The notes under the pieces were generated by a model. That model was given only the letters and a program-made list of their open reading frames with translations, was not told where the DNA came from and did not search any database. From assembly GCA_041659005.1 (NCBI GenBank), contig JBAZZD010000003.1:2650-66649 (forward strand): a stretch of 64,000 nt of DNA. The letters are read 5' to 3'. Source of the stretch: Minisyncoccota bacterium (lineage in GTDB: Bacteria; Patescibacteriota; Minisyncoccia; UBA6257; GWB1-50-10). Positions 1-64,000 of the stretch are shown piece after piece. The position numbers were made by a program, and so were the translations under genes. Positions within the stretch are counted from its first letter, which is position 1, and every line of letters begins with the position of its first letter.

Positions 1-73
1 TTCACAAACATTTAGAGACGAGCTGAAATATTCTCCGTCAGTAACAAAACTTTTTTCTTTTGAAAACTATGAT

Positions 74-835
74 GTGTATCATCTCAATAGTTTTAGACCG
101 CTTGTTTTTCAAGAAACAAGACCAGTGGGTATGTATTTTGATTTTTCAAAAAATAGAATGGACAATTTTAGAATCTTGTCTTCTTCATTTTTCTTAGACG
201 AAAACTTATTTAATTATCCAATTGCATTTGATTATAAAGAAAGTGCCAACTCATCGTCCTTACAAGACTTTGATTATTTTATATTTTTATCCGATGAGGT
301 TCCCCGTCTAAAAGAGAGGGGCATATTTGATATTCTTATCAATTCAAAAAAACCATTATTCGCGCTTCGCTCAAAAGAGCTAACCAATTATAGTTACGCC
401 TTTCCAAAGAATGTCACCGTTATTGATGTAACATCACAGGACTTTATGAATGAAGTTTCAAGTCTAATTTTCTCTTCCATAAAAGAAATAGAAAAAGAAA
501 AATTGTATATAAGCCCTAGTGATATTCAAATAAACAATCACACTGTTTCATTCCTTGCAAAAACAGATACTCTAAAGGCTCAAAAACAAGAAACAAAGAG
601 TGCGTGGATTATTAATTTATCATATTTTCCAAATTGGGTTAGAAGTAATAATGAAGAAATCTTTTTGGTAAATTCTGGACAAATGTTAACTTTTGCAAAA
701 TCGAACAATAATTCTGTGCAAAAAATTGTTATGACATTCGGAAGAAGTAAAGAGGAAATTTGGGGACTTTTTGTTTCATTTCTTGGTGTTTTCTTTCTCT
801 TTCTTCTTTATTTATTTTATAAAAAAGATGACTAA
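74..835 (+). CDS. hypothetical protein with C-terminal transmembrane segment (GTG start; may extend upstream of window)
   Basis: Long ORF, hydrophobic C-terminus FVSFLGVFFLFLLYLFY; no recognisable motif. Confidence 0.35.
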   Translation: MYHLNSFRPLVFQETRPVGMYFDFSKNRMDNFRILSSSFFLDENLFNYPIAFDYKESANSSSLQDFDYFIFLSDEVPRLKERGIFDILINSKKPLFALRSKELTNYSYAFPKNVTVIDVTSQDFMNEVSSLIFSSIKEIEKEKLYISPSDIQINNHTVSFLAKTDTLKAQKQETKSAWIINLSYFPNWVRSNNEEIFLVNSGQMLTFAKSNNNSVQKIVMTFGRSKEEIWGLFVSFLGVFFLFLLYLFYKKDD

Positions 836-902
836 AAACATAATATGAAACTAAATTTGATTTTTGTCTTAAAAAAATATAATATTTAAATGGTTTCGTT
901 TT

Positions 903-974
903 GGGCGCTTAGCTTAGTGGTAGAGCGTCTCGTTTACACCGAGAAGGTCGGGGGTTCAATCCCCTCAGCGCCCA
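903..974 (+). tRNA. tRNA-Val (anticodon TAC)
   Basis: Cloverleaf: acceptor GGGCGCT/AGCGCCC, anticodon arm TCTCG-TTTACAC-CGAGA, T-arm GGGGG-TTCAATC-CCCTC; 72 nt, no encoded CCA. Confidence 0.85.
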
Positions 975-1019
975 CAAAAAACAAAAACGCACGTATGTGC
1001 GATTTTTGTTAATGTAGGC

Positions 1020-1195
1020 AATGGAACGAAACAATTTATTGTTGAGTGTTCGGGGATTGAACGCCGGAGCATGTGCGAGTTAGCAAACGAGCACGGCGAG
1101 GCGGTGCCCAGCCCGAAGGAGTGTGACGGCACGACTGAGAGGCGAGGGCAATCTCAATATGTTTGTATTCACCATTTAGTAAAACAATTAGTTGA
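1020..1195. other. GC-rich ~175-bp non-coding element of unknown function (possible structured RNA or small-insertion remnant)
   Basis: Markedly GC-rich island in an AT-rich genome, no credible ORF, bracketed by two copies of the tRNA-Val 3' end. Confidence 0.3.
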
Positions 1196-1206
1196 GAAAA
1201 TCCCGA

Positions 1207-1232
1207 TCTCAGCGCCCACACAACAAAAAACA
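1207..1232 (+). repeat. direct repeat of tRNA-Val 3' end plus downstream A-rich tail (second copy of 962-986)
   Basis: ctcagcgcccaca + A-rich tail present at 962-986 and again at 1207-1232. Confidence 0.7.
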
Positions 1233-1346
1233 GCCGTTTTGTTCTAAGAAATATCGCGCAGACTGCGTAGGCAGTCGAGCGGAAAGAAAATTTTTAGCAA
1301 AAAAATATTCTGGTTCCAAAGAACAAACAGCTGTTGCCCTTAAAAG

Positions 1347-3215
1347 TTATTTTGCAGTTACCGAATCGGCTGAAACTCCAAGATCTTTAAGAAGTTTATA
1401 AAACTCTTCTTGTTCAAGCGTTTCTTTTTCAATAAGCGCCGCCGCAACGCCATCAAGCGCTTTGCGATAGGTGGTCATTATTTTCCTTGCGGTTTGCAAT
1501 CCTTTTTGGAGATATTCATTAATTTCTCCATCAATAGTAGTTCCTACCGTTTCAGAATAATCTTTATCATTTCCAAATCCCCGCCCCAAAAATGTCATCT
1601 CTTGCCCCTTTCCATAGGCGCGTGGCCCAAGTTTTTCACTCATTCCATATTTTGTTACTAATAACTCTGCCATATCGGTTGCTTGCTGAATATCGCTCGA
1701 GGAACCAGTAGTGATATCTTTAAATACCGCCTGCTCAGCAGCGTATCCACCCAGTGAAACTGCAATATCTCCAACAAAGTCTGATTTTGTTCTTAAGTGT
1801 CGTTCTTCCATTGGAAGTTTTAGTGTGTATCCACCTGCCACGCCACGGCTTACCACAGAGACCTTATGTACTGGATCTGAATTTTTAATAATTGCCGCGA
1901 CAATTGCATGACCCGCTTCGTGGTATGCGGTCACTCGCTTTTCATGGTCGTTGATAATTCTATTCTTTCGTGCAGGACCAAGTAATACTTTTTCAATCGA
2001 ATCCAACAAGTCTTCTTGTTCAATAACTTTTCGATTATTTCTTGCGGCAAGAATCGCTGCTTCGTTCATTAGATTCGCAAGTTCCGCCCCAGCAAATCCT
2101 GGCGTACGAAGTGCAACCACATGAAGATCAGATGATTTTGAAAGCGGTTTTCCTTTTGAGTGAATGTGCAAAATATCTTCTCTGTCTTTTATATCCGGCA
2201 TATCGAGTATCACGCGTCTATCAAATCGTCCCGGACGAAGAAGCGCTTGATCAAGAACATCGGGTCTATTTGTTGCGGCAATAACAATCACGCTGGTATC
2301 CCGTTCAAACCCGTCCATCTCAACAAGAATCTGATTAAGCGTCTGTTCACGCTCATCGTGTCCACCGCCCATTCCCGTTCCTCGCTCGCGTCCCACTGCA
2401 TCAATTTCATCAATAAAAACAATTGCAGGTGCCGATTTCTTTGCCATTTGGAACAGGTCACGAACACGAGATGCCCCAACACCAACAAACATTTCGACAA
2501 ATTCTGATGCTGAAATATGGAAAAATGGAACGTCGGATTCTCCGGCAACAGCACGCGCAAGCATTGTTTTTCCGGTTCCGGGAGTTCCCATAAGAAGCAC
2601 CCCACGAGGAATTTTTGCTCCCATCGCATGGAATTTTTTTGGACTTTTTAAAAATTCAACAACCTCCCACAATTCTTCTTTTGCTTCTTTGAGTCCTGCG
2701 ACGTCTTTAAATAAAATTTTGTCTTTTAACGGAGAAAATAATCGAATATTCACCCTCCCAAAAGAAAATGCCTGACTTGCTCCACCTTTTGCTTGGCGAA
2801 GCATCCACCAAAGAATAAGTCCCATAATAACCAACGGAATAAGCGTCGGGAGAAGAACCCCCATCCAATATTTCGCCCCACCTTGATCTTCTATCTTTAT
2901 TTCAATCTTTCCCAATGTACTTGATGAAATTCCATAACTTGATAGGGTTTCTAAGATTCCAACTCCCTGTTCCTTTTTTGATTTTATTTTTGTCCCATCG
3001 TTCAGATCAAGCGTAAGGTTGTTTTCTTGTGCTGTTATTGTTTTTACTTCTCCGTTTGCTATTTTCTTTGCCACGTTGCTAATGCTTGTTTCTTCTGGTG
3101 CTTTTGATTGCGTATCAAGAATCGCCCCAAAAAGAAGTGTAGTAATAATAAGAAAGATGACCGCAAGTATAATATTTTTCCAAAGTGATTTCATTCTGTT
3201 AGAAATAGATCGCAA
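1347..3215 (-). CDS. ftsH: ATP-dependent zinc metalloprotease FtsH
   Basis: N-terminal TM, AAA Walker A GTPGTGKT, second region of homology, HEAGHA zinc motif. Confidence 0.92.
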
Positions 3216-3332
3216 TCATAAAAGAACGCGATTTTTTATTGTTGTTATAATTTCGACTTCGCATAATGTATATAATTCCCGTGAAACAAACATTGTTTCT
3301 GATGGAACGTTTTTTACTATACAGTAAAATAC

Positions 3333-3365
3333 AAAAAAAGAAACTCCGCCTATTCATAGGCGGAG
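3333..3365 (-). terminator. intrinsic terminator for the 3373-3951 gene
   Basis: Stem ctccgccta/taggcggag with T-run on minus strand immediately after the stop. Confidence 0.6.
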
Positions 3366-3372
3366 TAATTGT

Positions 3373-3951
3373 TTATTTATTTCGAGCTCCCAAAAAGAAG
3401 AGGGGGATATTTACATCCAATGATTCATAGTTATAAATTACAAGATAAAATTTTCCTTTTTTATCAATGAATAGAGACGGAGATATTTCTCCATCATTAT
3501 TTTCACGTTTTGCGACGGATGCGCCAGCGACGATGCAAACCATATTCATTCGAATTTTTTCTTCAAAAACAAGATCCATCAATTCACATCCAGTGCAATT
3601 TCGATACCCAAGAAAATTCATTTCTTTCCTCGCAAGTGCTTCTTGCCCTTTTAAGAAAGGGAATAATTTTATCATATATTTTCCCTTCACTTCATTTTTG
3701 TGCGGAAAATAATTAAGCTCTTTTTCGCCTAATGATTCTGATAAAAGCGACCGCATTGTTGCACGTCGCACAAGCTCTTGAAATGTTCCCTCTTTTGCTC
3801 GCACTAAAAAATTTAATCCCACTTCTTTTTGCAACATCTCAAAAATTTTGTCTTGTCCTCGAGAATCAAATGAAATAATTCTCGGTATAATAAATGAATA
3901 AACAAAATGAAAAATTCTATTCATTTTATTTCTCTCAGTCATCTCTCCCAT
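3373..3951 (-). CDS. hypothetical protein
   Basis: 192-aa ORF followed by terminator; weak CinA-like CTGC motif only. Confidence 0.4.
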   Translation of the reverse strand: MGEMTERNKMNRIFHFVYSFIIPRIISFDSRGQDKIFEMLQKEVGLNFLVRAKEGTFQELVRRATMRSLLSESLGEKELNYFPHKNEVKGKYMIKLFPFLKGQEALARKEMNFLGYRNCTGCELMDLVFEEKIRMNMVCIVAGASVAKRENNDGEISPSLFIDKKGKFYLVIYNYESLDVNIPLFFLGARNK

Positions 3952-3999
3952 GTCTTTTTCCTTTCAATTAATTGTTAATGAATATCTTTGTTGTACAGC

Positions 4000-4043
4000 A
4001 ACTCAAAAGAAAATACAACAAATCCCCTTAAAATAGGGGATTT
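4000..4043 (-). terminator. intrinsic terminator downstream of S1 gene
   Basis: Hairpin aatcccct/aggggatt followed on minus strand by T-rich tract. Confidence 0.55.
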
Positions 4044-4061
4044 GGGAAAATTATTATTTTC

Positions 4062-5150
4062 TTATTTCACTAATTTCAAATTTATTCTTCGCTCTTCTGG
4101 CTTGATACTTTCAACAACAAATGTGTATTCTTTTTGAGGTATTAATTCCTTTTTCATTTCCTCTGCTCCTCCGAAATCAGTTACGTGCACATATCCCTGT
4201 GTTTCTTTGTCTATATTTATTACCGCTCCAAATGGATTAAACATATACACTGTTCCTTGAACAGTTAATCCCTCTTTGTATCGCTCGGCACTTGCAGCCC
4301 AAGGATCTTCTTTTAATACCTTGATAGAAAGTGAAATTTTGCCATCTTTTATTTCCATTATTTTTGCCTTGATCACCTCATCAATCTTCACAATTTCTTT
4401 TGGGTTTTCTACAACACAATAATCAAGTTCCGACACGTGAATAAGGCCCTCAACTGATGGGTTGTCTACAAATTTCACAAACACTCCAAAATCAGCCACC
4501 CCTGAAACAATTGCTTCAATAACTTGCCCAACGGAGTAATTTTTTACTAACTCGCGAGAAGAAATTTCCACCGCTTCTTTTTCTGAGACAATGAGCTTTC
4601 CATTTCGTTGATTTGCATCAATTATTTTTACAATAATTTCTTCTCCAACAAGTTTTTGAAGTGCTGATGCAATATCTGTCCTGTCTCCTACGCCAATTTT
4701 AGGATAATGATCAATCGATAGTTGCGAAACAGGAAGAAACGCTCCTACTCCTCGAATATTTACAATAAGTCCACCCTTGTTGTATCCGGTTGGCTTAACA
4801 GCGAACGCTTCATCTTTCCCTTTCAGCTCATCAATCTCCTGCCACGCCTTCTGGCGCCCAGCTTCAGTAAGTGAAAGCTCAACATACCCTTCTCCATTAT
4901 CAATTTCAACAACCTTCCCATTAATTACCCCTCCACACTCAACAGATCTTACAAGATCACGCGCATTTTGTAATTCACCTCTATATACAACACCAGTCCC
5001 ATTCTTTCCAAGATCAAGAAGAATACGGTTCGAACTTTTTTCTATTATTTTTCCCTCCACAAGGTCTCCAACCTTCAAAGGGGAGAATAACTGAGGCGCA
5101 GTTTTTACTAATTGCGCGAGCATCAGCATTCCATTCTTTACTATATTCAT
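4062..5150 (-). CDS. rpsA: 30S ribosomal protein S1-like (multiple S1 RNA-binding domains)
   Basis: Repeated S1-domain signatures (GxVV.I...G..V.L, GLIHVSELD) across 362 aa. Confidence 0.65.
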   Translation of the reverse strand: MNIVKNGMLMLAQLVKTAPQLFSPLKVGDLVEGKIIEKSSNRILLDLGKNGTGVVYRGELQNARDLVRSVECGGVINGKVVEIDNGEGYVELSLTEAGRQKAWQEIDELKGKDEAFAVKPTGYNKGGLIVNIRGVGAFLPVSQLSIDHYPKIGVGDRTDIASALQKLVGEEIIVKIIDANQRNGKLIVSEKEAVEISSRELVKNYSVGQVIEAIVSGVADFGVFVKFVDNPSVEGLIHVSELDYCVVENPKEIVKIDEVIKAKIMEIKDGKISLSIKVLKEDPWAASAERYKEGLTVQGTVYMFNPFGAVINIDKETQGYVHVTDFGGAEEMKKELIPQKEYTFVVESIKPEERRINLKLVK

Positions 5151-5287
5151 ACCGCATTAGAATACGTGTTTTAAGAAAAAAAAGCAACTTTAATAGGCAA
5201 TAAAAGGTTATTTTAAAAATACACAAGACGAATAACCAAAACTCAATCGTCAGTCTCCACATCTCCACTATTCAAATATTTATTTTT

Positions 5288-5887
5288 TTGACATATACTA
5301 CTCATGATATGGTTATTACACACCAAGGAGGAAACTATTTTAAAATACAAGCTGGCGATTATGCGGTACTTATTGATCCTGAAAATCAACGATCATTTAA
5401 AGGTGCCCAAGTAATTATAAATACAGTCAAGCCAACACTTGTAGAGCAACAAGAAGGAGAGGGTGCCCCGGTTTGGATTGAACACCAAGGGGAGTATGAA
5501 ATTGGTGGCGTCCGTATTCATGGATATTCCTGTGGATGGAATGAAAAAGCAAAATGTGAAAATACCGCATATCGCATCACTTTTGACAATATTTCGATTG
5601 CGATATTGGGTCACTTGTTCGCAGAACTTGATCCGAAAACCGTTGGGGTGCTTACCGATGCTGATATTTTGATTGTGCCCGCAGGCGGAACTCCATTTCT
5701 TGAAATCACAAAAATTGCAAAACTTATTCGTCAATTAGAACCGGGGATTGTTATTCCCTCACTCACAGAAAAACCACTCGCGCTTCTTAAGGAACTAAAT
5801 CGCGAAGCAAAACCGGAGGAGAAACTTACCATAAAGAAAAAGGAAATTGAACCAAAGGCCATAAAAGTGGTTTGGTTACAATCATAA
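5288..5887 (+). CDS. MBL-fold metal-dependent hydrolase (UPF0173-like)
   Basis: Short metallo-beta-lactamase-like protein; motif layout HxHxDH-like weakly conserved. Confidence 0.45.
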   Translation: MTYTTHDMVITHQGGNYFKIQAGDYAVLIDPENQRSFKGAQVIINTVKPTLVEQQEGEGAPVWIEHQGEYEIGGVRIHGYSCGWNEKAKCENTAYRITFDNISIAILGHLFAELDPKTVGVLTDADILIVPAGGTPFLEITKIAKLIRQLEPGIVIPSLTEKPLALLKELNREAKPEEKLTIKKKEIEPKAIKVVWLQS

Positions 5888-5893
5888 CGTTTT

Positions 5894-6328
5894 ATGAAAC
5901 AGGTGGTCACTAAGCATATTGAAAAAATACGTCACGCAAATGACACCGTGAAGCGTTGGTGGATCATTGGTGCAACCACAATCGTTATGTGTGCAATTAT
6001 AATTTTGTGGATTATATATATCAGCGCAACACTACCACAAACGAGACTATCAAATAGTACCGTTAGTGCCACGGACAATTCCAATACTTCACAGATAGAA
6101 TCAAAAAAAAAGAACCCATCACTTTTTGGAACCATAATAGAAGGAGTAAAAATTACTTCAAATAATACATTGGACTCATTTCGTTCATTTGGAACACAAT
6201 TCTCAAAAGGAATACAGGGCGCAATTGATTACACTACAAAGAAGGAAATTATAATAAAAAAAGAACCCCAAAAGGCACCATTTATACCAAATGACCCAGA
6301 ACCATTAGAACCAACACAATTACCATAA
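5894..6328 (+). CDS. hypothetical membrane-anchored protein
   Basis: N-terminal [24 protein letters not shown]. Confidence 0.4.
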
Positions 6329-6332
6329 TAGT

Positions 6333-8807
6333 ATGAAAAAAGAAGAAAAAAATATTGAAATAGTACACGAGTCAATCCAACCACAAGAAATCACCGACGA
6401 ATTACAAAAATCATATTTAAGTTATGCAATGTCCGTTATTGTCTCGCGTGCTCTTCCCGATGTACGTGATGGATTAAAACCAGTACAACGCAGAATATTG
6501 TGGGGAATGTGGGACATGGGACTCACGCATACCACAAAATTTAAAAAATCAGCAAATGTAGTTGGAGAAGTTATGGGAAAATATCACCCGCATGGAGATC
6601 AAGCTATATACGACTCAATGGCACGTATGGCTCAAGATTTTTCCCTTCGTTATCCACTAGTAGACGGACAGGGAAACTGGGGATCAATAGATGGTGATGC
6701 GCCAGCAGCAATGCGTTATACGGAAGCGCGTCTTACAAAAATTTCCGCCGAACTATTAACTGATGTAGAAAAGGGGACGGTTGAATGGAATCAGAACTAT
6801 GACAACTCGCGTGTTGAGCCAGCATTTTTCCCCGCGAAACTTCCACACCTCTTATTAAACGGAACTGTTGGTATCGCTGTTGGTATGGCGACTTCCATTC
6901 CACCACATAACTTACATGAAATTATTAATGCGGTAATGCATCTTGCAAAACATCCTGACGCGTCAACAAAAGATTTGATGCAGTTTGTTCCTGGGCCAGA
7001 CTTTCCAACCGGAGGTGTGATTTTTGACAAAAAAGCGCTTGAAGAAGCATACGCAACAGGACGTGGATCAGTAACTATTCGTGCTGTTGCAGAAATTGAA
7101 GAACGAAAAAGCGGGAGTTTCCAAATTATCATTACCGAAATTCCCTATCAGGTAAACAAATCGGATCTTATTACAAAAATGGCGGAACTCGCCCAAGAAA
7201 AACGCATTGAGGGGATCAAAGATCTTCGAGATGAGTCAGACAGAGATGGACTTCGAATTGTTGTAGAGTTAAAAAATGATGCGGGACCGCAAAAGGTTTT
7301 AAATCAACTATTTCAATATACTGAGCTTCAAAAGAATTTCTATTTTAATATGTTGGCACTTGAGAATGGAATTTCACCAAGAATTTTTTCATTAAAAGAT
7401 GTTCTCTCTGCATATCTTGACCACCGAAAAATTATGGTGCGCAAGAGAACAGAATTCGATTTAAAAAAAGCTGAAGAACGCGCGCATATTCTTGACGGAC
7501 TCGCAACCGCACTCGATGTTATCGATAAAATAATTGAAACAATCAAGAAATCAAAAGACAAGGAAGAAGCGCGTGCCAACCTGATGAAAAGGTTTAAACT
7601 TTCTGAAATACAGGCAAATGCGATTCTCGAAATGCGCTTGCAGTCACTCGCGGCACTTGAAAGAATAAAAATTGAGGACGAATTAAAGGAAAAGAAAAAA
7701 TTTATTGCTGAGTGTAAGGCAATTCTAAAATCAGATGAACGAATTATCGGCATAATCACCGAAGAACTCATTGGACTTAAAACGACATACCCGAGTGAAA
7801 GAAAAACAAAACTTGTTTCCTCTGGAATCAAGGAATTTAAGGAAGAAGACCTCATTCAAAACGAAGAGGTGATTGTGACCCTAAGCCAAGATGGATATAT
7901 CAAGCGAATGCCACCAACGGTATTTAAGGCACAACGGCGGGGAGGAAAGGGGTTGATCGGTTTTGAATTAAAAGAAGAAGATCAAATACACAAAATTATC
8001 ACCGCCAATACCCACGATAATATTCTTTTCTTCACTGATAAAGGACGGGTATTCCAAACAAAGGTGTATGAAATTCCCGTTGCGTCACGAACGTCAAAGG
8101 GGAAATCAGTACATAACTTCCTTACACTTCCGCCGAATGAAAAAATTTGCTCGGTGGTAAATTATGAAGGTGTTGAGGGTGGAAAGCGTGGAGAGGGAAG
8201 TGGATTTCTCGTTATGGCGACACGAGATGGAATTATCAAAAAAACAGACTTTAAAGATTTCTCTAGTGTCAGAAGAACTGGAATTATCGCTATTACCTTA
8301 AAAGGTGAAGATGCGCTTCAGTGGGCAGATCGCTCCTCGGGAGAAGACGAAATTATTCTTGTAACGGCTGACGGACAATCAATTCGATTTAAAGAAAAAG
8401 ATGTGCGCGCAATGGGAAGAACTGCGTCAGGAATCAAAGCAATACACTTAAAAGGAAAGGATGTCGTTGCTGGATTTTCTATAATTACAAAAGGAACAAA
8501 ATCTGATATCCAATTTCTTGTCATCATGGGAAATGGATATGCAAAACAAACCCCAATCAAAGAATATAAAGTACAAAAACGTGGGGGAAGTGGGATTCGT
8601 ACTGCCAAGACAACAGATAAAACAGGAAAAGTGGTCGCCGCACACATTATTGATGGAAACGCGGAAGAGGTAATTGTATTTTCATCAAAAGGACAAGTAA
8701 TTCGAACAAAACTTTCAGACATCCGCGTCACTGGACGCGCAACACAAGGAGTAAAAATGATGAATCTTGATGCGGGGGACTCAATTATGGGGATTGTCGC
8801 ATTATAA
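6333..8807 (+). CDS. gyrA: DNA gyrase subunit A
   Basis: [26 protein letters not shown] active-site region with catalytic Tyr, C-terminal beta-pinwheel repeats with GyrA box QRRGGKG. Confidence 0.93.
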
Positions 8808-8825
8808 AAATCAATAGAATTATTT

Positions 8826-8858
8826 GCACCACATTATTTAGAATAATGTGGTGGTGCG
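8826..8858 (+). terminator. hairpin downstream of gyrA (possible terminator)
   Basis: gcaccacattattt/aataatgtggtggtgc stem; weak T-run. Confidence 0.35.
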
Positions 8859-9014
8859 CTATAATTAAATATAATGCATTTCTGTAGACAGACACAGACC
8901 GTTAGAAATAATTCTAAAAACGGAATGTGGTTTTAATGGTATATCTAAAAACGTAATATTAAATTATGAATCAAAACAAAATGTCGCAATCAAATACAAA
9001 TTACTTCTAACTGG

Positions 9015-10316
9015 ATGAACAAATCACGAACACTCATTATTGGTGCGGTCGCAATTGGAATAGCACTTTTTGTTCTTATTCTTGTTGGGGTACTTCCTGG
9101 ACTTAATAGTAATGAGGTGAAAAATAATCCGATTTCTATCTCTGTCTGGGGTATAGGAAATGATAATGAATTTTTTGTTAGTTCCGCGGAAATATTAAGA
9201 ACCGAATACCCAAACTTCTCTGTTCAGTATCGTGGATTCTCTGATGAAGAGTCTTATAACTATGCACTTAGTGAAGCTTTTTCGCTTGGAAAAGCACCAG
9301 ACATTATTATGGTTTCGAATGCTGATATTCCAAAAATGAAGAGTAAGATTGCGCAAATTCCTCAACAGTACATTACACAACTTCAACTCCAGCAAACATT
9401 TCCAGAAACAGTGTGGAGATATGATTTTGCTGATAAAAATGGTGTTTATGCGCTCCCATTTACCATTGATACATTAGTGCTTTTCTACAATCGAGACATA
9501 TTAGGAAATGCTGGATTTGTGTACCCACCAGAAACATGGGAATTACTAGAAGAAATGATCCCCACGCTTACAAAAAAGAATGCAACGGGGACACTTGAAC
9601 AATCAGCAATTGCTCTCGGTGGAACTGAACAAACAATTGCACACGCTTCAGATATTCTTGCCTCACTTATGCTTCGTTCAGGAACAAAAATGGTAAGTGA
9701 TGATTTTTCTCGAGCTTCATTTAATAGTAAGGAAGGGGAAACGGCGCTTCAATTTTATACAAAATTTTCTGATCCAAAATCAAAAATATATACATGGAAT
9801 GAAACAATGTCCTACTCACTTGATGCGTTTGCGTCAGAACAAGTCGCAATGATTATTGGATACGAGCGCGATATAAAAATATTACGTGAAAAAAATAAAA
9901 ATCTTAATTTTGGAATTGCTTCAATTCCACAACCAAAGTCAGCGACAAAAACACTAACATATCCTTCGTATTACGGATATGCAATTACTCAACAATCAAA
10001 ACAAAAGGCAATTGCCGCAACATATTTAGTTCGTGCCACACTTGATAAAACAACAGCACAAAAATATGTAGAAAAAGTAGGGGGAACACCAATTCTCCTT
10101 TCACTTATTAATGAAAACATCAGTTCTACCGATAAGAGCGTCTTTGCGCGTCAGGCTCTTGTTGCACGCGGGTATCCACAAATCGATTCAATTGAAATTA
10201 GAACTATATTTTCAGAGATGATCCAGTTAGTTATCTCGGGAACAAAAACTATTGTGGAGGCACTAAATGAGGGGCAAACAAACGTGAATAAACTTTTTTC
10301 ACGAATAAGGTTATAA
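9015..10316 (+). CDS. extracellular solute-binding protein (ABC-transporter substrate-binding family 1-like), membrane-anchored
   Basis: N-terminal anchor then SBP_bac_1-like architecture; sequence-level family call only. Confidence 0.45.
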   Translation: MNKSRTLIIGAVAIGIALFVLILVGVLPGLNSNEVKNNPISISVWGIGNDNEFFVSSAEILRTEYPNFSVQYRGFSDEESYNYALSEAFSLGKAPDIIMVSNADIPKMKSKIAQIPQQYITQLQLQQTFPETVWRYDFADKNGVYALPFTIDTLVLFYNRDILGNAGFVYPPETWELLEEMIPTLTKKNATGTLEQSAIALGGTEQTIAHASDILASLMLRSGTKMVSDDFSRASFNSKEGETALQFYTKFSDPKSKIYTWNETMSYSLDAFASEQVAMIIGYERDIKILREKNKNLNFGIASIPQPKSATKTLTYPSYYGYAITQQSKQKAIAATYLVRATLDKTTAQKYVEKVGGTPILLSLINENISSTDKSVFARQALVARGYPQIDSIEIRTIFSEMIQLVISGTKTIVEALNEGQTNVNKLFSRIRL

Positions 10317-10323
10317 TAACTAT

Positions 10324-10809
10324 ATGAAAGTTTCTCTTTTTGTCTCTGTTGTATTGGTCTTGTTTTTTATATTTATCCCATCACTTTCACTTGCTGCGGA
10401 CCCACCTTCAATATTTAGTGGAATTAATATCTGGCAAAACGCCTACTGCGGAAGCACTAGTAGTCCAATTACAAGCACGGAAGGACCAAAAGGTCCGTGC
10501 GGATTCTGCGATGCTATTATCATTGCGTCAAATGTGATGCGATATATGTTCGAACTTGTTTTTTATATTCTTTTTCCTGTGTTCTTTGCTTGGGGCGGGA
10601 TACAGTTTATGATATCCCAAGGAAACCCAAGTAAGATAAAACAGGCAAGACAAATACTTATCAGCACCGTAATAGGATTTGTAATTGCAGCGGCTGCGTG
10701 GCTTATTATTGGCCTTTTGTTTCACTTAATGACGAATCTCTCTAGTACAAGTTCACCAGACCCAAATAGTGTTAACTCAATTAATCCGTGGAATAAAATA
10801 GAATGTTAG
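10324..10809 (+). CDS. VirB2/TrbC-like pilin family protein (paralog 1)
   Basis: Signal peptide, Cys pair, two hydrophobic helices separated by short basic loop QGNPSKIKQARQ. Confidence 0.55.
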   Translation: MKVSLFVSVVLVLFFIFIPSLSLAADPPSIFSGINIWQNAYCGSTSSPITSTEGPKGPCGFCDAIIIASNVMRYMFELVFYILFPVFFAWGGIQFMISQGNPSKIKQARQILISTVIGFVIAAAAWLIIGLLFHLMTNLSSTSSPDPNSVNSINPWNKIEC

Positions 10810-10828
10810 TCTATATTAATTACATATT

Positions 10829-11149
10829 ATGAAAAAATATATTATCTTCTTTTCCCTTTTCTTTTTCCCATTATTTGTTTTTGCAACAACAACCGTTGAA
10901 TTTCCTAATCTACTCGGCAACGCAACTTTTGGGGGCATTCTTTCAAAGCTCCTAATAATTGCAATGTGGTTTGGGGCAGTGATCCTCACCGGTCTCGTTG
11001 TGTGGTCTGCGTATGTACTTATGTTCTCTAAAGGAGATCCAGCGGAGATAAAAAAGGCAAAAGCAATGTTATTGTACGGCGTTATTGGCTATGTTATACT
11101 TCTTTTTGCAGATGCGATTCGCTTGATTATATTGAATCTTCTCGCATAA
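10829..11149 (+). CDS. VirB2/TrbC-like pilin family protein (paralog 2)
   Basis: Signal peptide, two TM helices, loop KGDPAEIKKAKAM shared with paralog 3. Confidence 0.6.
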   Translation: MKKYIIFFSLFFFPLFVFATTTVEFPNLLGNATFGGILSKLLIIAMWFGAVILTGLVVWSAYVLMFSKGDPAEIKKAKAMLLYGVIGYVILLFADAIRLIILNLLA

Positions 11150-11195
11150 AAGGTCGGATACTAACACATATTTGATACAAATCTGTTATATATAT

Positions 11196-11555
11196 ATGAA
11201 TAAAATTTCAAAAGTGGCAGTTGTCGGATTTTCACTCCTTACTCCTGCACTTGTAATGGCACAGGGACCGTTATCATCAGTAGATACTGTTGGTGGATTA
11301 ATTGGAAAGGTAAATAATTTTGTTAAATTGGCCGTTTCAATCCTTTTTGTGCTTGCGTCCATCTTTATTATCATTGCCGCGTTTAAGTATTTGACCGGAA
11401 AAGGAGATCCAGCGGAGATAAAAAAGGCACAAGCCATGATTGTATGGGCAATCGTCGCAATGATTGTAGCACTTTTCGCATGGGCAATTCCTAAAATCGT
11501 CATAAACTTTATCGGAGCAACTGGCGTGAGTACAATAGAGAGTACTTCGTTCTAA
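11196..11555 (+). CDS. VirB2/TrbC-like pilin family protein (paralog 3; ATG at 11196, track ORF starts at TTG 11172)
   Basis: Signal peptide ending VMAQG, two TM helices, loop KGDPAEIKKAQAM. Confidence 0.6.
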   Translation: MNKISKVAVVGFSLLTPALVMAQGPLSSVDTVGGLIGKVNNFVKLAVSILFVLASIFIIIAAFKYLTGKGDPAEIKKAQAMIVWAIVAMIVALFAWAIPKIVINFIGATGVSTIESTSF

Positions 11556-11557
11556 GA

Positions 11558-11596
11558 TAAAAAACACTCCTGTAACCGCGGGGGTGTTTTTTATTG
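11558..11596 (+). terminator. intrinsic terminator after pilin triplet
   Basis: A-run, GC stem acactcc/ggggtgt, T-run. Confidence 0.55.
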
Positions 11597-11737
11597 GAAA
11601 AATTCGACCCTGCTTAACAACGAAAACATGAAATACATCTCCTTGTCATTCTGAGGGAGTAAAATAACCAAAGGATCTCAATAAAAGGACTTAGGGTTTG
11701 AAAAGAATATGATTACACACTAAAGTAAACCATGTTA

Positions 11738-11822
11738 TGCCGAGGTGGCGGAATTGGTATACGCGCACGGCTTAGGACCGTGTGGGGCAACCCATAGGAG
11801 TTCAAGTCTCCTCCTCGGCACC
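11738..11822 (+). tRNA. tRNA-Leu (anticodon TAG), type II with long variable arm, CCA encoded
   Basis: Acceptor GCCGAGG/CCTCGGC, anticodon loop CTTAGGA, variable arm TGGGGCAACCCA, T-loop TTCAAGT. Confidence 0.85.
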
Positions 11823-11825
11823 AGA

Positions 11826-13130
11826 ATGGAAAAAAAAACACATTTTATTCTTTATGGAATATTATTGCTAAGCATACTTCTTCATGCGTGGCGGCTTCCA
11901 ATACCAAGTCACGCCATGTTTGATGAGGTACATTACGCGACATACGCAGCTGATTATAGAACGAATACACCGTTTTTTGATGTACATCCTCCGCTTGGAA
12001 AATTTATCTATTCTATTCCACTCATTTTTTTGTCAAAGGAATCCTTAATAGAGTCACCATTTATTGAGCCTTCCCCAAATACACCAGTCGTATACAAGAT
12101 AACAAATCGTTCATTTTCAAGATTCCCATACATTCCACTCCGAATCACAAGCGCGTTTTTTGGAACCTTGTTGGTTCTTTCTGTATTTTTATTTATACGA
12201 GAGCTTACCAAAAGTAATACCATTGCACTACTTTCAGCATTTTTTGTAACACTAGAAAATTCAATTCTTGTTGAAACACGATTTATTTTTCTTGATGGTA
12301 TTTTTCTAACATTTTCGTTTTTAGCGCTGTGGCAATTTTTAAAACAAAAGGATTCTGGGGTCTACTCAGGAATTCTTTGGGGGTGCACACTTGCAACAAA
12401 GCTTGTTGGAATTATCTTTCTTCCATTTATTTTGTTTCAAAAAGTAGATTGGTGGAAAAAATGGAAATTTGTTACAGTAGGATTCTTTACTCTTGGAACT
12501 CTCTGGATCGGAATTCAATTATCTGCATTCCCAACAGATAAATGGTACGAATTTACAAAAATGGTCAATACTGATGTTGCAGAAACAATTCCGCACATTC
12601 CACAAAAATTATCTCTTGTAGATAAATCCGTGTTAAAAAGTTATCTTTTTTTGAATGAAATTTCTTGGTCCACAAATGGATACACCACAATTCAGGCGCA
12701 CAATCCATCAGAAAGCAAGTGGTTTGAGTGGCCATTTATGATCGGATCATTCTGTTATGGCGAACGCGCATTTCCTATCTGCCTAATTGGAAACCCAGCA
12801 TTGTGGGGATTTGGATTTTTAGCAGTTCTGTGGACAATCCTTTATATAGCAATTAAAAAACTGAGAAAACAAAAAGTAAGCACAATAGTAACATCTCTTT
12901 TTTTGGGATACGCATCCGTTCTCCTTCCTTTCGCAATAATTCCTCGTTATAAATTAATTTGGCAATATTTTCCCGCACTTATATTTTCGTTGTGTTTGGC
13001 TGCGTATTGGATTGTTACATACAACAATACATTAGGAAAAAGATATCGCATATTTTCTTATATACTACTCCTATCAATTGTGTGCCTTGGTTTCCTCTCT
13101 GTTTCTCCTACAACATTTGGAATTCGCTAG
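11826..13130 (+). CDS. GT39/PMT-family glycosyltransferase (dolichyl-phosphate-mannose protein mannosyltransferase / ArnT-like)
   Basis: DEVHY...DVHPPLGK motif near N-terminus, polytopic membrane protein; track ORF start at 11745 is read-through of the tRNA. Confidence 0.7.
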   Translation: MEKKTHFILYGILLLSILLHAWRLPIPSHAMFDEVHYATYAADYRTNTPFFDVHPPLGKFIYSIPLIFLSKESLIESPFIEPSPNTPVVYKITNRSFSRFPYIPLRITSAFFGTLLVLSVFLFIRELTKSNTIALLSAFFVTLENSILVETRFIFLDGIFLTFSFLALWQFLKQKDSGVYSGILWGCTLATKLVGIIFLPFILFQKVDWWKKWKFVTVGFFTLGTLWIGIQLSAFPTDKWYEFTKMVNTDVAETIPHIPQKLSLVDKSVLKSYLFLNEISWSTNGYTTIQAHNPSESKWFEWPFMIGSFCYGERAFPICLIGNPALWGFGFLAVLWTILYIAIKKLRKQKVSTIVTSLFLGYASVLLPFAIIPRYKLIWQYFPALIFSLCLAAYWIVTYNNTLGKRYRIFSYILLLSIVCLGFLSVSPTTFGIR

Positions 13131-14017
13131 GTCTTCTTCCTTTTTCTTCCATGGAATGCCTCATGAACCTCATGAAGCTCTTTATTGGTAAGATGGGTGT
13201 ACATTTGCGTCGTTGAAATGTTTGCATGCCCTAACATTTCTTGAACTGAACGGAGATCGGCTCCGTTTATTAATAGGTCGGTCGCGAATGAATGTCGAAG
13301 CTGATGGGGATGGACCCGTTTTGATATGCCCGCTTTCCGTGCATAAAAATCTACAAGACGTTGCACGGCACGAGGAATAATTCGTCCCGTAACACTTCCT
13401 GATCTTGAAAGTGATATAAATAATGCCTCCTCGGTATCGCCACGTTTATCTAGATACTCTTTTAAATTCTTTTTTGCAGAGTCTGAAATAAATACCACTC
13501 GCAACTTCTCTCCTTTTCCTCGCACTGAAAACTCACCACGACTAATATCAATATATCGACTCAACGAACAAAGTTCAGACACGCGAAGCCCAGTAGAAAA
13601 TAGCATCTCTAAGATTGCTCTGTCACGAAGAATGCGCAAAGATGCTCCTTCGGGAGCATTAAGTAATCGTTCTAGTTCTGCATAATCAAGCACTTCAATA
13701 TCACGCCGTGCGATTTTTGGAAGTTCTATTGTTTCTGGGGGCAATACTTTTATTCCACGTTTAATGCAATATTTCAAAAGATTTCTAATCGCAATAACAT
13801 AATAGCTTTGAGTTACTTTTTTTGTATTTTCACGAGAAAGTTGCACACGGAAACTCCGTACTGAAGTGTCGGTAATATCTGAGATTTTCTTGATCCCTTG
13901 ATCTCGCAAAAATCGAGAAAGATATCGTTCGTAATTTTCTCTTGTTTTAGGTGAACGATTTTTTTCAATTTCTAAATAATCAAGATATTCTTTTACAATT
14001 TTCTCTGCTTCATCCAT
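13127..14017 (-). CDS. tyrosine site-specific recombinase, XerC/XerD family
   Basis: N-terminal SAM-like core-binding domain, C-terminal R..HxxR...Y catalytic residues (RHSFATDLL, HANISTTQMYTHL). Confidence 0.78.
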   Translation of the reverse strand: MDEAEKIVKEYLDYLEIEKNRSPKTRENYERYLSRFLRDQGIKKISDITDTSVRSFRVQLSRENTKKVTQSYYVIAIRNLLKYCIKRGIKVLPPETIELPKIARRDIEVLDYAELERLLNAPEGASLRILRDRAILEMLFSTGLRVSELCSLSRYIDISRGEFSVRGKGEKLRVVFISDSAKKNLKEYLDKRGDTEEALFISLSRSGSVTGRIIPRAVQRLVDFYARKAGISKRVHPHQLRHSFATDLLINGADLRSVQEMLGHANISTTQMYTHLTNKELHEVHEAFHGRKRKKT

Positions 14018-14277
14018 CCCGTTAGAAAACTAGCCAATTATTATTTCGACATTTTTCGTAGATTAATTTTATAAACATATTCTGTGTTAGTTCAAAGACA
14101 TATTTGCTTCTAACGGGACAAGTTGTATATATTATATTCTAACTAAAAATATTGTGCGACAAAACAAGTTGAAAACCGATGTATTTTGTTACTTTTTCCT
14201 ATTCCTAATTTTCAAAAATTAAGCAATAAATGAGTTATATTCCCAATAAGTCGCCCTACCTACCACACAAAGTGAAT

Positions 14278-14331
14278 AAATCCCCACTTTTTAGAGACTA
14301 AACCTCTAAAGTCTCCAAAAAGTGGGGATTT
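14278..14331 (+). promoter_or_regulatory. 21-bp-stem hairpin in rpsO 5' leader (candidate S15 autoregulatory or processing structure)
   Basis: aaatccccactttttagagac / gtctccaaaaagtggggattt near-perfect inverted repeat 50 nt upstream of rpsO ATG. Confidence 0.5.
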
Positions 14332-14380
14332 ATGAATGAAAAATTGACTTATTGTGGCTTTCGTAGTAACATAGCATCAT

Positions 14381-14647
14381 ATGCTTACGAAGAGGAAAAA
14401 GCAGACAGCAATAAAAGATTTTCAGGTACACGATACCGATACCGGTTCAGCAGAAGTACAAATTGGACTTCTTACTAAACAAATTAAAGCACTTGCTGAT
14501 CACCTAAAGAAAAACTCAAAAGATCATCACTCACGGCGTGGACTTCTCATGATGGTAGGAAAGCGACGCAGATTTTTGCAGTATCTTAAGAGAACTGACG
14601 AAAAGAAATATGATAAACTCGCAAAGAAACTCGAACTCGAAGCGTAA
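14381..14647 (+). CDS. rpsO: 30S ribosomal protein S15
   Basis: 88 aa, LLMMVGKRRRFLQYLK C-terminal S15 signature. Confidence 0.92.
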   Translation: MLTKRKKQTAIKDFQVHDTDTGSAEVQIGLLTKQIKALADHLKKNSKDHHSRRGLLMMVGKRRRFLQYLKRTDEKKYDKLAKKLELEA

Positions 14648-15203
14648 TACTAGTACAAACACAGAAAATCCCGTATTCCTACATCAAAGAATCGGGATTT
14701 TTATTGATGCTCAAAATATTTACCACTCAGCAAAACACCTGTATCACTCGCGAGTCAATTTTTCTGAATTAGTAAAGTTTCTTACGGGAAATAGAACACT
14801 CGCTCGTGCAGTTGCCTATGTTGCAAAAAGCGATCCTAATACCGGAGAGGAATCATTTTTTGATGCGCTACGAAAATCAGGATTTGAACTCCGAATGAAA
14901 GATCTTCAGATTTTTTCAGATGGAACAAAAAAAGCAGACTGGGATGTTGGAATGGCAGTTGATGCAATCCGCATGGCTCAATCACTTGATGTAATTATAT
15001 TAGTAACTGGCGACGGAGATTTTATTCCACTTGTTGAATATCTCCAGGTCGGATTAGCGAAACGAGTGGAGGTTGCGGGGTTCTCAAAAACAACTTCAGG
15101 ACAATTAAAAGAGGTAGTAGATAGGGTTATTGAACTTGAAAACATTCCAAAAATTTTACTTTCAATACATGCACGGCAACCGAAACGAAAAATAAAGAAA
15201 TAA
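14610..15203 (+). CDS. NYN-domain (LabA-like) putative ribonuclease
   Basis: GIFIDAQNIY ... DVIILVTGDGDFIPLV NYN/PIN-like motifs; start overlaps rpsO by 38 nt (true start uncertain). Confidence 0.65.
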   Translation: MINSQRNSNSKRNTSTNTENPVFLHQRIGIFIDAQNIYHSAKHLYHSRVNFSELVKFLTGNRTLARAVAYVAKSDPNTGEESFFDALRKSGFELRMKDLQIFSDGTKKADWDVGMAVDAIRMAQSLDVIILVTGDGDFIPLVEYLQVGLAKRVEVAGFSKTTSGQLKEVVDRVIELENIPKILLSIHARQPKRKIKK

Positions 15204-15229
15204 AAGCGATTTATTCGCTTTTATTTTAA
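15203..15229 (+). terminator. intrinsic terminator after NYN gene
   Basis: aaagcga-tttat-tcgcttt then T-run. Confidence 0.5.
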
Positions 15230-15251
15230 CTTTCAAGTATCCTAACATGGT

Positions 15252-17309
15252 ATGAATTTAGAGAAAAAACAGTTTCAAACTACGCTCCAAGGCGCACCCG
15301 TGACGATCGAGGTGTCCCGTCTTGCTGGGCAAGCAAATGCTGCGGTGATCGGTCGCTATGGCGATACCACGGTTCTTGCAACAGTCGTAATGGGAAAAAG
15401 AGATACAACACTTGATTATTTTCCACTCTCAGTTGATTATGAAGAGCGATTTTATGCTGCGGGAAAGATATTAGGAAGTCGTTTTATCCGCAGAGAGGGA
15501 CGACCATCAGACGATGCAATACTTTCTGGGCGACTTATAGACCGAACCATCCGTCCATTATTTAATCCGCGCCTTCGCAGAGAAATTCAAATCACTATTA
15601 CGGTTCTTACATACGACGAAATCCATGACCCGGAAGAAATTGGGCTTCTTTCTGCCTCTACCGCTCTTTTAATTTCTGACATTCCTTGGGATGGTCCAGT
15701 TGCGGGAGTTCGAAGAGAAATAAAAAAAGGAGGCAACGAAAAAACATATACCTCCTTCTTTTCAGGAACAAAAGATTTTATCAACATGGTTGAATTTTCT
15801 GGAAAAGAAATAGATAAGGGAACTCTTAAAACGGTATTTACTGATTCTCACGAGGAAATAAAAAAACTTATTGTATTCCAACAGGAAATTGCGAAAGAAA
15901 TTGCGAAAGAAAAATCAGATGTGCTGATTCCAGAACCAAGCGAGGAAGCAAAAAATATGGTGCGCACATTCCTTCGTGGAAAAATTGAAGAAGCGCTTCG
16001 TTTGCGAAGTGTTGAACAACTAAAAAATGATATGTTTGAACACCTTCATACATTAGAAAATAATGATGAGGCACTCAGATATGGGGAATTTCTTTTTGAG
16101 ACAGAAGTGGATACATTTGTTCACGACTACGCACTGAAAGAAGGGAAGCGCGTAGACGGGAGAGCATTTGATGAAATTCGTGACCTTCTTGCAGACGTGA
16201 AAATTCTTTCGCGCATGCACGGCTCAGGACTTTTCATTCGTGGAGAAACACAGGTGCTCGCCGTTGCAACTCTTGCTTCGCCAGCCCAGGAACAATTGAT
16301 AGAAACAATGGAAGCAACAACGAAGAAACGATTCATGTTGCATTACAATTTTCCAAAATTCTCAACCGGAGAAGTTGGGCGAGCACGCAGCCTAGGACGC
16401 AGAGAAATAGGACATGGTGCGCTTGCCGCAAAAGCCATTGAACAGGTAATTCCATCTAAAGAGGAATTTCCATACACCATCCGTATTGTTGCTGAAACAC
16501 TTTCTTCAAATGGATCATCATCAATGGCATCAACATGTGCCGCAACACTTGCGCTCATGGATGCGGGAGTTCCAATAAAAAAACCAGTTGCGGGGATTGC
16601 AATTGGACTTATGACAGGGGAAAAGGGAGATTACAAAATACTTACCGATATTCAAGGGCCAGAAGATCATTATGGCGATATGGATTTTAAAGTGACTGGA
16701 ACCGATGAAGGTATTACTGCAGTACAAATGGATGTAAAAATCGGTGGTATTAATCCAGAAATTTTTGAAAACGCAATCAACGCGGCAGAAAAAGCGCGAA
16801 CTCAAATTCTTGAAGTAATGAAAAAGGTAATAAGTGCCCCGCGAAAAGAACTTTCTCCATATGCACCACTCATAAAAATGATTTCTATCAATCCAGAGAA
16901 AATTGGAATGATAATTGGTCCAGGTGGAAAAACAATAAATGGAATTATTGCAAAATGTGGAGGAAACATTTCTATTGATATTGACGAAGACGGAACTGTA
17001 TTTGTTTCAGGAAATGATCACGCAGGCGTATTGAAAGGACTTAGTGAGGTAGAATCACTTTCTCACGAGTATAAAATAGGAGAAATTGTTGAAGGTCCGA
17101 TTGTACGCATTCTTGAATTTGGAGCAATTGTTGACCTAGGAGGAGGACGAGATGGAATGATTCATGTTTCTGAACTCAAAGAAGGATTTGTAAAAAAAGT
17201 TGAAGATGTTGTAAAACTTGGTGATAGAATAACTGCAAAAATAATTCGTGCAGAAGAAGGAAAAATTGGTCTTTCAATTAAGGCAATGAAAGATTTACAA
17301 ATAAAATAA
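15252..17309 (+). CDS. pnp: polynucleotide phosphorylase
   Basis: Two RNase PH domains, FMLHYNFP motif, C-terminal KH and S1 domains. Confidence 0.93.
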   Translation: MNLEKKQFQTTLQGAPVTIEVSRLAGQANAAVIGRYGDTTVLATVVMGKRDTTLDYFPLSVDYEERFYAAGKILGSRFIRREGRPSDDAILSGRLIDRTIRPLFNPRLRREIQITITVLTYDEIHDPEEIGLLSASTALLISDIPWDGPVAGVRREIKKGGNEKTYTSFFSGTKDFINMVEFSGKEIDKGTLKTVFTDSHEEIKKLIVFQQEIAKEIAKEKSDVLIPEPSEEAKNMVRTFLRGKIEEALRLRSVEQLKNDMFEHLHTLENNDEALRYGEFLFETEVDTFVHDYALKEGKRVDGRAFDEIRDLLADVKILSRMHGSGLFIRGETQVLAVATLASPAQEQLIETMEATTKKRFMLHYNFPKFSTGEVGRARSLGRREIGHGALAAKAIEQVIPSKEEFPYTIRIVAETLSSNGSSSMASTCAATLALMDAGVPIKKPVAGIAIGLMTGEKGDYKILTDIQGPEDHYGDMDFKVTGTDEGITAVQMDVKIGGINPEIFENAINAAEKARTQILEVMKKVISAPRKELSPYAPLIKMISINPEKIGMIIGPGGKTINGIIAKCGGNISIDIDEDGTVFVSGNDHAGVLKGLSEVESLSHEYKIGEIVEGPIVRILEFGAIVDLGGGRDGMIHVSELKEGFVKKVEDVVKLGDRITAKIIRAEEGKIGLSIKAMKDLQIK

Positions 17310-17322
17310 TGTTTTGCTTCTC

Positions 17323-17357
17323 AATCCCCGCCAGTCGGCGGGGATTGTTTATTTTTG
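17323..17357 (+). terminator. intrinsic terminator after pnp
   Basis: aatccccgcc-agtc-ggcggggatt followed by gtttatttttgg. Confidence 0.7.
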
Positions 17358-17393
17358 GTTGTGGGTTATTGGTTATTTGCTATACTATAAGCA

Positions 17394-18485
17394 ATGGCAG
17401 ACTATCAATTTCCGGGTCAAAATCAATGGTCGGAAAAACCAACAATTGGAACTGGTGAAGGTGAGTCACCGCTCGTGCCCGCGCCGCAAAACGAAATTAC
17501 GATGCGAACTATGGCGTCTGATGCCACATCAATAAAAGAAATGGGGGGCGGCGACCCGCGTCCTTATGTTCCAAACGTTACACCAATTTCACAAACGCAA
17601 CCGGTTCAAAAAGCTCCGGAAATATCAAATCCAGAAATTCAGAAAATAAATTCTCAACAAACCACAGAAATTCCCGTAATTCCAATTTCTCCAAAAAAAG
17701 GTGGGGGCATGTTCATTGTCATTGCCGTCGTCATTATCATTTTAGGATTAGGGGCAATTGGATATTTTTATGTGTATCCTCAATTTATTTCTCAGGGTAA
17801 TACAGAAATAATAACTGAGACTCCGCAGACAAATGAGCCAATAGTACCAGCGGTAATAGAAACAACAACCGAAACAACTTCTACCACATCAACCGTGCCG
17901 GCCATTGAGACTCCTCCAGCCACAGGACTTGTTGGAAGTCATGCCTCTCTGTTCAAAACACCAGCAGATTTTTCTTCAGAAACAACACTTTCGTCAGAAA
18001 CTGTAGCCGCAATAAAAGAAGCGTGGAAGGGAACAACAGTGGAGGTTCCAGTATTCAAAGAAACCGTATTTAAAAATACTACTGGGGCAATTATTGGAGA
18101 ATCAAAACTTATTCCTTTGTTTCTTCCTTCATTTATTACTGCCTCGTCTTCGCTATTATTTGAAGAAGATTTCACGCTGTTTACCTACACCGACCAAAAA
18201 GATGTGTGGCCAGGAATAATTCTTAAAGCCAAAAAGGATTCACTTGTATCAGCAAAAGAGGAATCAAAAAAAATTGAGTCAAATCTAGATTGGCGCTCGT
18301 TATTCATGCTTGACCCAGGAAAAGAACAAACGTGGAAAGATGGCAAGGTGAGTACGACTCCCGCACGCTATATCTCATTTGCAACGAAAGGAAACTCGCT
18401 TAGTTATACGTGGTTTGATGATATACTTCTTATAAGCACAAACTACCAAGGAGCACAGGACGCAGCAAAGAAACTTGGTTTCTAA
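17394..18485 (+). CDS. hypothetical Pro/Thr-rich membrane-anchored protein
   Basis: Central TM MFIVIAVVIIILGLGAIGYFYV, low-complexity Thr-rich region. Confidence 0.4.
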   Translation: MADYQFPGQNQWSEKPTIGTGEGESPLVPAPQNEITMRTMASDATSIKEMGGGDPRPYVPNVTPISQTQPVQKAPEISNPEIQKINSQQTTEIPVIPISPKKGGGMFIVIAVVIIILGLGAIGYFYVYPQFISQGNTEIITETPQTNEPIVPAVIETTTETTSTTSTVPAIETPPATGLVGSHASLFKTPADFSSETTLSSETVAAIKEAWKGTTVEVPVFKETVFKNTTGAIIGESKLIPLFLPSFITASSSLLFEEDFTLFTYTDQKDVWPGIILKAKKDSLVSAKEESKKIESNLDWRSLFMLDPGKEQTWKDGKVSTTPARYISFATKGNSLSYTWFDDILLISTNYQGAQDAAKKLGF

Positions 18486-18502
18486 CACGAACATATACGA
18501 GT

Positions 18503-19246
18503 ATGCGCAACGCGCAAAAAGAATGGAATCAAATTGCCGCGGAATACGATAAAAAAATCGTACGCGGTGATTTTTTTAGAAAAACAATTCTTGATCCAGC
18601 CCTTATTGGTGAAATGGGTGACGTAAATACACAAAAAATCCTTGATGCTGGTTGCGGGCAGGGATACTTTTCAAAGGTACTTTCTGATCTTGGGGCGCAC
18701 GTAGTCGGAATTGATGTTTCTGATTCGCTTATTACAATAGCGAACGATAGATATAAATCTTCCAACACACTTTCATTTCGTGAGTGTGATATGAATAAAT
18801 CACTTCCTTTCATTGACGACTATTTTGATGCCATCCTCTCAAACATGACGTTTATGGACATTGAGCATCCAGACGTTGCACTCAAAGAATTTGTGCGTGT
18901 AGGGAAAAATGGTGGAAGTATTATTGTCTCGATTCTCCATCCTATATTTACCAGTGGGAAAATATATACTCCTTTTATAGAATATATAAAAAGAAGAGAA
19001 TCATCATTTTTAATAAAACAATATAAAAAGCAGAGATCACTTGAATGGAATATACCTGGAACCACACACGCGACCACTACATTTCATCGTCCATTAGAAT
19101 ATTATATAAATCTCTTTTCTAAAAACATAACGCTCTCACATATGCACGAATTGACACTTCCCAATACACATAAAGAAAATGGTTTTTATAAAATGTTGCA
19201 TACAATTCCAATGTTCTTAATTCTTAAGGGGACTATCAACAAATAG
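18503..19246 (+). CDS. class I SAM-dependent methyltransferase
   Basis: ILDAGCGQGYFS motif I and downstream motifs. Confidence 0.7.
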   Translation: MRNAQKEWNQIAAEYDKKIVRGDFFRKTILDPALIGEMGDVNTQKILDAGCGQGYFSKVLSDLGAHVVGIDVSDSLITIANDRYKSSNTLSFRECDMNKSLPFIDDYFDAILSNMTFMDIEHPDVALKEFVRVGKNGGSIIVSILHPIFTSGKIYTPFIEYIKRRESSFLIKQYKKQRSLEWNIPGTTHATTTFHRPLEYYINLFSKNITLSHMHELTLPNTHKENGFYKMLHTIPMFLILKGTINK

Positions 19247-19286
19247 TGCATTTGCATTTGGGCGAGATACAAAGTATTTTAAATAT

Positions 19287-19628
19287 ATGAGTTTTTCAAA
19301 AGAACAAACAGAGGAGCTTAAAATAAAACTTCTCGAAGAAAAAAAGAGAATTCTTTCACACTTAAAAAGTGCAAAAAAGAGTTCTGGTTTTGGTGGGGGA
19401 GCCGAAGACCCTGAGGACGAGGCAGATGAGACAGAAGAGTTTGCAAATTATCTTGGCGTTGAACAGATTGAAGAAAATTCAATCCACGAAATTGACGTTG
19501 CGCTCGACAAAATGACTGATGGATCATACGGAATATGCGAACAGTGCGACCAAGACATTTCTTATGAATTACTTTCTATTCAACCAGAATCAAAGTTGTG
19601 TAAACAATGCAAACTTGCCGGAAAATAA
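19287..19628 (+). CDS. DksA/TraR-family C4-type zinc-finger protein
   Basis: CEQCDQ...CKQC four-Cys finger at C-terminus, acidic coiled-coil N-terminus. Confidence 0.65.
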   Translation: MSFSKEQTEELKIKLLEEKKRILSHLKSAKKSSGFGGGAEDPEDEADETEEFANYLGVEQIEENSIHEIDVALDKMTDGSYGICEQCDQDISYELLSIQPESKLCKQCKLAGK

Positions 19629-19631
19629 CTT

Positions 19632-21158
19632 ATGAGTGTTCCAAAGATTTTCTCTGCAGAACTCGAGGGAATTGACGCGGAACTTGTTGAGGTTGAGGCC
19701 GACTTACATGTCGGTCTCCATTCATTTAATATTGTCGGATTAGCAGATAAGGCGGTCTCAGAAGCAAAGGAACGAGTTGACTCAGCTTTAAAAAATTCAG
19801 GAATAAAACCTCCATCTAAAGAAAATAGAAAAATAACGATAAATCTCGCTCCCGCAGATACAAAAAAGGCTGGATCCCGTTTTGACCTCGCAATTGCACT
19901 TGCATATCTACTCGCAAGTGAACAGGTAAAACCATTTAATACAACAAAATCACTTTTTATTGGAGAATTATCACTTGATGGAACATTACGTCCTATTTCT
20001 GGCGCTTTAAATGTTGCACTTCTCACAAAACGGATTGGACTCACCTCATTATTTCTTCCGGCACAATGCGCAGAAGAAGCTGCTATTGTCGATGGAATTA
20101 CCATTTATCCAGTAAAAACGCTCTCTGAGCTTATTGAGCACATTGAAACAAGAAAACGAATACAATCACTAAAACATACTGCGGTTACCCAAGCCTATCC
20201 GCAAACAACAACAATGAGTGAAGTGCGCGGGCAAGAAGGGGCGAAACGTGCATTAACCATAGCAGCAGCTGGAGGACATAATGTACTTATGAGTGGCACG
20301 CCTGGAACGGGAAAAACGATGCTTGCAAACGCATTACAAAGCATACTTCCACTTCCATCACTAAAAGAACAGATTGAAATTACTAGTATTTGGAGTTCTG
20401 CTGGACTTACTCAGAGTCGCTCATATATTAAGAACCGCCCGTTTCGCGCCCCACATCACGGAGCGTCACCATCAGCAATTTTGGGAGGAGGAACAAATCC
20501 GCGAGCGGGAGAAATTAGTTTAGCCCATCGTGGCGTTCTGTTCCTTGATGAACTTCCAGAATTTCGTCGCGATGTATTAGAAGGACTTCGCCAACCACTT
20601 GAAGAGGGGAGAATATGTGTTGCTCGCGCGAAAAAGGCGCTTTCGTTTCCCGCACGATTTATACTTATTGGCGCGATGAATCCATGTCCATGTGGATATT
20701 TTGAATCAAACGAAAAAGAGTGTACGTGCACCGCGCATGATGTATTACGGTATCGTAAAAAACTTTCAGGACCTCTTCTTGATCGGTTTGATATTCACAT
20801 AACAGTTCCGCGCGTCCCCATTGAAGAGTTGCGGAGACCTCGAGAAGAGAATGACGATACACAATTTCGCTCATGTGTTGCTCGCGCACGAGAAATTCAA
20901 CAAAAACGATTTGAAAAGTCAGATCTTCCAATACACACAAATTCTGAAATGCGCTCAAAAGATACGGAATTATTCGCAAATCTTTCTGACGATGCTGAAT
21001 TATTTCTAAAAAAGATTCTCGAAAGAAATATCCTTTCCACTCGTGGATATTATAGGATACTTAAGGTTGCAAGAACTGTCGCCGACATTGAATCATCAGA
21101 AGAGATAAAAAAAGAACACCTTGCTGAGGCGTTCCAATATAGAATACAAAGTGACTAA
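19632..21158 (+). CDS. comM: YifB/ComM-family Mg-chelatase-like AAA+ ATPase
   Basis: N-terminal Lon-like domain, Walker A GTPGTGKT, ChlI-type sensor regions, C-terminal ComM domain. Confidence 0.85.
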   Translation: MSVPKIFSAELEGIDAELVEVEADLHVGLHSFNIVGLADKAVSEAKERVDSALKNSGIKPPSKENRKITINLAPADTKKAGSRFDLAIALAYLLASEQVKPFNTTKSLFIGELSLDGTLRPISGALNVALLTKRIGLTSLFLPAQCAEEAAIVDGITIYPVKTLSELIEHIETRKRIQSLKHTAVTQAYPQTTTMSEVRGQEGAKRALTIAAAGGHNVLMSGTPGTGKTMLANALQSILPLPSLKEQIEITSIWSSAGLTQSRSYIKNRPFRAPHHGASPSAILGGGTNPRAGEISLAHRGVLFLDELPEFRRDVLEGLRQPLEEGRICVARAKKALSFPARFILIGAMNPCPCGYFESNEKECTCTAHDVLRYRKKLSGPLLDRFDIHITVPRVPIEELRRPREENDDTQFRSCVARAREIQQKRFEKSDLPIHTNSEMRSKDTELFANLSDDAELFLKKILERNILSTRGYYRILKVARTVADIESSEEIKKEHLAEAFQYRIQSD

Positions 21159-21212
21159 ATCCCGTTAGAGATAATATAATTGAAAAATATTTCTAACAAG
21201 CCCAAATAAAAA

Positions 21213-22256
21213 TTATTGAAGTACAAAGGGGTTTTTTGCTCCAATAACTTCAAAGTGCACGTGGCATCCATTTACCGACTCCGCATTTCCCGTATTTCCC
21301 ATCGTTCCTAAGGTCTGTCCACGAGAAACTACATCTCCTATATCAACAACTATTTCATTAAGATGGGCATATCGCGTTTTTGTTCCATTTGTGTGTTCCA
21401 ACAAAACAAAACTCCCATAGCCTCCGTTCCATCCCAAGGGTCCACTCCCAAATATATCATCTTTTATAGCCACGCCATCTGCGGCAGCAACTACGTTCGT
21501 TTCACATTTATTTGCGATATCAACCGCATTCTCTTTGTGTAGCTCACCCCAATTCCATCCGATCGCAGGAAGTGAGAAAAATCCATTCGTATTTGGAAGA
21601 TTTTTCGCGACGACCTCATTTTCCTTTACTGTCGCATAGGGAAGAAAAATTGTTCCGCTTCCTTCTGAAAAGACGGCAATGTACGAAGGATTAAACTGCT
21701 TAATGAGACTTTGTGACACTTCATATTTTTCAGAAACCGAAACGATTGAATCGTTCGGCTTCACTGAATACAATAATCCATTTGTCGGAAGGATGGTAAT
21801 ACTCTCTCCTCGTTTTACTTCTTTTTTTATCTGTGGATTTGCTAATTGTATTGTAGTGGTGGAAAGGGAAAATTTTGATGCAATACCACGCAATGTCTCC
21901 CCTTTTTGAACTTTATATATTTTTATCCCGTCTCGGGAGGTCCCTATATTTGTACCCGAATATCCCAAGTCGCCCACAAAGCTTTCACTTTGTGGTTCTT
22001 TTATAATTCCTTGGGAAAACCCCCACACTACCGACCCAGAAACGGATGGGTCTTTTATTTCTTCTGAAATTCCACCCCTCTCAAATTTTTGAAGTTCAAG
22101 ATCGTTATTAAAAAACAACGAACCGACAAAAATAACAAGGTATGAGACCACCACGCAGCTAACAACGCACAAAAAACCCAAAAAATGGAATTTTTCCGTA
22201 TTCGGTATAAATCCGCGCAATGCGCGGAGGTGTTTATATAAGTCCTGAATATTCAT
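21213..22256 (-). CDS. LysM-domain M23-family peptidoglycan endopeptidase
   Basis: Two LysM repeats (YKVQKGETLRGIASKF), M23 HxxxD and HVHFEV zinc motifs. Confidence 0.8.
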   Translation of the reverse strand: MNIQDLYKHLRALRGFIPNTEKFHFLGFLCVVSCVVVSYLVIFVGSLFFNNDLELQKFERGGISEEIKDPSVSGSVVWGFSQGIIKEPQSESFVGDLGYSGTNIGTSRDGIKIYKVQKGETLRGIASKFSLSTTTIQLANPQIKKEVKRGESITILPTNGLLYSVKPNDSIVSVSEKYEVSQSLIKQFNPSYIAVFSEGSGTIFLPYATVKENEVVAKNLPNTNGFFSLPAIGWNWGELHKENAVDIANKCETNVVAAADGVAIKDDIFGSGPLGWNGGYGSFVLLEHTNGTKTRYAHLNEIVVDIGDVVSRGQTLGTMGNTGNAESVNGCHVHFEVIGAKNPFVLQ

Positions 22257-22309
22257 ACTATACCAAGATTTTGGTAATTATTCAATTTTTGCTATATAAT
22301 CTTTATTAT

Positions 22310-22660
22310 ATGCGTCTTTTTATTTTTTTGTTCATTTCTCTTGTTGTATTAACACCGCTTGTCTCTTTTGCGGCGGGGCTTGGCTTCGGCGGAAAAGTAA
22401 TAACCTCGGTTTCTGCCCCAATTGTTTGCCTTGGGATTGGGCCAATAACAATAGCACCTGCCGGAATTTCTCCCGCAGCTCTTTATGCAACAGAACCAGC
22501 AACGGTAATAAATAAAAATTATTCAATAACGTCTGGTGGATATATTCTTGGGCTTTATCTTCCAACATTATCTCCTCTTTGTTGGATTCCTGTTCCGCCA
22601 CCAGGAGTGCCTACTCCAATATACGTATTTCCAATTATTACATACGGCTCCTCACGCTAA
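22310..22660 (+). CDS. hypothetical small secreted Gly/Pro-rich protein (internal ATG; track ORF begins at 22220)
   Basis: Signal peptide MRLFIFLFISLVVLTPLVSFAAG; upstream extension would overlap convergent M23 gene. Confidence 0.3.
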   Translation: MRLFIFLFISLVVLTPLVSFAAGLGFGGKVITSVSAPIVCLGIGPITIAPAGISPAALYATEPATVINKNYSITSGGYILGLYLPTLSPLCWIPVPPPGVPTPIYVFPIITYGSSR

Positions 22661-22665
22661 ATTAT

Positions 22666-23463
22666 ATGAGGCAAAAACTTGGTCAACATTTTCTGAAAAA
22701 CGAACAGACCCTTTCTTTTATTGCACGAAACTCAAATATTAAACAAAACGATTTCGTTATTGAAATTGGCTCTGGGCACGGGGAGCTAACAAAATATCTC
22801 ATTTTAGAAACCAAAAAAAACAACGCGCGTCTGTTGTGTATTGAAAAAGATCCTACATTTTTTACGCCAATTAAAATACTCATTGGGAAAAATAATGAGC
22901 TTTTGAAGGGAGACGTACGAGAAATATTACCCCTAATTAATAGAAAGTTAGGAGGACATCCATATGTAATTATAGGAAATATCCCATATTACCTTACTTC
23001 ATTTCTCTTTCGTATCATAAGTGAATTAGAGACAAAGCCGCACACTATAACACTCTTAATTCAAAAAGAAGTTGCTGAACGAATCAAAGAAAAGCCGCCA
23101 AAACAAAATCTCCTCTCTGCAATTATTGCTTCATTTGCTGACGCAAAAATTGTTAAGCGCGTTTCCCGTGGGCAGTTTTCACCACCACCAAAAGTAGACT
23201 CGGCAGTTGTTCAACTAACCACTCACAACCGCTATACACAAAAGGAAATAGACATTTATATAAAAACTGCAAAAATATTATTTTCACAACCAAGAAAAAC
23301 TATTTTTAATAACGCACGCTGCCACAAGGAGGAGATACAATTGTCAGAAAGCACGATACGCGATATATTTTTCGCTGCAAAAGTAAAAGAAAGTGATCGT
23401 GCGCAGGCACTAACCCCAAAAACCATGATGGTACTTGCAAAAATGTTGTATAATGAAATGTAA
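22666..23463 (+). CDS. rsmA: 16S rRNA (adenine1518/1519-N6)-dimethyltransferase RsmA/KsgA
   Basis: LGQHFL start motif, EIGSGHGELT SAM-binding motif. Confidence 0.85.
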   Translation: MRQKLGQHFLKNEQTLSFIARNSNIKQNDFVIEIGSGHGELTKYLILETKKNNARLLCIEKDPTFFTPIKILIGKNNELLKGDVREILPLINRKLGGHPYVIIGNIPYYLTSFLFRIISELETKPHTITLLIQKEVAERIKEKPPKQNLLSAIIASFADAKIVKRVSRGQFSPPPKVDSAVVQLTTHNRYTQKEIDIYIKTAKILFSQPRKTIFNNARCHKEEIQLSESTIRDIFFAAKVKESDRAQALTPKTMMVLAKMLYNEM

Positions 23464-24209
23464 TGAGGAAGAAAAAAGTCCTCGCATTTGTGGTGGTTGC
23501 TATAGGCGTCTCATGTTCGGCGTATCTTTTGTTTTCAAACTCGAACGCGGGAGCATCTTCTCTAACAATCGCCGGCTCTGAACGGGCCGACGCGCGTTTT
23601 ATCACCTCAAATGAGGCGCTTCCCTTATTAAATGATCCAACATTTAACGCAACAGATCAGGTTATTAGGGATTACGAACAAGCAATTTTTGAATACAACA
23701 GAGGGAAAAAAAGTGGGGACACCGCACGACTTCCCAATGATGCTGATATAGAGAATATGATTAGCAAATATACAACTCAAACGTTTGATTTTCAAAAATA
23801 CACCGAAAAAGACATAAAAATAAGTAAGAGCTCGTCACTTGGCGAATTAACAACATATTTAGAAAAGGTAAAAAATGAGAATGATGAAGCAAAAAGAACT
23901 GCCCCATCAAATATTGTTTCTGCGATTGGATTGTTTGTTTCCGAAAAAAACGCGGAAGAAGTTGGAAAACATATTTCCGCCCAATCGGAGTTTATCAATG
24001 CACTCCTTAGTATGCCCGTTGTTCCCGAATGGAAGGCCTTTCACTTACAATTATTAAATAACGCGGAGGAAAAACGTTTTCTCTTAAAAGTTATTTTTGA
24101 AAACCAAGAAGATCCAATAAAGGTGGTTTCTGCGGTTAAAAATATTGAAAGTGCGTTAATAAAAGAAGATACAATTTGGAAGGCCGCACTGGAAACCCTA
24201 AAAAAGTAA
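23463..24209 (+). CDS. hypothetical membrane-anchored/secreted protein (first gene of T4SS-like locus)
   Basis: N-terminal TM anchor, no recognisable domain. Confidence 0.4.
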   Translation: MRKKKVLAFVVVAIGVSCSAYLLFSNSNAGASSLTIAGSERADARFITSNEALPLLNDPTFNATDQVIRDYEQAIFEYNRGKKSGDTARLPNDADIENMISKYTTQTFDFQKYTEKDIKISKSSSLGELTTYLEKVKNENDEAKRTAPSNIVSAIGLFVSEKNAEEVGKHISAQSEFINALLSMPVVPEWKAFHLQLLNNAEEKRFLLKVIFENQEDPIKVVSAVKNIESALIKEDTIWKAALETLKK

Positions 24210-24210
24210 T

Positions 24211-26175
24211 ATGCAGAAAATCCTAACAAAAATAACTGCGACGATTCTTATATTTTCATTTTTTGCTATATATATACCAAAACAAGCAAGTGCCGCATCA
24301 CAATCTTCTATAACCGACATTGCACTTCAATGTGGGCTTGTTGATCTTGGAAAGGATGTGCTTGAGGGACTTGGAATTCCAACTTCTCCAAAAGAAGTTG
24401 TTGATCTTGGAAAAAATTTACTAGCGACAGAGGCAAAGGAAGAAATTGGAAAAGAAATTGGAAAAGAAATAAAAAAAATTATACCATTACCAATTGGTGG
24501 CAGTGTGCCAGTATACGATGCGGATGTGAAAATAACTTTAAAAGAGGTTGTAATGGTGGCTGATAGAAAAAATGCAGAAAAAGTGCAAGAAAAAATAAAA
24601 ACAGCAAGCGTTGAAAATTGTCTTCTTGCAATAAAAGATTTCGCATTAAAGGTGGCACTCGCCCGATTAAAAAAACAGCTTTTGGACAGGATTGCTGACC
24701 AAACACTTGAGTGGATTAATAACGATTTTCGTGGACAACCGCGTTTCATAACCAACTTTGGAGACGTGTTTGACGATTCATATCAAGCGGCCGTTGGTGA
24801 TGTCGCGCGAGACATTGGTCTCGGAAAATTATGCGACGAAAAACTCTCATTAAAACTTCAACTTAATCTTCGGGCGCCAACACAAAAAAAGTTTACACAA
24901 GATGCATCATGCACACTTGATAAAATAGTTGGAAATATCAACTCATTCAAAGACGATTTTAGAAACGGAGGGTGGATTGGCTATACTGAATCACTTTCCC
25001 CAAGCAATAATCGTTTTGGACTTGAACTTCTTGCGATGGATCAAATGTATTCATTGCAACAAAAGAACGAAAAGGTTGCAGCACAAGAAGCAAGTACCGG
25101 ATCTGGATTTAATGGAGAAAAAGTATGCGATAGATGGAGGCTTGATCTTGTTGATAAAACAACAAAAGTAGTTGTTCCGCAAAAAATATATCTTGGTTTT
25201 ATATCGGAATTTCCCGATCCTAGAAAACCTCTTCAAAATACAACTGGTGCCTCTTATGAAGATGGACTTACGCTTGCGGCAAAACTTTCAGTACAAGCTT
25301 CACTTCTTAATTCCTACGATGCTCATGGTTCCGGATGGATATGTGATCATACATACATAAACACCCCAGGAGATACTGCACGCACAGCACTACAGAACAC
25401 CTTTACTCAAGATCAATCCTATATTACAAGCGCAGAAAATCTTGAAGATTATATTAATGTTATTTTTGACGCAGCGGTTACCCGTCTTATCAATAACGGT
25501 GTTAAGGGAATTGTAAATGCTGGAAAAGGACTTTTTAAAGATAATCCTGACACACAGAGCAATTTTGGCGCCAACAGAGAGGGAACAGCATATGGAGATA
25601 CCAAAATACAAGATTCCTATTACAATAGTAGAGCTACAACCGACATACTCGATGAGGCAGCAAAAGAAAAACAGAAAGAAATTGAAGACTTGAATGACAA
25701 AATAAGGCAACAAGACAAAACAAATCTTCAAACACGATTTAATGCTGCAACATCCTCATTTAAAACCGCAAGTTCGTCAGTGGATGCTGCAAAAATATCA
25801 CTAGACAAACTGGATAATAAACTCGTTAGTCTTTCTAATTGCGAACAACTAAAATCATCACTAGCGGCAGTCTGTCTTTCAACAAGAAACGAACAACAGG
25901 TGGTAGCGGGACACAGGACGTCTCTTGGAAATACATATATACTACTCGCCTCAACCACACAATTGATTTCCCAGGTACAACAACCACTGTCTGCGATACC
26001 CGACGCAGATATTCAAGCGGCTACCGATAGAATTGTACAAATTGAAACCAATATATCTTCAATTTCAAATATCACAAATGAGATAACAACATATTCAGTC
26101 TCTAAGGATGCGGAAATTAGTTCGTTGCTTAATATGTGTTTGAATGCAACCACGTACGACTTCTGTCAACCATAA
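24211..26175 (+). CDS. large secreted hypothetical protein (candidate surface/adhesin or VirB5-like component)
   Basis: Signal peptide ...PKQASAAS, 654 aa, in-frame EIGK tandem repeat, no known motif. Confidence 0.4.
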   Translation: MQKILTKITATILIFSFFAIYIPKQASAASQSSITDIALQCGLVDLGKDVLEGLGIPTSPKEVVDLGKNLLATEAKEEIGKEIGKEIKKIIPLPIGGSVPVYDADVKITLKEVVMVADRKNAEKVQEKIKTASVENCLLAIKDFALKVALARLKKQLLDRIADQTLEWINNDFRGQPRFITNFGDVFDDSYQAAVGDVARDIGLGKLCDEKLSLKLQLNLRAPTQKKFTQDASCTLDKIVGNINSFKDDFRNGGWIGYTESLSPSNNRFGLELLAMDQMYSLQQKNEKVAAQEASTGSGFNGEKVCDRWRLDLVDKTTKVVVPQKIYLGFISEFPDPRKPLQNTTGASYEDGLTLAAKLSVQASLLNSYDAHGSGWICDHTYINTPGDTARTALQNTFTQDQSYITSAENLEDYINVIFDAAVTRLINNGVKGIVNAGKGLFKDNPDTQSNFGANREGTAYGDTKIQDSYYNSRATTDILDEAAKEKQKEIEDLNDKIRQQDKTNLQTRFNAATSSFKTASSSVDAAKISLDKLDNKLVSLSNCEQLKSSLAAVCLSTRNEQQVVAGHRTSLGNTYILLASTTQLISQVQQPLSAIPDADIQAATDRIVQIETNISSISNITNEITTYSVSKDAEISSLLNMCLNATTYDFCQP

Positions 26176-26176
26176 A

Positions 26177-28843
26177 ATGCAGATACAACCCCTTCTACAA
26201 CAACATAAAAAACAAATTATTCTTGGCCTTATTTTGGGGTTTGTATTTGCCGCAGGTATATTTACTCCGAGTGTTTCAAATGCGATGCTCGGAATTTCAA
26301 TGTCGAGTATTATCACTTTTGTTTTTAAAGCGGCGGCATATATATTCAACTTTATTTTTGGAATATTTTTTGTAATTGCGGCATGGCTTGTTAGTTTTAC
26401 TCTTCAACTAAACGAGACGGTCGCAGATAAAAACTTCAACACAATTGCGGATGTTGGATGGAGAATCTGTCGTGATGTTGCGAACTTAGGATTCGTGCTC
26501 CTCACGGTCATAATGGCATTTACCACCATAATTCGCGTGCAATCATATGGGGCAAAAAAACTTCTTCTCAATCTCGTTATCGCGGCAGTGGTAGTAAACT
26601 TTAGTTTTGTTATCGCGGGAACACTTATTGATTTCTCTAATGTGCTTACTTCATTCTTTATTAATAGAATAAGCCCAAATGGACTTGGAACAGAGTTTAC
26701 CGAGACGCTTGCTGGCGCTTTCGGTCCACAAAAATTTTTACTAGAGGAAACAGATGACCCCCTTCCTCCAGACCCCAGCCAAGAAGAAAGTGGACTCGTC
26801 ACTTTTGGCACCGCAATGCTCTCATCAATTGCTGGTCTGTTCTTTTCTGTTTTCTTTACGATCCTTGCAACTATCGTGCTTCTTTTGCTCGCCGTAATGC
26901 TACTTGTTCGTTATGTTGCCCTTACCTTTATTCTTGTTCTTGCCCCCCTTGCGTGGTTATTTTGGGTCTTCCCAGGACTCAAATCATATAACAGCCAATG
27001 GTGGTCGGCATTTTGGAAATATACATTCTTCGCTCCCGCGGTATCATTTTTCGTATATTTATCAATTCTTGCCGCCGAAGGACTCAAATCTGCAGGATAT
27101 CAAGAAAAAATTATGATGGTTGGCGGAGGACTTCCAAACATGCTTGCAAAAATAGCACAGCAAGGAACGCAAATGATTGTAGTTGCCGGACTTATGATTG
27201 GTGGAATTATAGTTGCCCAAAAAATGGGAATTGAGGGAGCGAATATCGCCAACAAGGCAAAAGACGGAATGATGAAAAAAGCAAAGGATTACGGGAAAGA
27301 TAGGGCGACAAATTTTGGAACACGGTTATCAAAAACATCAGTGGGGGGTACTGTTTCCTCTGGACTTAAGAAAGTGGGTGGATACTTCAAGGGAACAGGA
27401 GAGGACATTCAAAAGAAACGGGAAGCAGCAAAGGCAAAACACCTTGGATATAAAGACCAGATCGCTACAATTAATAACTCATCAAAATCTCCAGAACAAA
27501 AAAGAGAGGAGATTAATAATCTCAAGAAGGTACAGGATCAGAAAGCAGAAAACTACAATAACGCATTAAAAGAATTTAACGAAAAGAAAAAAGAAATAAA
27601 TAGCAACAAAGACATTTCAAAAGAACAGAAAAAGAAAGACATTGAGGCCCTAAAGAAACAATATGATTTGGAGAATATTCGTCCAGATCGCCTTGGATTT
27701 GGAAGCAGAATTGGTCTTTGGGCAAAAGATAAGACGCTTGGCTCAACTACTCGGTCGGTTGGGGGTGGAATAGAGGCAACTGGAAAAGGAATTGATAAAC
27801 AGGCAATAAAAGAGATAAAGAAGACAAAGAATTGGGGAGAATCTCTTGTTCGTGGCGCACTTCTTGGTGCCGGACTCATGAAAGAGAAGGAAAAGAAAGA
27901 CGAAAAGAAGACGGCCGCAGAACTTGAAAAAGATCTTCAAAAGAAACTTAAAACAAAACAAGATAAACTTAAATTGCGTAACACCGATGGTTCGGTTCGC
28001 TTTAAGGAGGACGACCTAAAGGAAGACAACAAGCAGATTGAGTTTGGACGACAAGCATTCGCTGGCGCGTATCGTAGCCGATTGAGAAACATGGAAGAGG
28101 TGGACATAGAAAAAGAGCACTCATCAACACTTAAACAGCGCAAGGGTGCAAAGACAAAAGACGAGGAAATTCTTGCAAACAATAAACTTGATGCGATTCG
28201 CCAGACTACAAAAATGAAAACTGGCAGACTTGAAAATATAGAACAGATCGAAACCGCACTCGCAAAGGAAAAAAATAGAAAAGATGAAGCATTCGTAAAT
28301 GGAGTTGATACAACCCCGTACGAAAAGGTAATAAGTGAATATGAAGGAAAAATACGATCATTGAGTGGAAGGGTCTCAAATCGCCTTGAGGTATTCAAAA
28401 AGATGGAAGAAAGATTAAACGCGCTAGACAAGAAACGCAACGAAAAATTAAAGGAGATTGCATCAAAACTTACGTCAGGATCGGCAACAGAAGCAAGGGA
28501 AGATGTTGGCTTCAAACAAATTGAGACCATAACAAAATCGTTCAGATCAAACATTGAAAACGTTGAATCTGTCCTTTCTCGAAAGGCGCAAAAACTTGGG
28601 GAATTAGACAAAAAATTAAATGATTTGAATGAAATAAAATTAAAAACATCTGGACTAAGCGAATTAGAACTCAGCAGTTGGGGGGTCACTCAAGAAGAAC
28701 AAACAGAACTTATAAAAGAAATTGATAAGGGTATTCTTGAAACACAAAGCTTAATAGAAAAGAGAAAAGAGAAAAGAGAAAAGAAAGGAGAAAAGAAAGG
28801 AGAAAAGAAGGAAGAGGAGAAAAAGTCCGGTCTTGTTGGCTGA
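26177..28843 (+). CDS. VirB6/TrbL-like polytopic membrane protein with long Lys/Glu-rich coiled-coil C-terminal extension
   Basis: About 7-8 TM helices in first 380 aa then charged low-complexity tail; position just upstream of VirB3/VirB4-like genes. Confidence 0.4.
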   Translation: MQIQPLLQQHKKQIILGLILGFVFAAGIFTPSVSNAMLGISMSSIITFVFKAAAYIFNFIFGIFFVIAAWLVSFTLQLNETVADKNFNTIADVGWRICRDVANLGFVLLTVIMAFTTIIRVQSYGAKKLLLNLVIAAVVVNFSFVIAGTLIDFSNVLTSFFINRISPNGLGTEFTETLAGAFGPQKFLLEETDDPLPPDPSQEESGLVTFGTAMLSSIAGLFFSVFFTILATIVLLLLAVMLLVRYVALTFILVLAPLAWLFWVFPGLKSYNSQWWSAFWKYTFFAPAVSFFVYLSILAAEGLKSAGYQEKIMMVGGGLPNMLAKIAQQGTQMIVVAGLMIGGIIVAQKMGIEGANIANKAKDGMMKKAKDYGKDRATNFGTRLSKTSVGGTVSSGLKKVGGYFKGTGEDIQKKREAAKAKHLGYKDQIATINNSSKSPEQKREEINNLKKVQDQKAENYNNALKEFNEKKKEINSNKDISKEQKKKDIEALKKQYDLENIRPDRLGFGSRIGLWAKDKTLGSTTRSVGGGIEATGKGIDKQAIKEIKKTKNWGESLVRGALLGAGLMKEKEKKDEKKTAAELEKDLQKKLKTKQDKLKLRNTDGSVRFKEDDLKEDNKQIEFGRQAFAGAYRSRLRNMEEVDIEKEHSSTLKQRKGAKTKDEEILANNKLDAIRQTTKMKTGRLENIEQIETALAKEKNRKDEAFVNGVDTTPYEKVISEYEGKIRSLSGRVSNRLEVFKKMEERLNALDKKRNEKLKEIASKLTSGSATEAREDVGFKQIETITKSFRSNIENVESVLSRKAQKLGELDKKLNDLNEIKLKTSGLSELELSSWGVTQEEQTELIKEIDKGILETQSLIEKRKEKREKKGEKKGEKKEEEKKSGLVG

Positions 28844-28866
28844 TTTAGAAATTACTACAAATAACA

Positions 28867-29955
28867 ATGGACTACTCAAAATTTACCGAAGAACTATTTG
28901 ATGAGCGATACGAGACAATCCCAGCGTCCCTGCGGGCCGCGTTTGAATCAGATAAAACAAAACGAACCCTTGAAAACATTGAACGCGAACATTATTTAAA
29001 TCCTGATAAATCAGTTATTCTCGAACAGTTGGTCGGCTTAACGCTCATGGGATTTATTCCGCTCAGAAATCTTTCGCGCGAAGTTGGAGAGCAATTATTT
29101 CTCAATTTTGAACACGCACAAGTGCTCACGAATGAAATTTATAATCGTGTTCTTGCCCCATATGAGGACGAAATAACAGAGACTTACAAATCAGTGGAGG
29201 AAATGATTGCAGAAAAAGAACAAATTGATGAAGCTATTAATTCGCGAAAAAAGGATTCAATTGAACAGGGGAAGAACGAGAACAACGAAGAAACAATACG
29301 ACCAAGTTTTTTCAGTAAAGAAATAAATGAGTCCCCAATAAAAATTGAGACGTCTGAGGACGCGCCACTCATCATCCATGAGGAGCCATCATTTTTCACA
29401 AAACAGGATCGGAGCGATAGAGAAAAACAAATCGAGACACCATTTAATAGATTTATTCCTTCGTCGTCCGAATCCATAGAAAAAAAGGCGCCACGAGCAA
29501 AGATTGAAGGAGGGAATAACCCATTCTCTTTTCTTAATCCAGCACAAAAAACAACAGTTCATTATAGTGAAACTCGAACTGGATTAAAACAAGAAATTGG
29601 ACCCGAAAACGAGGTGGTAAGCATTGGAGCAATTGACCGAATGACCCAAGGACCACAAGAAGAACAGAAAATTCTTTCAGAAACAAAACCCTTGGGAAAT
29701 ATGATAACTATTCAGACTCCCGAAGTAATAAATATCGCGCCAACAATTGCCACAAAAGCTGATACCTCACTTATAGAATCAGCTGTAATGCCAGAACAAA
29801 AACCAGAGAAAAAATCTTCTTGGATATCAAATATATTCAATCAGAAAAATAACATAAATAAATCCGAGACGCTATTACCCGAAATTCAAATACACGAACA
29901 AAAACCAGAAATAACACAATCGGTAATCCAAGGGAACACTATAAATCTAAAATAA
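28867..29955 (+). CDS. hypothetical acidic protein
   Basis: ORF in operon context only. Confidence 0.35.
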   Translation: MDYSKFTEELFDERYETIPASLRAAFESDKTKRTLENIEREHYLNPDKSVILEQLVGLTLMGFIPLRNLSREVGEQLFLNFEHAQVLTNEIYNRVLAPYEDEITETYKSVEEMIAEKEQIDEAINSRKKDSIEQGKNENNEETIRPSFFSKEINESPIKIETSEDAPLIIHEEPSFFTKQDRSDREKQIETPFNRFIPSSSESIEKKAPRAKIEGGNNPFSFLNPAQKTTVHYSETRTGLKQEIGPENEVVSIGAIDRMTQGPQEEQKILSETKPLGNMITIQTPEVINIAPTIATKADTSLIESAVMPEQKPEKKSSWISNIFNQKNNINKSETLLPEIQIHEQKPEITQSVIQGNTINLK

Positions 29956-30012
29956 AGAGGTATTCGTTCCCCAATGTGCTTGTTTTGTTATTATCTATTA
30001 CAATAAAGAAGT

Positions 30013-30519
30013 ATGGCATCATTCCAAGTGCCCCAATTTATTGAGGAAAAGCCAAAAATTATATCGTTTTTTACACTACAACAATTCCTGCTTCTTGGGG
30101 GCGCAGCAATTTTTTCTATTGTTCTTTATTATATTTTTTCAATGTTTTTGTGGGTATTGCTTTCTTCGTTGATTATTGGAAGTGCCGCTGCACTCGCGTT
30201 TGTAAAAATAAGCGGCCAAGACCTTCCAAAAGTTGTTCGCTCGGCATTTCGTTATTATTGGAATCCGCGCAGATATGTGTGGGAACGGGCAATGGAAGAA
30301 ACATCTATTGATTCTGGGTCATTTGAAAAAATATCATCAATGCGTCGCGCAATGAGTATTCAAGAAAAGCTTAAAAAAATGGCCGAATCAATAACCACCG
30401 GTAAATTATTTAAACCAGAGGATGCGCTTCCTGAAGGGACAAAACTACCAAAAGGGAAATATGAAATCGTTACATACCTTACCGGAGAAAAAAGAGCCGC
30501 GAAACGTGTTGATTTCTAA
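30013..30519 (+). CDS. VirB3/PrgI-like small membrane protein
   Basis: Two adjacent TM helices near N-terminus, immediately precedes VirB4 pieces. Confidence 0.4.
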   Translation: MASFQVPQFIEEKPKIISFFTLQQFLLLGGAAIFSIVLYYIFSMFLWVLLSSLIIGSAAALAFVKISGQDLPKVVRSAFRYYWNPRRYVWERAMEETSIDSGSFEKISSMRRAMSIQEKLKKMAESITTGKLFKPEDALPEGTKLPKGKYEIVTYLTGEKRAAKRVDF

Positions 30520-30521
30520 TT

Positions 30522-31178
30522 GTGTACAATAAGATTATGCAAGAAGCAAGCTCCCCAACACAAAAGTTTGTTGAAGTAAAAGAAATAAAAGATGGAATAG
30601 TATATTTAAAGAATGGCGGCATTCGGAGAATTTTAATTGTTGGGGGTATAAACTTTGACTTAAAATCCGACGCCGAACAAAATCTTATCTTGAGCAGTTT
30701 TCAAAATTTTTTAAATACCGTGGATTATCCCGTTCAACTTTTTATACACTCGCGAAAGGTAAACGTTGATGCATATTTGGAAAAAATGCGCGAACGGAGG
30801 GGAAAGGAAGAAAATGAATTATTAAAAATCCAGATTGACGAATACATAACCTTTATTAAAACGCTTGTTGAACAAAATTCAATTATTTCAAAAACATTTT
30901 TTGTTATTGTTCCCTATGAGGGAGTAATAAATTCTTCCTCCTTTGGAATTATTTCCTCACTATTTGGATCACAAAAGTCAAAAAATGCTGAGGAGAAAGC
31001 GACACTTCAATCAAAATTAGAACAATTGGAACATCGCGTTATTGAAGTAAGGGACGGACTAGAACAAATTGGACTTCGCGTTTCAGAACTAGACGATGGA
31101 GAACTTACTGAGCTTTTTTATAACCTATATAACCCACAACTTATTGAGAAAAAGGGTCTTCAAATAACAAAAAACTAA
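30522..31178 (+). CDS. VirB4-family N-terminal domain (separate ORF)
   Basis: Start resembles VirB4/TraE N-terminal region (IKDGIVYLKNGGIRRIL.V.GINFDLKSDAEQ...FLN); size (218 aa) plus downstream 583-aa ATPase equals full-length VirB4. Confidence 0.5.
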   Translation: MYNKIMQEASSPTQKFVEVKEIKDGIVYLKNGGIRRILIVGGINFDLKSDAEQNLILSSFQNFLNTVDYPVQLFIHSRKVNVDAYLEKMRERRGKEENELLKIQIDEYITFIKTLVEQNSIISKTFFVIVPYEGVINSSSFGIISSLFGSQKSKNAEEKATLQSKLEQLEHRVIEVRDGLEQIGLRVSELDDGELTELFYNLYNPQLIEKKGLQITKN

Positions 31179-31183
31179 ATGAT

Positions 31184-31195
31184 CCCGTTAGAGAC
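31184..31195 (+). repeat. 12-bp inverted-repeat arm (cccgttagagac) flanking GIY-YIG gene
   Basis: Reverse complement gtctctaacggg at 31444-31455. Confidence 0.7.
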
Positions 31196-31198
31196 TAT

Positions 31199-31459
31199 AT
31201 GCACTACGTATATATCTTACAGAGTGAGAAGAGTAATAGGTTCTATACTGGGTATACAGCAAATTTACGGAAACGTTTAAAAGAACACAATGAAAATAAA
31301 TCAAGATATACAAATAAAAGAGGTCCATTTATACTTGTCTATTATGAGGCATGTTGCGATGAATATGATGCAAGGTCGCGCGAAATCTATCTTAAATCAG
31401 GAATGGGTAAGCGGTTTATCAAAAACCGACTTAAACGTTTCCTGTCTCTAACGGGATGA
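31199..31459 (+). CDS. GIY-YIG nuclease domain protein (YhbQ/UPF0213-like)
   Basis: YVYILQSE...FYTGYTANLRKRLKEH matches GIY-YIG core; stop overlaps downstream ATG (ATGA). Confidence 0.8.
   Translation: MHYVYILQSEKSNRFYTGYTANLRKRLKEHNENKSRYTNKRGPFILVYYEACCDEYDARSREIYLKSGMGKRFIKNRLKRFLSLTG
31444..31455 (-). repeat. 12-bp inverted-repeat arm (partner of 31184-31195)
   Basis: gtctctaacggg directly abutting ATG of VirB4 ATPase ORF. Confidence 0.7.
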
Positions 31460-41004: not shown

Positions 41005-41259
41005 TTATGTCTTCTCTAATAAACTTAATAGGTCTTTTTCGATTTCTTTAAATGGTTTATTAATTATTTCTTTTTTTGGAATAATAAGCATTGGCGCAAC
41101 TCCTTTTTTTGTTTTTTTAACAATTACTCTCATTTGTCTCTTTATTTTGTTTCTTAACACTGCGGTTTTGAATATTTTTTTTGATAAAGAGAAGACGCAC
41201 GGCGTCTTTGTGTCGCGGTGCGTCTCTTTTTTAACAATGAAATATGTTCCCTCCACCAT
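41005..41259 (-). CDS. rnpA: ribonuclease P protein component
   Basis: Basic 84-aa protein with RNR-like KIKRQMR motif, position between rpmH and yidC. Confidence 0.7.
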   Translation of the reverse strand: MVEGTYFIVKKETHRDTKTPCVFSLSKKIFKTAVLRNKIKRQMRVIVKKTKKGVAPMLIIPKKEIINKPFKEIEKDLLSLLEKT

Positions 41260-41264
41260 AATAA

Positions 41265-41399
41265 CTATACGGTAAGTTTTTTTCTTCCTCTCGCACGTCT
41301 CCTCGCGAGCACTTTTCGTCCTCCAGGTGTGCTCGAACGCTCAAGAAATCCATGCGTTCCTGCTCTTTTTTTCTTCTTTGGTTGGTATGTTCTCTTCAT
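41265..41399 (-). CDS. rpmH: 50S ribosomal protein L34
   Basis: Translates to [44 protein letters not shown]; not in ORF track (44 aa). Confidence 0.85.
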
Positions 41400-41615
41400 G
41401 TGTCGTTGCTACAAAACCTACGATACCACAGGGTCCTTGTTTCCGCAATAGAAATAGCAGCAGATTCATAAAAATGAGTTATCAACAAGAAGTGCACAGT
41501 TAGAGCATAAATGGTAACTTTATTCAATATTGAAAGATTATATAATACACGTATCATTGATTGAGAAAAGAATTGTTTTCTTTTCTTTTGAAGTGGGTGA
41601 ACAAAAAACAACATT

Positions 41616-42995
41616 ATGAACCACAACGAACTTTGGAAAACAGTACTTGGAGAAATTGAGGTTCAAATATCACGTCCAAATTTTCTTACGTGGTTAAAAA
41701 ATAGTGAGCTTGTTCAAAAAGATGAAAAAGAAGGGATTGCGCTCGTTGGACTTCCAAATAACTTTGCTAAAGAGTGGGTAAAAAATCGTTATCATAAAAT
41801 TATTCTTGGTTCTCTTCGTAACGTTGATAGCAGCATCAAACAGGTTACCTATACAGTCCTTAACCATGCGGCGCAACAACCAACAATAAGGAGGGGGGAG
41901 GTTGTTCGCGGACTTGAGCTTGTTGACGAAAAAGCAAATCCGATTTCCGAACTATCAATTAATCAAAAAACAAATTTAAATCCAAAATATTCTTTTGATA
42001 CATATGTTGTTGGATCATCAAACGAGCTCGCATTTGCTGCTGTCCAAGCAATTATTAATGATGTTGGAAAAAAATATAATCCTTTATTTATTTATGGCGG
42101 TGTTGGTTTAGGAAAAACTCATTTGTTGCAAGCAGCAGGAAATGAGGTAACAAAAAAATATGGAGGAAAAATCCGCGTTTTATATTCAACGTCTGAAAAA
42201 TTTATAAACGACGTCGTGTGGTCTGTGCGCAATAAACGCATGGAGGATATGAAAAAAAAATATCGCGACATTGATATGCTTATTATTGACGACATTCAAT
42301 TTATTGGTGGAAAACCAGCCACTGAATTGGAGTTTTTTTACACATTTAACGCTTTGTATGAAAATAATAAGCAAATTATTATTTCTTCTGATCGTTCTCC
42401 GGCAGCAATTCCAACACTCGAAGAACGTCTTCGTTCACGATTTGAAGGTGGGATGATAGCCGACATTTCCTACCCCGACTATGAAATGCGCTTGGCAATT
42501 TTAAAAACAAAGGCTCAAGACCAGAATAAACTGATTGATGATTGGGTTCTTGAATATATTGCATCAAAAGTGCAACGCAACATTCGTGAGGTCGAGGGAG
42601 TTCTAAATAAGGTTATTTTTTATGAGGACTACAAAAAGCAAAAAATAGATCAGAAGAAATTGGAGGATATTATTAATGAAACGGTTCAAATTAACCAGAA
42701 AAATGTAAGCGCTCAGGATATAATAAAGACAGTGGCAGAATTTTATGAAATATCACAGGCAGACCTTATAAATCGAGGAAGAAAACAGGAAGTCGTTGAA
42801 CCTCGACAAATTGCTATGTTTCTTCTTCGTGATATGTTAAAACTTTCATACCCACATATTGGAGAAAAGCTAGGGAAAAGAGATCACACAACAGTAATTC
42901 ATGCGTGTGAAAAAATTGGAAAAGAGCTTACGCAAAACCCAAACCTAAATCAAAAATTAATGCTTATAAAAGAAAAAATGTTTAAAACATGTTAA
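41616..42995 (+). CDS. dnaA: chromosomal replication initiator protein DnaA
   Basis: AAA+ Walker A GGVGLGKTHLL, DnaA box-binding C-terminal domain. Confidence 0.93.
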   Translation: MNHNELWKTVLGEIEVQISRPNFLTWLKNSELVQKDEKEGIALVGLPNNFAKEWVKNRYHKIILGSLRNVDSSIKQVTYTVLNHAAQQPTIRRGEVVRGLELVDEKANPISELSINQKTNLNPKYSFDTYVVGSSNELAFAAVQAIINDVGKKYNPLFIYGGVGLGKTHLLQAAGNEVTKKYGGKIRVLYSTSEKFINDVVWSVRNKRMEDMKKKYRDIDMLIIDDIQFIGGKPATELEFFYTFNALYENNKQIIISSDRSPAAIPTLEERLRSRFEGGMIADISYPDYEMRLAILKTKAQDQNKLIDDWVLEYIASKVQRNIREVEGVLNKVIFYEDYKKQKIDQKKLEDIINETVQINQKNVSAQDIIKTVAEFYEISQADLINRGRKQEVVEPRQIAMFLLRDMLKLSYPHIGEKLGKRDHTTVIHACEKIGKELTQNPNLNQKLMLIKEKMFKTC

Positions 42996-43189
42996 TAACT
43001 ATTGAATACCTGTGGAAAAATACCAGTAATAATTAGTTCGCCGTCTAATAACTTACAATCAAAACAAAAATAATCCACAATACACAGTTCTTATTTCTTT
43101 TTTCTCCACAGATGAAAACGTAAATAACGTTTATATAACCTAATAAAAACTCACTTATCCACTTATCCACACCACTTACTACTATTACT
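42996..43189. promoter_or_regulatory. putative oriC (dnaA-dnaN intergenic) with DnaA boxes
   Basis: Tandem TTATCCAC-TTATCCACA at 43162-43178 plus near-consensus boxes TAATCCACA and TGTGGAAAA; AT-rich. Confidence 0.6.
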
Positions 43190-44299
43190 ATGAAATGTAT
43201 TATATTAAAGAATAACTTAATAGAAGGGATGAATGCAGTTGAGCGATCAACGGGGTTTTCTTCTAACCTTCCAATTTTGAAGGATGTTTTAATAAAAACG
43301 GATCAAGGAAAAATTGTTTTTATTGCAACTAATCTTGAATTGGCAGTTACTGAAATAATTTCAGGGAAGGTTATTGAAGATGGTGTTGTTGCTGTTCCAT
43401 TTTCTATTTTTTCTTCAGTAGCAAAAAATTTAACATCAGACAGAATTACACTTGAAGAACAACAGGGAAATCTCTTGGTTGCTACCGATAATTATGATGC
43501 GGTTGTACAAGGACATGATGTAAAGGAATTTCCTATAATTCCAACACTTTCAACAAAAGATTTTTTTGTAAAACTTGATGTTAAATTATTTAGCGAAATT
43601 TTAGAAAAAGCGATAATTGCAACTCAATATTCTGAAATAAGGCCAGAAATAAGCGGTGTATTTTTAAAATATTCTCGCGATCACCTCATAGTGGCTGCAA
43701 CTGATAGTTTTCGCCTCGCAGAACGTGTCATAAGCTCAAATCAAGCATCCTCCTCGTTTGATGAGTCGTCAGTTATAATTCCGTTTAAAACAGCTGAAGA
43801 ACTAATACGAATACTTAAAAATGAAAAAGGAGAAATAATAATAAAGAGTGATGAGGGGCAGGTAGTATTTATTACCGAAAAAACAGAAATGGTTTCTCGA
43901 GTAGTTGATGGTATATTTCCTGAATATAAAGCCATCATTCCAAAAACAACAGAAAACGAAGTGACAATTGAACGAATTGAATTTATTAACGCATTAAAAC
44001 TTGCAAGTAGTTTTTCTGGAAAAACAAATGATATCACCGTTACTATTGGTGAAAGTAAAAAATATCTTGAATTATCTTCGGCTGATGCAACACTTGGAAA
44101 GAATTGTTATAAAATTCCAATAAAATTTAAAGGAAACCCACTTTCAATAATTTTTAATTGGAAATTTCTCCTCGATGGATTAAAAATATATTCTTCAAAA
44201 GAAATTACTATTGGTATTAATTCTAGAGAAAGACCGGCAGTTATTAAATCACAAAACGAACAAGATATTGTGTATGTGGTTATGCCAATAAGGAATTAA
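43190..44299 (+). CDS. dnaN: DNA polymerase III beta sliding clamp
   Basis: Three-domain clamp architecture, start MKCIILKNNLIEG. Confidence 0.9.
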   Translation: MKCIILKNNLIEGMNAVERSTGFSSNLPILKDVLIKTDQGKIVFIATNLELAVTEIISGKVIEDGVVAVPFSIFSSVAKNLTSDRITLEEQQGNLLVATDNYDAVVQGHDVKEFPIIPTLSTKDFFVKLDVKLFSEILEKAIIATQYSEIRPEISGVFLKYSRDHLIVAATDSFRLAERVISSNQASSSFDESSVIIPFKTAEELIRILKNEKGEIIIKSDEGQVVFITEKTEMVSRVVDGIFPEYKAIIPKTTENEVTIERIEFINALKLASSFSGKTNDITVTIGESKKYLELSSADATLGKNCYKIPIKFKGNPLSIIFNWKFLLDGLKIYSSKEITIGINSRERPAVIKSQNEQDIVYVVMPIRN

Positions 44300-46728
44300 T
44301 TCTGAGATCGATAAATAATTGTTGAGGCACTCGCTTCGTTTCCTGAAATATTTTTAGCTCTTATTTCAAAAGTATTTTGAGTTTCAAGAGGAGCAGAATA
44401 ATTGTATGAAAAAACATATGCATTTCCAGAAACGGGAAATGATTGTATTTTGTTTTTATTTACGTATAACTCAACTTGTTGAAGTTCTATACTCGGAGAA
44501 ACTATCTTAGCTCTTATTGTAAACGGACTTCGTAAAAAAGAACCTGTTTTTGGTTCTATATACGAAACACCAATAGGACCAGAGAAAGAATATGAAGTGA
44601 CAGATTGTTTTAATGAGAGTCCAGAACCACGAGCCCACGCAGAAACAGCAGCTTCCCAATTTTGATACTGAAAATCATTCCATGGATTAGTTGGGATTGG
44701 GCCAGTTGGGTTGTTTTTATCTACAAAATAAAGAATTGAATGAATTCCATAAGAAGTTTTCCATTCCCCATTTAACATTGGTTTTTCAGGGAGCGGAGAC
44801 GGTTCATTTTTGTTGAAATATTCTGGCTCAAACTGTGGCAGTGCGTCTTTTAAAAATGTATTCCACATCGGTATTGCTGCAAGGATGCTACTTCCCTGAC
44901 TATGCATTGCTGTGTTGTTATTATTTCCCGCCCACACACCAACTACAAGATTTGGGGTATATCCAAATGCCCACGCATCACGATAATCTTGTGTAGTTCC
45001 TGTTTTTAAAGCCACATCATATCCATCAAGCGTAGTAAGTCCTAGACTTGCTTGAAACGTTGGAGAACGAAGTTCTTTACTTGAAAGAATAGAATTTATT
45101 TCTCTTGTGTATGATTCGTCAAATACACGTTCATTTTTGTCTTTATATTCTTCTAATGTTTCACCGTTTGCTGTTTCAACTCTTAAAATCATACTCTGTT
45201 CATGAAGAACACCTTCTTGAGAAAGCACTGAATACGCCTTTAAAAGCTCCACAGGACGCACTTCTCCGCCTCCAAGAGTAAGAGTGAGGCCATACCGTGA
45301 TTTGTCCTTTAGTGTGGTAATTCCGAACGAGGAAAGATTTTTAATAATTGAATCAAGCCCAACAAGATATAACGTTTTTACCGCGGGTACATTGAGTGAT
45401 TGAGCAAGTGCTTGTTCCATAAAAACCGGCCCACGAAACTCTCCGTCAAAATTTTCCGGGCGATAACTGTATTCTGGTATTCCCCGTGTATCAAATTCTG
45501 TTTCTACATCAAACAATATAGTTTTTGGAGAATATCCTTTTGAAAAAGCGGTGAGATACACAAACGGTTTTAGTGCGGAGCCCGGTTGTCTTTTTCCTTG
45601 AAGTGCAACATTAAAATTTCCATCAAAAAGACAGTTTACCCCAGGCGTACATCCATTTGGTTCTGGGTCTCCAAAATAATCTTTTGATCCAACAAGGGCT
45701 AAAAGTTGTCCTGTTTTTGGATCTTCAACAATAAGGGCCGCATTTGTACCGCCGTATAATTCTGAGTTTTTCTTAGCCCCATCTTTTACTACTTCTTCTG
45801 CGAGGGTTTGTAATTTTGTATCAAGTGTCGTTGTAACTTTTAGTCCACCACTTGTTACGAGTGTTTCGCCATATTTCTGTACTAAATAGTCACGAACCGC
45901 AAGGGCAAAATGTGGTGCAAATATTTTTCCGAGTGAAGGCGGAGCAAAAACCGGTCGTTCTTTTTTTGATAATTCTGCAATATTTTTATTTATATATCCA
46001 AGTTCCTCCATTCGTGAAAGAACATAATCTCTTCGCGTAAGCAACTCCTGTTTTTGATTTCCCCACGGAGAATAATATGATGGGGCCTTTATCATGCTTG
46101 CAAGAATCGCTGCATCACTTATCGAAAGATTTTTTGCTGATTTATTAAAATAAAGTTGTGCGGCAGATTCTATTCCATATGCGGTTGATCCGTAGGGGAT
46201 TTGATTAAGATAAAATCCAAAGATTTCATCTTTTGAATATTTTGATTCAAGTTGTATTGCGAGAATTAATTCTTTTATTTTTCTTGTGTAAGTCCTCTCA
46301 TCAGAAAGAAGTGTCTTTTTAACCAATTGCTGTGTTATGGTGGATCCTCCTTGGGTGATCTTTCCCGATCTAATATTGTTCCACATAGCACGCACAATTG
46401 CTTTCCAATCAAATGCGGGTTGATGATAAAAATCACTATCTTCAGCGGCAAGTGTTGCCTGTTTTACTACTTCTGGTATTTCGCTAAATGGTATTACGGT
46501 CCTTTTTTCGTCGCCGTGTATTTCGTATATAAGGAATTTTCCAGTTCGGTCATAGAGTTTTGTTGTCTGGTTTACTGCGCGTTCACCAAAATTTTCTGGA
46601 GAAGGAAGTTTCTGTAACATCAAAACGATAAAAACAAAAACAACAACAACACACGCAATGATACCAAAAAAGAACGTTGCGAAAAGAAGTGGATATTGAT
46701 GTTTTTTATTTTTCATAAAATGGATCAT
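44296..46728 (-). CDS. class A penicillin-binding protein (glycosyltransferase GT51 + transpeptidase) with C-terminal extra domain
   Basis: GT51 motifs EDSDFYHQ, GGSTITQQLVK; transpeptidase SxxK/SxN/KTG. Confidence 0.85.
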   Translation of the reverse strand: MIHFMKNKKHQYPLLFATFFFGIIACVVVVFVFIVLMLQKLPSPENFGERAVNQTTKLYDRTGKFLIYEIHGDEKRTVIPFSEIPEVVKQATLAAEDSDFYHQPAFDWKAIVRAMWNNIRSGKITQGGSTITQQLVKKTLLSDERTYTRKIKELILAIQLESKYSKDEIFGFYLNQIPYGSTAYGIESAAQLYFNKSAKNLSISDAAILASMIKAPSYYSPWGNQKQELLTRRDYVLSRMEELGYINKNIAELSKKERPVFAPPSLGKIFAPHFALAVRDYLVQKYGETLVTSGGLKVTTTLDTKLQTLAEEVVKDGAKKNSELYGGTNAALIVEDPKTGQLLALVGSKDYFGDPEPNGCTPGVNCLFDGNFNVALQGKRQPGSALKPFVYLTAFSKGYSPKTILFDVETEFDTRGIPEYSYRPENFDGEFRGPVFMEQALAQSLNVPAVKTLYLVGLDSIIKNLSSFGITTLKDKSRYGLTLTLGGGEVRPVELLKAYSVLSQEGVLHEQSMILRVETANGETLEEYKDKNERVFDESYTREINSILSSKELRSPTFQASLGLTTLDGYDVALKTGTTQDYRDAWAFGYTPNLVVGVWAGNNNNTAMHSQGSSILAAIPMWNTFLKDALPQFEPEYFNKNEPSPLPEKPMLNGEWKTSYGIHSILYFVDKNNPTGPIPTNPWNDFQYQNWEAAVSAWARGSGLSLKQSVTSYSFSGPIGVSYIEPKTGSFLRSPFTIRAKIVSPSIELQQVELYVNKNKIQSFPVSGNAYVFSYNYSAPLETQNTFEIRAKNISGNEASASTIIYRSQN

Positions 46729-46775
46729 AAACTTTCTTTAGAACACACACATTCATTATAAATTATAAAGAAAAA

Positions 46776-46811
46776 CAAACCCCCGCGATAATGCAGGGGT
46801 TTGTTTTTTTC
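46776..46811. terminator. bidirectional-looking intrinsic terminator hairpin
   Basis: aaaccccc...ggggttt stem flanked by A-run and T-run. Confidence 0.5.
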
Positions 46812-46819
46812 AACTATTA

Positions 46820-47023
46820 CTAGTATTGATCAATCTCTTCATCGTCTGAAAATGAACTTATGTCTAACTTGTCATCTTCAACCCCATCTTTTGATGATGG
46901 ATCAAATATCTCATCCTCTAAAAGCCCCTCTTCTCCAGTTGAAATTCCGTCGTTGTGCAATTTTCGCATTGTATAAATAAAGGTGTACGTTGTTTTCGAC
47001 CTAAAACCCAATAGGGTATACAC
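46820..47023 (-). CDS. hypothetical small acidic protein (GTG start; ATG alternative at 46969)
   Basis: ORF only, followed by terminator. Confidence 0.25.
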   Translation of the reverse strand: MYTLLGFRSKTTYTFIYTMRKLHNDGISTGEEGLLEDEIFDPSSKDGVEDDKLDISSFSDDEEIDQY

Positions 47024-47063
47024 GCAATGAAGGTCAGTATAGTAAAAATATAAAATGTGTCAA

Positions 47064-47076
47064 CCCCATTAGAGAT
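47064..47076 (+). repeat. CCCGTTAGAGA-family short repeat (copy)
   Basis: ccccattagagat; inverted partner at 47156-47167. Confidence 0.5.
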
Positions 47077-47155
47077 AGGGAAAAAAATATCAATATCTAT
47101 AGCAGTAAATGAGGCACAAAAATAATATTATTATACAACAAGAATTTAACCATAA

Positions 47156-47167
47156 AATCTCTAACGG
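47156..47167 (-). repeat. CCCGTTAGAGA-family short repeat (inverted copy)
   Basis: tctctaacgggg. Confidence 0.5.
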
Positions 47168-47180
47168 GGTCAACGGAATA

Positions 47181-47657
47181 TCAACCGATGTGATGGTTTT
47201 TTGCTGAGCCGGCAATGGCGGCAGCAATTGCGTCGGTTGCGTCATCTAAAACAGAAGATAAATCAATTTTAAAAAATAACGAGATCATTTTTTTCACCGC
47301 ATCTTTTGATGCCGATCCATTACCTGTTATCGCTAGTTTTATCTGTTTTGGTGTAAATTCTAAAATGGGAACGGCATATTCAGAAAGTGTTTGAGCTATA
47401 ACGCCACGAGCCTCAGCAACAGAAAGGGCCGTCTTTTGATTATTTGTAAAAAAAAGTGATTCAATAACAGCGCGATCTGGTTTTTGTTTTTTGATTATTA
47501 AAACAAGAGATTTTCTAATTTCGCATAAACGCTCTCCATGGGTTTTTTTATTTTCTGAGAGAACGCCAAATTCTTTTACTGTAAAAACCGTATTTTCTAC
47601 GGTTATTATTCCATATCCAGCGCGTGCAGTTCCAGGATCTATTCCAAGAATTTTCAT
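47181..47657 (-). CDS. ruvC: crossover junction endodeoxyribonuclease RuvC
   Basis: MKILGIDPGTARAGYG start with catalytic Asp, RNase H fold size. Confidence 0.85.
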   Translation of the reverse strand: MKILGIDPGTARAGYGIITVENTVFTVKEFGVLSENKKTHGERLCEIRKSLVLIIKKQKPDRAVIESLFFTNNQKTALSVAEARGVIAQTLSEYAVPILEFTPKQIKLAITGNGSASKDAVKKMISLFFKIDLSSVLDDATDAIAAAIAGSAKNHHIG

Positions 47658-47659
47658 AA

Positions 47660-48973
47660 CTAAAACCCAACCTTTGACACTTCGCGCTGAGGAACAAGAG
47701 ACCTATCTAATGGAATTAATATAGAAAATGTTGTTCCTCGGTTTACTTCTGATTCTACTTCTATTTTCCCTCCATGTTGCTCAATAATATTTTTTGCTAT
47801 ATATAAGCCCAGCCCACTTCCATTTGGTTCTATTTGTACCACATTTGATCCACGATGAAGTTTTTGAAAGAGTTTTTGTAAGTCTATCGCGGGAATACCA
47901 ACGCCAGTATCCGAGATGGAGACTTTTATAAATGGTTTCGATTCTATTGGAAACACAGAAATAAGAATCCTTCCATTTTTTATATTGTACCTAATTGCAT
48001 TATCAATAATATTAAAAAATACTGCACTGAGTCTATTTTCATCAATATAGACCGGGACTGACTCGGAGAAACTTTCAAATTTTATTGATACGGAATATGC
48101 ATCAGCGAGCGATTTCATGTCGGCAAGAATCTTCTTTAAAAATGGGATAAGATCCTCATCTTTAAAAGAATATCCAAAGCGTCCTTCTTCGATTTTTGAG
48201 ATATCGAGCAAGTCATTGGTGATTTTTGATGCTCTATTCGCAACCGATAATGCCTCTTTTGCAATTGGATAAATTGTTTCGTTTCCTTTGCTATATTCAA
48301 CAATATTTTCAAGCGCCCAATGAAGCGCAGTAATTGGGGTTCTTAGTTGGTGTGCGGCAACATTAATAAAGTCTGTCTTTGCCTCAAGGACGCTTTTTTC
48401 TCGTGTGTGGTCTTTTATTACTTTTAAAAATCCAATCAAAGTGCCATCTTTGGTGGTTACTTGATTAAGCACCGCTTCTAACTCAAGTTTTGGTGCATCA
48501 AGAGAAATAGTTACGATTTGTGGCCACGTTCCCGGTTCCGATGTTTGTAGTGCCGCGGGAGCAAGAGAAGGAAAGAGTACCTGAATGAGCGGTTTTAATT
48601 CGTGCACCTTTGCAAGCCCAGGTTCCATTTGTTTTTCCAATACAACTTCTTTTGAAACACCCAAGAGTGACTCTGCTGCGTGATTAAATGTTTTAACAAT
48701 AAAGTTCGTATCGTATACGATTATTCCGTCATGCAAATATTCAATAATTGCCTCTTTCTCGTCATCCTTAAACTTTGTTTCAAAAGATAATCGTGTTATC
48801 TTTGCAAACGCTAGAAACGATATCCACGTAATACACCCAAAGAGAAATACTCCGCAAATAATAATGATCAATGTGTTATTAATAAAAAAAAGACACAGGA
48901 GAAAGATAACACACGAAAGAAGAAGCGCGAACCAGCGAATTTCTTTTGATTTAAAAAGTGAATTATTTATCAT
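47660..48973 (-). CDS. sensor histidine kinase (TM, PAS, HisKA, HATPase_c)
   Basis: H-box HQLRTPITAL, G-boxes GSGLGLYIAKNII; no adjacent response regulator. Confidence 0.8.
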   Translation of the reverse strand: MINNSLFKSKEIRWFALLLSCVIFLLCLFFINNTLIIIICGVFLFGCITWISFLAFAKITRLSFETKFKDDEKEAIIEYLHDGIIVYDTNFIVKTFNHAAESLLGVSKEVVLEKQMEPGLAKVHELKPLIQVLFPSLAPAALQTSEPGTWPQIVTISLDAPKLELEAVLNQVTTKDGTLIGFLKVIKDHTREKSVLEAKTDFINVAAHQLRTPITALHWALENIVEYSKGNETIYPIAKEALSVANRASKITNDLLDISKIEEGRFGYSFKDEDLIPFLKKILADMKSLADAYSVSIKFESFSESVPVYIDENRLSAVFFNIIDNAIRYNIKNGRILISVFPIESKPFIKVSISDTGVGIPAIDLQKLFQKLHRGSNVVQIEPNGSGLGLYIAKNIIEQHGGKIEVESEVNRGTTFSILIPLDRSLVPQREVSKVGF

Positions 48974-51365
48974 AGTGAAACGATTTCATTGATCCCCACG
49001 TTACGCCAATTTTAGTATCAACTGATAAAGGAATAGAAAGTTTCTCAACTGTTTCCATGCAGTCCCGTATTTTTGGTGAGATTGTATTTATAATATCATT
49101 TTTTACTTCGACTAAAAGCTCGTCATGAATAGTAAGGAGCGGAATCACGGTGTGTAGGTGGTTGCCACTTTCAATAAAAGAAAAGAGAGAAATTATCGCC
49201 AACTTCATAATATCTGCTCCATGACTTTGAAGTGGCATATTAATAATTGCTCGCTCAAGCTCCGCAAAGCGATCTTCTGGAAAAAATCTCTTTCTTCCAT
49301 TGCTATTTTCAACAAACTCATTCTTTTTTGCAAAATCTTTTATTTGGTTTTGCCATACAGAAACAGCAGGGAAGGAAGAAAAGTATTCATCCATAAATTT
49401 TTTTGAATCATTAATACTAATTCCGCTTGTTTTAGAAAAGGCACGCGATCCCATGCCGTAAATAATTCCGAAGTTTAATGTTTTTGCGACTCTTCGTTCT
49501 TGTTTTGTTATGTCGTCAGTCTTTTTATTAAAAATTTTTGATGCGGTGATTGTGTGGATATCTTTGTTTCCAATAAATGCCTGAATGAGCGTCGTATCTT
49601 TTGATTCGTGGGCGAGGAGACGAAGTTCAAGTTGTGAATAGTCAAAAGAAAGAAAAGAAAATCCAGCACGAGCAACAAAAGAATCTCTGATTTTTGATGA
49701 CCAAATAGATTCCTGGGGTATATTTTGGAGGTTTGGTTTCTCCGATGAGAGGCGGCCGGTTCCGGTGCCTGTTTGCAAATATGTTGTGTGAACCATTCCC
49801 TCGACCGAAAGCGAAAGAAGTGGTTCTACAAAACCTGAAAGCATTTTTGTATCTTCTCGGTACAATAATATTTTTTCAATAATTGGATGTGAGGAAGATA
49901 GGGACTCAAGAGTTTCTCTATCCGTTTTTATTTGTCCCGTCTTTGTTTTTTTTGTTTTTCCAAAAACACCTAGTTCTTGGAGGGTCTCGCCTACCTGTTT
50001 TGGTGACGAGATGTTGAACTGGATTCCAGCAAGTGCAATTATTTCTTTTTCTAATTGTGAAATTGTATTTGTTATTTCTTTTTTTAGTTCTTCTAGGGCG
50101 CTTTTATTTACTGAAATTCCCGATTGCTCCATTTGTGCAAGGAGTGGAATGAGTGGCATTTCGAATCTTTTATAAACGGAAAGTAGATTGTGTTTTTCAA
50201 GTTGCCCAAGAAGCAAATGTGTAATTGTTTGTATTGATTCCTTGTCTTGCACAATCACATCTTTCCTTAAGTATTTTTTTGCGATATATGCATACGAAGG
50301 TTTTGATATATCAGGATCTAATAACCAAGACATTATTGATATATCAAAAATGTTCTTAGGAATTTGTATGTGTTTTTCTATACAATCTTTACTAACTTGT
50401 TTCCAATCAAAGGCGGCGTAAGATAGATCGTCATTTTTTATATCAAGACATGAAAGAACCGGAATTATAATGGCCTGATTTTTTATTGAGCTATTTGTTT
50501 CCACCATAGATTCTTCTGGAAGAAGGTTTTTGAATCCAAGTTTCAAAAAAAACGGTCGCGCATGTGGATTTTCTTCAATGCGATGGTAAATAAAATCTGA
50601 CAATATGCGGCTTATTGGAATATCTTTTCTTATTGTAGCAAGGTGTTTTGAGAGAAGCGCAATATCTTTATAAGGAAGAATTTTTTTTAAGAAGGGGTCA
50701 GATAGATTTGTTTCTTTAAATATATCTTCGACTATTGAAAAAAGTGATAAAAGCTTCAGTGCTGTTTTTGGACCGACGCCAGGAATTCCCGGAATGTTAT
50801 CTGATGCGTCACCTACGAGACCTTTATAATCGATTACTCTGTTTGGTAGAACACCAAGTTTTAAAAATACATCTTTTTCTCCATATTCTTTCATTTCGCT
50901 TAGCCCTTTTTGTGGGGTTTTTACCGAAACGAGTCCATCTCGTACTAATTGAAGGGAATCAAGGTCGCCAGTGAGAATTGTTATGTGAACATCTTTTGAT
51001 GCAAATTTTTCGGCGAGTGTGCCAATAATGTCGTCTGCCTCGTATCCTGCTGCATCGACTATTGGGATTGAGAGAGTAGAAAAAAGATTTCGTGATATTT
51101 CAAATTGTGAAATAAGTTCATCGGGGGTCGTTGGGCGATTTGCTTTATACTCACTAAATTCTGATTTTCTAAAAGTTTCTTCTGGTCTATCAAATGCCGC
51201 CACAACATAGTCTGGATTGTGATCCCTCAGTGTTTTAATTAACATTCTGGCGAGCCCATACACCGCACCGATCGGTTGTCCATCTGGCGTGGTAAGTGGC
51301 GGAAGCGCATGGTATGCACGGTGAATAAGTGCGTGAGAGTCAATGAGAAGAAATTCTTTTTTCAT
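48963..51365 (-). CDS. polA: DNA polymerase I
   Basis: 5'-3' exonuclease N-terminus, pol motif A DYSQLELR and motif B RRVAKTLNFGIIYG. Confidence 0.9.
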   Translation of the reverse strand: MKKEFLLIDSHALIHRAYHALPPLTTPDGQPIGAVYGLARMLIKTLRDHNPDYVVAAFDRPEETFRKSEFSEYKANRPTTPDELISQFEISRNLFSTLSIPIVDAAGYEADDIIGTLAEKFASKDVHITILTGDLDSLQLVRDGLVSVKTPQKGLSEMKEYGEKDVFLKLGVLPNRVIDYKGLVGDASDNIPGIPGVGPKTALKLLSLFSIVEDIFKETNLSDPFLKKILPYKDIALLSKHLATIRKDIPISRILSDFIYHRIEENPHARPFFLKLGFKNLLPEESMVETNSSIKNQAIIIPVLSCLDIKNDDLSYAAFDWKQVSKDCIEKHIQIPKNIFDISIMSWLLDPDISKPSYAYIAKKYLRKDVIVQDKESIQTITHLLLGQLEKHNLLSVYKRFEMPLIPLLAQMEQSGISVNKSALEELKKEITNTISQLEKEIIALAGIQFNISSPKQVGETLQELGVFGKTKKTKTGQIKTDRETLESLSSSHPIIEKILLYREDTKMLSGFVEPLLSLSVEGMVHTTYLQTGTGTGRLSSEKPNLQNIPQESIWSSKIRDSFVARAGFSFLSFDYSQLELRLLAHESKDTTLIQAFIGNKDIHTITASKIFNKKTDDITKQERRVAKTLNFGIIYGMGSRAFSKTSGISINDSKKFMDEYFSSFPAVSVWQNQIKDFAKKNEFVENSNGRKRFFPEDRFAELERAIINMPLQSHGADIMKLAIISLFSFIESGNHLHTVIPLLTIHDELLVEVKNDIINTISPKIRDCMETVEKLSIPLSVDTKIGVTWGSMKSFHYDK

Positions 51366-51842
51366 TTATTGTGATAATTTTATTGTGATTAATCGGGTTT
51401 CGTTTGTTTTATGTTTTAGTGTTACAGAGCCACAAGATTTAACGATTTTTGACGACACCCTCTCTGGCCATTCAATAAAAATAATAAATGACGGGTCGTT
51501 TAAAAATGAATGAATTTCAAGTTGTTCTAAGTCGTGAAAAGATGAAAGGCGATACGCATCAATGTGAATGAAATTTTTATAATATTTTGATTGAATTGGA
51601 AAGCGTTTAATTAACACAAATGTCGGGCTCGTTATCCTTTTTTTTACATCAAAACCTTTCGCAGCCCCTTTAGTAAACGTTGTTTTTCCGGTACCGAGAT
51701 CACCACGCAAGGTTATTACTCTTGCGCGAGTAAGAGGCGGGGTGCTTTTGATAATGACGCCGAAGCGCTCCCCAATCTTTTTTGTTTCATCCGCTGAAGA
51801 CGATATAAATGATGAAGAAAAAACAAACACACTCTTTTTCAT
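51366..51842 (-). CDS. tsaE: tRNA threonylcarbamoyladenosine biosynthesis protein TsaE
   Basis: P-loop GDLGTGKTTF, SPTF motif. Confidence 0.75.
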   Translation of the reverse strand: MKKSVFVFSSSFISSSADETKKIGERFGVIIKSTPPLTRARVITLRGDLGTGKTTFTKGAAKGFDVKKRITSPTFVLIKRFPIQSKYYKNFIHIDAYRLSSFHDLEQLEIHSFLNDPSFIIFIEWPERVSSKIVKSCGSVTLKHKTNETRLITIKLSQ

Positions 51843-51851
51843 ATTGAGATG

Positions 51852-52856
51852 CTAAAATAATTCCCCATCTTTTTCTTTTGCTCCTAAATGTTGATATGCC
51901 AACTTTGTCGCAATTCTTCCAGACGGGGTTCGGTGGAGGAGGCCAATTTTTATGAGGAATGGTTCATATACATCTTCAATGGTTCCTGGCTCCTCATTGA
52001 GTGCTGCTCCAAGTGATTTTAATCCAACAGGACCCCCATTAAATTTTTCTATGATTATTGAAAGAATTTCTCTGTCTGTTTTGTCCAGTCCAAATTCATC
52101 AATTTCAAGAAGTTCAAGTGTCTTATATATCACGTCCATGTCCACGGTATTATTGTTATATATCTGTGCGTAGTCTCTTGCGCGTTTTAACAAACGATTT
52201 GCGGTTCGTGGAGTAAAACGAGATGCGTGAGAGAGCTTTTCTGAGGCGGATTTTTTAATTGTTATTCCAAGAATATTAGCAGATCGGTCAATAATTTTTT
52301 GAATGTCTTCTGCATTGTAATAATCAAGTCGAAATGTTGCACCAAAGCGAGAACGGAGAGGTGCCGAAAGGAGATTTGCGCGTGTTGTTGCTGCAATGAT
52401 AGTGAACGGTGGAAGGTCAAGTGAAAATGTTCTTGCTGATGGTCCCTTTCCGACAATAAGATGAATCTTTCTTGATTCCATTGCGGGATAAAGAATTTCT
52501 TCTATTGCGGTATTTAAGCGATGTGCCTCGTCAATAAATAAAATATCATGTGGTTCAAGATTGGTAAGAAGCGCCGCAACATCTCCAGCCTTTTCAAGTG
52601 CGGGACCTGATGTTGAGCGGATTTGTGCGTTTAATTCTTTTGCAATGAGATAGGCAAGCGTCGTCTTTCCCAATCCAGGTTGCCCATAAAACAACATATG
52701 ATCAGGGGCTTCTCCCCGTGCTTTTGCTGCGTCAATAATCAAACGAATATTTGTTTTCGTTGTTTCTTGGCCGACATATTCGTCCCAACGCGACGGACGA
52801 AGCGCGGCGTCAAAGTTGCCGTCAGAAGAATCTTGCGTCTTTAATTCTTTGTCCAT
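51852..52856 (-). CDS. ruvB: Holliday junction branch migration helicase RuvB
   Basis: LRP..WDEY.GQ start, Walker A GQPGLGKTTLA, Walker B. Confidence 0.92.
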   Translation of the reverse strand: MDKELKTQDSSDGNFDAALRPSRWDEYVGQETTKTNIRLIIDAAKARGEAPDHMLFYGQPGLGKTTLAYLIAKELNAQIRSTSGPALEKAGDVAALLTNLEPHDILFIDEAHRLNTAIEEILYPAMESRKIHLIVGKGPSARTFSLDLPPFTIIAATTRANLLSAPLRSRFGATFRLDYYNAEDIQKIIDRSANILGITIKKSASEKLSHASRFTPRTANRLLKRARDYAQIYNNNTVDMDVIYKTLELLEIDEFGLDKTDREILSIIIEKFNGGPVGLKSLGAALNEEPGTIEDVYEPFLIKIGLLHRTPSGRIATKLAYQHLGAKEKDGELF

Positions 52857-53008
52857 TCGTTATTGTTAACTATACGTCAATTTGGTGATATTTTGAAGGG
52901 GAGCGAACGTTAAAAATACTATAAATATCTTAAATAAACATTATCTCTAACAATAGAGTGCACAGCGAGGTTGGGCACTTGGTGTTTCCGGGTTCGATAG
53001 AATTGGGG

Positions 53009-53037
53009 TTGACATATGAAATAAACCACTATATAAA
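53009..53037 (+). promoter_or_regulatory. sigma70-like promoter candidate (TTGACA-17-TATAAA) facing an ORF-free structured region
   Basis: ttgaca tatgaaataaaccacta tataaa. Confidence 0.3.
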
Positions 53038-53274
53038 TGTACAAGCCCAAAAGAAAAGGGAGCATATTGACAAATTTCTTAATGTGTGCTAAGATTACAA
53101 TATAAGTTAAGTTGAAGTCGTTCATTTATACCTGTGGGCAAACGGATTCGTTTCTTAAACATTTAAAGGACTTTTTGGTTTCGGCTGGAAAACTCCTCGG
53201 AGACATCCGCTCTTTTCTCATGCTCATATGAGGAAAGTTTTTAAAACAAGCCTAACGGCGTGCTGCCCACAGAT

Positions 53275-53314
53275 ATAAATGAAGGAAAAGCCCCCACCAT
53301 GAAATGGTGGGGGC
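53275..53314 (-). terminator. intrinsic terminator downstream of pilB
   Basis: gcccccaccat-gaa-atggtgggggc stem with T-run on minus strand. Confidence 0.7.
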
Positions 53315-53407
53315 TGTATTGTACTAGAGACGACAAATAAAAACTTTTTATTTATTAAAAGAAATTATTTCTTTTTGTCTTCAGGTAAAAATGTAATAAA
53401 ATTATAT

Positions 53408-55084
53408 TTATTTTAGCCATTTAATTGTTCCTGTTGCTCGTTCCACTTCTTCGGTACTTGTTATTCCAAGAATAACCTTAAGAAAACCATCTTCCTGCAT
53501 TGTTACCATTCCTTGTGTTCGTGCTAAATTAAAAAGTTCCATTTCTGTTGGGTCTTTATAAATAAGTTCGCGCATCGCATCAGTAACAACAAACAGTTCA
53601 AAAATTGAGATACGATTACGATATCCCAAGCCGCCACAATCAGAGCAACCCTTCGGGGTGTATATTTGTGGATTGCTATACAGAGACTTATCAACACGAG
53701 AGGGAAGTGTTTCTATGAACGACTGTATTTTTTTCTTTAATTCAGGAGACACCTCTTCTTTCTCTTTGCATTTCGCACAAAGTATACGAACAAGGCGCTG
53801 AGCAATAATAAGAGTGAGCGCAGGACCTAATATGTTTGGTTTTGCTCCAAGATCAAGAAAACGTGGAATTGCACCAATGGCATCATTGGTGTGAAGTGTT
53901 GAAAAAACAAGATGACCAGTGAGCGACGACTCAAGTGCTATTTCCGCGGTTTCTTTGTCTCGTATTTCTCCAATGAGAATGACGTCGGGGTCCTGACGTA
54001 AGATTGACCGCAATCCTGAAGCAAATGTGTAATTTGCGTTCGAATTTACTTGTGTTTGTGAAACTCCATCGAGATGATATTCAATTGGATCTTCAACGGT
54101 AATTATTTTTATCTCCGACGAATAAACACTTTTTAAAAATGCATAGAGTGTTGTTGTTTTTCCTGATCCCGTAGGGCCAGTATTTAAAATAAGTCCATTT
54201 GGTTGATTAATTGCCTCTTTAACTATTTCGAGGTCATCCCTTCTCCATCCCAAATCTTCAAGGTTTACTTTTAGAGCCAACGGATCCAAAATACGCAACA
54301 CAATCGTTTCTCCATATTCGGACGGAATAATAGATGTACGAACCTCAATTTCTCTATTAGATAATCCAATAGTAAATCGTCCATCTTGTGGCTCATTTAT
54401 AATATTAAGTTTTAGGCTCGAAAGAAGTTTGATTCTTGTAGTGAGTGATTTATAAATATGTGGTGAGAATTTTTCAAACGCGGTATGGAGTATCCCATCA
54501 ATACGGAGACGAAGAACGCCCATTTCGTCGGCTGGTTCCATGTGTATGTCTGATGCTTTGAGCGCCATTGCTCCTGCAAGAATAATTTCAAGCATCTGTG
54601 AGATAAAAGGACTAGAAAAATTAGCAAGGTGGGATTCCAAATCTTTTAATGTTTTTACCTCGCCTAAAATAATACGAAGATTTTCTTCATTGATATCAAC
54701 CTTCCCTGCTATTTCCTTTGTTTCATCGGGGACATATTTATAATAACTCCAGCCGTGTTCAAGGCTTACTCGCGAAACAATGTGGATCTCAACTTCTAAT
54801 CCGCTTGCTTTTAATTTTTCAATTATTATATGAGCCTCAGGAAGGCGAGGGTCAAATGCGGCGACAACAATTTTCTCCTTAGTGGTATGAAGGGGAACAA
54901 TAAGAGCTTTTCGTGCATCAACTTCAGAAATTTTTTGCATTGCCTTTAATTCGGTTGGCACACGAGTAGACACAATATCAAGATAAGGAAGGCCAATTTG
55001 CACGGCGCGTCGTTTTGCATCACTTTCTTCAGCAATGCGCCTCGCTTTTTGAAGTTGTTCTTGTAAAAGTTTGTTATTAAACAT
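53408..55084 (-). CDS. pilB: type IV pilus assembly ATPase PilB (GspE family)
   Basis: T2SSE_N domain, Walker A GPTGSGKTTT, Asp/His boxes, tetracysteine CAKC...CSDC. Confidence 0.85.
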   Translation of the reverse strand: MFNNKLLQEQLQKARRIAEESDAKRRAVQIGLPYLDIVSTRVPTELKAMQKISEVDARKALIVPLHTTKEKIVVAAFDPRLPEAHIIIEKLKASGLEVEIHIVSRVSLEHGWSYYKYVPDETKEIAGKVDINEENLRIILGEVKTLKDLESHLANFSSPFISQMLEIILAGAMALKASDIHMEPADEMGVLRLRIDGILHTAFEKFSPHIYKSLTTRIKLLSSLKLNIINEPQDGRFTIGLSNREIEVRTSIIPSEYGETIVLRILDPLALKVNLEDLGWRRDDLEIVKEAINQPNGLILNTGPTGSGKTTTLYAFLKSVYSSEIKIITVEDPIEYHLDGVSQTQVNSNANYTFASGLRSILRQDPDVILIGEIRDKETAEIALESSLTGHLVFSTLHTNDAIGAIPRFLDLGAKPNILGPALTLIIAQRLVRILCAKCKEKEEVSPELKKKIQSFIETLPSRVDKSLYSNPQIYTPKGCSDCGGLGYRNRISIFELFVVTDAMRELIYKDPTEMELFNLARTQGMVTMQEDGFLKVILGITSTEEVERATGTIKWLK

Positions 55085-55205
55085 ACTTATAGATATATTC
55101 TACCTATTTTTTATAAAACTTGACAGAATGCTTAATGCTTGATTTTTTTGGTGTTTGGTGGTATAATGTATTCATCATTAATAATTATTGAAGTAGGAGC
55201 TTGAA

Positions 55206-55598
55206 ATGAAACGTTTATTTTTGTCGTTTGTTTGTTTGTCATTTTTGTTTTCTGGATGTGTAACATTAAAAACCAACATTCCTTTTTATCGTACCGATGG
55301 AGTGATTGTAACCTGTCCGGTAAGCGTTGGGAGGATCGTAATTAAAAAATATTCTAGGTTCGTTGAGGGGCAAGAATACACCGTGGTTCCTGGGAAGGAA
55401 ACTCGTGTGTATGCAGACGGAGTATTTTCGGACCAACCGATGACTCTTGTTGGTTTCGTCTACAATAAAAAAGGTCAAGTTATAGGTCGCGTATCTCGCG
55501 ATTTCCGGTTTGACGGAAACTCCTATGAGGTAAAGATTCACATGTGGAATATTACCAACTGGGAGTCTACTCAATCTGAAAGGAATTGGTTGTGGTAA
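55206..55598 (+). CDS. hypothetical lipoprotein
   Basis: Lipobox LFSGC after signal peptide. Confidence 0.45.
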   Translation: MKRLFLSFVCLSFLFSGCVTLKTNIPFYRTDGVIVTCPVSVGRIVIKKYSRFVEGQEYTVVPGKETRVYADGVFSDQPMTLVGFVYNKKGQVIGRVSRDFRFDGNSYEVKIHMWNITNWESTQSERNWLW

Positions 55599-55650
55599 AT
55601 AATTTGCTCGTGCGTATGCACGGGCGATTTTTTTTGGTATCTTAAAAGCG

Positions 55651-56457
55651 ATGATCATTTTCCTATACGGAGCAGATATATATAGGAGGGAAGTGAAGGT
55701 AAAAGAACTTCTTACAATCAACCGCGAAAAAAAGAAAAATGCGGATATTAAAGTTTTTGATTTGTGCGAAGAAAAAGAGAAATGGAGAGAAGCAAAGGAA
55801 TTCCTTTCTCAACCATCAATGTTTTCTGATACAAAAACAGTGGTAATTTATGGAAGCGGAGAGGTAGATATAAAAGAATGGAGAGAGTTATTAAAAAAAG
55901 AGATCCACACAAAAGACCATGTAATAATTATTTCTGATGAAAAAGCACCAAAAAAGAATTTTCAGTTTCTTTTAGATCCAAATATTAAAACAAGCGAATA
56001 TACAGAGCTTGATGAAAAAAAACTTGAGGTATTTTTAAAGCGTGAAGCAGAGCGACTCGATGTTTCATTAGATAACGAGTCGTGGAAATTATTCGTTTTG
56101 CACATTGAATCATTTCCACTGCGAAGTGCCGCCGGCGTTCGTGAACTCGAGAAGTGTGCATTATTTTCCAAAAATAAAATATTAAATGAGGATGGATTAC
56201 GATCAATAATACAAACTTCAGAAACAGAAGATGTGTATGGAGTGGCGCGGACACTCACATCAGAAAGAAGAAGAGAGAAGAGAATGGCTATTCTTGAGCG
56301 TGCGCTTATCAACAAAGTAGATCCTGCACACTTATTTAATACGTTGGTATATGTGGTAAATGGTGTGGGGATTGAGCGTCTTGCACAACTTGATGTAAAA
56401 ATAAAAAGCGGGAACGCAGAATACGAAGAAGCACTCCTCGAATTTGTTCTCCATTAG
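55651..56457 (+). CDS. holA: DNA polymerase III delta subunit-like (HolA)
   Basis: N-terminal IFLYGADIYRREVKVKEL...VFDL...P.MFSDTKTVVIYGSG pattern similar to HolA; shorter than typical. Confidence 0.5.
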   Translation: MIIFLYGADIYRREVKVKELLTINREKKKNADIKVFDLCEEKEKWREAKEFLSQPSMFSDTKTVVIYGSGEVDIKEWRELLKKEIHTKDHVIIISDEKAPKKNFQFLLDPNIKTSEYTELDEKKLEVFLKREAERLDVSLDNESWKLFVLHIESFPLRSAAGVRELEKCALFSKNKILNEDGLRSIIQTSETEDVYGVARTLTSERRREKRMAILERALINKVDPAHLFNTLVYVVNGVGIERLAQLDVKIKSGNAEYEEALLEFVLH

Positions 56458-56617
56458 ACCTACTGCATAATTATGTTTTAGCTACAATTTTCACATTTCT
56501 GCTGCGGCTTTGCAAAAATCTTTCAATATATTCTGCCTGAATATACTTCAATATTTTTGCAAAGCCGCAGCAGAAATGTGAAAATTGTAGCTAAAACATA
56601 ATTATGCAGTAGGTCTA
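56455..56617. repeat. about 160-bp palindromic element: perfect 63-65-bp inverted-repeat arms around a 33-bp partly palindromic spacer, TA on both flanks (MITE-like)
   Basis: Left arm 56457-56519 is exact reverse complement of 56553-56615; overlaps holA-like stop codon. Confidence 0.9.
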
Positions 56618-56618
56618 T

Positions 56619-56652
56619 TAAAAACTCTCCAATAAACGGAGAGTTTTTAATT
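56619..56652. terminator. bidirectional intrinsic terminator (rpsT and holA side)
   Basis: aaaactctcc-aataaac-ggagagtttt with A-run and T-run flanks, abuts rpsT stop. Confidence 0.7.
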
Positions 56653-56902
56653 ATTTTAGTTTTTTTGCAAGACGAGACTTCATTCGATTTGCTTTGCCTT
56701 TTTTGATAAGTTTCACCTTTGCCATCTTATCAATTGTTTTATAGGTTTCTGCGAGTTTTGTTTTCGCTTCATCTTTGCTAGTTGAAAGAGAACGACGAAA
56801 ACTTTTTATTACGATTTTAAGTTTTGTTTTTCGTGCGTCGTTTCGTGCGTTTCTCGTTTTATTTTGCTTTAATGCTTTTTTTGCTGAACTTGTTTTTGGC
56901 AT
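56651..56902 (-). CDS. rpsT: 30S ribosomal protein S20
   Basis: MPKTSSAKKALKQNKTRNARN start, basic 83 aa. Confidence 0.88.
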   Translation of the reverse strand: MPKTSSAKKALKQNKTRNARNDARKTKLKIVIKSFRRSLSTSKDEAKTKLAETYKTIDKMAKVKLIKKGKANRMKSRLAKKLK

Positions 56903-56982
56903 ATTTCTATAGACACAGTAAAGCGTATTTTTTATGAAATGTCAAAGTATGTGAGTAGTTTGTTGTGGGGTATACTTACCGT

Positions 56983-57555
56983 ATGTGGTACTGCATTAAT
57001 GGCGAGGTACAAGAAAAAAAGAAGGGCTTTTTTGTTCTTTTGGTGAACGGAATGGGATATAAAATTTATACAAATTCTAATACGCTTGAGTTTGTTAGCG
57101 GCAAAATAACGATATTCACACACGTGCATATTCGGGAGGATGCGTTTGATATTTTTGGATTTTTAACAGAAGAGACCCTACTTCTTTTTGAAATGTTAAT
57201 TTCCGTGTCAGGTGTTGGGCCAAAAACCGCACTTGGAATTCTTGATCTTGATAACATTCCAAATCTTACCGCAATTATTTTAGAGAAGCGTGCCGACATT
57301 CTTTCTCGTGCGTCAGGAATTGGGAAAAAGACAGCAGAACGAATTATTTTAGAGCTTCATGCAAAAATGAAGGAATTTGGAACAGCAAAGTCTGCGGGTG
57401 ATCATGATCTGCGTAATGAGGTTGAGGAGGTATTAGTAAATCTTGGATATATTCGTGCAATTGCCCGAAAAACAGCACAAGAAGCGCACGGAGACTCTGT
57501 GGAAGAACGATTGAGGAGTGCGCTTCGTTCAATTGGTACTAATAGAAGGTCATAA
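56983..57555 (+). CDS. ruvA: Holliday junction DNA helicase RuvA (internal ATG; track ORF from 56965)
   Basis: OB-fold start I.GEV, helix-hairpin-helix GVGPKTALGIL, C-terminal domain III. Confidence 0.85.
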   Translation: MWYCINGEVQEKKKGFFVLLVNGMGYKIYTNSNTLEFVSGKITIFTHVHIREDAFDIFGFLTEETLLLFEMLISVSGVGPKTALGILDLDNIPNLTAIILEKRADILSRASGIGKKTAERIILELHAKMKEFGTAKSAGDHDLRNEVEEVLVNLGYIRAIARKTAQEAHGDSVEERLRSALRSIGTNRRS

Positions 57556-57557
57556 CT

Positions 57558-58811
57558 ATGAAAAGTATTTTCTCAATTTATCATTTTCTTTGGGCGTTTT
57601 TAGGAAACATTTTTTATGGCATTCCAAGTAGAAAATTATTTGTTGTTGGTGTTACGGGAACAAAAGGAAAATCGACAACTTTGGAACTTATGAGTGCAAT
57701 TATGGAGGAGGCAGGAGAGACAACGGCAGTCCTTTCTTCGGTAACAAAAAAAATTGGAAAGCATACAAAAAAGAACACTACAGGAAACTCAATGCCCGGA
57801 AGAATGGAAATTCAAAAATTTTTATATCAGGCAAAAAAAGCAAAATGTTCGCATGTTTTTATTGAGGTAACTTCGCAGGGCGTAGTACAGCACCGACATA
57901 GATTTATTGACTGGAATGCTGCGGTGTTTCTCAATCTTTCCAAGGAACATATTGAATCTCACGGTTCGTATGATGCATATCGCAAAGCAAAACTTTCTTT
58001 TTTTGAATATGTTGCAAAAACAAAAAAGAAAAAAAGAATTTTCATTATTAATAAAAATGATAAAGAAGGAGAATTGTTCGCTCACGCAATTCGTCATAAT
58101 TATGCAAATTCAATATACTGGTTTTCAAAAGAAGATTTCTTAAGAAAGATTTCCGATTATGTTGATATAACATCAGACAAAGCACGCGCAAAGTTTAATG
58201 AGTGGATTTTTGCCGATTTTAATTTGGAGAATTCTGCAGCAGCAAGAACATTTTCTGAAACACAAAATATTTCTTTTGAAATAGTGCAGAAAGCGCTTTC
58301 AAAATTTCGTGGAATTTCTGGGCGACTTGAGGTTATACAACGGAAACCATTTTCGGTAATCGTCGATTACGCACACACTCCTGATTCGCTTGAGAAGATC
58401 TATGCGGTTGCGAGGAAGGATTATTGTTTAGAACCGACAAATTCACTTATCGCAGTCCTTGGTTCTGCGGGAGGGGGACGAGACAAATGGAAGCGGGCAG
58501 AGATGGGGTCGATTGCTGGTAGGGTATGCAATGAAATTATTATTACTAATGAAGATCCATTTGATGAAGATCCAACAGAAATTATGGACGAGATAAAAAG
58601 TGGAGTGGTGCGTTCTGGGTTTTTGGAACAAAATATAAAAATGATTCTTGATAGACGAGAAGCGATTAGATATGCACTAAAACAAGCAAAGAAAGGAGAT
58701 GTAGTTATTGCAACAGGAAAGGGAAGTGAAGAATGGATTCGGTGGGAGAGAGAAAGAAAAGAAGCGTGGAATGAACGAAAAGTATTTGAAGAAGAATTAA
58801 AAAAAATATAA
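57558..58811 (+). CDS. Mur ligase family protein (MurE-like)
   Basis: P-loop VGVTGTKGKSTT, DYAHTPDSLEKI motif; shorter than canonical MurE so exact member uncertain. Confidence 0.55.
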   Translation: MKSIFSIYHFLWAFLGNIFYGIPSRKLFVVGVTGTKGKSTTLELMSAIMEEAGETTAVLSSVTKKIGKHTKKNTTGNSMPGRMEIQKFLYQAKKAKCSHVFIEVTSQGVVQHRHRFIDWNAAVFLNLSKEHIESHGSYDAYRKAKLSFFEYVAKTKKKKRIFIINKNDKEGELFAHAIRHNYANSIYWFSKEDFLRKISDYVDITSDKARAKFNEWIFADFNLENSAAARTFSETQNISFEIVQKALSKFRGISGRLEVIQRKPFSVIVDYAHTPDSLEKIYAVARKDYCLEPTNSLIAVLGSAGGGRDKWKRAEMGSIAGRVCNEIIITNEDPFDEDPTEIMDEIKSGVVRSGFLEQNIKMILDRREAIRYALKQAKKGDVVIATGKGSEEWIRWERERKEAWNERKVFEEELKKI

Positions 58812-58846
58812 GCCCCTCATTGAGGGGTTTTGTATTTTATTTCGGA
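58812..58846 (+). terminator. intrinsic terminator after Mur ligase gene
   Basis: cccctc-att-gagggg then T-rich run. Confidence 0.55.
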
Positions 58847-59110
58847 AAGCGAGTACTCCCCGTATAAAAACTTTTTCCATGTGCCGTTTTCGCATGTTTC
58901 AATATTTTTTATAATAATATCCTTCCAAAATACCTTCCTTTTTAACACCCCCTCAATGTTTTTGTGAATGAGGAAGAGAAAATCATTCACGTTGTGGGCG
59001 AAACGGTAGAAGTCACGTACCGTGTGACAAACTTTACCATTTGCAAACACAAAAACATTATCACACCGGAATTTTATTATACGCGTTCCCAGCTTGGATT
59101 TTTCAGGCAT
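58817..59110 (-). CDS. hypothetical protein
   Basis: ORF only. Confidence 0.3.
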   Translation of the reverse strand: MPEKSKLGTRIIKFRCDNVFVFANGKVCHTVRDFYRFAHNVNDFLFLIHKNIEGVLKRKVFWKDIIIKNIETCENGTWKKFLYGEYSLSEIKYKTPQ

Positions 59111-59216
59111 GGCACTTCCTTTTCAATTGTTAATGGATGAATTATAGCATTTATTTGATAAAAAATCAATAGATGACGTACCCAGCTAAGTAATCCTGTA
59201 TAATAAGTAATATATT

Positions 59217-60569
59217 ATGGCTAAATTAACCTTCTGTGGTGCTGCAGGGACGGTTACCGGATCTAATTATCTTCTTGAGTCAGGAGACACAAAAATTCTT
59301 ATTGATTGTGGATTGTTTCAAGGATCGCATTTTTGTGAAGAGATGAATTACGATCCATTTTTGTTTAATCCAGAGGAAATTACTGCGGTATTCGTTACTC
59401 ATGCCCACATCGATCATATTGGACGCATACCAAAACTTTACAAAGAGGGATTCAGACAAAAAATTATTTCTACAGAACCGACAAGAGATATGGCAGAGGC
59501 ACTACTCCTTGATACCGAACACATACTTTTTATGGAAGCAGGAAAACATGCACCATTGTATGAGGTGGACGATGTAGAGAGAGTAATGCGTTTATGGGAA
59601 GGTGTTCCCTATCACAAACATATAAACATCGGGCCATTCCGTATCGAGTTTTATGATGCGGGCCATATTTTGGGATCATCCTCTATTCTTGTGGAGGTTG
59701 AGGGAAAGAAAATTGTGTTTTCTGGAGACTTGGGAAATGTTCCCGCGCCGTTTATTAATCCAACCGAGTTTATTGAGAATGCCGATTTTGTACTTATTGA
59801 ATCCACTTACGGAAATAGAGCCCACGAAAATATTGATAAAAGAAAAGAGGAGTTGGAGGAGACAATAAAAGAAACAGCAAAGAGGAGAGGTGTTGTAATG
59901 ATTCCTGCGTTTGCCCTTGAGCGAACACAAGAAATGATTTACGAATTAAATGAACTTGTAGAAAACAAAAAAATACACCGAATTCCCGTTTTTGTTGATA
60001 GTCCACTCGCAATCAGACTCACTGATGTGTATAGGAAGTATTCTGCAAATAAAATGTATTTTAATAAGGAGGCGCTTGGACTTATTAGAAAAGGGGATGC
60101 AATATTTAACTTTCCCGGTCTTTCACTTTCTTTGACCACCGAAGAATCAAAAGCAATTAATGATATTCCACCGCCAAAAGTAATTATTGCGGGGTCTGGT
60201 ATGTCACAAGGAGGACGAATTATTCATCATGAGAAACGGTATCTTTCTGACCCAAGAAGCTCAATCATTTTCGTTGGATATCAAACTAAAGAATCATTAG
60301 GACGAAAGATCCTTGATGGGGAGACAATGGTGCGAATTGCAAAAGAAGATGTGCCTGTTAGGGCAAAAATACGAGCGATTAGTGGATATTCAGCTCATGC
60401 CGATCAACCACAATTGTTGCACTGGGTCTCATATTTTAAAGAGCGCCCCAAAAAAGTTTTTGTTACACATGGGGAGCCAGAAAGTGCAGAGGTGCTTGCG
60501 ATAAAGATAAAAAGTGAATTTGGAATAGATGCCCAAGTTCCCCAACAAAAAGAAGTCGTGATATTATAA
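59217..60569 (+). CDS. beta-CASP family RNA-metabolising metallo-beta-lactamase nuclease
   Basis: HAHIDH motif, MBL + beta-CASP + RMMBL layout in 450 aa. Confidence 0.7.
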   Translation: MAKLTFCGAAGTVTGSNYLLESGDTKILIDCGLFQGSHFCEEMNYDPFLFNPEEITAVFVTHAHIDHIGRIPKLYKEGFRQKIISTEPTRDMAEALLLDTEHILFMEAGKHAPLYEVDDVERVMRLWEGVPYHKHINIGPFRIEFYDAGHILGSSSILVEVEGKKIVFSGDLGNVPAPFINPTEFIENADFVLIESTYGNRAHENIDKRKEELEETIKETAKRRGVVMIPAFALERTQEMIYELNELVENKKIHRIPVFVDSPLAIRLTDVYRKYSANKMYFNKEALGLIRKGDAIFNFPGLSLSLTTEESKAINDIPPPKVIIAGSGMSQGGRIIHHEKRYLSDPRSSIIFVGYQTKESLGRKILDGETMVRIAKEDVPVRAKIRAISGYSAHADQPQLLHWVSYFKERPKKVFVTHGEPESAEVLAIKIKSEFGIDAQVPQQKEVVIL

Positions 60570-60574
60570 ATACA

Positions 60575-61237
60575 ATGCCAAATATAAAGAAAAAAGTTAT
60601 TCCGGTTCGTATGAAAAAAGTTTCGGCAAAAAAGAAAGATCCTCTTGATCATCTCACTCATACCTTGCGATACAAATTTTGTGTTTCTGGTGCCGCAGAG
60701 ACGGGACACTGTGCAAAAGATGCTCAAAAAAAAGCTGAAGAAATTGGAAAAGAAATTGCAAAACGTGGTCTTGTTCTCGTAACGGGAGCGACAACAGGAA
60801 TGCCATACTGGTCTGCAAAAGGAGCAAAAGCAGAAGGAGGGATTGTTATTGGGCTTTCTCCTGCAGCCTCAAAGCTTGCGCATATAAAGTCATATCACCT
60901 TCCAACCGATCATCACGATTTAATTATCTATACCGGATTTGATTATTCAGGAAGAAATTTATTACTTACTCGGTCAGCGGATGCGATTATTACTATTTGT
61001 GGGAGAGTTGGTACACTCAATGAATTTACTATTGGTTTTGAAGATCACAAACCAATGGGTGTTCTTGAGGGCTCCGGTGGTACAGCGGATTACATTCGTG
61101 AATTATTAGAGAAATCACATCGGGGATTTGGTAATGTTGTTTTTTCAAGTGATCCAGCGGAATTAGTTGAAAAACTTCTTGCAATGATTCACGAGGAAGA
61201 AGAAAAGAATGGGATTCGTGGATGGCTGTCGGCTTAA
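60575..61237 (+). CDS. TIGR00725/LOG-family (SLOG) Rossmann-fold protein
   Basis: GxGxxG-like LVTGATTGMP and EGSGGTADYIREL (LOG PGGxGTxxE-like) motifs. Confidence 0.55.
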   Translation: MPNIKKKVIPVRMKKVSAKKKDPLDHLTHTLRYKFCVSGAAETGHCAKDAQKKAEEIGKEIAKRGLVLVTGATTGMPYWSAKGAKAEGGIVIGLSPAASKLAHIKSYHLPTDHHDLIIYTGFDYSGRNLLLTRSADAIITICGRVGTLNEFTIGFEDHKPMGVLEGSGGTADYIRELLEKSHRGFGNVVFSSDPAELVEKLLAMIHEEEEKNGIRGWLSA

Positions 61238-61240
61238 TGA

Positions 61241-62329
61241 ATGAGCATAGTTAAGAAAATAGGACTAATAGGAACACTTGCGGGCACCATGATCGGCGCG
61301 GGCATTTTTTCGTTGCCGTATATGTTTAGCGCAGTTGGCGCAACAAAAGGAATTTTATTTCTCCTCTTTTTTTCGGTTGTATATACAATAGTTCATTCAA
61401 TGTATGCGATGCTGGTTATCAAAAACCCAGGAATGGAATTTGGTTCAATTGCAAAAAAATATCTTGGCGCGTTTGGCGCGGTAGTTCAGTGGTTAATAGT
61501 TGGAGAGTTACTGTTGGTATGTTTGGCATATCTTATTCTTGCGCCTGAATTCTTTCTTATTCTTTTCGGAGGAAATTATCAGCTGTATATTCTTTGTTTT
61601 TGGATTTTTGGTGTTTTCGGGATGTTATTATCAATGAAGTGGATTGAAATATCAGAAACAGCAGGGCTTGTTGGGATTTTTGGACTTATTGGTATAGTTG
61701 GATGGTTTGGATTTATACTGGGAAATTCTGTTTCTTGGAATAAAGAAATAACAGCCTTGCCTCAATTACTTCTTCCATTTGGGCCACTATTGTTTGCATT
61801 TTCTGGAAGACCAAGCATTGCTCGTATAGTGCGTTCTTTGGAAAAGACAGAAAAGAAATATGTGTATTCAATAATTATTTGGGGGACGAGTATTCCAGCT
61901 TTCCTATATGGAGTATATACGCTTGGCATGCTTCGTATGGGTGGCGGGAGCGGAGTTCTTGATGCGATTTCAAGTTTTCCATGGATTATTCCTTCGGTTC
62001 TTGCGGTACTAGGAATTATTGTTTTATGGACTTCTTATTTTATTGTCGGAATTAATGTAAGAGATATTCTTGTATATGACGCGCATATTAAAAAAATAGC
62101 AGCGTTCCTGATTGCTTCATGTGTTCCACTTATTTTGAGTTTTTTTGGAATAAAGGATTTTATAAAAGTGATAGGTTTTATTGGCGGTGTGTTTTTAGCG
62201 CTTGAAGGAATATTTATTGTTGCGATGTGGTGGAAACAGGCAGACAAAAATATCTTTTTTTATTTTTCATTTCTTATTTTTATCATTTTTTGTATTGCGC
62301 TAGCGCAAGAGGTTATACTATTTATATAA
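61241..62329 (+). CDS. HAAAP-family amino acid permease-like membrane protein
   Basis: About 10 TM helices, IGAGIFSLP motif typical of hydroxy/aromatic amino acid permeases. Confidence 0.45.
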   Translation: MSIVKKIGLIGTLAGTMIGAGIFSLPYMFSAVGATKGILFLLFFSVVYTIVHSMYAMLVIKNPGMEFGSIAKKYLGAFGAVVQWLIVGELLLVCLAYLILAPEFFLILFGGNYQLYILCFWIFGVFGMLLSMKWIEISETAGLVGIFGLIGIVGWFGFILGNSVSWNKEITALPQLLLPFGPLLFAFSGRPSIARIVRSLEKTEKKYVYSIIIWGTSIPAFLYGVYTLGMLRMGGGSGVLDAISSFPWIIPSVLAVLGIIVLWTSYFIVGINVRDILVYDAHIKKIAAFLIASCVPLILSFFGIKDFIKVIGFIGGVFLALEGIFIVAMWWKQADKNIFFYFSFLIFIIFCIALAQEVILFI

Positions 62330-63649
62330 ATGAACAAAGAAAAAACAGCACAATGGATGGCAATTCTCTCTCTTTTTTTAATTCCTTTCAATATAAAGAA
62401 ATTCATTACTTTATTGATTGGTAACGGCGAGTATTTTCCTCTTGAATTATCTAGCGCATTTTTGTATCTTTCAGAAATTTTCTCAATTTTTTTTATTCTT
62501 TTTGTGATAATTACGAAAAGAAAGGAATTTTTATTACTCTGTCGGTTGCTTTGGCCATTATTTTTATTGCTCGGGATTTCAATTATTTCAATCGCAATAA
62601 GCGACTCACTTCTGCTATCAATTGTTTCATGCGTGCACTTATTTTTTATAACACTCTTTACTGTTGCGGTCGCGACAGTAATCCACTCACAAATACTTTC
62701 AGTTCGTGACGCAATGAAAGTATTTGCCATTTCTGCGCTTTTACAGGCAGAAATTGCGATTTTGCAATTTGTTAATCAGGGATCAATCGGACTACATTTT
62801 TTTGGAGAAGAAACAATTAATGCGCTTACTCAAGGCGTTGCAAAGATTGAGGTGTTTGGATCAATTTTTATTCGTTCGTATGGAACATTTCCACACCCAA
62901 ACATACTTGGTGGATTTCTTGTCTTGGGAGTCATTGCGTGGATTTATCTTTTTTCTTCTCCATCAAAACGACATGGAGTGTTCCACCGGTCCACTTCTCT
63001 TATTGGGTTGTTTGTTGTTTTGCTTGGTCTTGTATTTTCATTCTCTCGGTCAGCTTGGATTGCAGCAATTGTTTCCTTCATTTTATGCATCATTATTCTT
63101 TTTAGTAAAAAAGAATATTCATCTGTTGCTCGAGAACTTGTTTTGAGCGGTATGATTTTTGGTGCCATATTACTTGGAATGGTTGGATGGGCCCTTGTTT
63201 CGAGGGGAACTATAAAAAATGATTCTGCAATAAATGAACGAAAGGTATACACATATATTGCAGTTGATATGATGGGCGAGTATCCGTTTGGTGTTGGAAT
63301 AGGAAATGGGATAGTCCGTGCGGAACAAGAGGGAAGATATGACGCATATGGCCTCGCGAGCAAAGCAACGCATCAACCAGTTCATAATATTTATTTACTT
63401 ATAGCCGAAGAGTTGGGAATTGTAGGAGTTATTGTTTTTCTTTTTTTCGTTGGGAATTTGTTTGTTATAAAAAAACAAAAAACACATCTTATTGATGTCT
63501 CATTTTTACTTGTTATGTTTGTCTCGTTTCTTTTTATTGGATTATTTGATCACTATCTACTTACGCTTAATGCGGGCCGATTGATGTTTTTTTCAATTTT
63601 AGGGATAATAGCCGGACTTTCTCTAAAGACAGAAAAAGAGCCCTTGTAG
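62330..63649 (+). CDS. O-antigen ligase-like (Wzy_C domain) polytopic membrane protein
   Basis: Multiple TMs with periplasmic loop and FSFSRSAWIAAIVSF helix typical of Wzy_C. Confidence 0.5.
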   Translation: MNKEKTAQWMAILSLFLIPFNIKKFITLLIGNGEYFPLELSSAFLYLSEIFSIFFILFVIITKRKEFLLLCRLLWPLFLLLGISIISIAISDSLLLSIVSCVHLFFITLFTVAVATVIHSQILSVRDAMKVFAISALLQAEIAILQFVNQGSIGLHFFGEETINALTQGVAKIEVFGSIFIRSYGTFPHPNILGGFLVLGVIAWIYLFSSPSKRHGVFHRSTSLIGLFVVLLGLVFSFSRSAWIAAIVSFILCIIILFSKKEYSSVARELVLSGMIFGAILLGMVGWALVSRGTIKNDSAINERKVYTYIAVDMMGEYPFGVGIGNGIVRAEQEGRYDAYGLASKATHQPVHNIYLLIAEELGIVGVIVFLFFVGNLFVIKKQKTHLIDVSFLLVMFVSFLFIGLFDHYLLTLNAGRLMFFSILGIIAGLSLKTEKEPL

Positions 63650-63711
63650 TTGAATGGATACAATACCTCCCTCCGAAGGAGGTGGTGCAGGTTCGATTCC
63701 TGCCAAGGGCA
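63640..63711 (+). tRNA. tRNA-Arg (anticodon CCG)
   Basis: Acceptor GCCCTTG/CAAGGGC, anticodon arm CCTCC-CTCCGAA-GGAGG, T-arm GCAGG-TTCGATT-CCTGC; overlaps last 10 nt of upstream CDS. Confidence 0.8.
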
Positions 63712-63925
63712 CAAAAGAAGCGAACCGTAGGCGCACGATAATAAGGAGTGGAACACGACTATATTATCGTAGCGTTTCGACTGAAAGGAGAAGCGATTTC
63801 CTGCCAAGGGCACAAAAGAAGCGAACCGTAGGCGCACGATAATAAGGAGTGGAACACGACTATATTATCGTAGCGTTTCGACTGAAAGGAGAAGCGATTT
63901 CCTGCCAAGCCTGCCTGCCGGTAGG
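63697..63925 (+). repeat. tandem repeat: about 100-bp unit x2 plus partial third copy, beginning inside the tRNA-Arg T-loop/3' acceptor and ending with a GC hairpin
   Basis: Unit ttcctgccaagggcacaaaagaagcgaaccgtaggcgcacgataataaggagtggaacacgactatattatcgtagcgtttcgactgaaaggagaagcgatt repeated at 63701 and 63801 (one extra t), third copy truncated at 63909. Confidence 0.85.
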
Positions 63926-64000
63926 CAGGGGCACACAACGCAGAACTCAACCGAGTGATTTAATTTACAATTTATAAATTTTCCGTCCTAGGCGCCTGCC

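Follow-up and report, generated by a model that had tools for sequence, protein, structure and literature searches.

A small element with a conserved fold and tRNA-derived arms lies directly downstream of tRNA-Val and tRNA-Ile genes in a small group of Paceibacterota

We analyzed a window of 64,000 nucleotides from a Minisyncoccota bacterium (GCA_041659005.1, contig JBAZZD010000003.1, positions 2,650 to 66,649 of the forward strand), in which a tRNA-Val gene is followed by a small element whose 3΄ arm repeats the end of that gene (Table 1). The genes near the element are gyrA and those for an S1-domain protein, FtsH and an RNase H-like protein. A first-pass annotation had described a duplicated tRNA end bracketing a GC-rich segment, and both observations were borne out. 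Exact copies of the 13-nt CTCAGCGCCCACA are spaced 244 nt start to start, with 232 bp between them, the second copy starting one base later than the 1207 first given, and the GC content reached 0.66 at positions 1051-1150, compared with 0.15-0.45 in the flanks. When the repeat was extended into the A-rich tail, the match was 87% over 23 nt. We searched the whole 64 kb for the 13-mer with up to two mismatches (chance expectation, 0.48) and found no other site on the + strand; a match on the – strand, at 900-912, is the 5΄ acceptor strand of tRNA-Val itself. As a control, the longest direct copy downstream of 16 other, element-less tRNAs from the window and related loci was 7 nt or shorter (null: mean 6.2, maximum 10). 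A second, unrelated element that also ends in a copy of a tRNA end was observed 3΄ of tRNA-Arg, at 63713-63930.

Table 1. Features of the tRNA-Val locus and the element downstream of it, in window coordinates
Feature	Position	Strand	Basis or helix
tRNA-Val(TAC), intact, without encoded CCA (…GCGCCC-A-CA)	903..975	+	ARAGORN; Rfam tRNA, 71.7 bits
Direct repeat copy 1, CTCAGCGCCCACA, tRNA positions about 63-73 plus CA	964..976	+	
Hairpin CGCACGTATGTGCG, A-run 5΄ and T-run 3΄, bidirectional terminator-like	988..1009	.	sequence
Element, about 210 bases, full-length	1013..1220	+	covariance model R1, 196 bits, E ~1e-45
P1 5΄ strand homologue GGCAATGG, equivalent of the tRNA 5΄ acceptor strand	1017..1024	+	comparison with L021 GGCGCTGG
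P2 hairpin ACGAAACAA-TTTA-TTGTTGAGT, holding the first 'aacaatt' repeat	1026..1047	+	helix 1
GGGGATTGAAC, exact reverse complement of tRNA-Val GTTCAATCCCC (T-loop and T-stem 3΄ strand)	1052..1062	+	
P3 5΄ strand	1052-1058	+	helix 2
P4 (CGCC/GGCG) around P5 hairpin with tandem GA..GA internal loop and AGCA tetraloop	1062..1103	+	helices 3-5
P6, long irregular hairpin containing CAGCCCGAAGGAG	1106..1149	+	helices 6-7
AATCTC, P3 3΄ strand by homologous position; mutated copy of tRNA T-loop/T-stem AATCCC	1150..1155	+	
3΄ tail (…AACAATTAGTTGAGAAAATCCCgat), common to type-B relatives	1156..1207	+	
AAAATCCC, second possible P3 partner, within the 3΄ tail	1198-1205	+	
Direct repeat copy 2, CTCAGCGCCCACA, 3΄ arm of the element (acceptor 3΄ strand, discriminator A, CA)	1208..1220	+	
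Weak hairpin AAAAC-AGCC-GTTTT, then GTT	1225..1243	+	read from sequence

The window copy was compared with related loci, which are numbered here with an L. Pairing of GGCAATGG with CUCAGCGCC (1208-1216) is imperfect (6/8), and the duplex energy is weak in the window and good in L021. In P2, 8 of the 9 pairs have changed on both sides, and L024 keeps the hairpin with an entirely different stem sequence. The layout of P6 is GCCC-A-GCCC-GA-AG-GA-GUGU-[GACG]-GCAC-GA-CU-GA-G-A-GGC-GA-GGGC. The 3΄ tail is missing in the compact copies of L021 and L023. At the position of the weak hairpin that follows the element, strong + strand terminators were found in L001, L002, L007, L020 and L024. No clear promoter for the element was recognised in the sequence. 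The short internal direct repeats pointed out earlier were confirmed (AAACAATTTATTG, 1029-1041; AAACAATTAGTTG, 1182-1194) and are strands of helices: the first is the P2 hairpin, and the second (1182-1196) is the remnant of a helix found in type-B relatives. The segment had also been described as lacking a plausible ORF; ORFs of 55-61 aa do cross it on both strands, but none is conserved. The open frame of the window has a stop in L001, a relative with 98% FtsH identity, and frame-breaking indels separate the relatives. Six-frame translations of the core, used as a chimeric protein query, retrieved no homologue at E ≤ 10. A third, truncated copy at 1267-1288, considered for its likeness to the 5΄ end of the element, was rejected, as 46 of 500 shuffles scored as high.

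With the covariance model R1, we identified nine copies on eight related Paceibacterota (CPR) contigs (E from 1e-45 to 5e-5), a single one of them in the window. Each is 150-220 nt long, immediately follows a gene for tRNA-Val(TAC) or tRNA-Ile(TAT) and has the orientation of that gene. Two copies occur within 12 kb of L002, and the element of L023 is flanked by tRNA-Ile and tRNA-Val, with no terminator separating it from them. Presence is patchy: the site carries no element in L004-6, L009 and L025-28, and the copy in L020 is decayed. The tRNA-Ile/tRNA-Val neighbourhood is itself rearranged among the relatives. The core is conserved even where FtsH identity between contigs drops to about 70%, and peripheral hairpins have been gained, lost or replaced around it. 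Two types, A and B, were distinguished at the same site in contigs with 94% FtsH identity, each with its own upstream hairpin; the window copy, and that of L001 likewise, looks like a type-A element fused to a type-B tail. The Ile-linked copy of L002 is AT-rich (GC 0.39) and retains the helices, so that conservation concerns structure and not base composition.

We also scanned public contig collections, which miss several of the related contigs that were reached through FtsH look-ups. The pattern AGTTGARAAAATCCCNNNNTCAG gave 10 stretches in public genome contigs, of which only DeMMO6_41, the contig of L007, was clearly real; L016 proved to be coding DNA that matches by chance, and the remaining eight come from unrelated phyla. 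One new copy, L024, was obtained from public metagenome contigs with a type-A core pattern. The core pattern had 0 matches in viral contigs, and scans of phage and plasmid collections gave none. L029, a viral contig retrieved with a gapped pattern, was dismissed as a chance match (GC-rich DNA, no tRNA nearby and no match to R1); the stretch appears to read like coding sequence.

The fold was then assessed by covariation. Of the 43 pairs that RNAalifold gave for five copies, 21 showed compensatory double changes. With all nine copies, which are related sequences only and stand in an alignment (A3) fitted to the model, 93.7% of the pair cells were paired (73.2% in shuffles), 30 of the 43 pairs had changed on both sides, and the covariation score was 0.504 versus 0.175, 0 of 500 shuffles reaching 0.504. 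When the partners were slid by 1-3 columns as a control, 29-47% were paired. These results strongly support a conserved, covarying secondary structure of the element.

This structure bears on the possibility that the locus is the scar of a genomic island or prophage once integrated in tRNA-Val, of which attL, attR and some junk are left. An intact tRNA with a displaced 3΄ fragment is indeed a hallmark of integration (PMC4383910), and the rearranged neighbourhood of the two tRNA genes would agree with such an event. However, the bracketed sequence is conserved at about 70% FtsH identity with most of its helix pairs compensated, the same core follows two different tRNAs, and no copy contains a remnant of a coding gene or departs from the size range of 150-220 nt. 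Covariation and the recurring core largely refute a scar, which we consider very unlikely. The initial proposal of an integrated and then decayed element is not supported as it was stated, given a conserved core with compensatory changes and no integrase or cargo; its att-like side may hold in part, since the arms follow the tRNA and presence is patchy, but decayed junk is not what the segment contains. Local duplication alone, by replication slippage or unequal crossing-over and with a fold lacking any function, is disfavoured and in our judgement highly improbable. In its favour, the tRNA-Arg array consists of 101-nt tandem units that are 100% identical, and unequal crossing-over explains these units once a direct repeat exists; at tRNA-Val, however, it would leave unexplained the inverted T-arm copy, the core, the covariation and the matching arms at two tRNAs.

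A GC-rich, structured segment in an AT-rich genome could also be a divergent housekeeping RNA (SRP RNA, 6S, RNase P or tmRNA), a self-cleaving ribozyme or an intron missed by Rfam, and CAGCCCGAAGGAG loosely resembles SRP helix 8. No Rfam 15 family was assigned to the element, however, either at E ≤ 10 (window, 850-1350) or at E ≤ 1 (L002, L021, L023 and L024), and ARAGORN found no tmRNA. The resemblance to SRP RNA domain IV, tentatively raised before, is rejected, as there was no SRP match even at E ≤ 10 and type-B copies do not have the SRP-like hairpin. Absence from the site in close relatives, decay in L020 and two copies in L002 do not suit a single-copy essential RNA either, and we regard a known housekeeping or catalytic RNA as scarcely credible. 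Group II class C introns, which insert after terminators, were likewise rejected (wrong size, and no 5΄ GUGYG or domain V signature).

We further compared the two strands. The consensus energy was –63.2 kcal/mol on the tRNA strand and –49.9 kcal/mol on the opposite strand, and the tRNA-strand fold was better in all five sequences, by 5-14 kcal/mol. The mismatch types showed the same asymmetry (G.U 6 versus A.C 4; G.A 10 versus C.U 3), three tandem GA..GA loops would become UC..UC if read on the other strand, and + strand T-run terminators lie 3΄ of the element in L002 and L024. An RNA from the antisense strand, where the minus strand reads C(UUCG)G, was rejected on the energies and the mismatch types. 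The asymmetry gives moderate support to folding on the tRNA strand, although folded single-stranded DNA would look alike; bioinformatics offers no reliable distinction between a structured RNA and folded single-stranded DNA (PMC5737381).

The arms of the element were compared with the neighbouring tRNAs. The 3΄ arm is a direct tRNA copy of 13 nt in the window, 20 nt in L021, 19 nt in L023 (Ile) and 20 nt in the Ile-linked copy of L002, and in the three clean cases the copy spans T-loop position 57 to the discriminator plus CA, past the gene end. Segments complementary to the tRNA were also present, GGGGATTGAAC in the window and GGGTGTCGAAC and CAGGACTCGAAC in other copies. Val-linked and Ile-linked copies have different arms and the same core, and the element matches the tRNA variant of its own genome (CTGCTGG in L002, CTGCCGG in L023). 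P1 was convincing only in L021 and the type-B copies; it was weak or absent in 5 of the 9 copies, and neither Ile copy has it. Copying of the final 10 nt of the tRNA is thus not accounted for by a helix within the RNA. The specificity of the arms for Val or Ile suggests insertion events.

The main rival explanation, which we hold possible but doubtful, is a very small mobile element, non-autonomous and targeted to tRNA genes at their 3΄ ends, with the repeat as an att site or as a target duplication from its insertion. The T-arm complement and the 3΄ arm would fold, as single-stranded DNA or RNA, into a mimic of the tRNA target or a guide, the recombinase would be encoded elsewhere, and the conserved core would serve recombination and not a function of the cell. 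It would account for arms that switch with the adjacent tRNA around an unchanged core, for copies that match the tRNA variant of their genome, and for an acceptor strand that is copied in the Ile-linked elements with no RNA-structural reason, as these lack P1. The span from T-loop position 57 to past the gene end is the pattern left by tRNA-gene integration, and such displaced 3΄ copies are known from islands and tycheposons (Islander, PMC4383910; tycheposons, bioRxiv 10.1101/2020.12.28.424599). Also in agreement are the differences in presence among close relatives with the decayed copy of L020, the type-A/type-B fusion in the window and L001, which fits serial insertion or replacement, and the unrelated element of the same architecture that stands in tandem after tRNA-Arg.

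However, several observations speak against mobility. Neither an integrase, a transposase or a reverse transcriptase nor any cargo was found in or near any copy, there is one copy in the 64-kb window, and the viral, phage and plasmid collections yielded none. The hairpin that separates tRNA-Val from the element in the window lineage recurs 3΄ of tRNA-Val in L009, a locus without the element, whose site carries this hairpin of the proximal repeat and not the distal flank; simple duplication of the tRNA end by insertion right after the tRNA is therefore disfavoured. There are no terminal inverted repeats outside the arms. A covarying multi-helix core with tandem G.A loops and a strand preference is more usual among functional RNAs, and the AT-rich Ile-linked copy of L002 implies long residence in the host. 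A target-site duplication or a casposon-like or MITE-like insertion after the tRNA was disfavoured on the L009 hairpin and the want of outer inverted repeats; compared with MITEs and insertion sequences, the inverted arms are tRNA-derived and internal, with one copy in 64 kb and two in 12 kb of L002. A primer-binding site of the retroelement type was rejected as well: the complement fits the …ACA trailer encoded in the genome, not the CCA of a mature tRNA end. The change of arms with the tRNA and the patchy presence nevertheless indicate that the element may be mobile now or may have been formerly.

We favour, with middling confidence, a new family of small structured RNAs carried in the trailers of tRNAs in a Paceibacterota clade. 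Judged from the sequences compared here, the element most likely works at the RNA level, in the orientation of the tRNA. The proposal of a structured RNA gene that had captured the tRNA end fits well with the covarying fold, the lack of an Rfam family and the 3΄ arm copied from the tRNA. The element would be transcribed together with the tRNA, through read-through of the short tRNA hairpin, or, in L023, from inside the tRNA operon; there, co-transcription is the simple expectation for an element between two tRNAs without a terminator. Its RNA might then be excised by the tRNA-processing machinery. That RNase P or RNase Z would do this is conjecture, as tRNA models fail to recognise the element. 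The closing module would be built of tRNA sequence, namely the copy in the 3΄ arm and its upstream complement (P3), to which the Val type would add P1, copied from the 5΄ strand of the acceptor stem. A variable hairpin (P2) would occupy the junction where a tRNA has the D and anticodon arms, and the place of the T-loop would be taken by three helices (P4-P6), a conserved core with many tandem G.A motifs that is presumably the functional part, binding a protein or ligand. Among the observations that count against an RNA are the lack of a recognisable promoter, the terminator-like hairpin that separates tRNA from element at the Val loci and the dispensable, patchy nature of the element among relatives.

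In a further explanation, which we think rather improbable, the element would be a new kind of self-targeting module whose built-in T-arm complement recognises the tRNA 3΄ end, in the gene or in the transcript. It may direct its own insertion, as a guide-bearing mini mobile element without a recombinase of its own. Alternatively, it may be a cis switch that controls tRNA maturation by sequestering the T-arm of the nascent tRNA or by releasing it when the complement pairs with the decoy copy in the element. Candidate alternative partners of GGGGAUUGAAC may be the tRNA T-arm or the 3΄ arm of the element itself.

We compared the element with known systems. Like the islands that tyrosine integrases place at att sites in tRNA genes (Islander, tycheposons), it combines an intact tRNA with a direct 3΄ copy, its clean copies start in the T-loop and run past the gene end, and tandem or serial arrays occur by tRNAs. 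Unlike them, it lacks an integrase or cargo, brackets only about 130-230 bp of DNA, has a conserved covarying structure and an inverted T-arm copy inside, and in the window lineage is separated from the tRNA by a tRNA-native hairpin. With tRNA-like modules (mascRNA/MALAT1, viral tRNA-like structures, YrlA and the tmRNA domain) it shares an acceptor-like helix that continues into a T-stem-like helix, attachment to a non-tRNA body and a position in line with real tRNAs. It differs from these in having no T-loop, the T-loop nucleotides being paired in P3 and a 100-nt core taking its place, in a P1 that is weak or absent in several copies, and in an arm that is copied from the neighbour instead of being a generic mimic. 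Models of tRNA, mascRNA and Tymovirus tRNA-like structures matched the real tRNA only and never the element, and one weak YrlA match fell on the tRNA genes of L021.

In the attP hairpin of CTX phage, which is used by XerCD, and in integron attC sites, two inverted target-like copies, with a spacer between them, can form a stem that resembles the duplex target. By analogy, the element might resemble these in keeping structure over sequence and in presenting a strand-specific signal; it differs in that no recombinase is identified here, the spacer is a conserved multi-helix core and the target is a tRNA end. GOLLD and ROOL are structured RNAs of unknown function that often lie by tRNAs and are possibly co-transcribed with them (PMC5737381), in which they are similar to the element; they are several hundred nt long, often reside in prophages and have no tRNA-end copy, and their Rfam models fail here.

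As an RNA, the element would extend the barely charted non-coding repertoire of the Candidate Phyla Radiation by a structured class of unusual design, with a tRNA-derived closing module that tracks the sequence of the neighbouring tRNA. As a mobile element, it would rank with the smallest site-specific elements known and could explain why tRNA-gene flanks are rearrangement hot spots in these very small genomes. On either reading it is a concrete and cheap target, with the covariance model R1 available and the partner tRNAs defined, and its predictions can be tested with existing metatranscriptomes from groundwater and sediment.

The tRNA-Val gene of the window does not encode CCA and is followed by an exact 13-nt copy of its own 3' end, in agreement with the duplication described in the first-pass annotation; once the A-rich tail is included, identity between the sites is 87% over 23 nt. 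When the 64 kb window was searched with this 13-mer, allowing ≤2 mismatches (0.48 matches expected by chance), no further match was found on the + strand, and the sole extra match, on the - strand, was to the 5' acceptor strand of the tRNA itself. For 16 other tRNAs from the window and related loci, used as a control, the longest downstream direct copy of the own 3' end was ≤7 nt (null mean 6.2, maximum 10). The second copy forms the 3' end of a folded, non-coding segment, hereafter the element. The GC richness noted earlier for this segment holds; ORFs of 55-61 aa do span it, contrary to the same annotation, yet they are not conserved, as L001, a relative whose FtsH is 98% identical to that of the window, has a stop in a reading frame that is open in the window, and frame-breaking indels set the more distant copies apart. 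The features are listed in the following table, with locus labels (L001-L029) denoting contigs of relatives or scan matches.

Coordinates of the tRNA-linked elements and neighbouring features
Locus	Feature	Position	Strand	Remark
Window	tRNA-Val(TAC), intact	903-975	+	ARAGORN and Rfam agree
Window	CTCAGCGCCCACA repeat, exact at both sites	964-976 and 1208-1220	+	tRNA positions about 63-73, then two bases of the trailer
Window	Element	1013-1220	+	
Window	GC-rich part	1051-1150		GC up to 0.66; local genome 0.15-0.45
Window	P3 3' strand, AATCTC	1150-1155		Closes type-A core
Window	Element to FtsH stop	1221-1346		About 125 nt, missing from L001
Window	GTAGGCAGTCGAGCGGAAAGAA	1267-1288		Likeness to element 5' end not significant (46 of 500 shuffles equal score)
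Window	FtsH gene	1347-3215	-	Neighbouring gene
Window	tRNA-Arg(CCG)	63640-63712		
Window	tRNA-Arg array region	63640-63930		Window ends just 3', at 64000
Window	101-nt unit, 2.1 tandem copies	63697-63909		3' of tRNA-Arg; copies perfectly identical
Window	20-nt hairpin CCTGCCTGCCGGTAGGCAGG	63910-63929		Interrupts last tRNA-Arg end copy
L002	Region of second element copy	10490-10710		AT-rich, after tRNA-Ile(TAT); tRNA-end copy 20 nt
L002	R1 match	10563-10710		The same copy, directly after tRNA-Ile; 89 bits
L002	tRNA-Ile/tRNA-Val region	7220-10362		
L007 (= L008, L012)	CCTGCCTGCCGGTAGGCAGG within Val-linked element	6986-7005	-	
L020	Type-B copy	2374-2534	-	
L025, L026	Indel region after tRNA-Ile	5972-6090, 4697-4760		

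Contigs encoding FtsH 98% to 69% identical to that of the window were compared; database labels assign the nearest relatives of this FtsH to Candidatus Paceibacterota or Parcubacteria. In L001, L002 (= L003), L007 (= L008, L012) and L020, the interval from tRNA-Val to the FtsH stop contains a homologue of the window segment. In two loci with FtsH about 71% identical, the element follows tRNA-Val (L021) or lies between tRNA-Ile(TAT) and tRNA-Val (L023), and a metagenome scan yielded a further copy after tRNA-Val (L024). R1, a covariance model trained on five copies, recovered every copy already known and added a ninth, in L002, a relative with 94% identical FtsH; the window-genome counterpart of this tRNA-Ile region lies before window position 1. 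Run without speed filters, R1 found exactly one copy in the window. L004-6, L009 and L025-28 have no element at this position. The copies comprise type A (window, L001, L021, L023 and L024) and type B (L002, L007 and L020). Read from the sequence, the L020 copy carries helix-breaking substitutions in helices P1, P3 and P4 (among others, GGGGATT has become GGAGATT and AAAATCCC has become AAAACCCC) and looks like a decaying, pseudogene-like copy, so that the element would be dispensable in that lineage. No Rfam family matched the element at permissive thresholds in five loci, which leaves the suggested SRP resemblance without support, and nothing resembling it was found in the phage, plasmid and viral collections.

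On its 3' side, the element terminates in a copy of the upstream tRNA's 3' end, whichever tRNA that is. After tRNA-Val, the direct copy is the 13-nt CTCAGCGCCCACA in the window and L001 and the 20-nt GACACCCTCAGCGCCCACAA in L021, whose tRNA-Val has a different T-loop; after tRNA-Ile, it is GAGTCCTGCCGGACCGACA in L023 (19 nt) and GAGTCCTGCTGGACCGACAA in L002-Ile, the copy after tRNA-Ile in L002 (20 nt), and each agrees with the tRNA-Ile variant of its own genome. In clean cases, the arm runs from T-loop position 57 to two or three bases beyond the discriminator. The 5' strand of P3 is the reverse complement of the T-loop and T-stem of the same upstream tRNA (window, GGGGATTGAAC; L001, 14 nt; L021 and L024, GGGTGTCGAAC; L002-Ile, CAGGACTCGAAC). 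The Val-type 5' leader, GGCGCTGG in L021 and GGCAATGG in the window, is similar to the 5' strand of the acceptor and is predicted to pair with the copied acceptor 3' strand as P1, a helix that is convincing only in L021 and the type-B copies and is missing in both Ile copies. Older copies have drifted from the tRNA (9/13 positions matching in both L007 and L024), and tRNA identity is therefore not strictly maintained. In topology, the element is like a tRNA in having an acceptor-like helix, a T-stem-like helix and one hairpin in the place of the D and anticodon arms; however, a 100-nt core replaces the loop of the T-stem-like helix, the T-loop bases are paired, and tRNA models do not recognise the element.

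These arms raise the possibility, which we hold only tentatively, of a very small non-autonomous mobile element homing on tRNA 3' ends. The alternation of the arms between Val and Ile, the patchy distribution and the absence of a pairing partner for the copied acceptor strand in the Ile copies all favour it, as does the start of the tRNA-end copy in the T-loop, a mark classically left by integration into tRNA genes (PMC4383910; bioRxiv 10.1101/2020.12.28.424599). However, no recombinase was found anywhere near the element, the window holds no extra copies, and L009, which is without the element, has the window's post-tRNA hairpin, so a simple tRNA-end duplication by insertion beside the tRNA does not fit.

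RNAalifold, applied to five type-A copies, predicted a hairpin (P2), a helix pairing GGGGAUU with AAUCYC (P3), a CGCC/GGCG helix (P4) enclosing P5 with its tandem GA..GA internal loop and AGYA tetraloop, and a long irregular hairpin with two further GA/GA loops and a GACG apical loop (P6), with compensatory double changes in 21 of 43 pairs. Across nine sequences, which are related and whose alignment was fitted to the model, standard pairs occupied 93.7% of cells (73.2 ± 1.5% with partners shuffled), 30 of 43 pairs had changes on both sides, and the covariation score was 0.504, which none of 500 shuffles reached, versus 0.175; the three type-B copies align poorly in the 3' half. Pairing fell to 29-47% when partners were slid by 1-3 columns. 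The P2 of L024 has an unrelated sequence with the hairpin kept, additional hairpins are inserted at differing places in L007, L024 and the window, and L002-Ile has drifted to 39% GC with its helices kept; these changes lend the fold independent qualitative support.

The strand of the element is, with moderate security, that of the tRNA. The consensus energy is -63.2 kcal/mol on this strand versus -49.9 on the reverse complement, and all five sequences fold 5-14 kcal/mol better on it; G.U pairs exceed A.C pairs by 6 to 4 and G.A exceed C.U by 10 to 3, and on the opposite strand the three tandem GA loops would turn into UC/UC mismatches. In L002 and L024, terminators with the T-run on the tRNA strand lie 3' of the element. 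Covariation is unable to separate RNA from folded single-stranded DNA (PMC5737381). We give about even odds to the element being a small structured RNA located in the trailers of tRNAs. Consistent with this reading are the covariation and the strand bias, the G.A motifs, the terminators that follow, the placement of the L023 copy within a tRNA operon, and a base composition that drifted while the structure was kept. The arms of such an RNA would form its closing stem and may recruit tRNA-processing enzymes. This reading and that of a mobile element are compatible and not mutually exclusive.

Types A and B share P2-P5 and the apical GA-GC-GACG-GC-GA motif and diverge in P6. The window and L001 contain a full type-A core, closed by its own P3 3' strand, and then a 50-nt tail near-identical to the type-B 3' end (AACAATTAGTTGAGAAAATCCC…CTCAGC), which the compact type-A copies of L021 and L023 are without. 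FtsH is 94-98% identical between window/L001 and L002, yet the cores differ, as does the post-tRNA hairpin (CGCACGTATGTGCG versus TCGCGAAAGCGA), a pattern that would be better read as replacement, or as serial insertion with later deletion, than as gradual divergence. The internal 'aacaatt…ttgag' repeats reported earlier are present and are explained as helix parts, the first being the P2 hairpin and the second one strand of the type-B P6 helix, around the palindrome ACAATTGT.

The surrounding gene order (gyrA, a Lactamase_B_3 protein, an S1-domain protein, FtsH, tRNA-Val and tRNA-Ile, RNase H-like genes) is kept, with the tRNA pair inverted or split in several relatives. Close relatives differ in how the two tRNAs are oriented and spaced (L002 compared with L007, L020, L021 and L027: adjacent, divergent or inverted), and the locus is a rearrangement hot spot. 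In L002, they are parted by about 3.3 kb encoding an 829-aa protein without a Pfam hit and a pilin-like N_methyl protein; the window gap is probably the same (ORF ending at 835), and an HTH gene occupies it instead in L004-6. An indel of about 60 nt directly after tRNA-Ile separates L025 from L026, whose FtsH proteins are identical; its variable stretch contains short GACCGA repeats similar to the tRNA-Ile end.

A further case of a copied tRNA end is the array behind tRNA-Arg, where every 101-nt unit terminates in TTCCTGCCAAGGGCAC(AA), which repeats 16-18 nt of the tRNA-Arg 3' end, and is predicted to fold into a long stable hairpin and a T-arm-like hairpin (z = -3.8). An R1 search of this array gave no match, and the core of the unit has no relation to the Val/Ile element. 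The composite make-up of the window copy and the tandem arrangement seen here fit the mobile-element reading. The hairpin CCTGCCTGCCGGTAGGCAGG, found both here and in L007, may be a tiny mobile palindrome. The third tRNA of the window, tRNA-Leu, encodes CCA and has no downstream repeat of its end. Because two of the three window tRNAs carry downstream modules ending in a tRNA-end copy, the data suggest that a general process acts at tRNA ends in this lineage.

Of the two origins offered in the first-pass annotation, a structured RNA that captured a tRNA end is retained, whereas three observations exclude a decayed island: the core is conserved and covarying, no gene remnant is present, and one core occurs beside two different tRNAs. 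A housekeeping RNA is likewise excluded, since the element matches no model, is missing at this position in several close relatives, is decayed in L020 and occurs twice in L002; chance is excluded by the data. The element represents a previously undescribed family whose unusual architecture tracks the neighbouring tRNA, and its function and mode of spread are put forward here as proposals.

Follow-up and report, generated by a model that had tools for sequence, protein, structure and literature searches.

The locus described here raises the question of whether three small adjacent genes, encoded far from virB4 on the chromosome of an ultrasmall bacterium of the Patescibacteria (a Candidatus Paceibacterota MAG), are genuine T4SS pilin genes and, if so, what the presence of three diverged copies side by side means. 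Patescibacteria, a major part of bacterial diversity, live in attachment to other microorganisms, and this way of life depends, in the one species tested, on a T4SS with its pilin array, both being essential. A preliminary description of the 64,000 nt of DNA analysed (hereafter the window) had read the three genes as tandem VirB2/TrbC-like T4SS pilin paralogs located apart from the VirB4 locus and had suggested antigenic or functional variation of a surface filament.

Three tandem pilin genes of the PF18895 family

The three consecutive small proteins of common architecture announced in that description were recovered as three ORFs of the + strand:

10324..10809, + strand: pilin paralog A, 161 aa; PF18895 37.4 bits (cut-off 26.6)
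10829..11149, + strand: pilin paralog B, 106 aa; PF18895 35.9 bits
11196..11555, + strand: pilin paralog C, 119 aa; PF18895 36.6-36.8 bits

All three exceed the curated gathering cut-off (26.6 bits) of the Pfam family PF18895, T4SS_pilin, with E values of about 1e-9, which supports the core reading of three tandem T4SS pilin paralogs. The precomputed annotation of database proteins identical to those of the window is also PF18895, and the NCBI name of paralog A is already "pilin"; one ortholog carries the JGI label Tic20-like protein. In the case of paralog C, the mechanically called ORF (11172-11555, 127 aa) begins with a TTG at 11172, but the true start is the ATG at 11196 since the resulting 119-aa product matches NCBI/JGI protein P0001 exactly and since all orthologs begin with MN(K/R)(I/V)S. 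Two antisense ORFs (10528-10725 and 11186-11503) are mechanical overlaps and are unsupported. Pairwise identity among the three products is 23-34%, and BLASTP aligns B with C at 35% identity (E 2e-12); with the PF18895 scores, this places the resemblance far beyond chance. The three ORFs are real genes and represent anciently diverged paralogs of the PF18895 family, the kind of VirB2-like pilin that characterises Patescibacteria.

At the family level, PF18895 is matched by 27/27 aligned members, and 56,408 representatives (at 50% identity) are found at E<=1e-3. The comparison with TrbC/VirB2 (PF04956) proposed in the preliminary description succeeded for the family, 7/27 aligned members having a match (best E 1e-7), and failed for the window proteins, none of A, B or C having one at E<=1; the link is thus transitive only, with a faint PF04956 match in the L005 ortholog of B. 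DUF4134 (PF13572), which we take to be the Bacteroidetes TraE/VirB2-type pilin family, is matched by 8/27 aligned members (best 1.8e-4). The best NCBIfam match for all three proteins is NF045849, with 17.9, 24.7 and 34.0 bits (the last for C), all below its cut-off of 40. Weak matches of the trio and its family to many unrelated membrane families suggest that matching may in part be driven by composition. When PDB sequences were searched with the family profile, only de novo designed helical proteins and TraM of pKM101 (8cw4, E 0.42) were returned, with no significant match to solved conjugative pilins, and Foldseek searches of the PDB with models of A and C gave nothing below E=1, a two-helix hairpin being too simple to be diagnostic. 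The family also includes relatives with 2-17 concatenated modules in single polypeptides, which are not obviously compatible with free pilin monomers.

Architecture of the proteins and loop motif

Hydropathy delineates three hydrophobic segments in each protein, namely an N-terminal signal peptide and two long helices, and AlphaFold2 places helices at 3-21, 61-97 and 102-140 in A (pLDDT 80; model built from a shallower alignment that did not include the locus-derived orthologs) and at 3-22, 32-67 and 72-106 in C (pLDDT 77). Both approaches support the topology of a signal peptide followed by two helices. The signal peptides end in AXA-type sites (SLA/AD, VFA/TT and VMA/QG), these cleavage sites having been read by eye only; the mature N-termini predicted from them are A25, T20 and Q23.

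In paralog A, the signal peptide (aa 1-24) is followed by a Cys-rich outer N-segment (25-60), a helix (61-97), the loop SQGNPSKIKQAR, a second helix (102-140) and a Ser/Thr-rich C-terminal tail whose last residues are PWNKIEC; W37, C59, C62, W156 and C161 do not vary across the 16 orthologs and relatives compared, and C42, C59, C62 and C161 might form disulfides. Paralog B comprises a signal peptide (1-19), an N-segment with FPN(P/L)LG and two helices (about 36-66 and 79-106), with the loop SKGDPAEIKKAK that is 96% conserved among orthologs, and is devoid of a tail. Paralog C is made of a signal peptide (1-22), a helix (32-67), the loop GKGDPAEIKKAQ, a helix (72-106) and the tail GATGVSTIESTSF. 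The short basic loop reported earlier is present, but the motif then quoted was slightly wrong: B has GDPAEIKKAKAM, C has GDPAEIKKAQAM, which differs by one residue, and A has GNPSKIKQARQI, the motif of the trio being G(D/N)P..IKKA. Conservation amounts to 69-96% in the helices and loop versus 39-67% in the outward-facing N-segments and tails, a pattern that fits surface exposure of the ends.

Genomic context of the trio

The trio is flanked by two features of the same strand:

9015..10316, + strand: membrane-anchored solute-binding protein (SBP; SBP_bac_1/8, distantly MalE/UgpB-like); Pfam PF13416 80 bits, PF01547 78 bits
11556..11595, + strand: hairpin resembling an intrinsic terminator, flanked by runs of A and U and placed immediately behind the stop codon of pilin C

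Intergenic gaps are of 7, 19 and 46 nt between SBP and A, A and B, and B and C, respectively. Promoter-like sites, all weak, were seen upstream of the SBP gene only, and no hairpin comparable to that at 11556..11595 was reported between the four genes. The RNA fold of the latter has an energy of -22.3 kcal/mol (z = -6.1), none of 200 shuffles being as stable. The SBP gene and the three pilin genes appear to form one four-gene operon, SBP first, with the hairpin as its likely end, and the SBP would be co-expressed with the pilins. In NCBIfam the SBP has only remote matches (MalE, GanS, UgpB), and neither an ABC permease nor an ATPase was found among the window proteins scanned.

A pilin-HMM ORF occurs directly downstream of the SBP gene in all metagenome loci seeded on that SBP (57/57), and the same arrangement is seen in 11 genome or contig loci. 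The linkage may partly represent frozen synteny, gyrA being equally fixed beside the SBP gene (at most 5 kb upstream in 50/50 informative SBP loci, on the same strand in 49). The array is embedded between gyrA/SBP and xer. A mobile island made of tRNA-Leu and an integrase was considered and rejected: the recombinase is of the Xer type, all relatives keep an unchanged gene order from it through rpsO, NYN and PNPase, and G+C shows no deviation. A PMT-type glycosyltransferase (about 11826-13130) was likewise discarded as a conserved glycosylation partner, as it lies behind the terminator and a tRNA-Leu gene and is missing from the equivalent position in L005 and L011-L016.

T4SS genes and pilin-hydrolase fusions in the window

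Further downstream, the following features are relevant:

26144..28843, + strand: candidate VirB6-like protein (polytopic membrane protein; C-terminal half long and charged)
30013..30519, + strand: PrgI (VirB3-like); PF12666 32 bits, cut-off 27
30522..31178, + strand: TrsD-like protein (free-standing VirB4 N-terminal domain); NCBIfam matches to TrsD (E 4e-8) and to the VirB4 N-terminus, none reaching its cut-off
31456..33207, + strand: VirB4-like ATPase of the Gram-positive CD1110 family; NF045971 374.5 bits, cut-off 325; PF19044 E 1e-27
35303..36847, + strand: pilin-module fusion, 514 aa; PF18895 20.4 bits (sub-threshold), relatives carry PF18895
37768..39165, + strand: pilin-module fusion, 465 aa; PF18895 22.0 bits (sub-threshold), C-terminal lysozyme-like SLT_3 domain

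A Gram-positive-type (MPF-FATA-like) T4SS is thus encoded in the same origin-proximal region as the trio, near dnaA and about 20 kb away from the pilins; with VirB4 roughly 18 genes off, the distance from VirB4 stands as originally claimed. That the immediate partner of the trio is an SBP and not a T4SS part, with virB4 ca. 20 kb off, counts against the reading favoured below. The candidate VirB6-like protein has no Pfam or NCBIfam match; its N-terminal half is multi-hydrophobic by eye, and in the Saccharibacteria loci L018, L020 and L022 homologs of it (phmmer E 1e-8 to 1e-10) are found between a pilin array and PrgI/TrsD/VirB4; in these loci the pilin family occurs directly beside these T4SS genes and without an SBP. 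The TrsD-like gene is conserved beside VirB4 in the same three loci and likewise in L008, a Pontibacillus plasmid. The search for a maturation enzyme that had been recommended yielded neither a TraF-like nor an S26 peptidase among the window proteins scanned, in which relaxases and coupling proteins were not detected either. A T2SSE-family type IV pilus ATPase also occurs in the window (53408-55084).

That two hydrolase fusions begin with this module was confirmed in terms of architecture; direct PF18895 scores are sub-threshold, but PF18895 is present in proteins related to the fusions at 33-50% identity, in several of them together with PF18896. The two fusion genes share an identical stretch of 393 bp, which might be an assembly artefact. 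The 514-aa protein consists of a signal peptide, a Cys pair, the two-helix module, a middle domain shared with the second fusion and a C-terminal LAS/M15-like zinc-peptidase motif (H..D ... HxH). Its C-terminus matches HH_signal, Peptidase_M15_3 and M15_4 with E 0.06-0.17. It also aligns weakly (E 0.37) with 7rhq, the N-domain of Sonic hedgehog, and the alignment covers a conserved stretch, SxHYxGxAxD, which we read as the LAS metal-site motif. In the 465-aa protein, the N-terminal module and middle domain are followed by a region scoring 14.3 bits with SLT_3 (PF18896), the L014 relative reaching 29.2 bits; all 17 sequences compared have E359-S360 and S387xGLFQxN unchanged. PDB searches with a fusion profile and with the two C-terminal domains gave the weak Hedgehog/LAS match of the 514-aa protein only, the lysozyme-like domain having none. 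On sequence grounds, both distant proteins are real fusions of the pilin module to a predicted cell-wall hydrolase. In other lineages, the position of paralog A is itself held by a pilin-peptidase fusion. No further pilin module was found in any other ORF of the six frames of the window, small ORFs included.

Conservation and selection

Orthologs of A, B and C were found in L001, L003, L005-L007, L009-L013, L015 and L021. Each paralog has its own 1:1 orthologs, which can be followed into relatives with as little as about 30-40% identity, C being the most conserved of the three, and each ortholog group has a diagnostic motif (four Cys in A, FPNPLG in B and FKYLTGKGDP in C). Synonymous sites are saturated across relatives sharing these motifs. 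Whole-gene dN/dS values of the pilins range from 0.07 to 0.25, those of gyrA and PNPase from 0.02 to 0.07. A, B and C show no trace of having been duplicated or converted recently, and the rest of the window no sign of silent pilin cassettes. All three paralogs are old, have been kept 1:1 and are under purifying selection, and antigenic variation is for these reasons disfavoured: of the "antigenic or functional variation" initially suggested, the functional half is the better one, the copies representing fixed, specialised subunits.

Possible role of the three pilins and alternative explanations

The reading that we favour, with a probability of roughly 0.7, is that A, B and C are VirB2-like pilin paralogs of the PF18895 family which are exported and assembled by the T4SS into a pilus-like tube or channel extension. 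The three proteins would be Sec substrates processed by signal peptidase I; the mature pilins would be inserted in the membrane so that N- and C-termini face outward and the G(D/N)PxxIKKA loop faces the cytoplasm. The subunits would then be extracted from the membrane by the VirB4/VirB3/VirB6-like machine, whose genes lie 13-22 kb downstream, and built into the tube, to be used by the epibiont at contact with a host cell. A, B and C would act as non-interchangeable subunits, for instance one major and two minor or adaptor ones, with A as the putative type that bears a cell-wall hydrolase in other lineages. As to the surface filament of the preliminary description, the pilin family is supported while the filament itself is conjectural, no T4SS pilus having been seen in any patescibacterium (PMC12857230).

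This last point speaks for the most serious alternative, which we regard as unlikely though well worth considering, and in which A, B and C stay in the cytoplasmic membrane where they line or extend the T4SS channel through the monoderm wall with no extracellular pilus. Gram-positive-type T4SSs are generally reported to be without pili (PMC12102498, PMC10633639), the 2-17 modules of some relatives correspond to 4-34 transmembrane helices per polypeptide, the module could serve as a plain membrane anchor at the N-terminus of the hydrolases, and two related genes occur in a Bacillota plasmid T4SS cluster. Tubular assembly is, however, favoured by the profile links of the family to true pilins (TrbC/VirB2, DUF4134) and by strongly conserved helices and turn with variable outer ends, as fits polymer packing; such arrays are also treated as pilins in the literature (PMC12102498, PMC12857230). 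Interchangeable isoforms by which one filament would vary in antigenicity or host range, an idea put forward for Bartonella/Anaplasma virB2 arrays and raised for Patescibacteria arrays (PMC12102498), would agree with tandem copies of such low pairwise identity, with the exposed N- and C-terminal segments being the most variable parts and with an array size that varies from 2 to 6 among loci. The separate ortholog groups with their own motifs, the saturated synonymous sites, the dN/dS values and the lack of recent duplication, conversion or silent cassettes in the window nevertheless make this explanation very improbable.

The least probable proposal, to which we attach hardly any weight, is that the three are not T4SS parts but small membrane proteins acting with the upstream SBP in uptake or sensing, e.g. 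as an unconventional membrane component, their likeness to PF18895 reflecting hairpin composition only. The strict SBP-pilin adjacency, the distance from virB4, the weak matches to unrelated membrane families and the Tic20-like label mentioned above all go in this direction. They are to be set against PF18895 scores above cut-off for all three and matches in every aligned relative, the Saccharibacteria loci in which the family accompanies T4SS genes and no SBP, a Bacillota homolog within a conjugation cluster, and the equal fixation of gyrA next to the SBP gene.

Pilin and SBP could also be reconciled: in a joint reading that we consider doubtful as a whole, the trio and the orphan SBP form one unit, a T4SS tube coupled to host sugar/glycan capture or to host-wall binding. 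The A-type module, with both ends outside and stapled by its conserved cysteines in place of the cyclisation of VirB2, might then display cargo on the filament. Both in the two fusions and in other lineages, this cargo would be a domain of the M15-type peptidase or lysozyme-like kind that might cut the host wall, and the concatenated "poly-pilin" proteins might be covalent stretches of the same filament.

Comparison with known systems

Like VirB2/TrbC (PF04956; T-pilus, RP4 pilus), the proteins of the trio are small, with a predicted cleaved signal peptide, two hydrophobic helices, a short basic loop and ends outside. They differ by the lack of a direct profile match, by ordinary signal peptides of 19-24 aa, whereas VirB2, TrbC and TraA have long leaders, and by the fact that no TraF-type cyclase was found. 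They further depart from VirB2/TrbC of diderm T4SSs by the conserved terminal cysteines of paralog A, by a monoderm host and by a pilus that is conjectural. The small size and hydrophobicity, and often the tandem copies, are also found in Flp/type IVb pilins, but the comparison with these did not hold: no G/xxxxE(Y/F) prepilin-peptidase site was seen by eye, there is no Flp or pilin Pfam match, and the trio has a signal-peptidase-I-type leader and two membrane helices versus one N-terminal helix.

The best NCBIfam match relates the trio to the Mbov_0395 family (NF045849; Mycoplasma ICEs, Bacillota conjugative elements), yet its scores fall below 40 bits, outside the equivalog, and the genes are chromosomal rather than carried by a mobile element. 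The only plasmid match by tblastn at E <= 1e-3 is a family member on a Pontibacillus megaplasmid, in which a tandem pair (profile E 9e-15 and 2e-12) lies upstream of TrsD-like, VirB4 CD1110 and peptidoglycan endopeptidase genes. The Bartonella/Anaplasma virB2 arrays (cited in PMC12102498 for their proposed antigenic variation) resemble the trio in having several diverged tandem virB2-like genes, but they belong to MPF-T systems of diderms, namely intracellular pathogens that are confronted with adaptive immunity, whereas the trio is orthologously fixed and under purifying selection.

The closest counterparts are found in Patescibacteria themselves, in which tandem arrays of diverged VirB2-like pilins have already been published (Wang 2023; Quinonero-Coronel 2025), with 441 arrays of 2-11 genes and 25% mean identity in 383 assemblies (PMC12102498). 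They include a six-gene array that is essential in Ca. Southlakia epibionticum ML1 (PMC10633639) and that of TM7x (PMC10633639, PMC12102498, PMC12857230). Such arrays are defined by at least two tandem pilin genes with high divergence between copies (PMC12102498), and the present locus has three adjacent genes with an identity (23-34%) close to the published mean, all of the PF18895 family. The T4SS genes expected in a genome with PF18895 (PrgI, TrsD-like and VirB4 CD1110; 30013-33207) lie in the same window and form a monoderm MPF-FATA-like system which, in common with those of the published arrays, has neither relaxase nor coupling protein among the window proteins scanned and is origin-proximal, near dnaA and ksgA, a T4SS near dnaA being also known in Paceibacteria (PMC12102498). 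Unlike published arrays, the genes occur as a fixed trio ca. 20 kb from virB4 and are apparently co-transcribed with an SBP gene; neither this linkage nor the 1:1 conservation of three types is mentioned in the literature searched on Patescibacteria arrays. Rather than a new kind of element, the locus is an ordinary new example of the pilin-array kind already published, and it shows the pilins of Paceibacterota and several other classes to be a fixed trio of specialised subunits that is tied to an SBP gene and whose module also occurs fused to cell-wall hydrolases. These are concrete and testable hints of a structure that may serve to breach walls and to take up material where the host is touched. 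The trio represents three subunit types and not variants for evading recognition.

Three tandem pilin-like genes downstream of an SBP gene

The presence in the window of three consecutive small ORFs, each encoding a signal peptide and two helices, was confirmed by ORF calling, hydropathy and AlphaFold2 modelling. They follow directly a gene encoding a membrane-anchored solute-binding protein (SBP):

9015-10316, membrane-anchored SBP_bac_1/8 protein, only remotely MalE/UgpB-like, directly upstream of pilin A
10324-10809, + strand, pilin A, ORF of 161 aa
10829-11149, + strand, pilin B, ORF of 106 aa
11196-11555, + strand, pilin C, 119 aa from the ATG at 11196 (the mechanical ORF opens at TTG 11172)

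For pilin C, the ATG at 11196 was taken as the real start because a database entry from a Candidatus Paceibacterota MAG matches the resulting 119 aa exactly and because orthologs all open with MN(K/R)(I/V)S. Each product has three hydrophobic segments corresponding to a signal peptide, with an AXA-type end read by eye (SLA/AD in A, VFA/TT in B and VMA/QG in C), and to two long helices; the short basic turn between these helices is SQGNPSKIKQAR for A, SKGDPAEIKKAK for B and GKGDPAEIKKAQ for C. This layout fits the AlphaFold2 models of A (helices 3-21, 61-97 and 102-140; pLDDT 80) and of C (helices 3-22, 32-67 and 72-106; pLDDT 77). The loop motif GDPAEIKKAKAM, previously described as common to two of the proteins, is exact in B, whereas C departs from it at one position. 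The alignment of B with C has 35% identity (E 2e-12), pairwise identities within the trio being 23-34%, and a search of further window ORFs in all frames detected the module only in two fusion proteins (see below).

Family assignment

All three products match the Pfam T4SS_pilin profile PF18895 above its curated cut-off of 26.6 bits (37.4 for A, 35.9 for B and 36.6 for C), and a protein identical to A bears the name "pilin" at NCBI. The similarity to TrbC/VirB2 proposed in the preliminary description is indirect: PF04956 matched none of the three at E<=1, but it matched 7 of 27 aligned family members (36-89% identical to C, analysed together with A and B), with a best E of 1e-7. All 27 matched PF18895 and 8 matched DUF4134 (best E 1.8e-4), which we take to be the Bacteroidetes TraE/VirB2-type pilin family. 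Judged from these profiles, the family-level link to classical pilins is real, and the identification of A, B and C as VirB2-like T4SS pilins is supported. The three scored under the threshold set in NCBIfam for Mbov_0395 pilin-like proteins (NF045849; best 34 vs 40 bits), and searches of solved structures, by structure and by sequence, were uninformative since a fold as simple as a two-helix hairpin does not discriminate. The family comprises 56,408 representatives (50% identity) at E<=1e-3. Many relatives are single polypeptides in which 2-17 concatenated modules stand behind one signal peptide, with for instance 6 modules in 552 aa or 17 in 1775 aa; the database protein P0025 is one of these concatenated relatives.

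Conservation and selection in the trio

In all contigs carrying C orthologs (76-89% identity to C, plus one at 37%), the order is gyrA, SBP, pilins A, B and C, then xer, rpsO, NYN and PNPase. Each paralog retains its own signature across orthologs: four cysteines in AYCG, GPCxxCD and a C-terminal PW..I.C for A, FPNPLG behind the signal peptide for B, and FKYLTGKGDP with a tail ending in IES..F for C. Whole-gene dN/dS against four relatives was 0.09-0.11 for A, 0.18-0.25 for B and 0.07-0.16 for C, with neighbouring values of 0.02-0.04 for gyrA, 0.06-0.07 for PNPase and 0.08-0.12 for the SBP gene. Conservation peaks in the helices and turn (up to 96%) and is lowest in the N-segments and tails predicted to face outward (39-67%), a pattern that would follow from exposed ends and from polymer or lipid contacts made by the helices and turn. 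These comparisons point to an ancient and fixed trio of apparently specialised, non-interchangeable subunits, which counts against the antigenic variation suggested earlier for the isoforms; that reading is disfavoured.

Linkage to the SBP gene

The intergenic gaps are 7 nt (SBP-A), 19 nt (A-B) and 46 nt (B-C), and a single strong hairpin (11556-11595; -22.3 kcal/mol, z -6.1) directly follows pilin C. Of the promoter-like sites, the better ones precede the SBP gene, in a scan that overall was not above chance. We infer that the SBP gene and the three pilin genes form a four-gene operon. Further downstream, the mechanical ORF of a PMT-type glycosyltransferase (11745-13130) opens inside a tRNA-Leu(tag) gene (11739-11823), and translation probably begins at the Met located ca. 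11826 (MEKKTHF).

A first scan, seeded with pilin C and restricted to a single genome for each species, recovered the order gyrA-SBP-array from MAGs carrying the labels Paceibacterota, Brennerbacteria, Liptonbacteria, Microgenomatus and Saccharibacteria, the exception being three Saccharibacteria loci in which the array adjoins VirB6-like, PrgI, TrsD and VirB4 genes. A second scan was seeded independently with the SBP (relatives 31-41% identical) and considered metagenome loci with enough downstream sequence. A pilin-profile ORF occurred immediately 3' of the SBP gene, on the same strand, in 57/57 informative loci, and the commonest array had three such ORFs (20 of the 41 loci whose downstream sequence reached 3 kb or more), these counts being based on stop-to-stop ORFs, which can overlap. 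Of 50 loci, 42 have gyrA no more than 800 bp upstream of the SBP gene and the rest no more than 5 kb upstream, on the same strand in 49 of the 50. Overall, the order gyrA, membrane-anchored SBP, pilin array, xer spans several Patescibacteria classes (window 6333-14017; relative loci L009-L016, L021, L024 and L026-L105). The SBP-pilin pairing is therefore as strict as can be; because gyrA is equally fixed beside the SBP gene, co-function and frozen synteny are inseparable with the present data. No ABC permease or ATPase was detected among the window proteins scanned, and the papers searched make no mention of this linkage.

The T4SS region

The window covers an origin-proximal part of a Paceibacterota chromosome; its G+C content is 0.33-0.42 throughout, and a Gram-positive-type T4SS occupies ca. 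24-39 kb:

6333, gyrA
22579, ksgA/rsmA
26144-28843, candidate VirB6-like polytopic protein, from the position of homologs in Saccharibacteria loci
30013-30519, PrgI (VirB3-like)
30522-31178, TrsD-like protein
31456-33207, VirB4 of the CD1110 family (374.5 bits vs a cut-off of 325)
35303-36847, pilin-hydrolase fusion 1, 514 aa
37768-39165, pilin-hydrolase fusion 2, 465 aa
40256, yidC
41616, dnaA, by eye
43190, dnaN, by eye

As initially noted, the trio is distant from VirB4 (ca. 20 kb, with roughly 18 genes between). Neither a relaxase nor a coupling protein was found among the window proteins scanned, nor was any S26/TraF-like peptidase that could represent the nearby signal peptidase or cyclase envisaged earlier.

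Several proteins of the region have no Pfam match or sub-threshold ones only (24211-26175, 28867-29955, 33447-35316, 37052-37618 on the - strand, and 39166-39744), and an NCBIfam scan of a subset gave no match; they include a 654-aa secreted protein, a 362-aa acidic protein and a 188-aa membrane protein whose gene lies between the two fusion genes in the opposite orientation. Just upstream of the cluster, a LysM plus Peptidase_M23 protein (21213-22256, - strand) is a possible VirB1-type wall hydrolase; VirB1 homologs with a domain make-up of this kind have been reported near virB4 in Paceibacteria (PMC12102498). A small putative gene (22220-22660; ORF of 146 aa) with a signal-peptide-like stretch (MRLFIFLFISLVVLTPLVSFAAG) overlaps the ksgA start and has no family match. 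Finally, a PilB/GspE-type ATPase (53408-55084, - strand; T2SSE, E 3e-116) shows that type IV pilus or type II secretion machinery is present in the genome as well, distinct from the T4SS pilins.

Pilin-hydrolase fusions and the A-type module

In both fusions, a signal peptide and a Cys pair precede a two-helix module that scores 20-22 bits against PF18895, below threshold, while their relatives (33-50% identity) carry PF18895, several of them together with SLT_3 (PF18896), and one is named "pilin" at NCBI. The C-terminal domain of the 465-aa fusion has an invariant E-S and an S.GLFQ.N motif, with a weak SLT_3 match that is above threshold in a relative; that of the 514-aa fusion has an H..D...HxH pattern with weak Peptidase_M15 and Hedgehog-N (LAS family) matches. 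The earlier recognition of the same module at the N-terminus of two hydrolase fusions was thus right. The two genes have in common 393 bp of perfectly identical DNA (35411-35803 and 37876-38268) covering the pilin module and linker, with flanks only about 40-85% identical and unrelated C-terminal domains (M15-like vs lysozyme-like); this could reflect recent gene conversion, cassette-like exchange or an assembly artefact.

Paralog A has invariant residues W37, C59, C62, W156 and C161, and its cysteines could form a disulfide staple joining the outer N- and C-terminal segments. In three distant loci, position A of the trio is occupied by a fusion of ca. 300 aa combining an A-type module of the same W/C pattern with an M15/LAS-like peptidase domain (L011:6470-7483, L013:6278-7186 and L021:6575-7486), and a pilin-SLT_3 fusion lies within the SBP-linked array of two others (L014 and L016). 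In this light, paralog A looks like a cargo-less form of a carrier module. Since both hairpin ends are predicted to face outward, such a module would place a C-terminal enzyme on the outer face of the membrane or filament.

Assembly of the pilins

In the best-supported account, the subunits would be exported by Sec, their leaders cleaved by signal peptidase I, and the mature proteins inserted in the membrane as hairpins with the basic turn inside, from which the VirB4/PrgI/VirB6-like machine would build a pilus-like tube or channel extension at host contact. Of this account, the family, the hairpin shape, the pattern of conservation and the presence of a T4SS alongside are shown, and the steps from export and cleavage to assembly and function at host contact are inferred. 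The filament is putative, and the main rival is that the hairpins remain in the membrane as channel parts. This is favoured by the fact that no pilus has been observed, a 2025 review treating it as so far only a possibility (PMC12857230), and by the relatives having 2-17 modules in one polypeptide, among which the six-module P0015 is a contiguous ORF within a pilin array (L025:1777-3435, among four single-module pilin genes). In Ca. Southlakia epibionticum, an array of six VirB2-like pilin genes was reported as essential for epibiotic growth (Wang et al. 2023, PMC10633639).

Comparison with known systems

Using PF04956 and PF18895, Quinonero-Coronel et al. 2025 (PMC12102498) screened 3,035 Patescibacteria genomes. 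VirB2-like pilins occurred in 1,948 assemblies, of which only 1,135 had them near virB4; the study also counted 441 arrays of 2-11 pilin genes (mean identity 25%) and observed that in Paceibacteria the T4SS is near dnaA. The trio is thus a further example of a known arrangement. Its linkage to the SBP gene, the carrier module seen in A and the existence of poly-pilin relatives are leads worth following.

The sole plasmid match at E <= 1e-3 was a gene of a Pontibacillus sp. (Bacillota) megaplasmid (NZ_CP062975.1), annotated as Mbov_0395 family pilin-like. It belongs to a tandem pair (11767-12682; E 9e-15 and 2e-12 with the patescibacterial profile) located upstream of genes for a TrsD-like protein, a CD1110-type VirB4 and a peptidoglycan endopeptidase (15384-21326). 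This pair conflicts with the general view that VirB2 homologs are missing from Gram-positive T4SSs. It suggests that some Gram-positive MPF-FATA-type systems already possess pilin-like genes of the family, so that the co-option of pilins by Patescibacteria from diderm systems, proposed in the literature, may be unneeded.

Follow-up and report, generated by a model that had tools for sequence, protein, structure and literature searches.

A probable MITE-like insertion with perfect 65-bp arms at the holA/rpsT junction of a Paceibacteria-class CPR genome

The Correia elements of Neisseria (CREE/NEMIS) are non-coding, intergenic sequences of ~100–160 bp that carry terminal inverted repeats of 26 bp, are bounded by TA duplications, occur in hundreds of copies per genome, and are polymorphic for presence or absence among strains. 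They are often co-transcribed with their neighbors into hairpins that RNase III can cleave. Imperfect palindromes of 107–170 bp are also found in transcribed intergenic regions of enterobacteria (ERIC/IRU and YPAL) and of Streptococcus pneumoniae (RUP), and these multicopy sequences are thought to be MITEs mobilized in trans, RUP and ERIC being tied to TA targets and IS630-like partners. A further class of MITEs derives from Tn3-type transposons (TIMEs and MICs); these produce a duplication of 5 bp, and the ends of a TIME span 38 bp, starting with GGGG and finishing with TAAG. REPINs and BIMEs are intergenic, hairpin-forming inverted doublets whose halves evolve in step; they are built from REP units of 20–40 nt, number tens to hundreds per genome, make no target duplication, and go with a RAYT gene. 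In eukaryotes, the plant Stowaway and Tourist MITEs and the miRNA hairpins derived from MITEs form long, near-perfect hairpins, thought to represent one transposon end folded back. The genomes of CPR bacteria (Patescibacteria) are small and streamlined and transposable elements are little recorded there; in the literature that we searched in full text, MITEs are not described for these bacteria.

Here we analyze a long palindrome in a MAG of Candidatus Paceibacterota, an uncultured CPR bacterium; a HolA protein identical to that of our sequence is on record from an NCBI MAG under the name Candidatus Paceibacterota bacterium. The stretch of DNA under analysis is 64 kb long and is referred to below as the window. 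In our judgment the palindrome is probably a MITE-like DNA transposon, non-autonomous and present as a solitary copy, that belongs to a small family of ~160-bp elements with long terminal inverted repeats. It lies at the junction between a holA-like gene and rpsT, where we distinguish the following features (L002 denotes a homologous element at another locus, described below):

55651..56457, plus strand: holA-like gene (DNA polymerase III delta; TIGR01128, E = 3.5e-21)
56453..56456: left target copy ATTA, whose TA opens the new TAG stop (from filled versus empty sites)
56455..56519: left perfect arm, 65 bp, reverse complement of the right arm, with 75% ungapped identity to the left arm of L002
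56457..56616: the insertion itself, 160 bp if a 4-bp ATTA duplication is assumed (from the comparison of filled and empty sites)
56495..56519, plus strand: inner-arm core ATTTCTGCTGCGGCTTTGCAAAAAT, 25 nt, mirrored at 56553–56577 and identical in the left arm of L002
56520..56552: central spacer, 33 nt (from the complement check and the fold)
56553..56617: right perfect arm, 65 bp (from the exact complement check)
56617..56620: right target copy ATTA, in which two bases, the first of the former TAA stop, are retained and from which the terminator stem rises
56617..56651: terminator-like hairpin with a 14-bp stem, bidirectional, common to holA and rpsT and kept in all relatives
56651..56902, minus strand: rpsT (ribosomal protein S20), the convergent neighbor (Pfam S20p, E = 3e-17)

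The arms are perfect over 65 bp: a base-by-base check found 56455–56519 to be the exact reverse complement of 56553–56617, and pairing ends at 56454/56618, where T stands against T. The first-pass annotation of this DNA, which described arms of 63 bp with one further pair, was right about their perfection and slightly understated their length. Its 33-bp, partly palindromic spacer is confirmed at 56520–56552, and proves to be a quasi-palindrome with four mismatched pairs, at the heart of which repeat search and folding both place an inner stem of 7 bp (56527–56533/56539–56545) around a 5-nt loop. Taken as a whole, the palindrome was returned by the repeat search as 79-nt arms of 95% complementarity about a 5-nt center. 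The element has a G+C content of 33%, versus 37.5% for the 64-kb window, and contains no ORF of 40 aa or longer. With its length of 160–163 bp, it thus has the small size and non-coding character of a MITE, and the 65-bp perfect arms of the window copy provide the terminal inverted repeats. A 39-nt probe taken from the arm is expected zero times in shuffled sequences, so the palindrome is not attributable to chance; the 64-kb window holds no second inverted repeat of comparable size, nor any sequence resembling the element. The predicted hairpin is very stable, in line with one of the options that the annotation had listed: the RNA fold of the element together with the adjacent terminator reaches −131.5 kcal/mol (z = −25.7), and the DNA fold of the element −80.7 kcal/mol (z = −24.1).

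The holA-like ORF scores 75.8 bits against TIGR01128, below the cut-off of 80, and two of its homologues are annotated as DNA polymerase III delta by JGI. Its stop codon, TAG, occupies 56455–56457. The annotation had the element begin at the last base of this stop; the overlap is real and its extent is greater, since all three bases lie inside the palindrome. On the other side, the palindrome directly adjoins the terminator hairpin, which is flanked by an A-run and a T-run and corresponds, with its 14-bp stem, to the bidirectional terminator that had been noted just downstream of the element. Beyond rpsT come ruvA and then a Mur ligase gene. Because dnaA (41616–42992) and dnaN also lie within the window, the element is located ~14 kb from the likely origin. 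Of the window's 54 long ORFs, 47 had Pfam evidence (42 scanned, and five through precomputed assignments on their orthologues in the relative L004). No transposase, of the Tn3 type or any other, was found among these 47, and the sole recombinase is an XerC/D-type integrase (13130–14017). Readings of the palindrome as an attC site, a telomere-resolution site or a retron were set aside on anatomy, there being no integrase-cassette context, protelomerase or reverse transcriptase nearby.

Two trivial origins can be weighed at this point. De Bruijn assemblers can generate palindromic artefacts, and the element adjoins a terminator, of which it might be a conserved structural or regulatory part. An exact 23-mer of the inner arm matched two contigs in a scan of 241 million metagenome records, L001 and L002. 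In L001, a JGI metagenome contig assembled independently from another sample, we find the same locus, 99.3% identical to the window over 1,024 bp; none of the seven differences lies outside rpsT and the region upstream of it, and the element matches base for base, with the orientation of the loop unchanged. Recovery of an identical element in an independent contig that carries seven flanking differences effectively rules out an assembly artefact, and against it also stand the mid-contig position of the palindrome in the window and the collinearity of both its flanks with those of relatives. As for a terminator, the long stem is followed by TATTAAAAAC, which has no U-tract, and the scan for intrinsic terminators flags the 14-bp stem at 56617–56651 alone; moreover, the element is absent from all relatives, as described next. 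We regard both origins, artefact and conserved structure alike, as extremely improbable. Neither of the two outcomes that the annotation had named as speaking against it is found: no imperfection was seen in the arms, and the relatives do not carry the element.

An exact-protein look-up with the HolA of the window returned no record, and orthologous loci were reached through homologues of HolA and S20. In seven related lineages, the holA stop directly abuts the common holA/rpsT terminator and the element is absent (empty-site relatives L024, L003, L004-6, L007-9, L035-37 and L038-39). The distance from holA to rpsT is 27–31 bp in the relatives, which corresponds to the terminator alone, versus 193 bp in the window. 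The closest of these relatives, L024, shares 92.6% nucleotide identity with the window over 530 bp of holA, and its empty site reads ...GTT CTT AAT TAA AAACTCTCC, versus ...GTT CTC CAT TA[G ACC...GGTCT] ATT AAA AACTCTCC for the filled site. At the level of the junction, empty sites have the form ...AATTAAAAACTCTCC, and the window ...CATTA[element]ATTAAAAACTCTCC. The net gain in the window is 164 bp, and the flank overlap ATTA is present there twice (56453–56456 and 56617–56620) and once in the empty sites. Three models fit these data equally: an element of 160 bp with duplication of ATTA, a symmetric one of 161 bp (56456–56616) with ATT, and one of 163 bp (56455–56617) with T. The sequence that received the insertion spans the last codon of holA, its stop codon and the foot of the terminator, which is rich in A/T. 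The stop is TAG in the window versus TAA in relatives; the target TA and the first G of the element make up the new codon, so that the length of the HolA protein is kept, while the former TAA now lies 164 nt further downstream. By sequence comparison, the insertion is dated later than the split from L024 (92.6% identity, ~7% divergence) and earlier than the split from L001 (99.3% identity, 0.7–0.8% divergence). One additional rpsT contig, L034 (96% identity), is uninformative on the element, as it either ends or turns chimeric ahead of the terminator.

The empty sites, together with a homologous element at another locus in another organism, bear out the idea of an inserted, mobile-like palindrome that the annotation had put forward. 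Its view of the target does not hold. The annotation had taken the TA dinucleotides at both ends for a target duplication of the Tc1/IS630 type, which would make the element an IS630/Tc1-mariner-type MITE of 159 bp (56457–56615) with TA/TA flanks. A derivation of this kind can be written down for L003, whose holA ends ...CAT AAT TAA: a single A-to-T change gives CAT TAT TAA, and duplication of TA then reproduces the window exactly. However, L024 and four other lineages do not have the extra codon (they read AAT TAA, or AAC TAA in L004-6), and relative to them the window has gained 164 bp, with ATTA as the overlap, where this model predicts 161 bp. The TA pairs are, in addition, the outermost two base pairs of the palindrome itself, and the L002 element is flanked by ATACA, with no TA adjoining its ends. 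Membership in the IS630/Tc1 group is for these reasons improbable, and the comparison points to a target duplication of 3–4 bp at the window element rather than TA. Both the presence/absence polymorphism of MITEs, with precise empty sites in seven lineages, and their short direct target duplications are thus seen here, the latter as ATTA in the window and ATACA/ATACA in L002; the two duplications are unequal in length (3–4 bp versus 5 bp).

L002, the second contig matched by the inner-arm 23-mer, is an unrelated locus, with a 160-bp inverted-repeat element at 598–757, 31 bp downstream of the rplL terminator. Its terminal repeat, GGGTCTGTTGCCGAATAG, is perfect over 18 bp, and ATACA flanks it directly on both sides (593–597 and 758–762); the arms are imperfect, with 78% complementarity overall. 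The best matches of the RplL protein encoded by the contig are proteins of Taylor-, Colwell- and Yanofskybacteria, which indicates that the host belongs to the class Paceibacteria. No empty site was recovered for the L002 element, as the closest RplL relative, L031 (85%), is too diverged downstream to be aligned. Compared without gaps, the window arm has 75% identity to the left arm of L002 and 60% to the right arm. The similarity extends beyond the sequence used as probe: in the outer 29 nt, 15 of 29 positions match in the same register (shuffle p = 0.0013), the ends of the two elements are in register, and their total lengths coincide at 160 bp. Because outer arms, ends and lengths all agree, we consider the two elements to be homologous over their full length and not merely in the ATTTCTGCTGCGGCTTTGCAAAAAT core. 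Judged from these alignments, the best explanation would be a small family of ~160-bp MITE-like, non-autonomous elements in CPR bacteria of the class Paceibacteria. The resemblance of both window arms to the left arm of L002 suggests that one transposon end may have been duplicated in inverted orientation.

The same resemblance is consistent with a one-off event involving no transposase, in which foreign or ectopic DNA captured at a double-strand break would have been folded back by template switching to give an inverted duplication in situ. Such an event would also account for a single copy and for perfect arms, as if one strand had been copied onto itself. Against it stand the clean short duplication at the junction, where no target bases were lost, and the element of the same length and end register that occupies another locus in a different organism, where it has 5-bp direct flanks of its own. 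We give this origin little credence in comparison with transposition of a MITE-like element.

Searches for other members of the family were made at several levels. The metagenome scan yielded two loci sharing the inner-arm 23-mer, and the 64-kb window contains one copy; the exact 23-mer had no match in 185,579 species-representative genomes (GTDB), and none in the viral contigs of IMG/VR. Blastn in distant mode against PLSDB plasmids and GenBank phages returned no match to the element. A further copy, or a second match to the element ends, was sought in the 64-kb window and in ~130 kb of DNA from relatives, where none was found, and neither the window nor the loci of relatives that we examined contain an autonomous partner with the same ends. 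The check for copies and empty sites that the annotation had proposed has, in sum, turned up the seven empty lineages and a single homologue elsewhere (L002), with no further copies. This outcome weighs against the MITE reading, as multiple copies are the hallmark of such elements, and so does the unequal length of the two duplications. A relaxed pattern, ATTTCTG-N11-GCAAAAAT-N15-45-ATTTTTGC, gave 14 matches in representative genomes that we attribute to chance, as they fall in unrelated taxa with an arm complementarity of 40–49% at best, and a relaxed single-arm pattern had no match in viral contigs. Also in viral contigs, a probe from the L002 terminal repeat matched four contigs, within a phage gene rich in G+C, and we again consider this a product of chance. 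A probe from the end of the window element found a 24-nt match inside a phage structural gene (L029/L030), with no wider similarity and no inverted partner; we take it as probably due to chance.

Within the element itself, other candidate signals gave way on closer inspection. Each arm contains an inward-facing promoter-like match, TTCACA-18-TGCAAAAAT (9/12), but the number of such matches is below that expected in shuffles, and the −35 box and spacing are not kept in L002; the ATTTCTGCTGCGGCTTTGCAAAAAT core overlaps this weak match. An internal direct repeat, ATTTCTGCTGC, with a spacing of 20 nt is exact in the left arm of L002 alone, and its second copy in the window (7/11) is not significant. 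Against Rfam 15 at gathering thresholds, the window gives three tRNAs and nothing for the element. At relaxed thresholds, the L001 and L002 copies match generic miRNA-precursor hairpins only (e.g., 75 bits versus 140 for gathering).

With these data, the element can be set against the families introduced above. It shares with the Correia elements the general plan described for them, and differs in having 65-bp perfect arms, a duplication of ATTA or ATT (ATACA in L002), a single copy seen, and no sequence similarity. ERIC, YPAL and RUP are alike as palindromes of comparable length in transcribed intergenic regions, but they are multicopy and have imperfect arms, RUP and ERIC are tied to TA targets and IS630-like partners, and the host in our case is a CPR bacterium. 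With respect to the Tn3-derived MITEs, the L002 element resembles them in its 5-bp, A/T-rich duplication, and its end, GGGTCTG, is reminiscent of the GGGGTCTG of Tn3-type ends, a likeness that we mention as a lead only. The window copy, in contrast, has a duplication of at most 4 bp and GACC as its end sequence, and shows no TAAG box at end positions 35–38. The inverted, hairpin-forming architecture recalls REPINs and BIMEs, from which the element differs by its size, its copy number, its target duplication and the RAYT gene that accompanies them; a REP/REPIN identity was rejected given the single copy in the window, the duplication, and the lack of a Y1-transposase domain in the scanned window ORFs. 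Finally, the Stowaway and Tourist MITEs offer a structural parallel to a long hairpin made from one end, but they are eukaryotic, and the sub-threshold Rfam matches to plant and animal miRNAs are structural look-alikes that imply no homology. The element is best read as an effectively new small family of a MITE-like kind; the kind itself is ordinary, and the family has not been described before.

The case for a MITE-like transposon is made by the combination of non-coding sequence, long inverted repeats, A/T-rich duplications at two insertions, a precise empty site and a homologue elsewhere, and an intergenic site beside a terminator is typical of tolerated MITE insertions. If this reading is correct, then a DDE-type transposase acting in trans would have cut the strands of an A/T-rich target with a stagger of 3–5 bp, and the target would have been duplicated when the gaps were repaired. 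The copy may have survived because the target TA and the G of the element restored a stop codon and left the protein length unchanged. Since no transposase was found in the 64 kb, among the 47 ORFs with Pfam evidence, the copy is probably immobile now. The holA transcript would gain a 3′UTR extension of 164 nt upstream of the old terminator, and this extension should fold into a perfect 65-bp duplex, which RNase III may cleave and whose effect is probably close to neutral; transcripts of rpsT would be expected to stop at the terminator, short of the element. In the relative L004 we observed a different element of ~185 bp with inverted-repeat ends (9812–9996) at a place where the window has none, which indicates that insertions of such kind occur in the clade. 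The dated insertion at holA, with filled sites, empty sites and a distant homologue, implies that MITE-type elements do move in CPR genomes, and that in this instance an insertion was tolerated by rebuilding the stop codon of an essential replication gene.

The distribution of mismatches along the palindrome deserves separate consideration. There are four among the 14 central pairs and none among the 65 outer pairs (Fisher p = 7e-4), and perfect arms beside a diverged center are not what the simple decay of an old insertion predicts. The simplest reading of the perfect arms would be a young copy descended from a source with identical ends, and the source copy must then already have had identical arms. 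The annotation had offered recent insertion or strong selection as alternatives. A fairly recent insertion agrees with the data; selection is not needed, as the identity of the element in two strains whose flanks are 0.8% apart is expected by chance (p = 0.26).

A different account would have the element be a functional hairpin, perhaps once mobile, whose perfection is maintained by selection or by gene conversion between the arms. It could act as a 3′UTR duplex that protects the holA mRNA or times its decay as an RNase III site, or as a DNA cruciform or recombination site. The skewed distribution of mismatches is in line with this account, as is the extreme stability of the fold in both RNA and DNA (given above), and the 25-nt core is 100% conserved between two elements that are otherwise 50–75% identical. 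This last observation is partly an ascertainment effect, however, since the core was the search probe. Furthermore, seven related lineages do without the element at this locus, the arms of L002 are only 78% complementary, so perfection is not a property of the whole family, and the identity of the copies in the two strains, as just noted, is no more than chance would give. We consider a functional hairpin rather unlikely, and retain a MITE-like insertion as the preferred reading.

One further finding bears on the functional account. The same genomes contain a second, unrelated family of hairpins, 58–62 nt in length, with a constant 20-nt center, AGACT-N10-AGTCT, extended by 19–21 further pairs that vary between copies. 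In six distinct copies, 100% of 147 cells are paired and 17 of 26 pairs are doubly changed, with a single G-U, versus 30–47% pairing in slid controls; the family is not in Rfam. The near absence of G-U points to maintenance at the level of DNA, and the family as a whole hints that palindromes are maintained in this way in the clade, which may bear on the perfect arms of the 160-bp element. The broader proposition that both kinds of Paceibacteria palindrome, the 160-bp element and the AGACT-N10-AGTCT family, are actively kept Watson-Crick perfect at the DNA level is in our view unlikely; possible mechanisms would be hairpin-based (single-strand) mobilization, template switching within the palindrome, and gene conversion. 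Were it true, these sequences would be functional DNA hairpins, serving as recombination or protein-binding sites, and not inert transposon relics. Unless the perfect arms prove to be actively maintained in this manner, the finding is an ordinary one.

Perfect palindromes of such size also break short-read assemblies. The L002 locus recurs in another assembly, as L033, and that contig stops inside the element; such sequences should be flagged in MAG curation. As for the second hairpin family, copies are present in the rpsT–ruvA spacer of relatives, including L034 (96% identical), a spacer in which the window has none; the window copy (14276–14333, minus strand) separates the xerC-like gene from rpsO.

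Besides the 160-bp element between holA and rpsT, the window and its relatives carry a family of short hairpins that is separate from, and unrelated to, that element. Six copies were located, the window copy lying between an xerC-like integrase gene and rpsO:

Copies of the second hairpin family
14276-14333, minus strand, window
3481-3540, relative contig L003
1400-1457, relative contig L004, copy 1
11139-11200, L004, copy 2, with an additional arm at 11300-11325
2026-2083, relative contig L007
1-59, L034, the rpsT contig of a close relative

The invariant centre of these hairpins reads AGACT-N10-AGTCT, with the loop TTWGRGRTTT. The arms, 24-26 bp in total, are perfectly complementary within a copy and vary in sequence from copy to copy. 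Across the copies all cells are paired (147/147), with a single G-U, found in the window copy, and 17 of the 26 pairs have changed on both sides. The family has no entry in Rfam.

In relatives, one of them 96% identical to the window, copies of this family lie between rpsT and ruvA, whereas the window spacer has none. The spacer is of different length, 62 bp in the window versus 190-370 bp in relatives, where it is occupied by one to several units, each consisting of a hairpin plus linker:

The rpsT-ruvA spacer
56903-56964, window
3429-3617, L003
11087-11453, L004
1973-2168, L007

By eye, the units in the L004 spacer resemble a loose, roughly 80-nt tandem; TRF called no tandem there.

Two of the comparison contigs, L034 and the closest empty-site relative L024, come from the same sample (ERZ5996431) at a coverage of about 1.2-1.3x. 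L024 as a whole, and L034 from position 326 onward, have the look of chimeras or rearrangements: in L024 the N-terminal domain of a 5'-3' exonuclease is fused to holA, and in L034 the similarity to rpsT ends abruptly at position 326. The junction regions of both contigs entered the comparison only in the parts that align with the window.

L004 also contains a further MITE-like insertion, of a sequence family different from that of the window's element. It spans about 185 bp (L004 9812-9996), with 35-nt inverted ends that are 83% complementary, and sits between the terminator of a 130-aa ORF and holA; it is absent at the corresponding site in the window (55598-55651) and in L007.

Each arm of the window's element holds one inward-facing promoter-like match, TTCACA-18 nt-(TG)CAAAAAT, scoring 9/12:

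Promoter-like matches in the element arms
56490-56519, plus strand
56582-56553, minus strand

The count of such matches is not higher than the shuffle expectation, and in the homologous element of the metagenome contig L002 neither the -35 nor the spacing is kept. The outer end of the arm (GACCTACTGCATAATTATGTTTTA) has a 24-nt exact match in two IMG/VR phage contigs (L029 316-339 and L030 3151-3174), within a 175-aa phage structural gene. The match, which has no inverted partner and no similarity beyond the 24 nt, is probably due to chance, though longer than expected.

Elsewhere in the window, three small genes with T4SS-pilin domains stand in tandem (10324-11552). Further along, PrgI-like and TraG/VirB4-like P-loop genes are embedded in a block of large ORFs that have no Pfam hit (23463-36844). 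The pilin genes and this block resemble a cluster for type IV secretion or a conjugation-like system, close to the dnaA/dnaN origin region (41616-44296).

Follow-up and report, generated by a model that had tools for sequence, protein, structure and literature searches.

The tRNA-Arg(CCG) locus and its tandem array

The window, by which we mean the whole 64,000-nt stretch analysed, comes from an uncultured Parcubacteria bacterium and contains three tRNA genes and no others according to ARAGORN. One of them is an intact tRNA-Arg(CCG) gene with no encoded CCA (63640–63712, plus strand; 69.6 bits with the Rfam tRNA model). It is preceded on the same strand by an ORF of the O-antigen ligase family (Wzy_C; 62330–63649), recognized from the ORF list and from homologs carrying PF04932, whose last 10 nt, including the TAG stop codon, fall within the tRNA gene. 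This overlap, which had already been pointed out from the letters of the window, is also present in the relatives L078 and L080. A promoter-like site upstream of the tRNA (TTGATG-17-GATAAT, 63581–63609, plus strand) was obtained by consensus scan only and is not significant alone. The 6 kb upstream of the tRNA encode a Mur ligase, an MBL-fold protein, an LDcluster4 protein (PF18306), a permease and the O-antigen ligase, none of them an integrase; the permease is named by the Pfam label on its orthologue in L084, and the four others by precomputed Pfam labels on the orthologues in L078 and L080–L083.

Together, ARAGORN, which calls the tRNA, and Tandem Repeats Finder confirm that a tandem array is built on the tail of this tRNA gene and starts in its T-loop. 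The repeat is perfect (63697–63909, period 101, 2.1 copies, 100% matches, no indels), and a repeat search placed the full 101-nt copies at 63697–63797 and 63798–63898. The earlier note had described a 100-bp unit present twice in full and followed by a truncated third copy. The two full copies stand, but the period is 101 nt and the third copy is reduced to a start of 11 nt in exact form (TTCCTGCCAAG, 63899–63909), or of 15 nt (CGATTTCCTGCCAAG, 63895–63909) if a 1-nt indel is permitted. The repeat begins at T59 of the T-loop, and homology to the tRNA extends from C56 with an indel allowed. Because the 16-mer TTCCTGCCAAGGGCAC occurs twice against 0.01 occurrences expected, and because the two units are identical across 202 nt, a chance origin is excluded.

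Each unit consists of a structured module of ∼80 nt, hereafter X, and a copy of the 3' part of the tRNA. The first X (63717–63793, plus strand) was delimited by a covariance model (107.6 bits), an inverted-repeat search and the consensus fold, and the second, identical to it (63818–63894, plus strand), by the covariance model and repeat searches. The tRNA-derived direct repeat, always on the plus strand, is found first within the tRNA itself, from C56 of the T-loop to the 3' end (CGATTCCTGCCAAGGGCAC, 63694–63712), and then between the two X copies with one extra T (CGATTTCCTGCCAAGGGCAC, 63794–63813), where it forms the tandem-duplication junction that is missing in the near-identical strain L025. 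A displaced tRNA 3' fragment follows the second X in two parts, CGATTTCCTGCCAAG at 63895–63909, arranged as in L025, and GGCAC at 63930–63934, which matches 63708–63712. The locus thus shows the combination looked for by Islander, an intact tRNA with co-oriented displaced 3' fragments. The two parts of the last fragment are separated by a 20-nt palindrome (63910–63929), considered at the end of the text. A consensus scan detected no terminator-like site within the array. The native tRNA trailer comes next (63935–63978, plus strand), and the window closes on the start of an older hairpin module, Y (TTTTCCGTCCTAGGCG), followed by the first 6 nt of a second palindrome copy, both cut by the window end (63979–64000, plus strand). 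Module Y occurs without the palindrome in L027.

Several other readings of the array were considered and rejected. The small ORFs that cover the unit either continue through the tRNA or have no proper start, and neither a plausible ORF nor an integrase gene was found within X or the 101-nt interval. A CRISPR or TIGR guide-RNA array does not fit identical 101-nt units with no variable segment. TIGR had been considered after a literature match and the detection of a 36-nt palindrome repeat in L009; its units are 36 nt long with box C/D motifs (PMC12045711), and it is these motifs and variable spacers that characterize TIGR.

Empty sites in related genomes

In L078, L080–L083 and L002, the tRNA-Arg(CCG) gene is directly followed by its trailer or by a terminator, with no X. 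The ligase of these relatives is 79% (L078) or 74% (L080–L083) identical to that of the window, and the L078 trailer, located immediately 3' of the tRNA, aligns with positions 63935–64000. As X is missing behind the same tRNA in syntenic relatives, it is an insertion: X (∼80–85 nt) together with a copy of the tRNA 3' part lies between the intact tRNA and the native trailer. The repetition of the tRNA 3' end had been proposed to be the footprint of an insertion, and this is borne out by the empty sites of L078, L080 and L002 and by the orthology of the post-fragment sequence to the native trailer.

Module X and its occurrence behind other tRNA genes

The left end of X (GAAGCGAACC in copy 1) is an inverted copy of the T-loop, and its right end reads ...GGAGAAG. 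The 9-bp hairpin that had been predicted for each unit is present in both, with arms ACGATAATA and TATTATCGT (63735–63743 and 63762–63770 in copy 1), and constitutes the long hairpin of a consensus fold of 29 pairs. The ends of X pair as GAAUCG/CGAUUC over 6–9 bp, imperfectly in the window, and the right arm of this closing stem also lies within the tRNA-derived repeat. Position 59 of the T-loop may be A or T, and in all six cases the left end agrees with the T-loop of its own locus. We rejected by eye a tRNA-like or split-tRNA reading of X on either strand (no acceptor or T-stem partner). An integron attC-like core site was also rejected, as the T-loop sequence GTTCGAT does not conform to GTTRRRY and no TT is present at the junction, and so was an insertion of the IS91, IS200/IS605 or helitron type, none of which makes long target repeats.

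In other Parcubacteria, X was found behind a tRNA-Leu(TAA) gene (L026), a tRNA-Arg(GCG) gene (L027) and a tRNA-Gly(GCC)-like fragment (L024). At least four distinct tRNA genes or tRNA fragments thus have a member of the family behind them, always in the orientation of the tRNA. These X copies have a mean column identity of 93% and covariance model scores of 105–115 bits. This sample amounts to about five independent loci, all reached through one exact 22-mer, and is consequently biased towards conserved copies; a covariance model search of 453 kb returned only the X copies already known. Behind every X comes the 3' part of the local tRNA again, from C56 onwards, composed of CGAWTCC, the local T-stem and the acceptor 3' strand. 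Two further inserts share this architecture: a 125-nt insert with the same ends (X2) and a 56-nt repeat at tRNA-Ser(TGA) in L026, and a 117-nt insert with a 22-nt repeat at tRNA-Ile in L006. At all X and X2 loci the repeat starts between C56 and T59 of the T-loop, a canonical sublocation. The flanking repeat measures 15–20 nt in the window, L001 and L024, 28 nt in L026 and ∼65 nt in L027, and the left part of the insert may consist of nothing, of a terminator, or of a terminator and Y. Because both vary, a fixed att core is not demonstrated.

A first alternative is that X is a functional structured RNA of some tRNA 3' trailers, involved in processing, stability or regulation, which spread by recombination through the conserved T-loop and of which the tail is a part. 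Folding is strand biased (z = −4.6 on the tRNA-sense strand versus −2.4 on the opposite strand), four of the consensus pairs show compensatory changes (for example ACGATAATA/TATTATCGT to ACAATAATA/TATTATTGT), and the T-loop copy takes part in the closing stem, which covaries with it. The constant orientation of X and the uninterrupted path from tRNA to X in the window, with no terminator between them, point in the same direction. However, the covariation comes from only five sequences, and no family but tRNA passes the thresholds of Rfam 15, all other matches being far below. Moreover, X stands behind an intrinsic-terminator-like hairpin in L026 and L027, it is missing from close relatives with the same tRNA, its copy number is unstable, and the tail is broken by the 20-nt palindrome in three of the six X cases. 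We regard a functional RNA as an unlikely explanation of the locus.

According to a second alternative, X and its flanks would be independent deletion remnants of large, integrase-bearing islands or prophages integrated at the T-loop, X being a conserved P arm and nothing being mobile at present. The regenerated tRNA with its displaced 3' fragment is the signature expected of such elements (PMC4383910), and the variable left part of the insert would also be in accordance with this view. Furthermore, downstream of the same tRNA there is an older, decayed Y plus X-like copy, also present in L078, a pattern that resembles the repeated integrations pushing older elements outward in streamlined genomes (10.1101/2020.12.28.424599). 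Independent deletions, however, would not all stop exactly at the left end of X. In addition, the six X loci retain no integrase gene or fragment, and no full-length X-bearing element was detected there or in collections of viral, phage and plasmid sequences. Searches of viral contigs with the X core and both its ends gave no matches, or chance ones within coding sequence, and BLAST against phage and plasmid collections gave none. We give this alternative about as little credit as the previous one.

Variation of the unit number

The near-identical strain L025 differs from the window only by one 101-nt unit fewer. In L001, the closest species, whose neighbouring MBL-fold protein is 90% identical to that of the window (59217–60566), 1.6 units with a period of 100 end in unique sequence before murB. 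Copy number therefore varies among close relatives, from 1.1 units (L025) and 1.6 (L001) to 2.1 in the window, the difference between 2.1 and 1.1 resting on two metagenome assemblies. The duplicated units of the window are identical and head to tail, and their junction sits in a short direct repeat of the single-copy allele of L025, namely the 11-nt microhomology TTCCTGCCAAG common to the tRNA and the displaced fragment, the junction combining the extra T of the fragment with GGCACAAAA of the tRNA. The single missing unit of L025 supports the earlier suggestion that slippage or successive events account for the amplification.

It could be argued that the array has no past as a mobile element, and that a short repeat present by chance was merely duplicated on the spot by slippage or multiplied artificially during assembly: identity between the units is 100%, a period of 101 nt is near common read lengths, L025 assembles with one unit, and the related contig L084 breaks within the same tRNA. 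Nevertheless, the single-copy state already has the insert and the displaced tRNA fragment, relatives have empty sites, and L001 independently carries its 1.6 copies. A purely local duplication, absent elsewhere, had been named as the scenario that would overturn the insertion footprint, and it fails, as the module recurs at other Parcubacteria tRNA genes. As an account of the origin of the unit this explanation is already refuted, and we consider it very unlikely as a whole.

DNA beyond the window

The content of the DNA past position 64000 was deduced from L025, which runs on for ∼1 kb into a UDG gene, and from the synteny of L078 and L080–L083. The order 3' of the array is a second small hairpin module, UDG, a small ORF, ClpB, MFS, NUDIX, L20, L35 and IF3. 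The suggestion that a prophage or integrative element starts past the window end, the array being its attL region, is prompted by the tRNA 3'-end repeat at the window edge and by an 82.9-kb contig with a 100% identical ligase, which indicates that the DNA goes on beyond the window, but it is hardly credible, given that L025 reaches the UDG gene in ∼1 kb and that in L078 and L080–L083 the 6 kb downstream hold core genes in conserved order, from UDG to IF3, with no integrase or phage genes. Within the window, the sole tyrosine recombinase is Xer-like (13127–14017) and lies 50 kb off.

A probable miniature insertion at the T-loop

In our view, the T-loop site of tRNA-Arg(CCG) probably received a miniature insertion without an integrase, which the window strain has duplicated one further time. 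X would have been put there by recombination or transposition directed at the T-loop, through an activity acting in trans, most likely a tyrosine integrase of the T-loop-site type, and X would represent the conserved arm that flanks the attachment site. The flanking repeats may have given rise to the tandem copy, either through unequal crossing-over or through slippage during replication, and X would be read through as the 3' trailer of the tRNA. Integrative elements are recognizable by a regenerated tRNA gene with a displaced 3' fragment, and an attP site in the T-stem region is recorded for 1836 of the 3919 islands mapped (PMC4383910). Several points stand against this explanation. Neither an integrase gene nor a full-length element with X came to light at the six X loci or in the viral, phage and plasmid collections, the flanking repeat and the left part of the insert vary, the loci are few, and the difference in unit number comes from two metagenome assemblies. 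Moreover, a 100-bp circle is implausible as a tyrosine recombinase substrate, and a simple Campbell integration leaves the match between the X left end and the local T-loop variant unexplained.

The locus resembles the tRNA-integrated islands found by Islander in its succession of intact tRNA, insert and co-oriented fragment from T-loop to 3' end, with an empty site in relatives (PMC4383910). It also recalls the integration of mycobacteriophage Ms6, in which one integrase can be redirected to the T-loops of other tRNAs by altering the attP core (PMC1762012), so that one recombination logic can be used at different tRNAs. Unlike these elements, the X interval is only 101–200 nt long with no integrase or ORF, its repeat length is variable and the left end of the insert is an inverted T-loop copy. 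The cis-mobilizable elements (CIMEs) and the integrative elements of site-specific accretion (PMC5704250), as well as the tycheposons that integrate repeatedly next to tRNA genes in Prochlorococcus (10.1101/2020.12.28.424599), are likewise integrase-less, bounded by att-type repeats and arranged in tandem, split by partial tRNA copies with the older copies pushed away from the tRNA. However, those elements span kilobases and carry genes, whereas the X unit is only an ∼80-nt hairpin module, and unequal recombination within 11 nt of identity is the simpler explanation of its tandem copy. Finally, X is similar to MITEs and REP-type palindromes in being small, non-coding and hairpin-forming, with ends that may count as short terminal inverted repeats, and in its presence or absence among relatives. 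It differs from MITEs by the lack of a fixed-length target duplication, by a very low copy number (one locus in the 453 kb searched) and in that no related insertion sequence or transposase was found.

If the miniature-insertion reading is true, streamlined CPR genomes carry tRNA-site footprints cut down to one ∼80-nt module that is still moving or spreading among tRNA genes, and such footprints would be overlooked altogether by island finders that depend on the presence of an integrase. The footprints are unstable, with one to two copies among near-identical strains, and can therefore break metagenome assemblies at tRNA genes.

A bolder and rather doubtful proposal is that X, X2 and the L006 insert form an undescribed class of hairpin elements homing to tRNA T-loops without a recombinase of their own, and that the palindrome CCTGCCTGCCGGYRGGCAGG is among the smallest mobile sequences known. 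Such a class may comprise elements of ∼80–125 nt able to use any tRNA gene in Parcubacteria. Their ends may read both T-loop strands, the left being complementary to positions 52–61 and the right identical to positions 56–62, and both may follow the A/T variant found locally, which would be expected of an insertion system guided by structure or by RNA. CCTGCCTGCCGGYRGGCAGG, for its part, may insert precisely, with no target duplication, into tRNA-like and hairpin DNA of very different genomes.

The 20-nt palindrome

A GC hairpin had been reported at the end of the array. It is present, but it proved to be a near-perfect palindrome of 10 + 10 nt (CCTGCCTGCC|GGTAGGCAGG) and a separate, precise 20-nt insertion in the displaced acceptor 3' strand (CCTGCCTGCCGGTAGGCAGG, 63910–63929, inverted-repeat search). 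The same insertion occupies the equivalent place in L026 and L027. It would represent a later, independent event in a non-functional displaced fragment, and this by-product may matter more than the array itself. In silico deletion of the palindrome revealed no new tRNA around the window's copy, a literature search with its two 12-mer halves returned nothing relevant, and no protein family is shared within 2.5 kb of the palindromes except phage structural genes of related contigs. In its behaviour the palindrome resembles a dispersed palindromic repeat of very small size; unlike MITE or REP repeats, it makes no target duplication, has no associated gene that we could find and is not genome-wide, with two copies in the 64-kb window. 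Viral-classified contigs contain 48 stretches of the family, versus 1 and 2 for the controls, an enrichment of ∼25–50-fold in contigs of 33–70% GC. The insertion sites include tRNA fragments, the variable loop of a phage tRNA and other hairpins, and sometimes lie inside tRNA genes.

Organization of the tRNA-Arg(CCG) locus

The window derives from the low-GC genome of a member of the Parcubacteria (Paceibacterota); among public data, its genes are closest to those of MAGs from this group. At its right edge, the tRNA-Arg(CCG) gene (63640-63712) overlaps by 10 nt an O-antigen-ligase-family ORF (62330-63649) whose TAG stop lies inside the tRNA; the same overlap is found in two relatives, L078 and L080. 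The tRNA tail belongs to a perfect tandem repeat (63697-63909, 100% identity by Tandem Repeats Finder), which begins at T59 of the T-loop and comprises 2.1 copies with a period of 101. The array described in an earlier note is therefore present, and its description holds except for the period, given there as 100, and the extent of the third copy, which amounts to 11 exactly repeated nt, or to 15 nt if a 1-nt indel is allowed. Each unit consists of the last 19-20 nt of tRNA-Arg(CCG) (CGATT(T)CCTGCCAAGGGCAC), four A's, a module of ~77 nt that we call X, and the next copy of the tRNA tail. The final copy is a complete tail split by a 20-nt near-perfect palindrome (CGATTTCCTGCCAAG, palindrome CCTGCCTGCCGGTAGGCAGG, then GGCAC).

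X is inserted between the tRNA and its native trailer

Syntenic loci were retrieved by searching with the neighbouring proteins. A trailer or terminator lies directly 3' of the same tRNA-Arg(CCG) in the relatives L078/L079 (ligase 79% identical) and L080-L083 (74%), and a terminator follows it in L002. The L078 trailer (…CACTCGACCAAGTGATTTTAATTTACAATTTATAAATTTTCCGCCCTAGGCG…) aligns with window positions 63945-64000, downstream of the displaced tRNA fragment; the inserted DNA, which separates the tRNA body from the native trailer, therefore comprises the tRNA tail, X and the first palindrome. The event occurred in the lineage of the window and its closest species, L001 (90% identity in the neighbouring MBL-fold protein). 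A regenerated tRNA with a displaced 3' fragment at the T-loop sublocation, as seen here, is a signature of integrative elements (PMC4383910). No gene lies in the interval. The array is a very small, integrase-less insertion at a tRNA site, that is, a new form of a kind of insertion already known.

X recurs at other tRNA genes

A 22-mer taken from the X hairpin loop, used once to search public metagenome contigs, hit four of them, namely L025, which is a near-identical strain, and L024, L026 and L027. X stands behind tRNA-Leu(TAA) in L026, tRNA-Arg(GCG) in L027 and a tRNA-Gly(GCC)-like fragment in L024. In every X locus the module has the orientation of the tRNA and is directly followed by CGAWTCC and then by the local tRNA's T-stem and acceptor 3' strand, a repeat that extends through the terminator in L027 (~65 nt in total). 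The tRNA and X are separated by nothing in the window and L001, by a terminator in L024 and L026, and in L027 by a terminator together with a second small module, Y. Mean column identity among the five distinct X sequences is 93%. A covariance model found no further copy in 453 kb of Parcubacteria DNA, indicating that the copy number of the family is very low.

Two other inserts differ from X, each being followed by a copy of its own tRNA's T-loop-to-3' end. At tRNA-Ser(TGA) of L026 (1190-1490), a 125-nt insert (X2) carries the end motifs of X (GGAATTCGAACC…GAGAGG/CGAATCC, slash at the junction) and a 56-nt repeat; at tRNA-Ile(TAT) of L006 (20980-21192, minus strand), a 117-nt insert has a 22-nt repeat. 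All inserts are hairpin-rich. X is a family recurring at several tRNAs rather than a local oddity. The array alone would be of modest interest; this recurrence and the widespread palindrome add to its significance.

Fold and ends of X

The consensus fold of X comprises a closing stem, in which the left end GAWUCG pairs with the right-end T-loop copy CGAWUC, a long hairpin of ~20 bp and a short hairpin. Four pairs are changed on both sides; among these changes, the 9-bp hairpin already seen in the earlier note (ACGATAATA/TATTATCGT) becomes ACAATAATA/TATTATTGT in L001. Folding is better on the tRNA-sense strand than on its complement (z of -4.6 vs -2.4). X could be a functional trailer RNA, a reading that fits such paired changes and that we consider improbable beside the relatives carrying a trailer or terminator in its place.

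At its left end, X repeats T-loop positions 52-61 in inverted orientation, and this copy tracks the local T-loop variant in the six X and X2 cases (GATTCGAACC with tRNA TTCGAATCC; GAA[T/G]CGAACC with tRNA TTCGATTCC). The right junction always lacks T54-T55 (…GAGAGG/CGAWTCC). Simple Campbell integration does not predict this inverted copy; hairpin-templated correction between the arms, or a need for the closing stem, could explain it.

Possible mechanism of insertion

We favour a T-loop-directed recombinase, which would place X in trans: both the sublocation in the T-loop and the displaced fragment are characteristic of tyrosine integrases, the candidate enzyme class. One of these, the Ms6 integrase, can be redirected to the T-loops of other tRNAs by a core change (PMC1762012). 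The sole tyrosine recombinase gene of the window is Xer-like and lies 50 kb from the array. In L026, a putative large serine recombinase ORF (2493-4115, minus strand), called by eye from its resolvase-type N-terminus, adjoins the tRNA-Ser(GCT)/tRNA-Leu(TAA) pair bearing X, lying outside the insert and upstream of the tRNA cluster.

The X loci might instead be independent deletion remnants of large islands, which would leave the same displaced fragments. No large X-bearing element was found in viral, phage and plasmid collections, and we regard this origin as unlikely.

Copy number of the 101-nt unit

The 1.6-kb metagenome contig L025 differs from the window in this region solely by its number of units, one against two, so that the second tandem copy is probably a strain-level event; the comparison rests on assemblies, one of which may mis-count identical 101-nt units. 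The extra junction of the window combines an extra T from the fragment side with GGCACAAAA from the tRNA side, so the exchange point falls within the 11-nt identity TTCCTGCCAAG. Such a junction is expected if the two flanking repeats underwent unequal crossing-over or replication slippage, either of which would produce the extra unit. L001 has 1.6 units with a period of 100 nt, the second being truncated by unique sequence before murB, and is an independent instance of copy-number change. With one, two and 1.6 units in the three genomes, copy number is unstable in the clade. That the array is pure slippage or an assembly artefact, as miscounting of identical units might suggest, is very improbable next to the recurrence of X with locally matching repeats.

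In a relative, L084 (ligase 64% identical), the 42.6-kb contig ends within the tRNA-Arg gene (4318-4352), consistent with assembly breakage at a variable or repeated site.

Region downstream of the window

Past the array, L025 contains Y split by a second palindrome copy, a decayed X-like stretch and the uracil-DNA glycosylase (UDG) gene. The downstream order UDG, small ORF, ClpB, MFS, NUDIX, L20, L35 and IF3 is conserved in relatives, with murB between tRNA and UDG in more distant ones. No integrase or phage genes were found downstream of tRNA-Arg in the L025 continuation and the syntenic relatives. Hence, of the earlier interpretation, the insertion footprint holds, as judged from the empty sites and the displaced tRNA fragment, as does local amplification of the unit, whereas the large mobile element supposed to start beyond 64000 does not.

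The gene 3' of tRNA-Arg varies among relatives, as seen around L001 14640-14720, L085 4400-4610 and L080 7205-7420: murB is complete in L001 and L085, reduced to an N-terminal remnant fused to UDG in L080, and missing after tRNA-Arg in the window, L025 and L078. In L085, moreover, ~150 nt of GC-rich sequence follow the tRNA and end with a degenerate stretch resembling a T-arm.

Module Y (TTTTCCGTCCTAGGCG GATCAGCCTTGGGCTGACAATTTT), which forms a pair of small hairpins, is found at 63979-64000 in the window, whose end cuts it short, and at 1100-1180 in L025 (minus), 7420-7520 in L078 and 4720-4775 in L027 (minus). It precedes X in L027 and the decayed X-like stretch (GAATCGAACTGGGAAAAGAG) in the lineage of the window. 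This suggests that Y and the decayed stretch represent an older insertion at the same tRNA, common to L078.

A widespread 20-nt palindrome

The palindrome (CCTGCCTGCCGGYRGGCAGG) occurs in the window at 63910-63929 and, with its first 6 nt, at 63995-64000, at other Parcubacteria loci (L009, 5712-5767; L020, 3645-3664), in L017 (19008-19027), where it splits a duplicated 5' fragment of tRNA-Ser(GCT), and in 48 stretches of viral-classified contigs (L028-L075) of 33-70% GC, in which two composition-matched control palindromes were found in 1 and 2 stretches. In the window, L026 and L027, three tRNA contexts, it splits the displaced acceptor strand at almost equivalent positions, the intact tRNA beside each interrupted fragment lacking it; it also splits Y in L025 and L078, not in L027. 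Wherever a matching copy free of the palindrome is available for comparison, the palindrome is a precise insertion without target duplication (≤1 nt ambiguity).

Within viral contigs, the palindrome lies inside tRNA sequences in L059 (2284-2303), L030 (8616-8635), L070 (515-534) and L045 (339-358). In L059 (about 2240-2330) it occupies the variable loop of a tRNA-Met(CAT) that is otherwise intact; ARAGORN recognises this tRNA both with the palindrome (92 nt) and after its removal (72 nt). Further sites include a tRNA-Lys-like 5' part, where it lies in the D-loop, and a position beside a T-arm. It is a reasonable inference that the palindrome prefers tRNA-like or hairpin DNA and persists only where harmless, in dead fragments or a variable loop. 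No protein family common to the palindrome neighbourhoods was found, and a literature search with its two 12-mer halves matched no relevant paper.

In L009 (5704-5800), two tandem 36-nt units (ctaataag, palindrome, ctaaacag) are followed by flank copies without the palindrome. Their period is that of TIGR arrays, but L009 lacks box C/D motifs and variable spacers.

Small GIY-YIG ORFs

In L017 (18983-19385), the duplicated tRNA-Ser(GCT) 5' fragment (GGAGAGTTGGCTGAGT, palindrome, GGTCGAAAG) is separated from the intact tRNA-Ser by an 80-aa GIY-YIG ORF (Pfam E = 1.5e-17), an arrangement that mirrors the X architecture on the 5' side, the cargo being a nuclease gene. In the window (31182-31457), an 86-aa GIY-YIG ORF (31199-31459, Pfam E = 6.6e-17) between perfect 14-nt inverted repeats (ATCCCGTTAGAGAC, GTCTCTAACGGGAT) has the appearance of a very small mobile nuclease cassette. 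It fits tightly between two genes, its right repeat providing the AT of the downstream gene's ATG.
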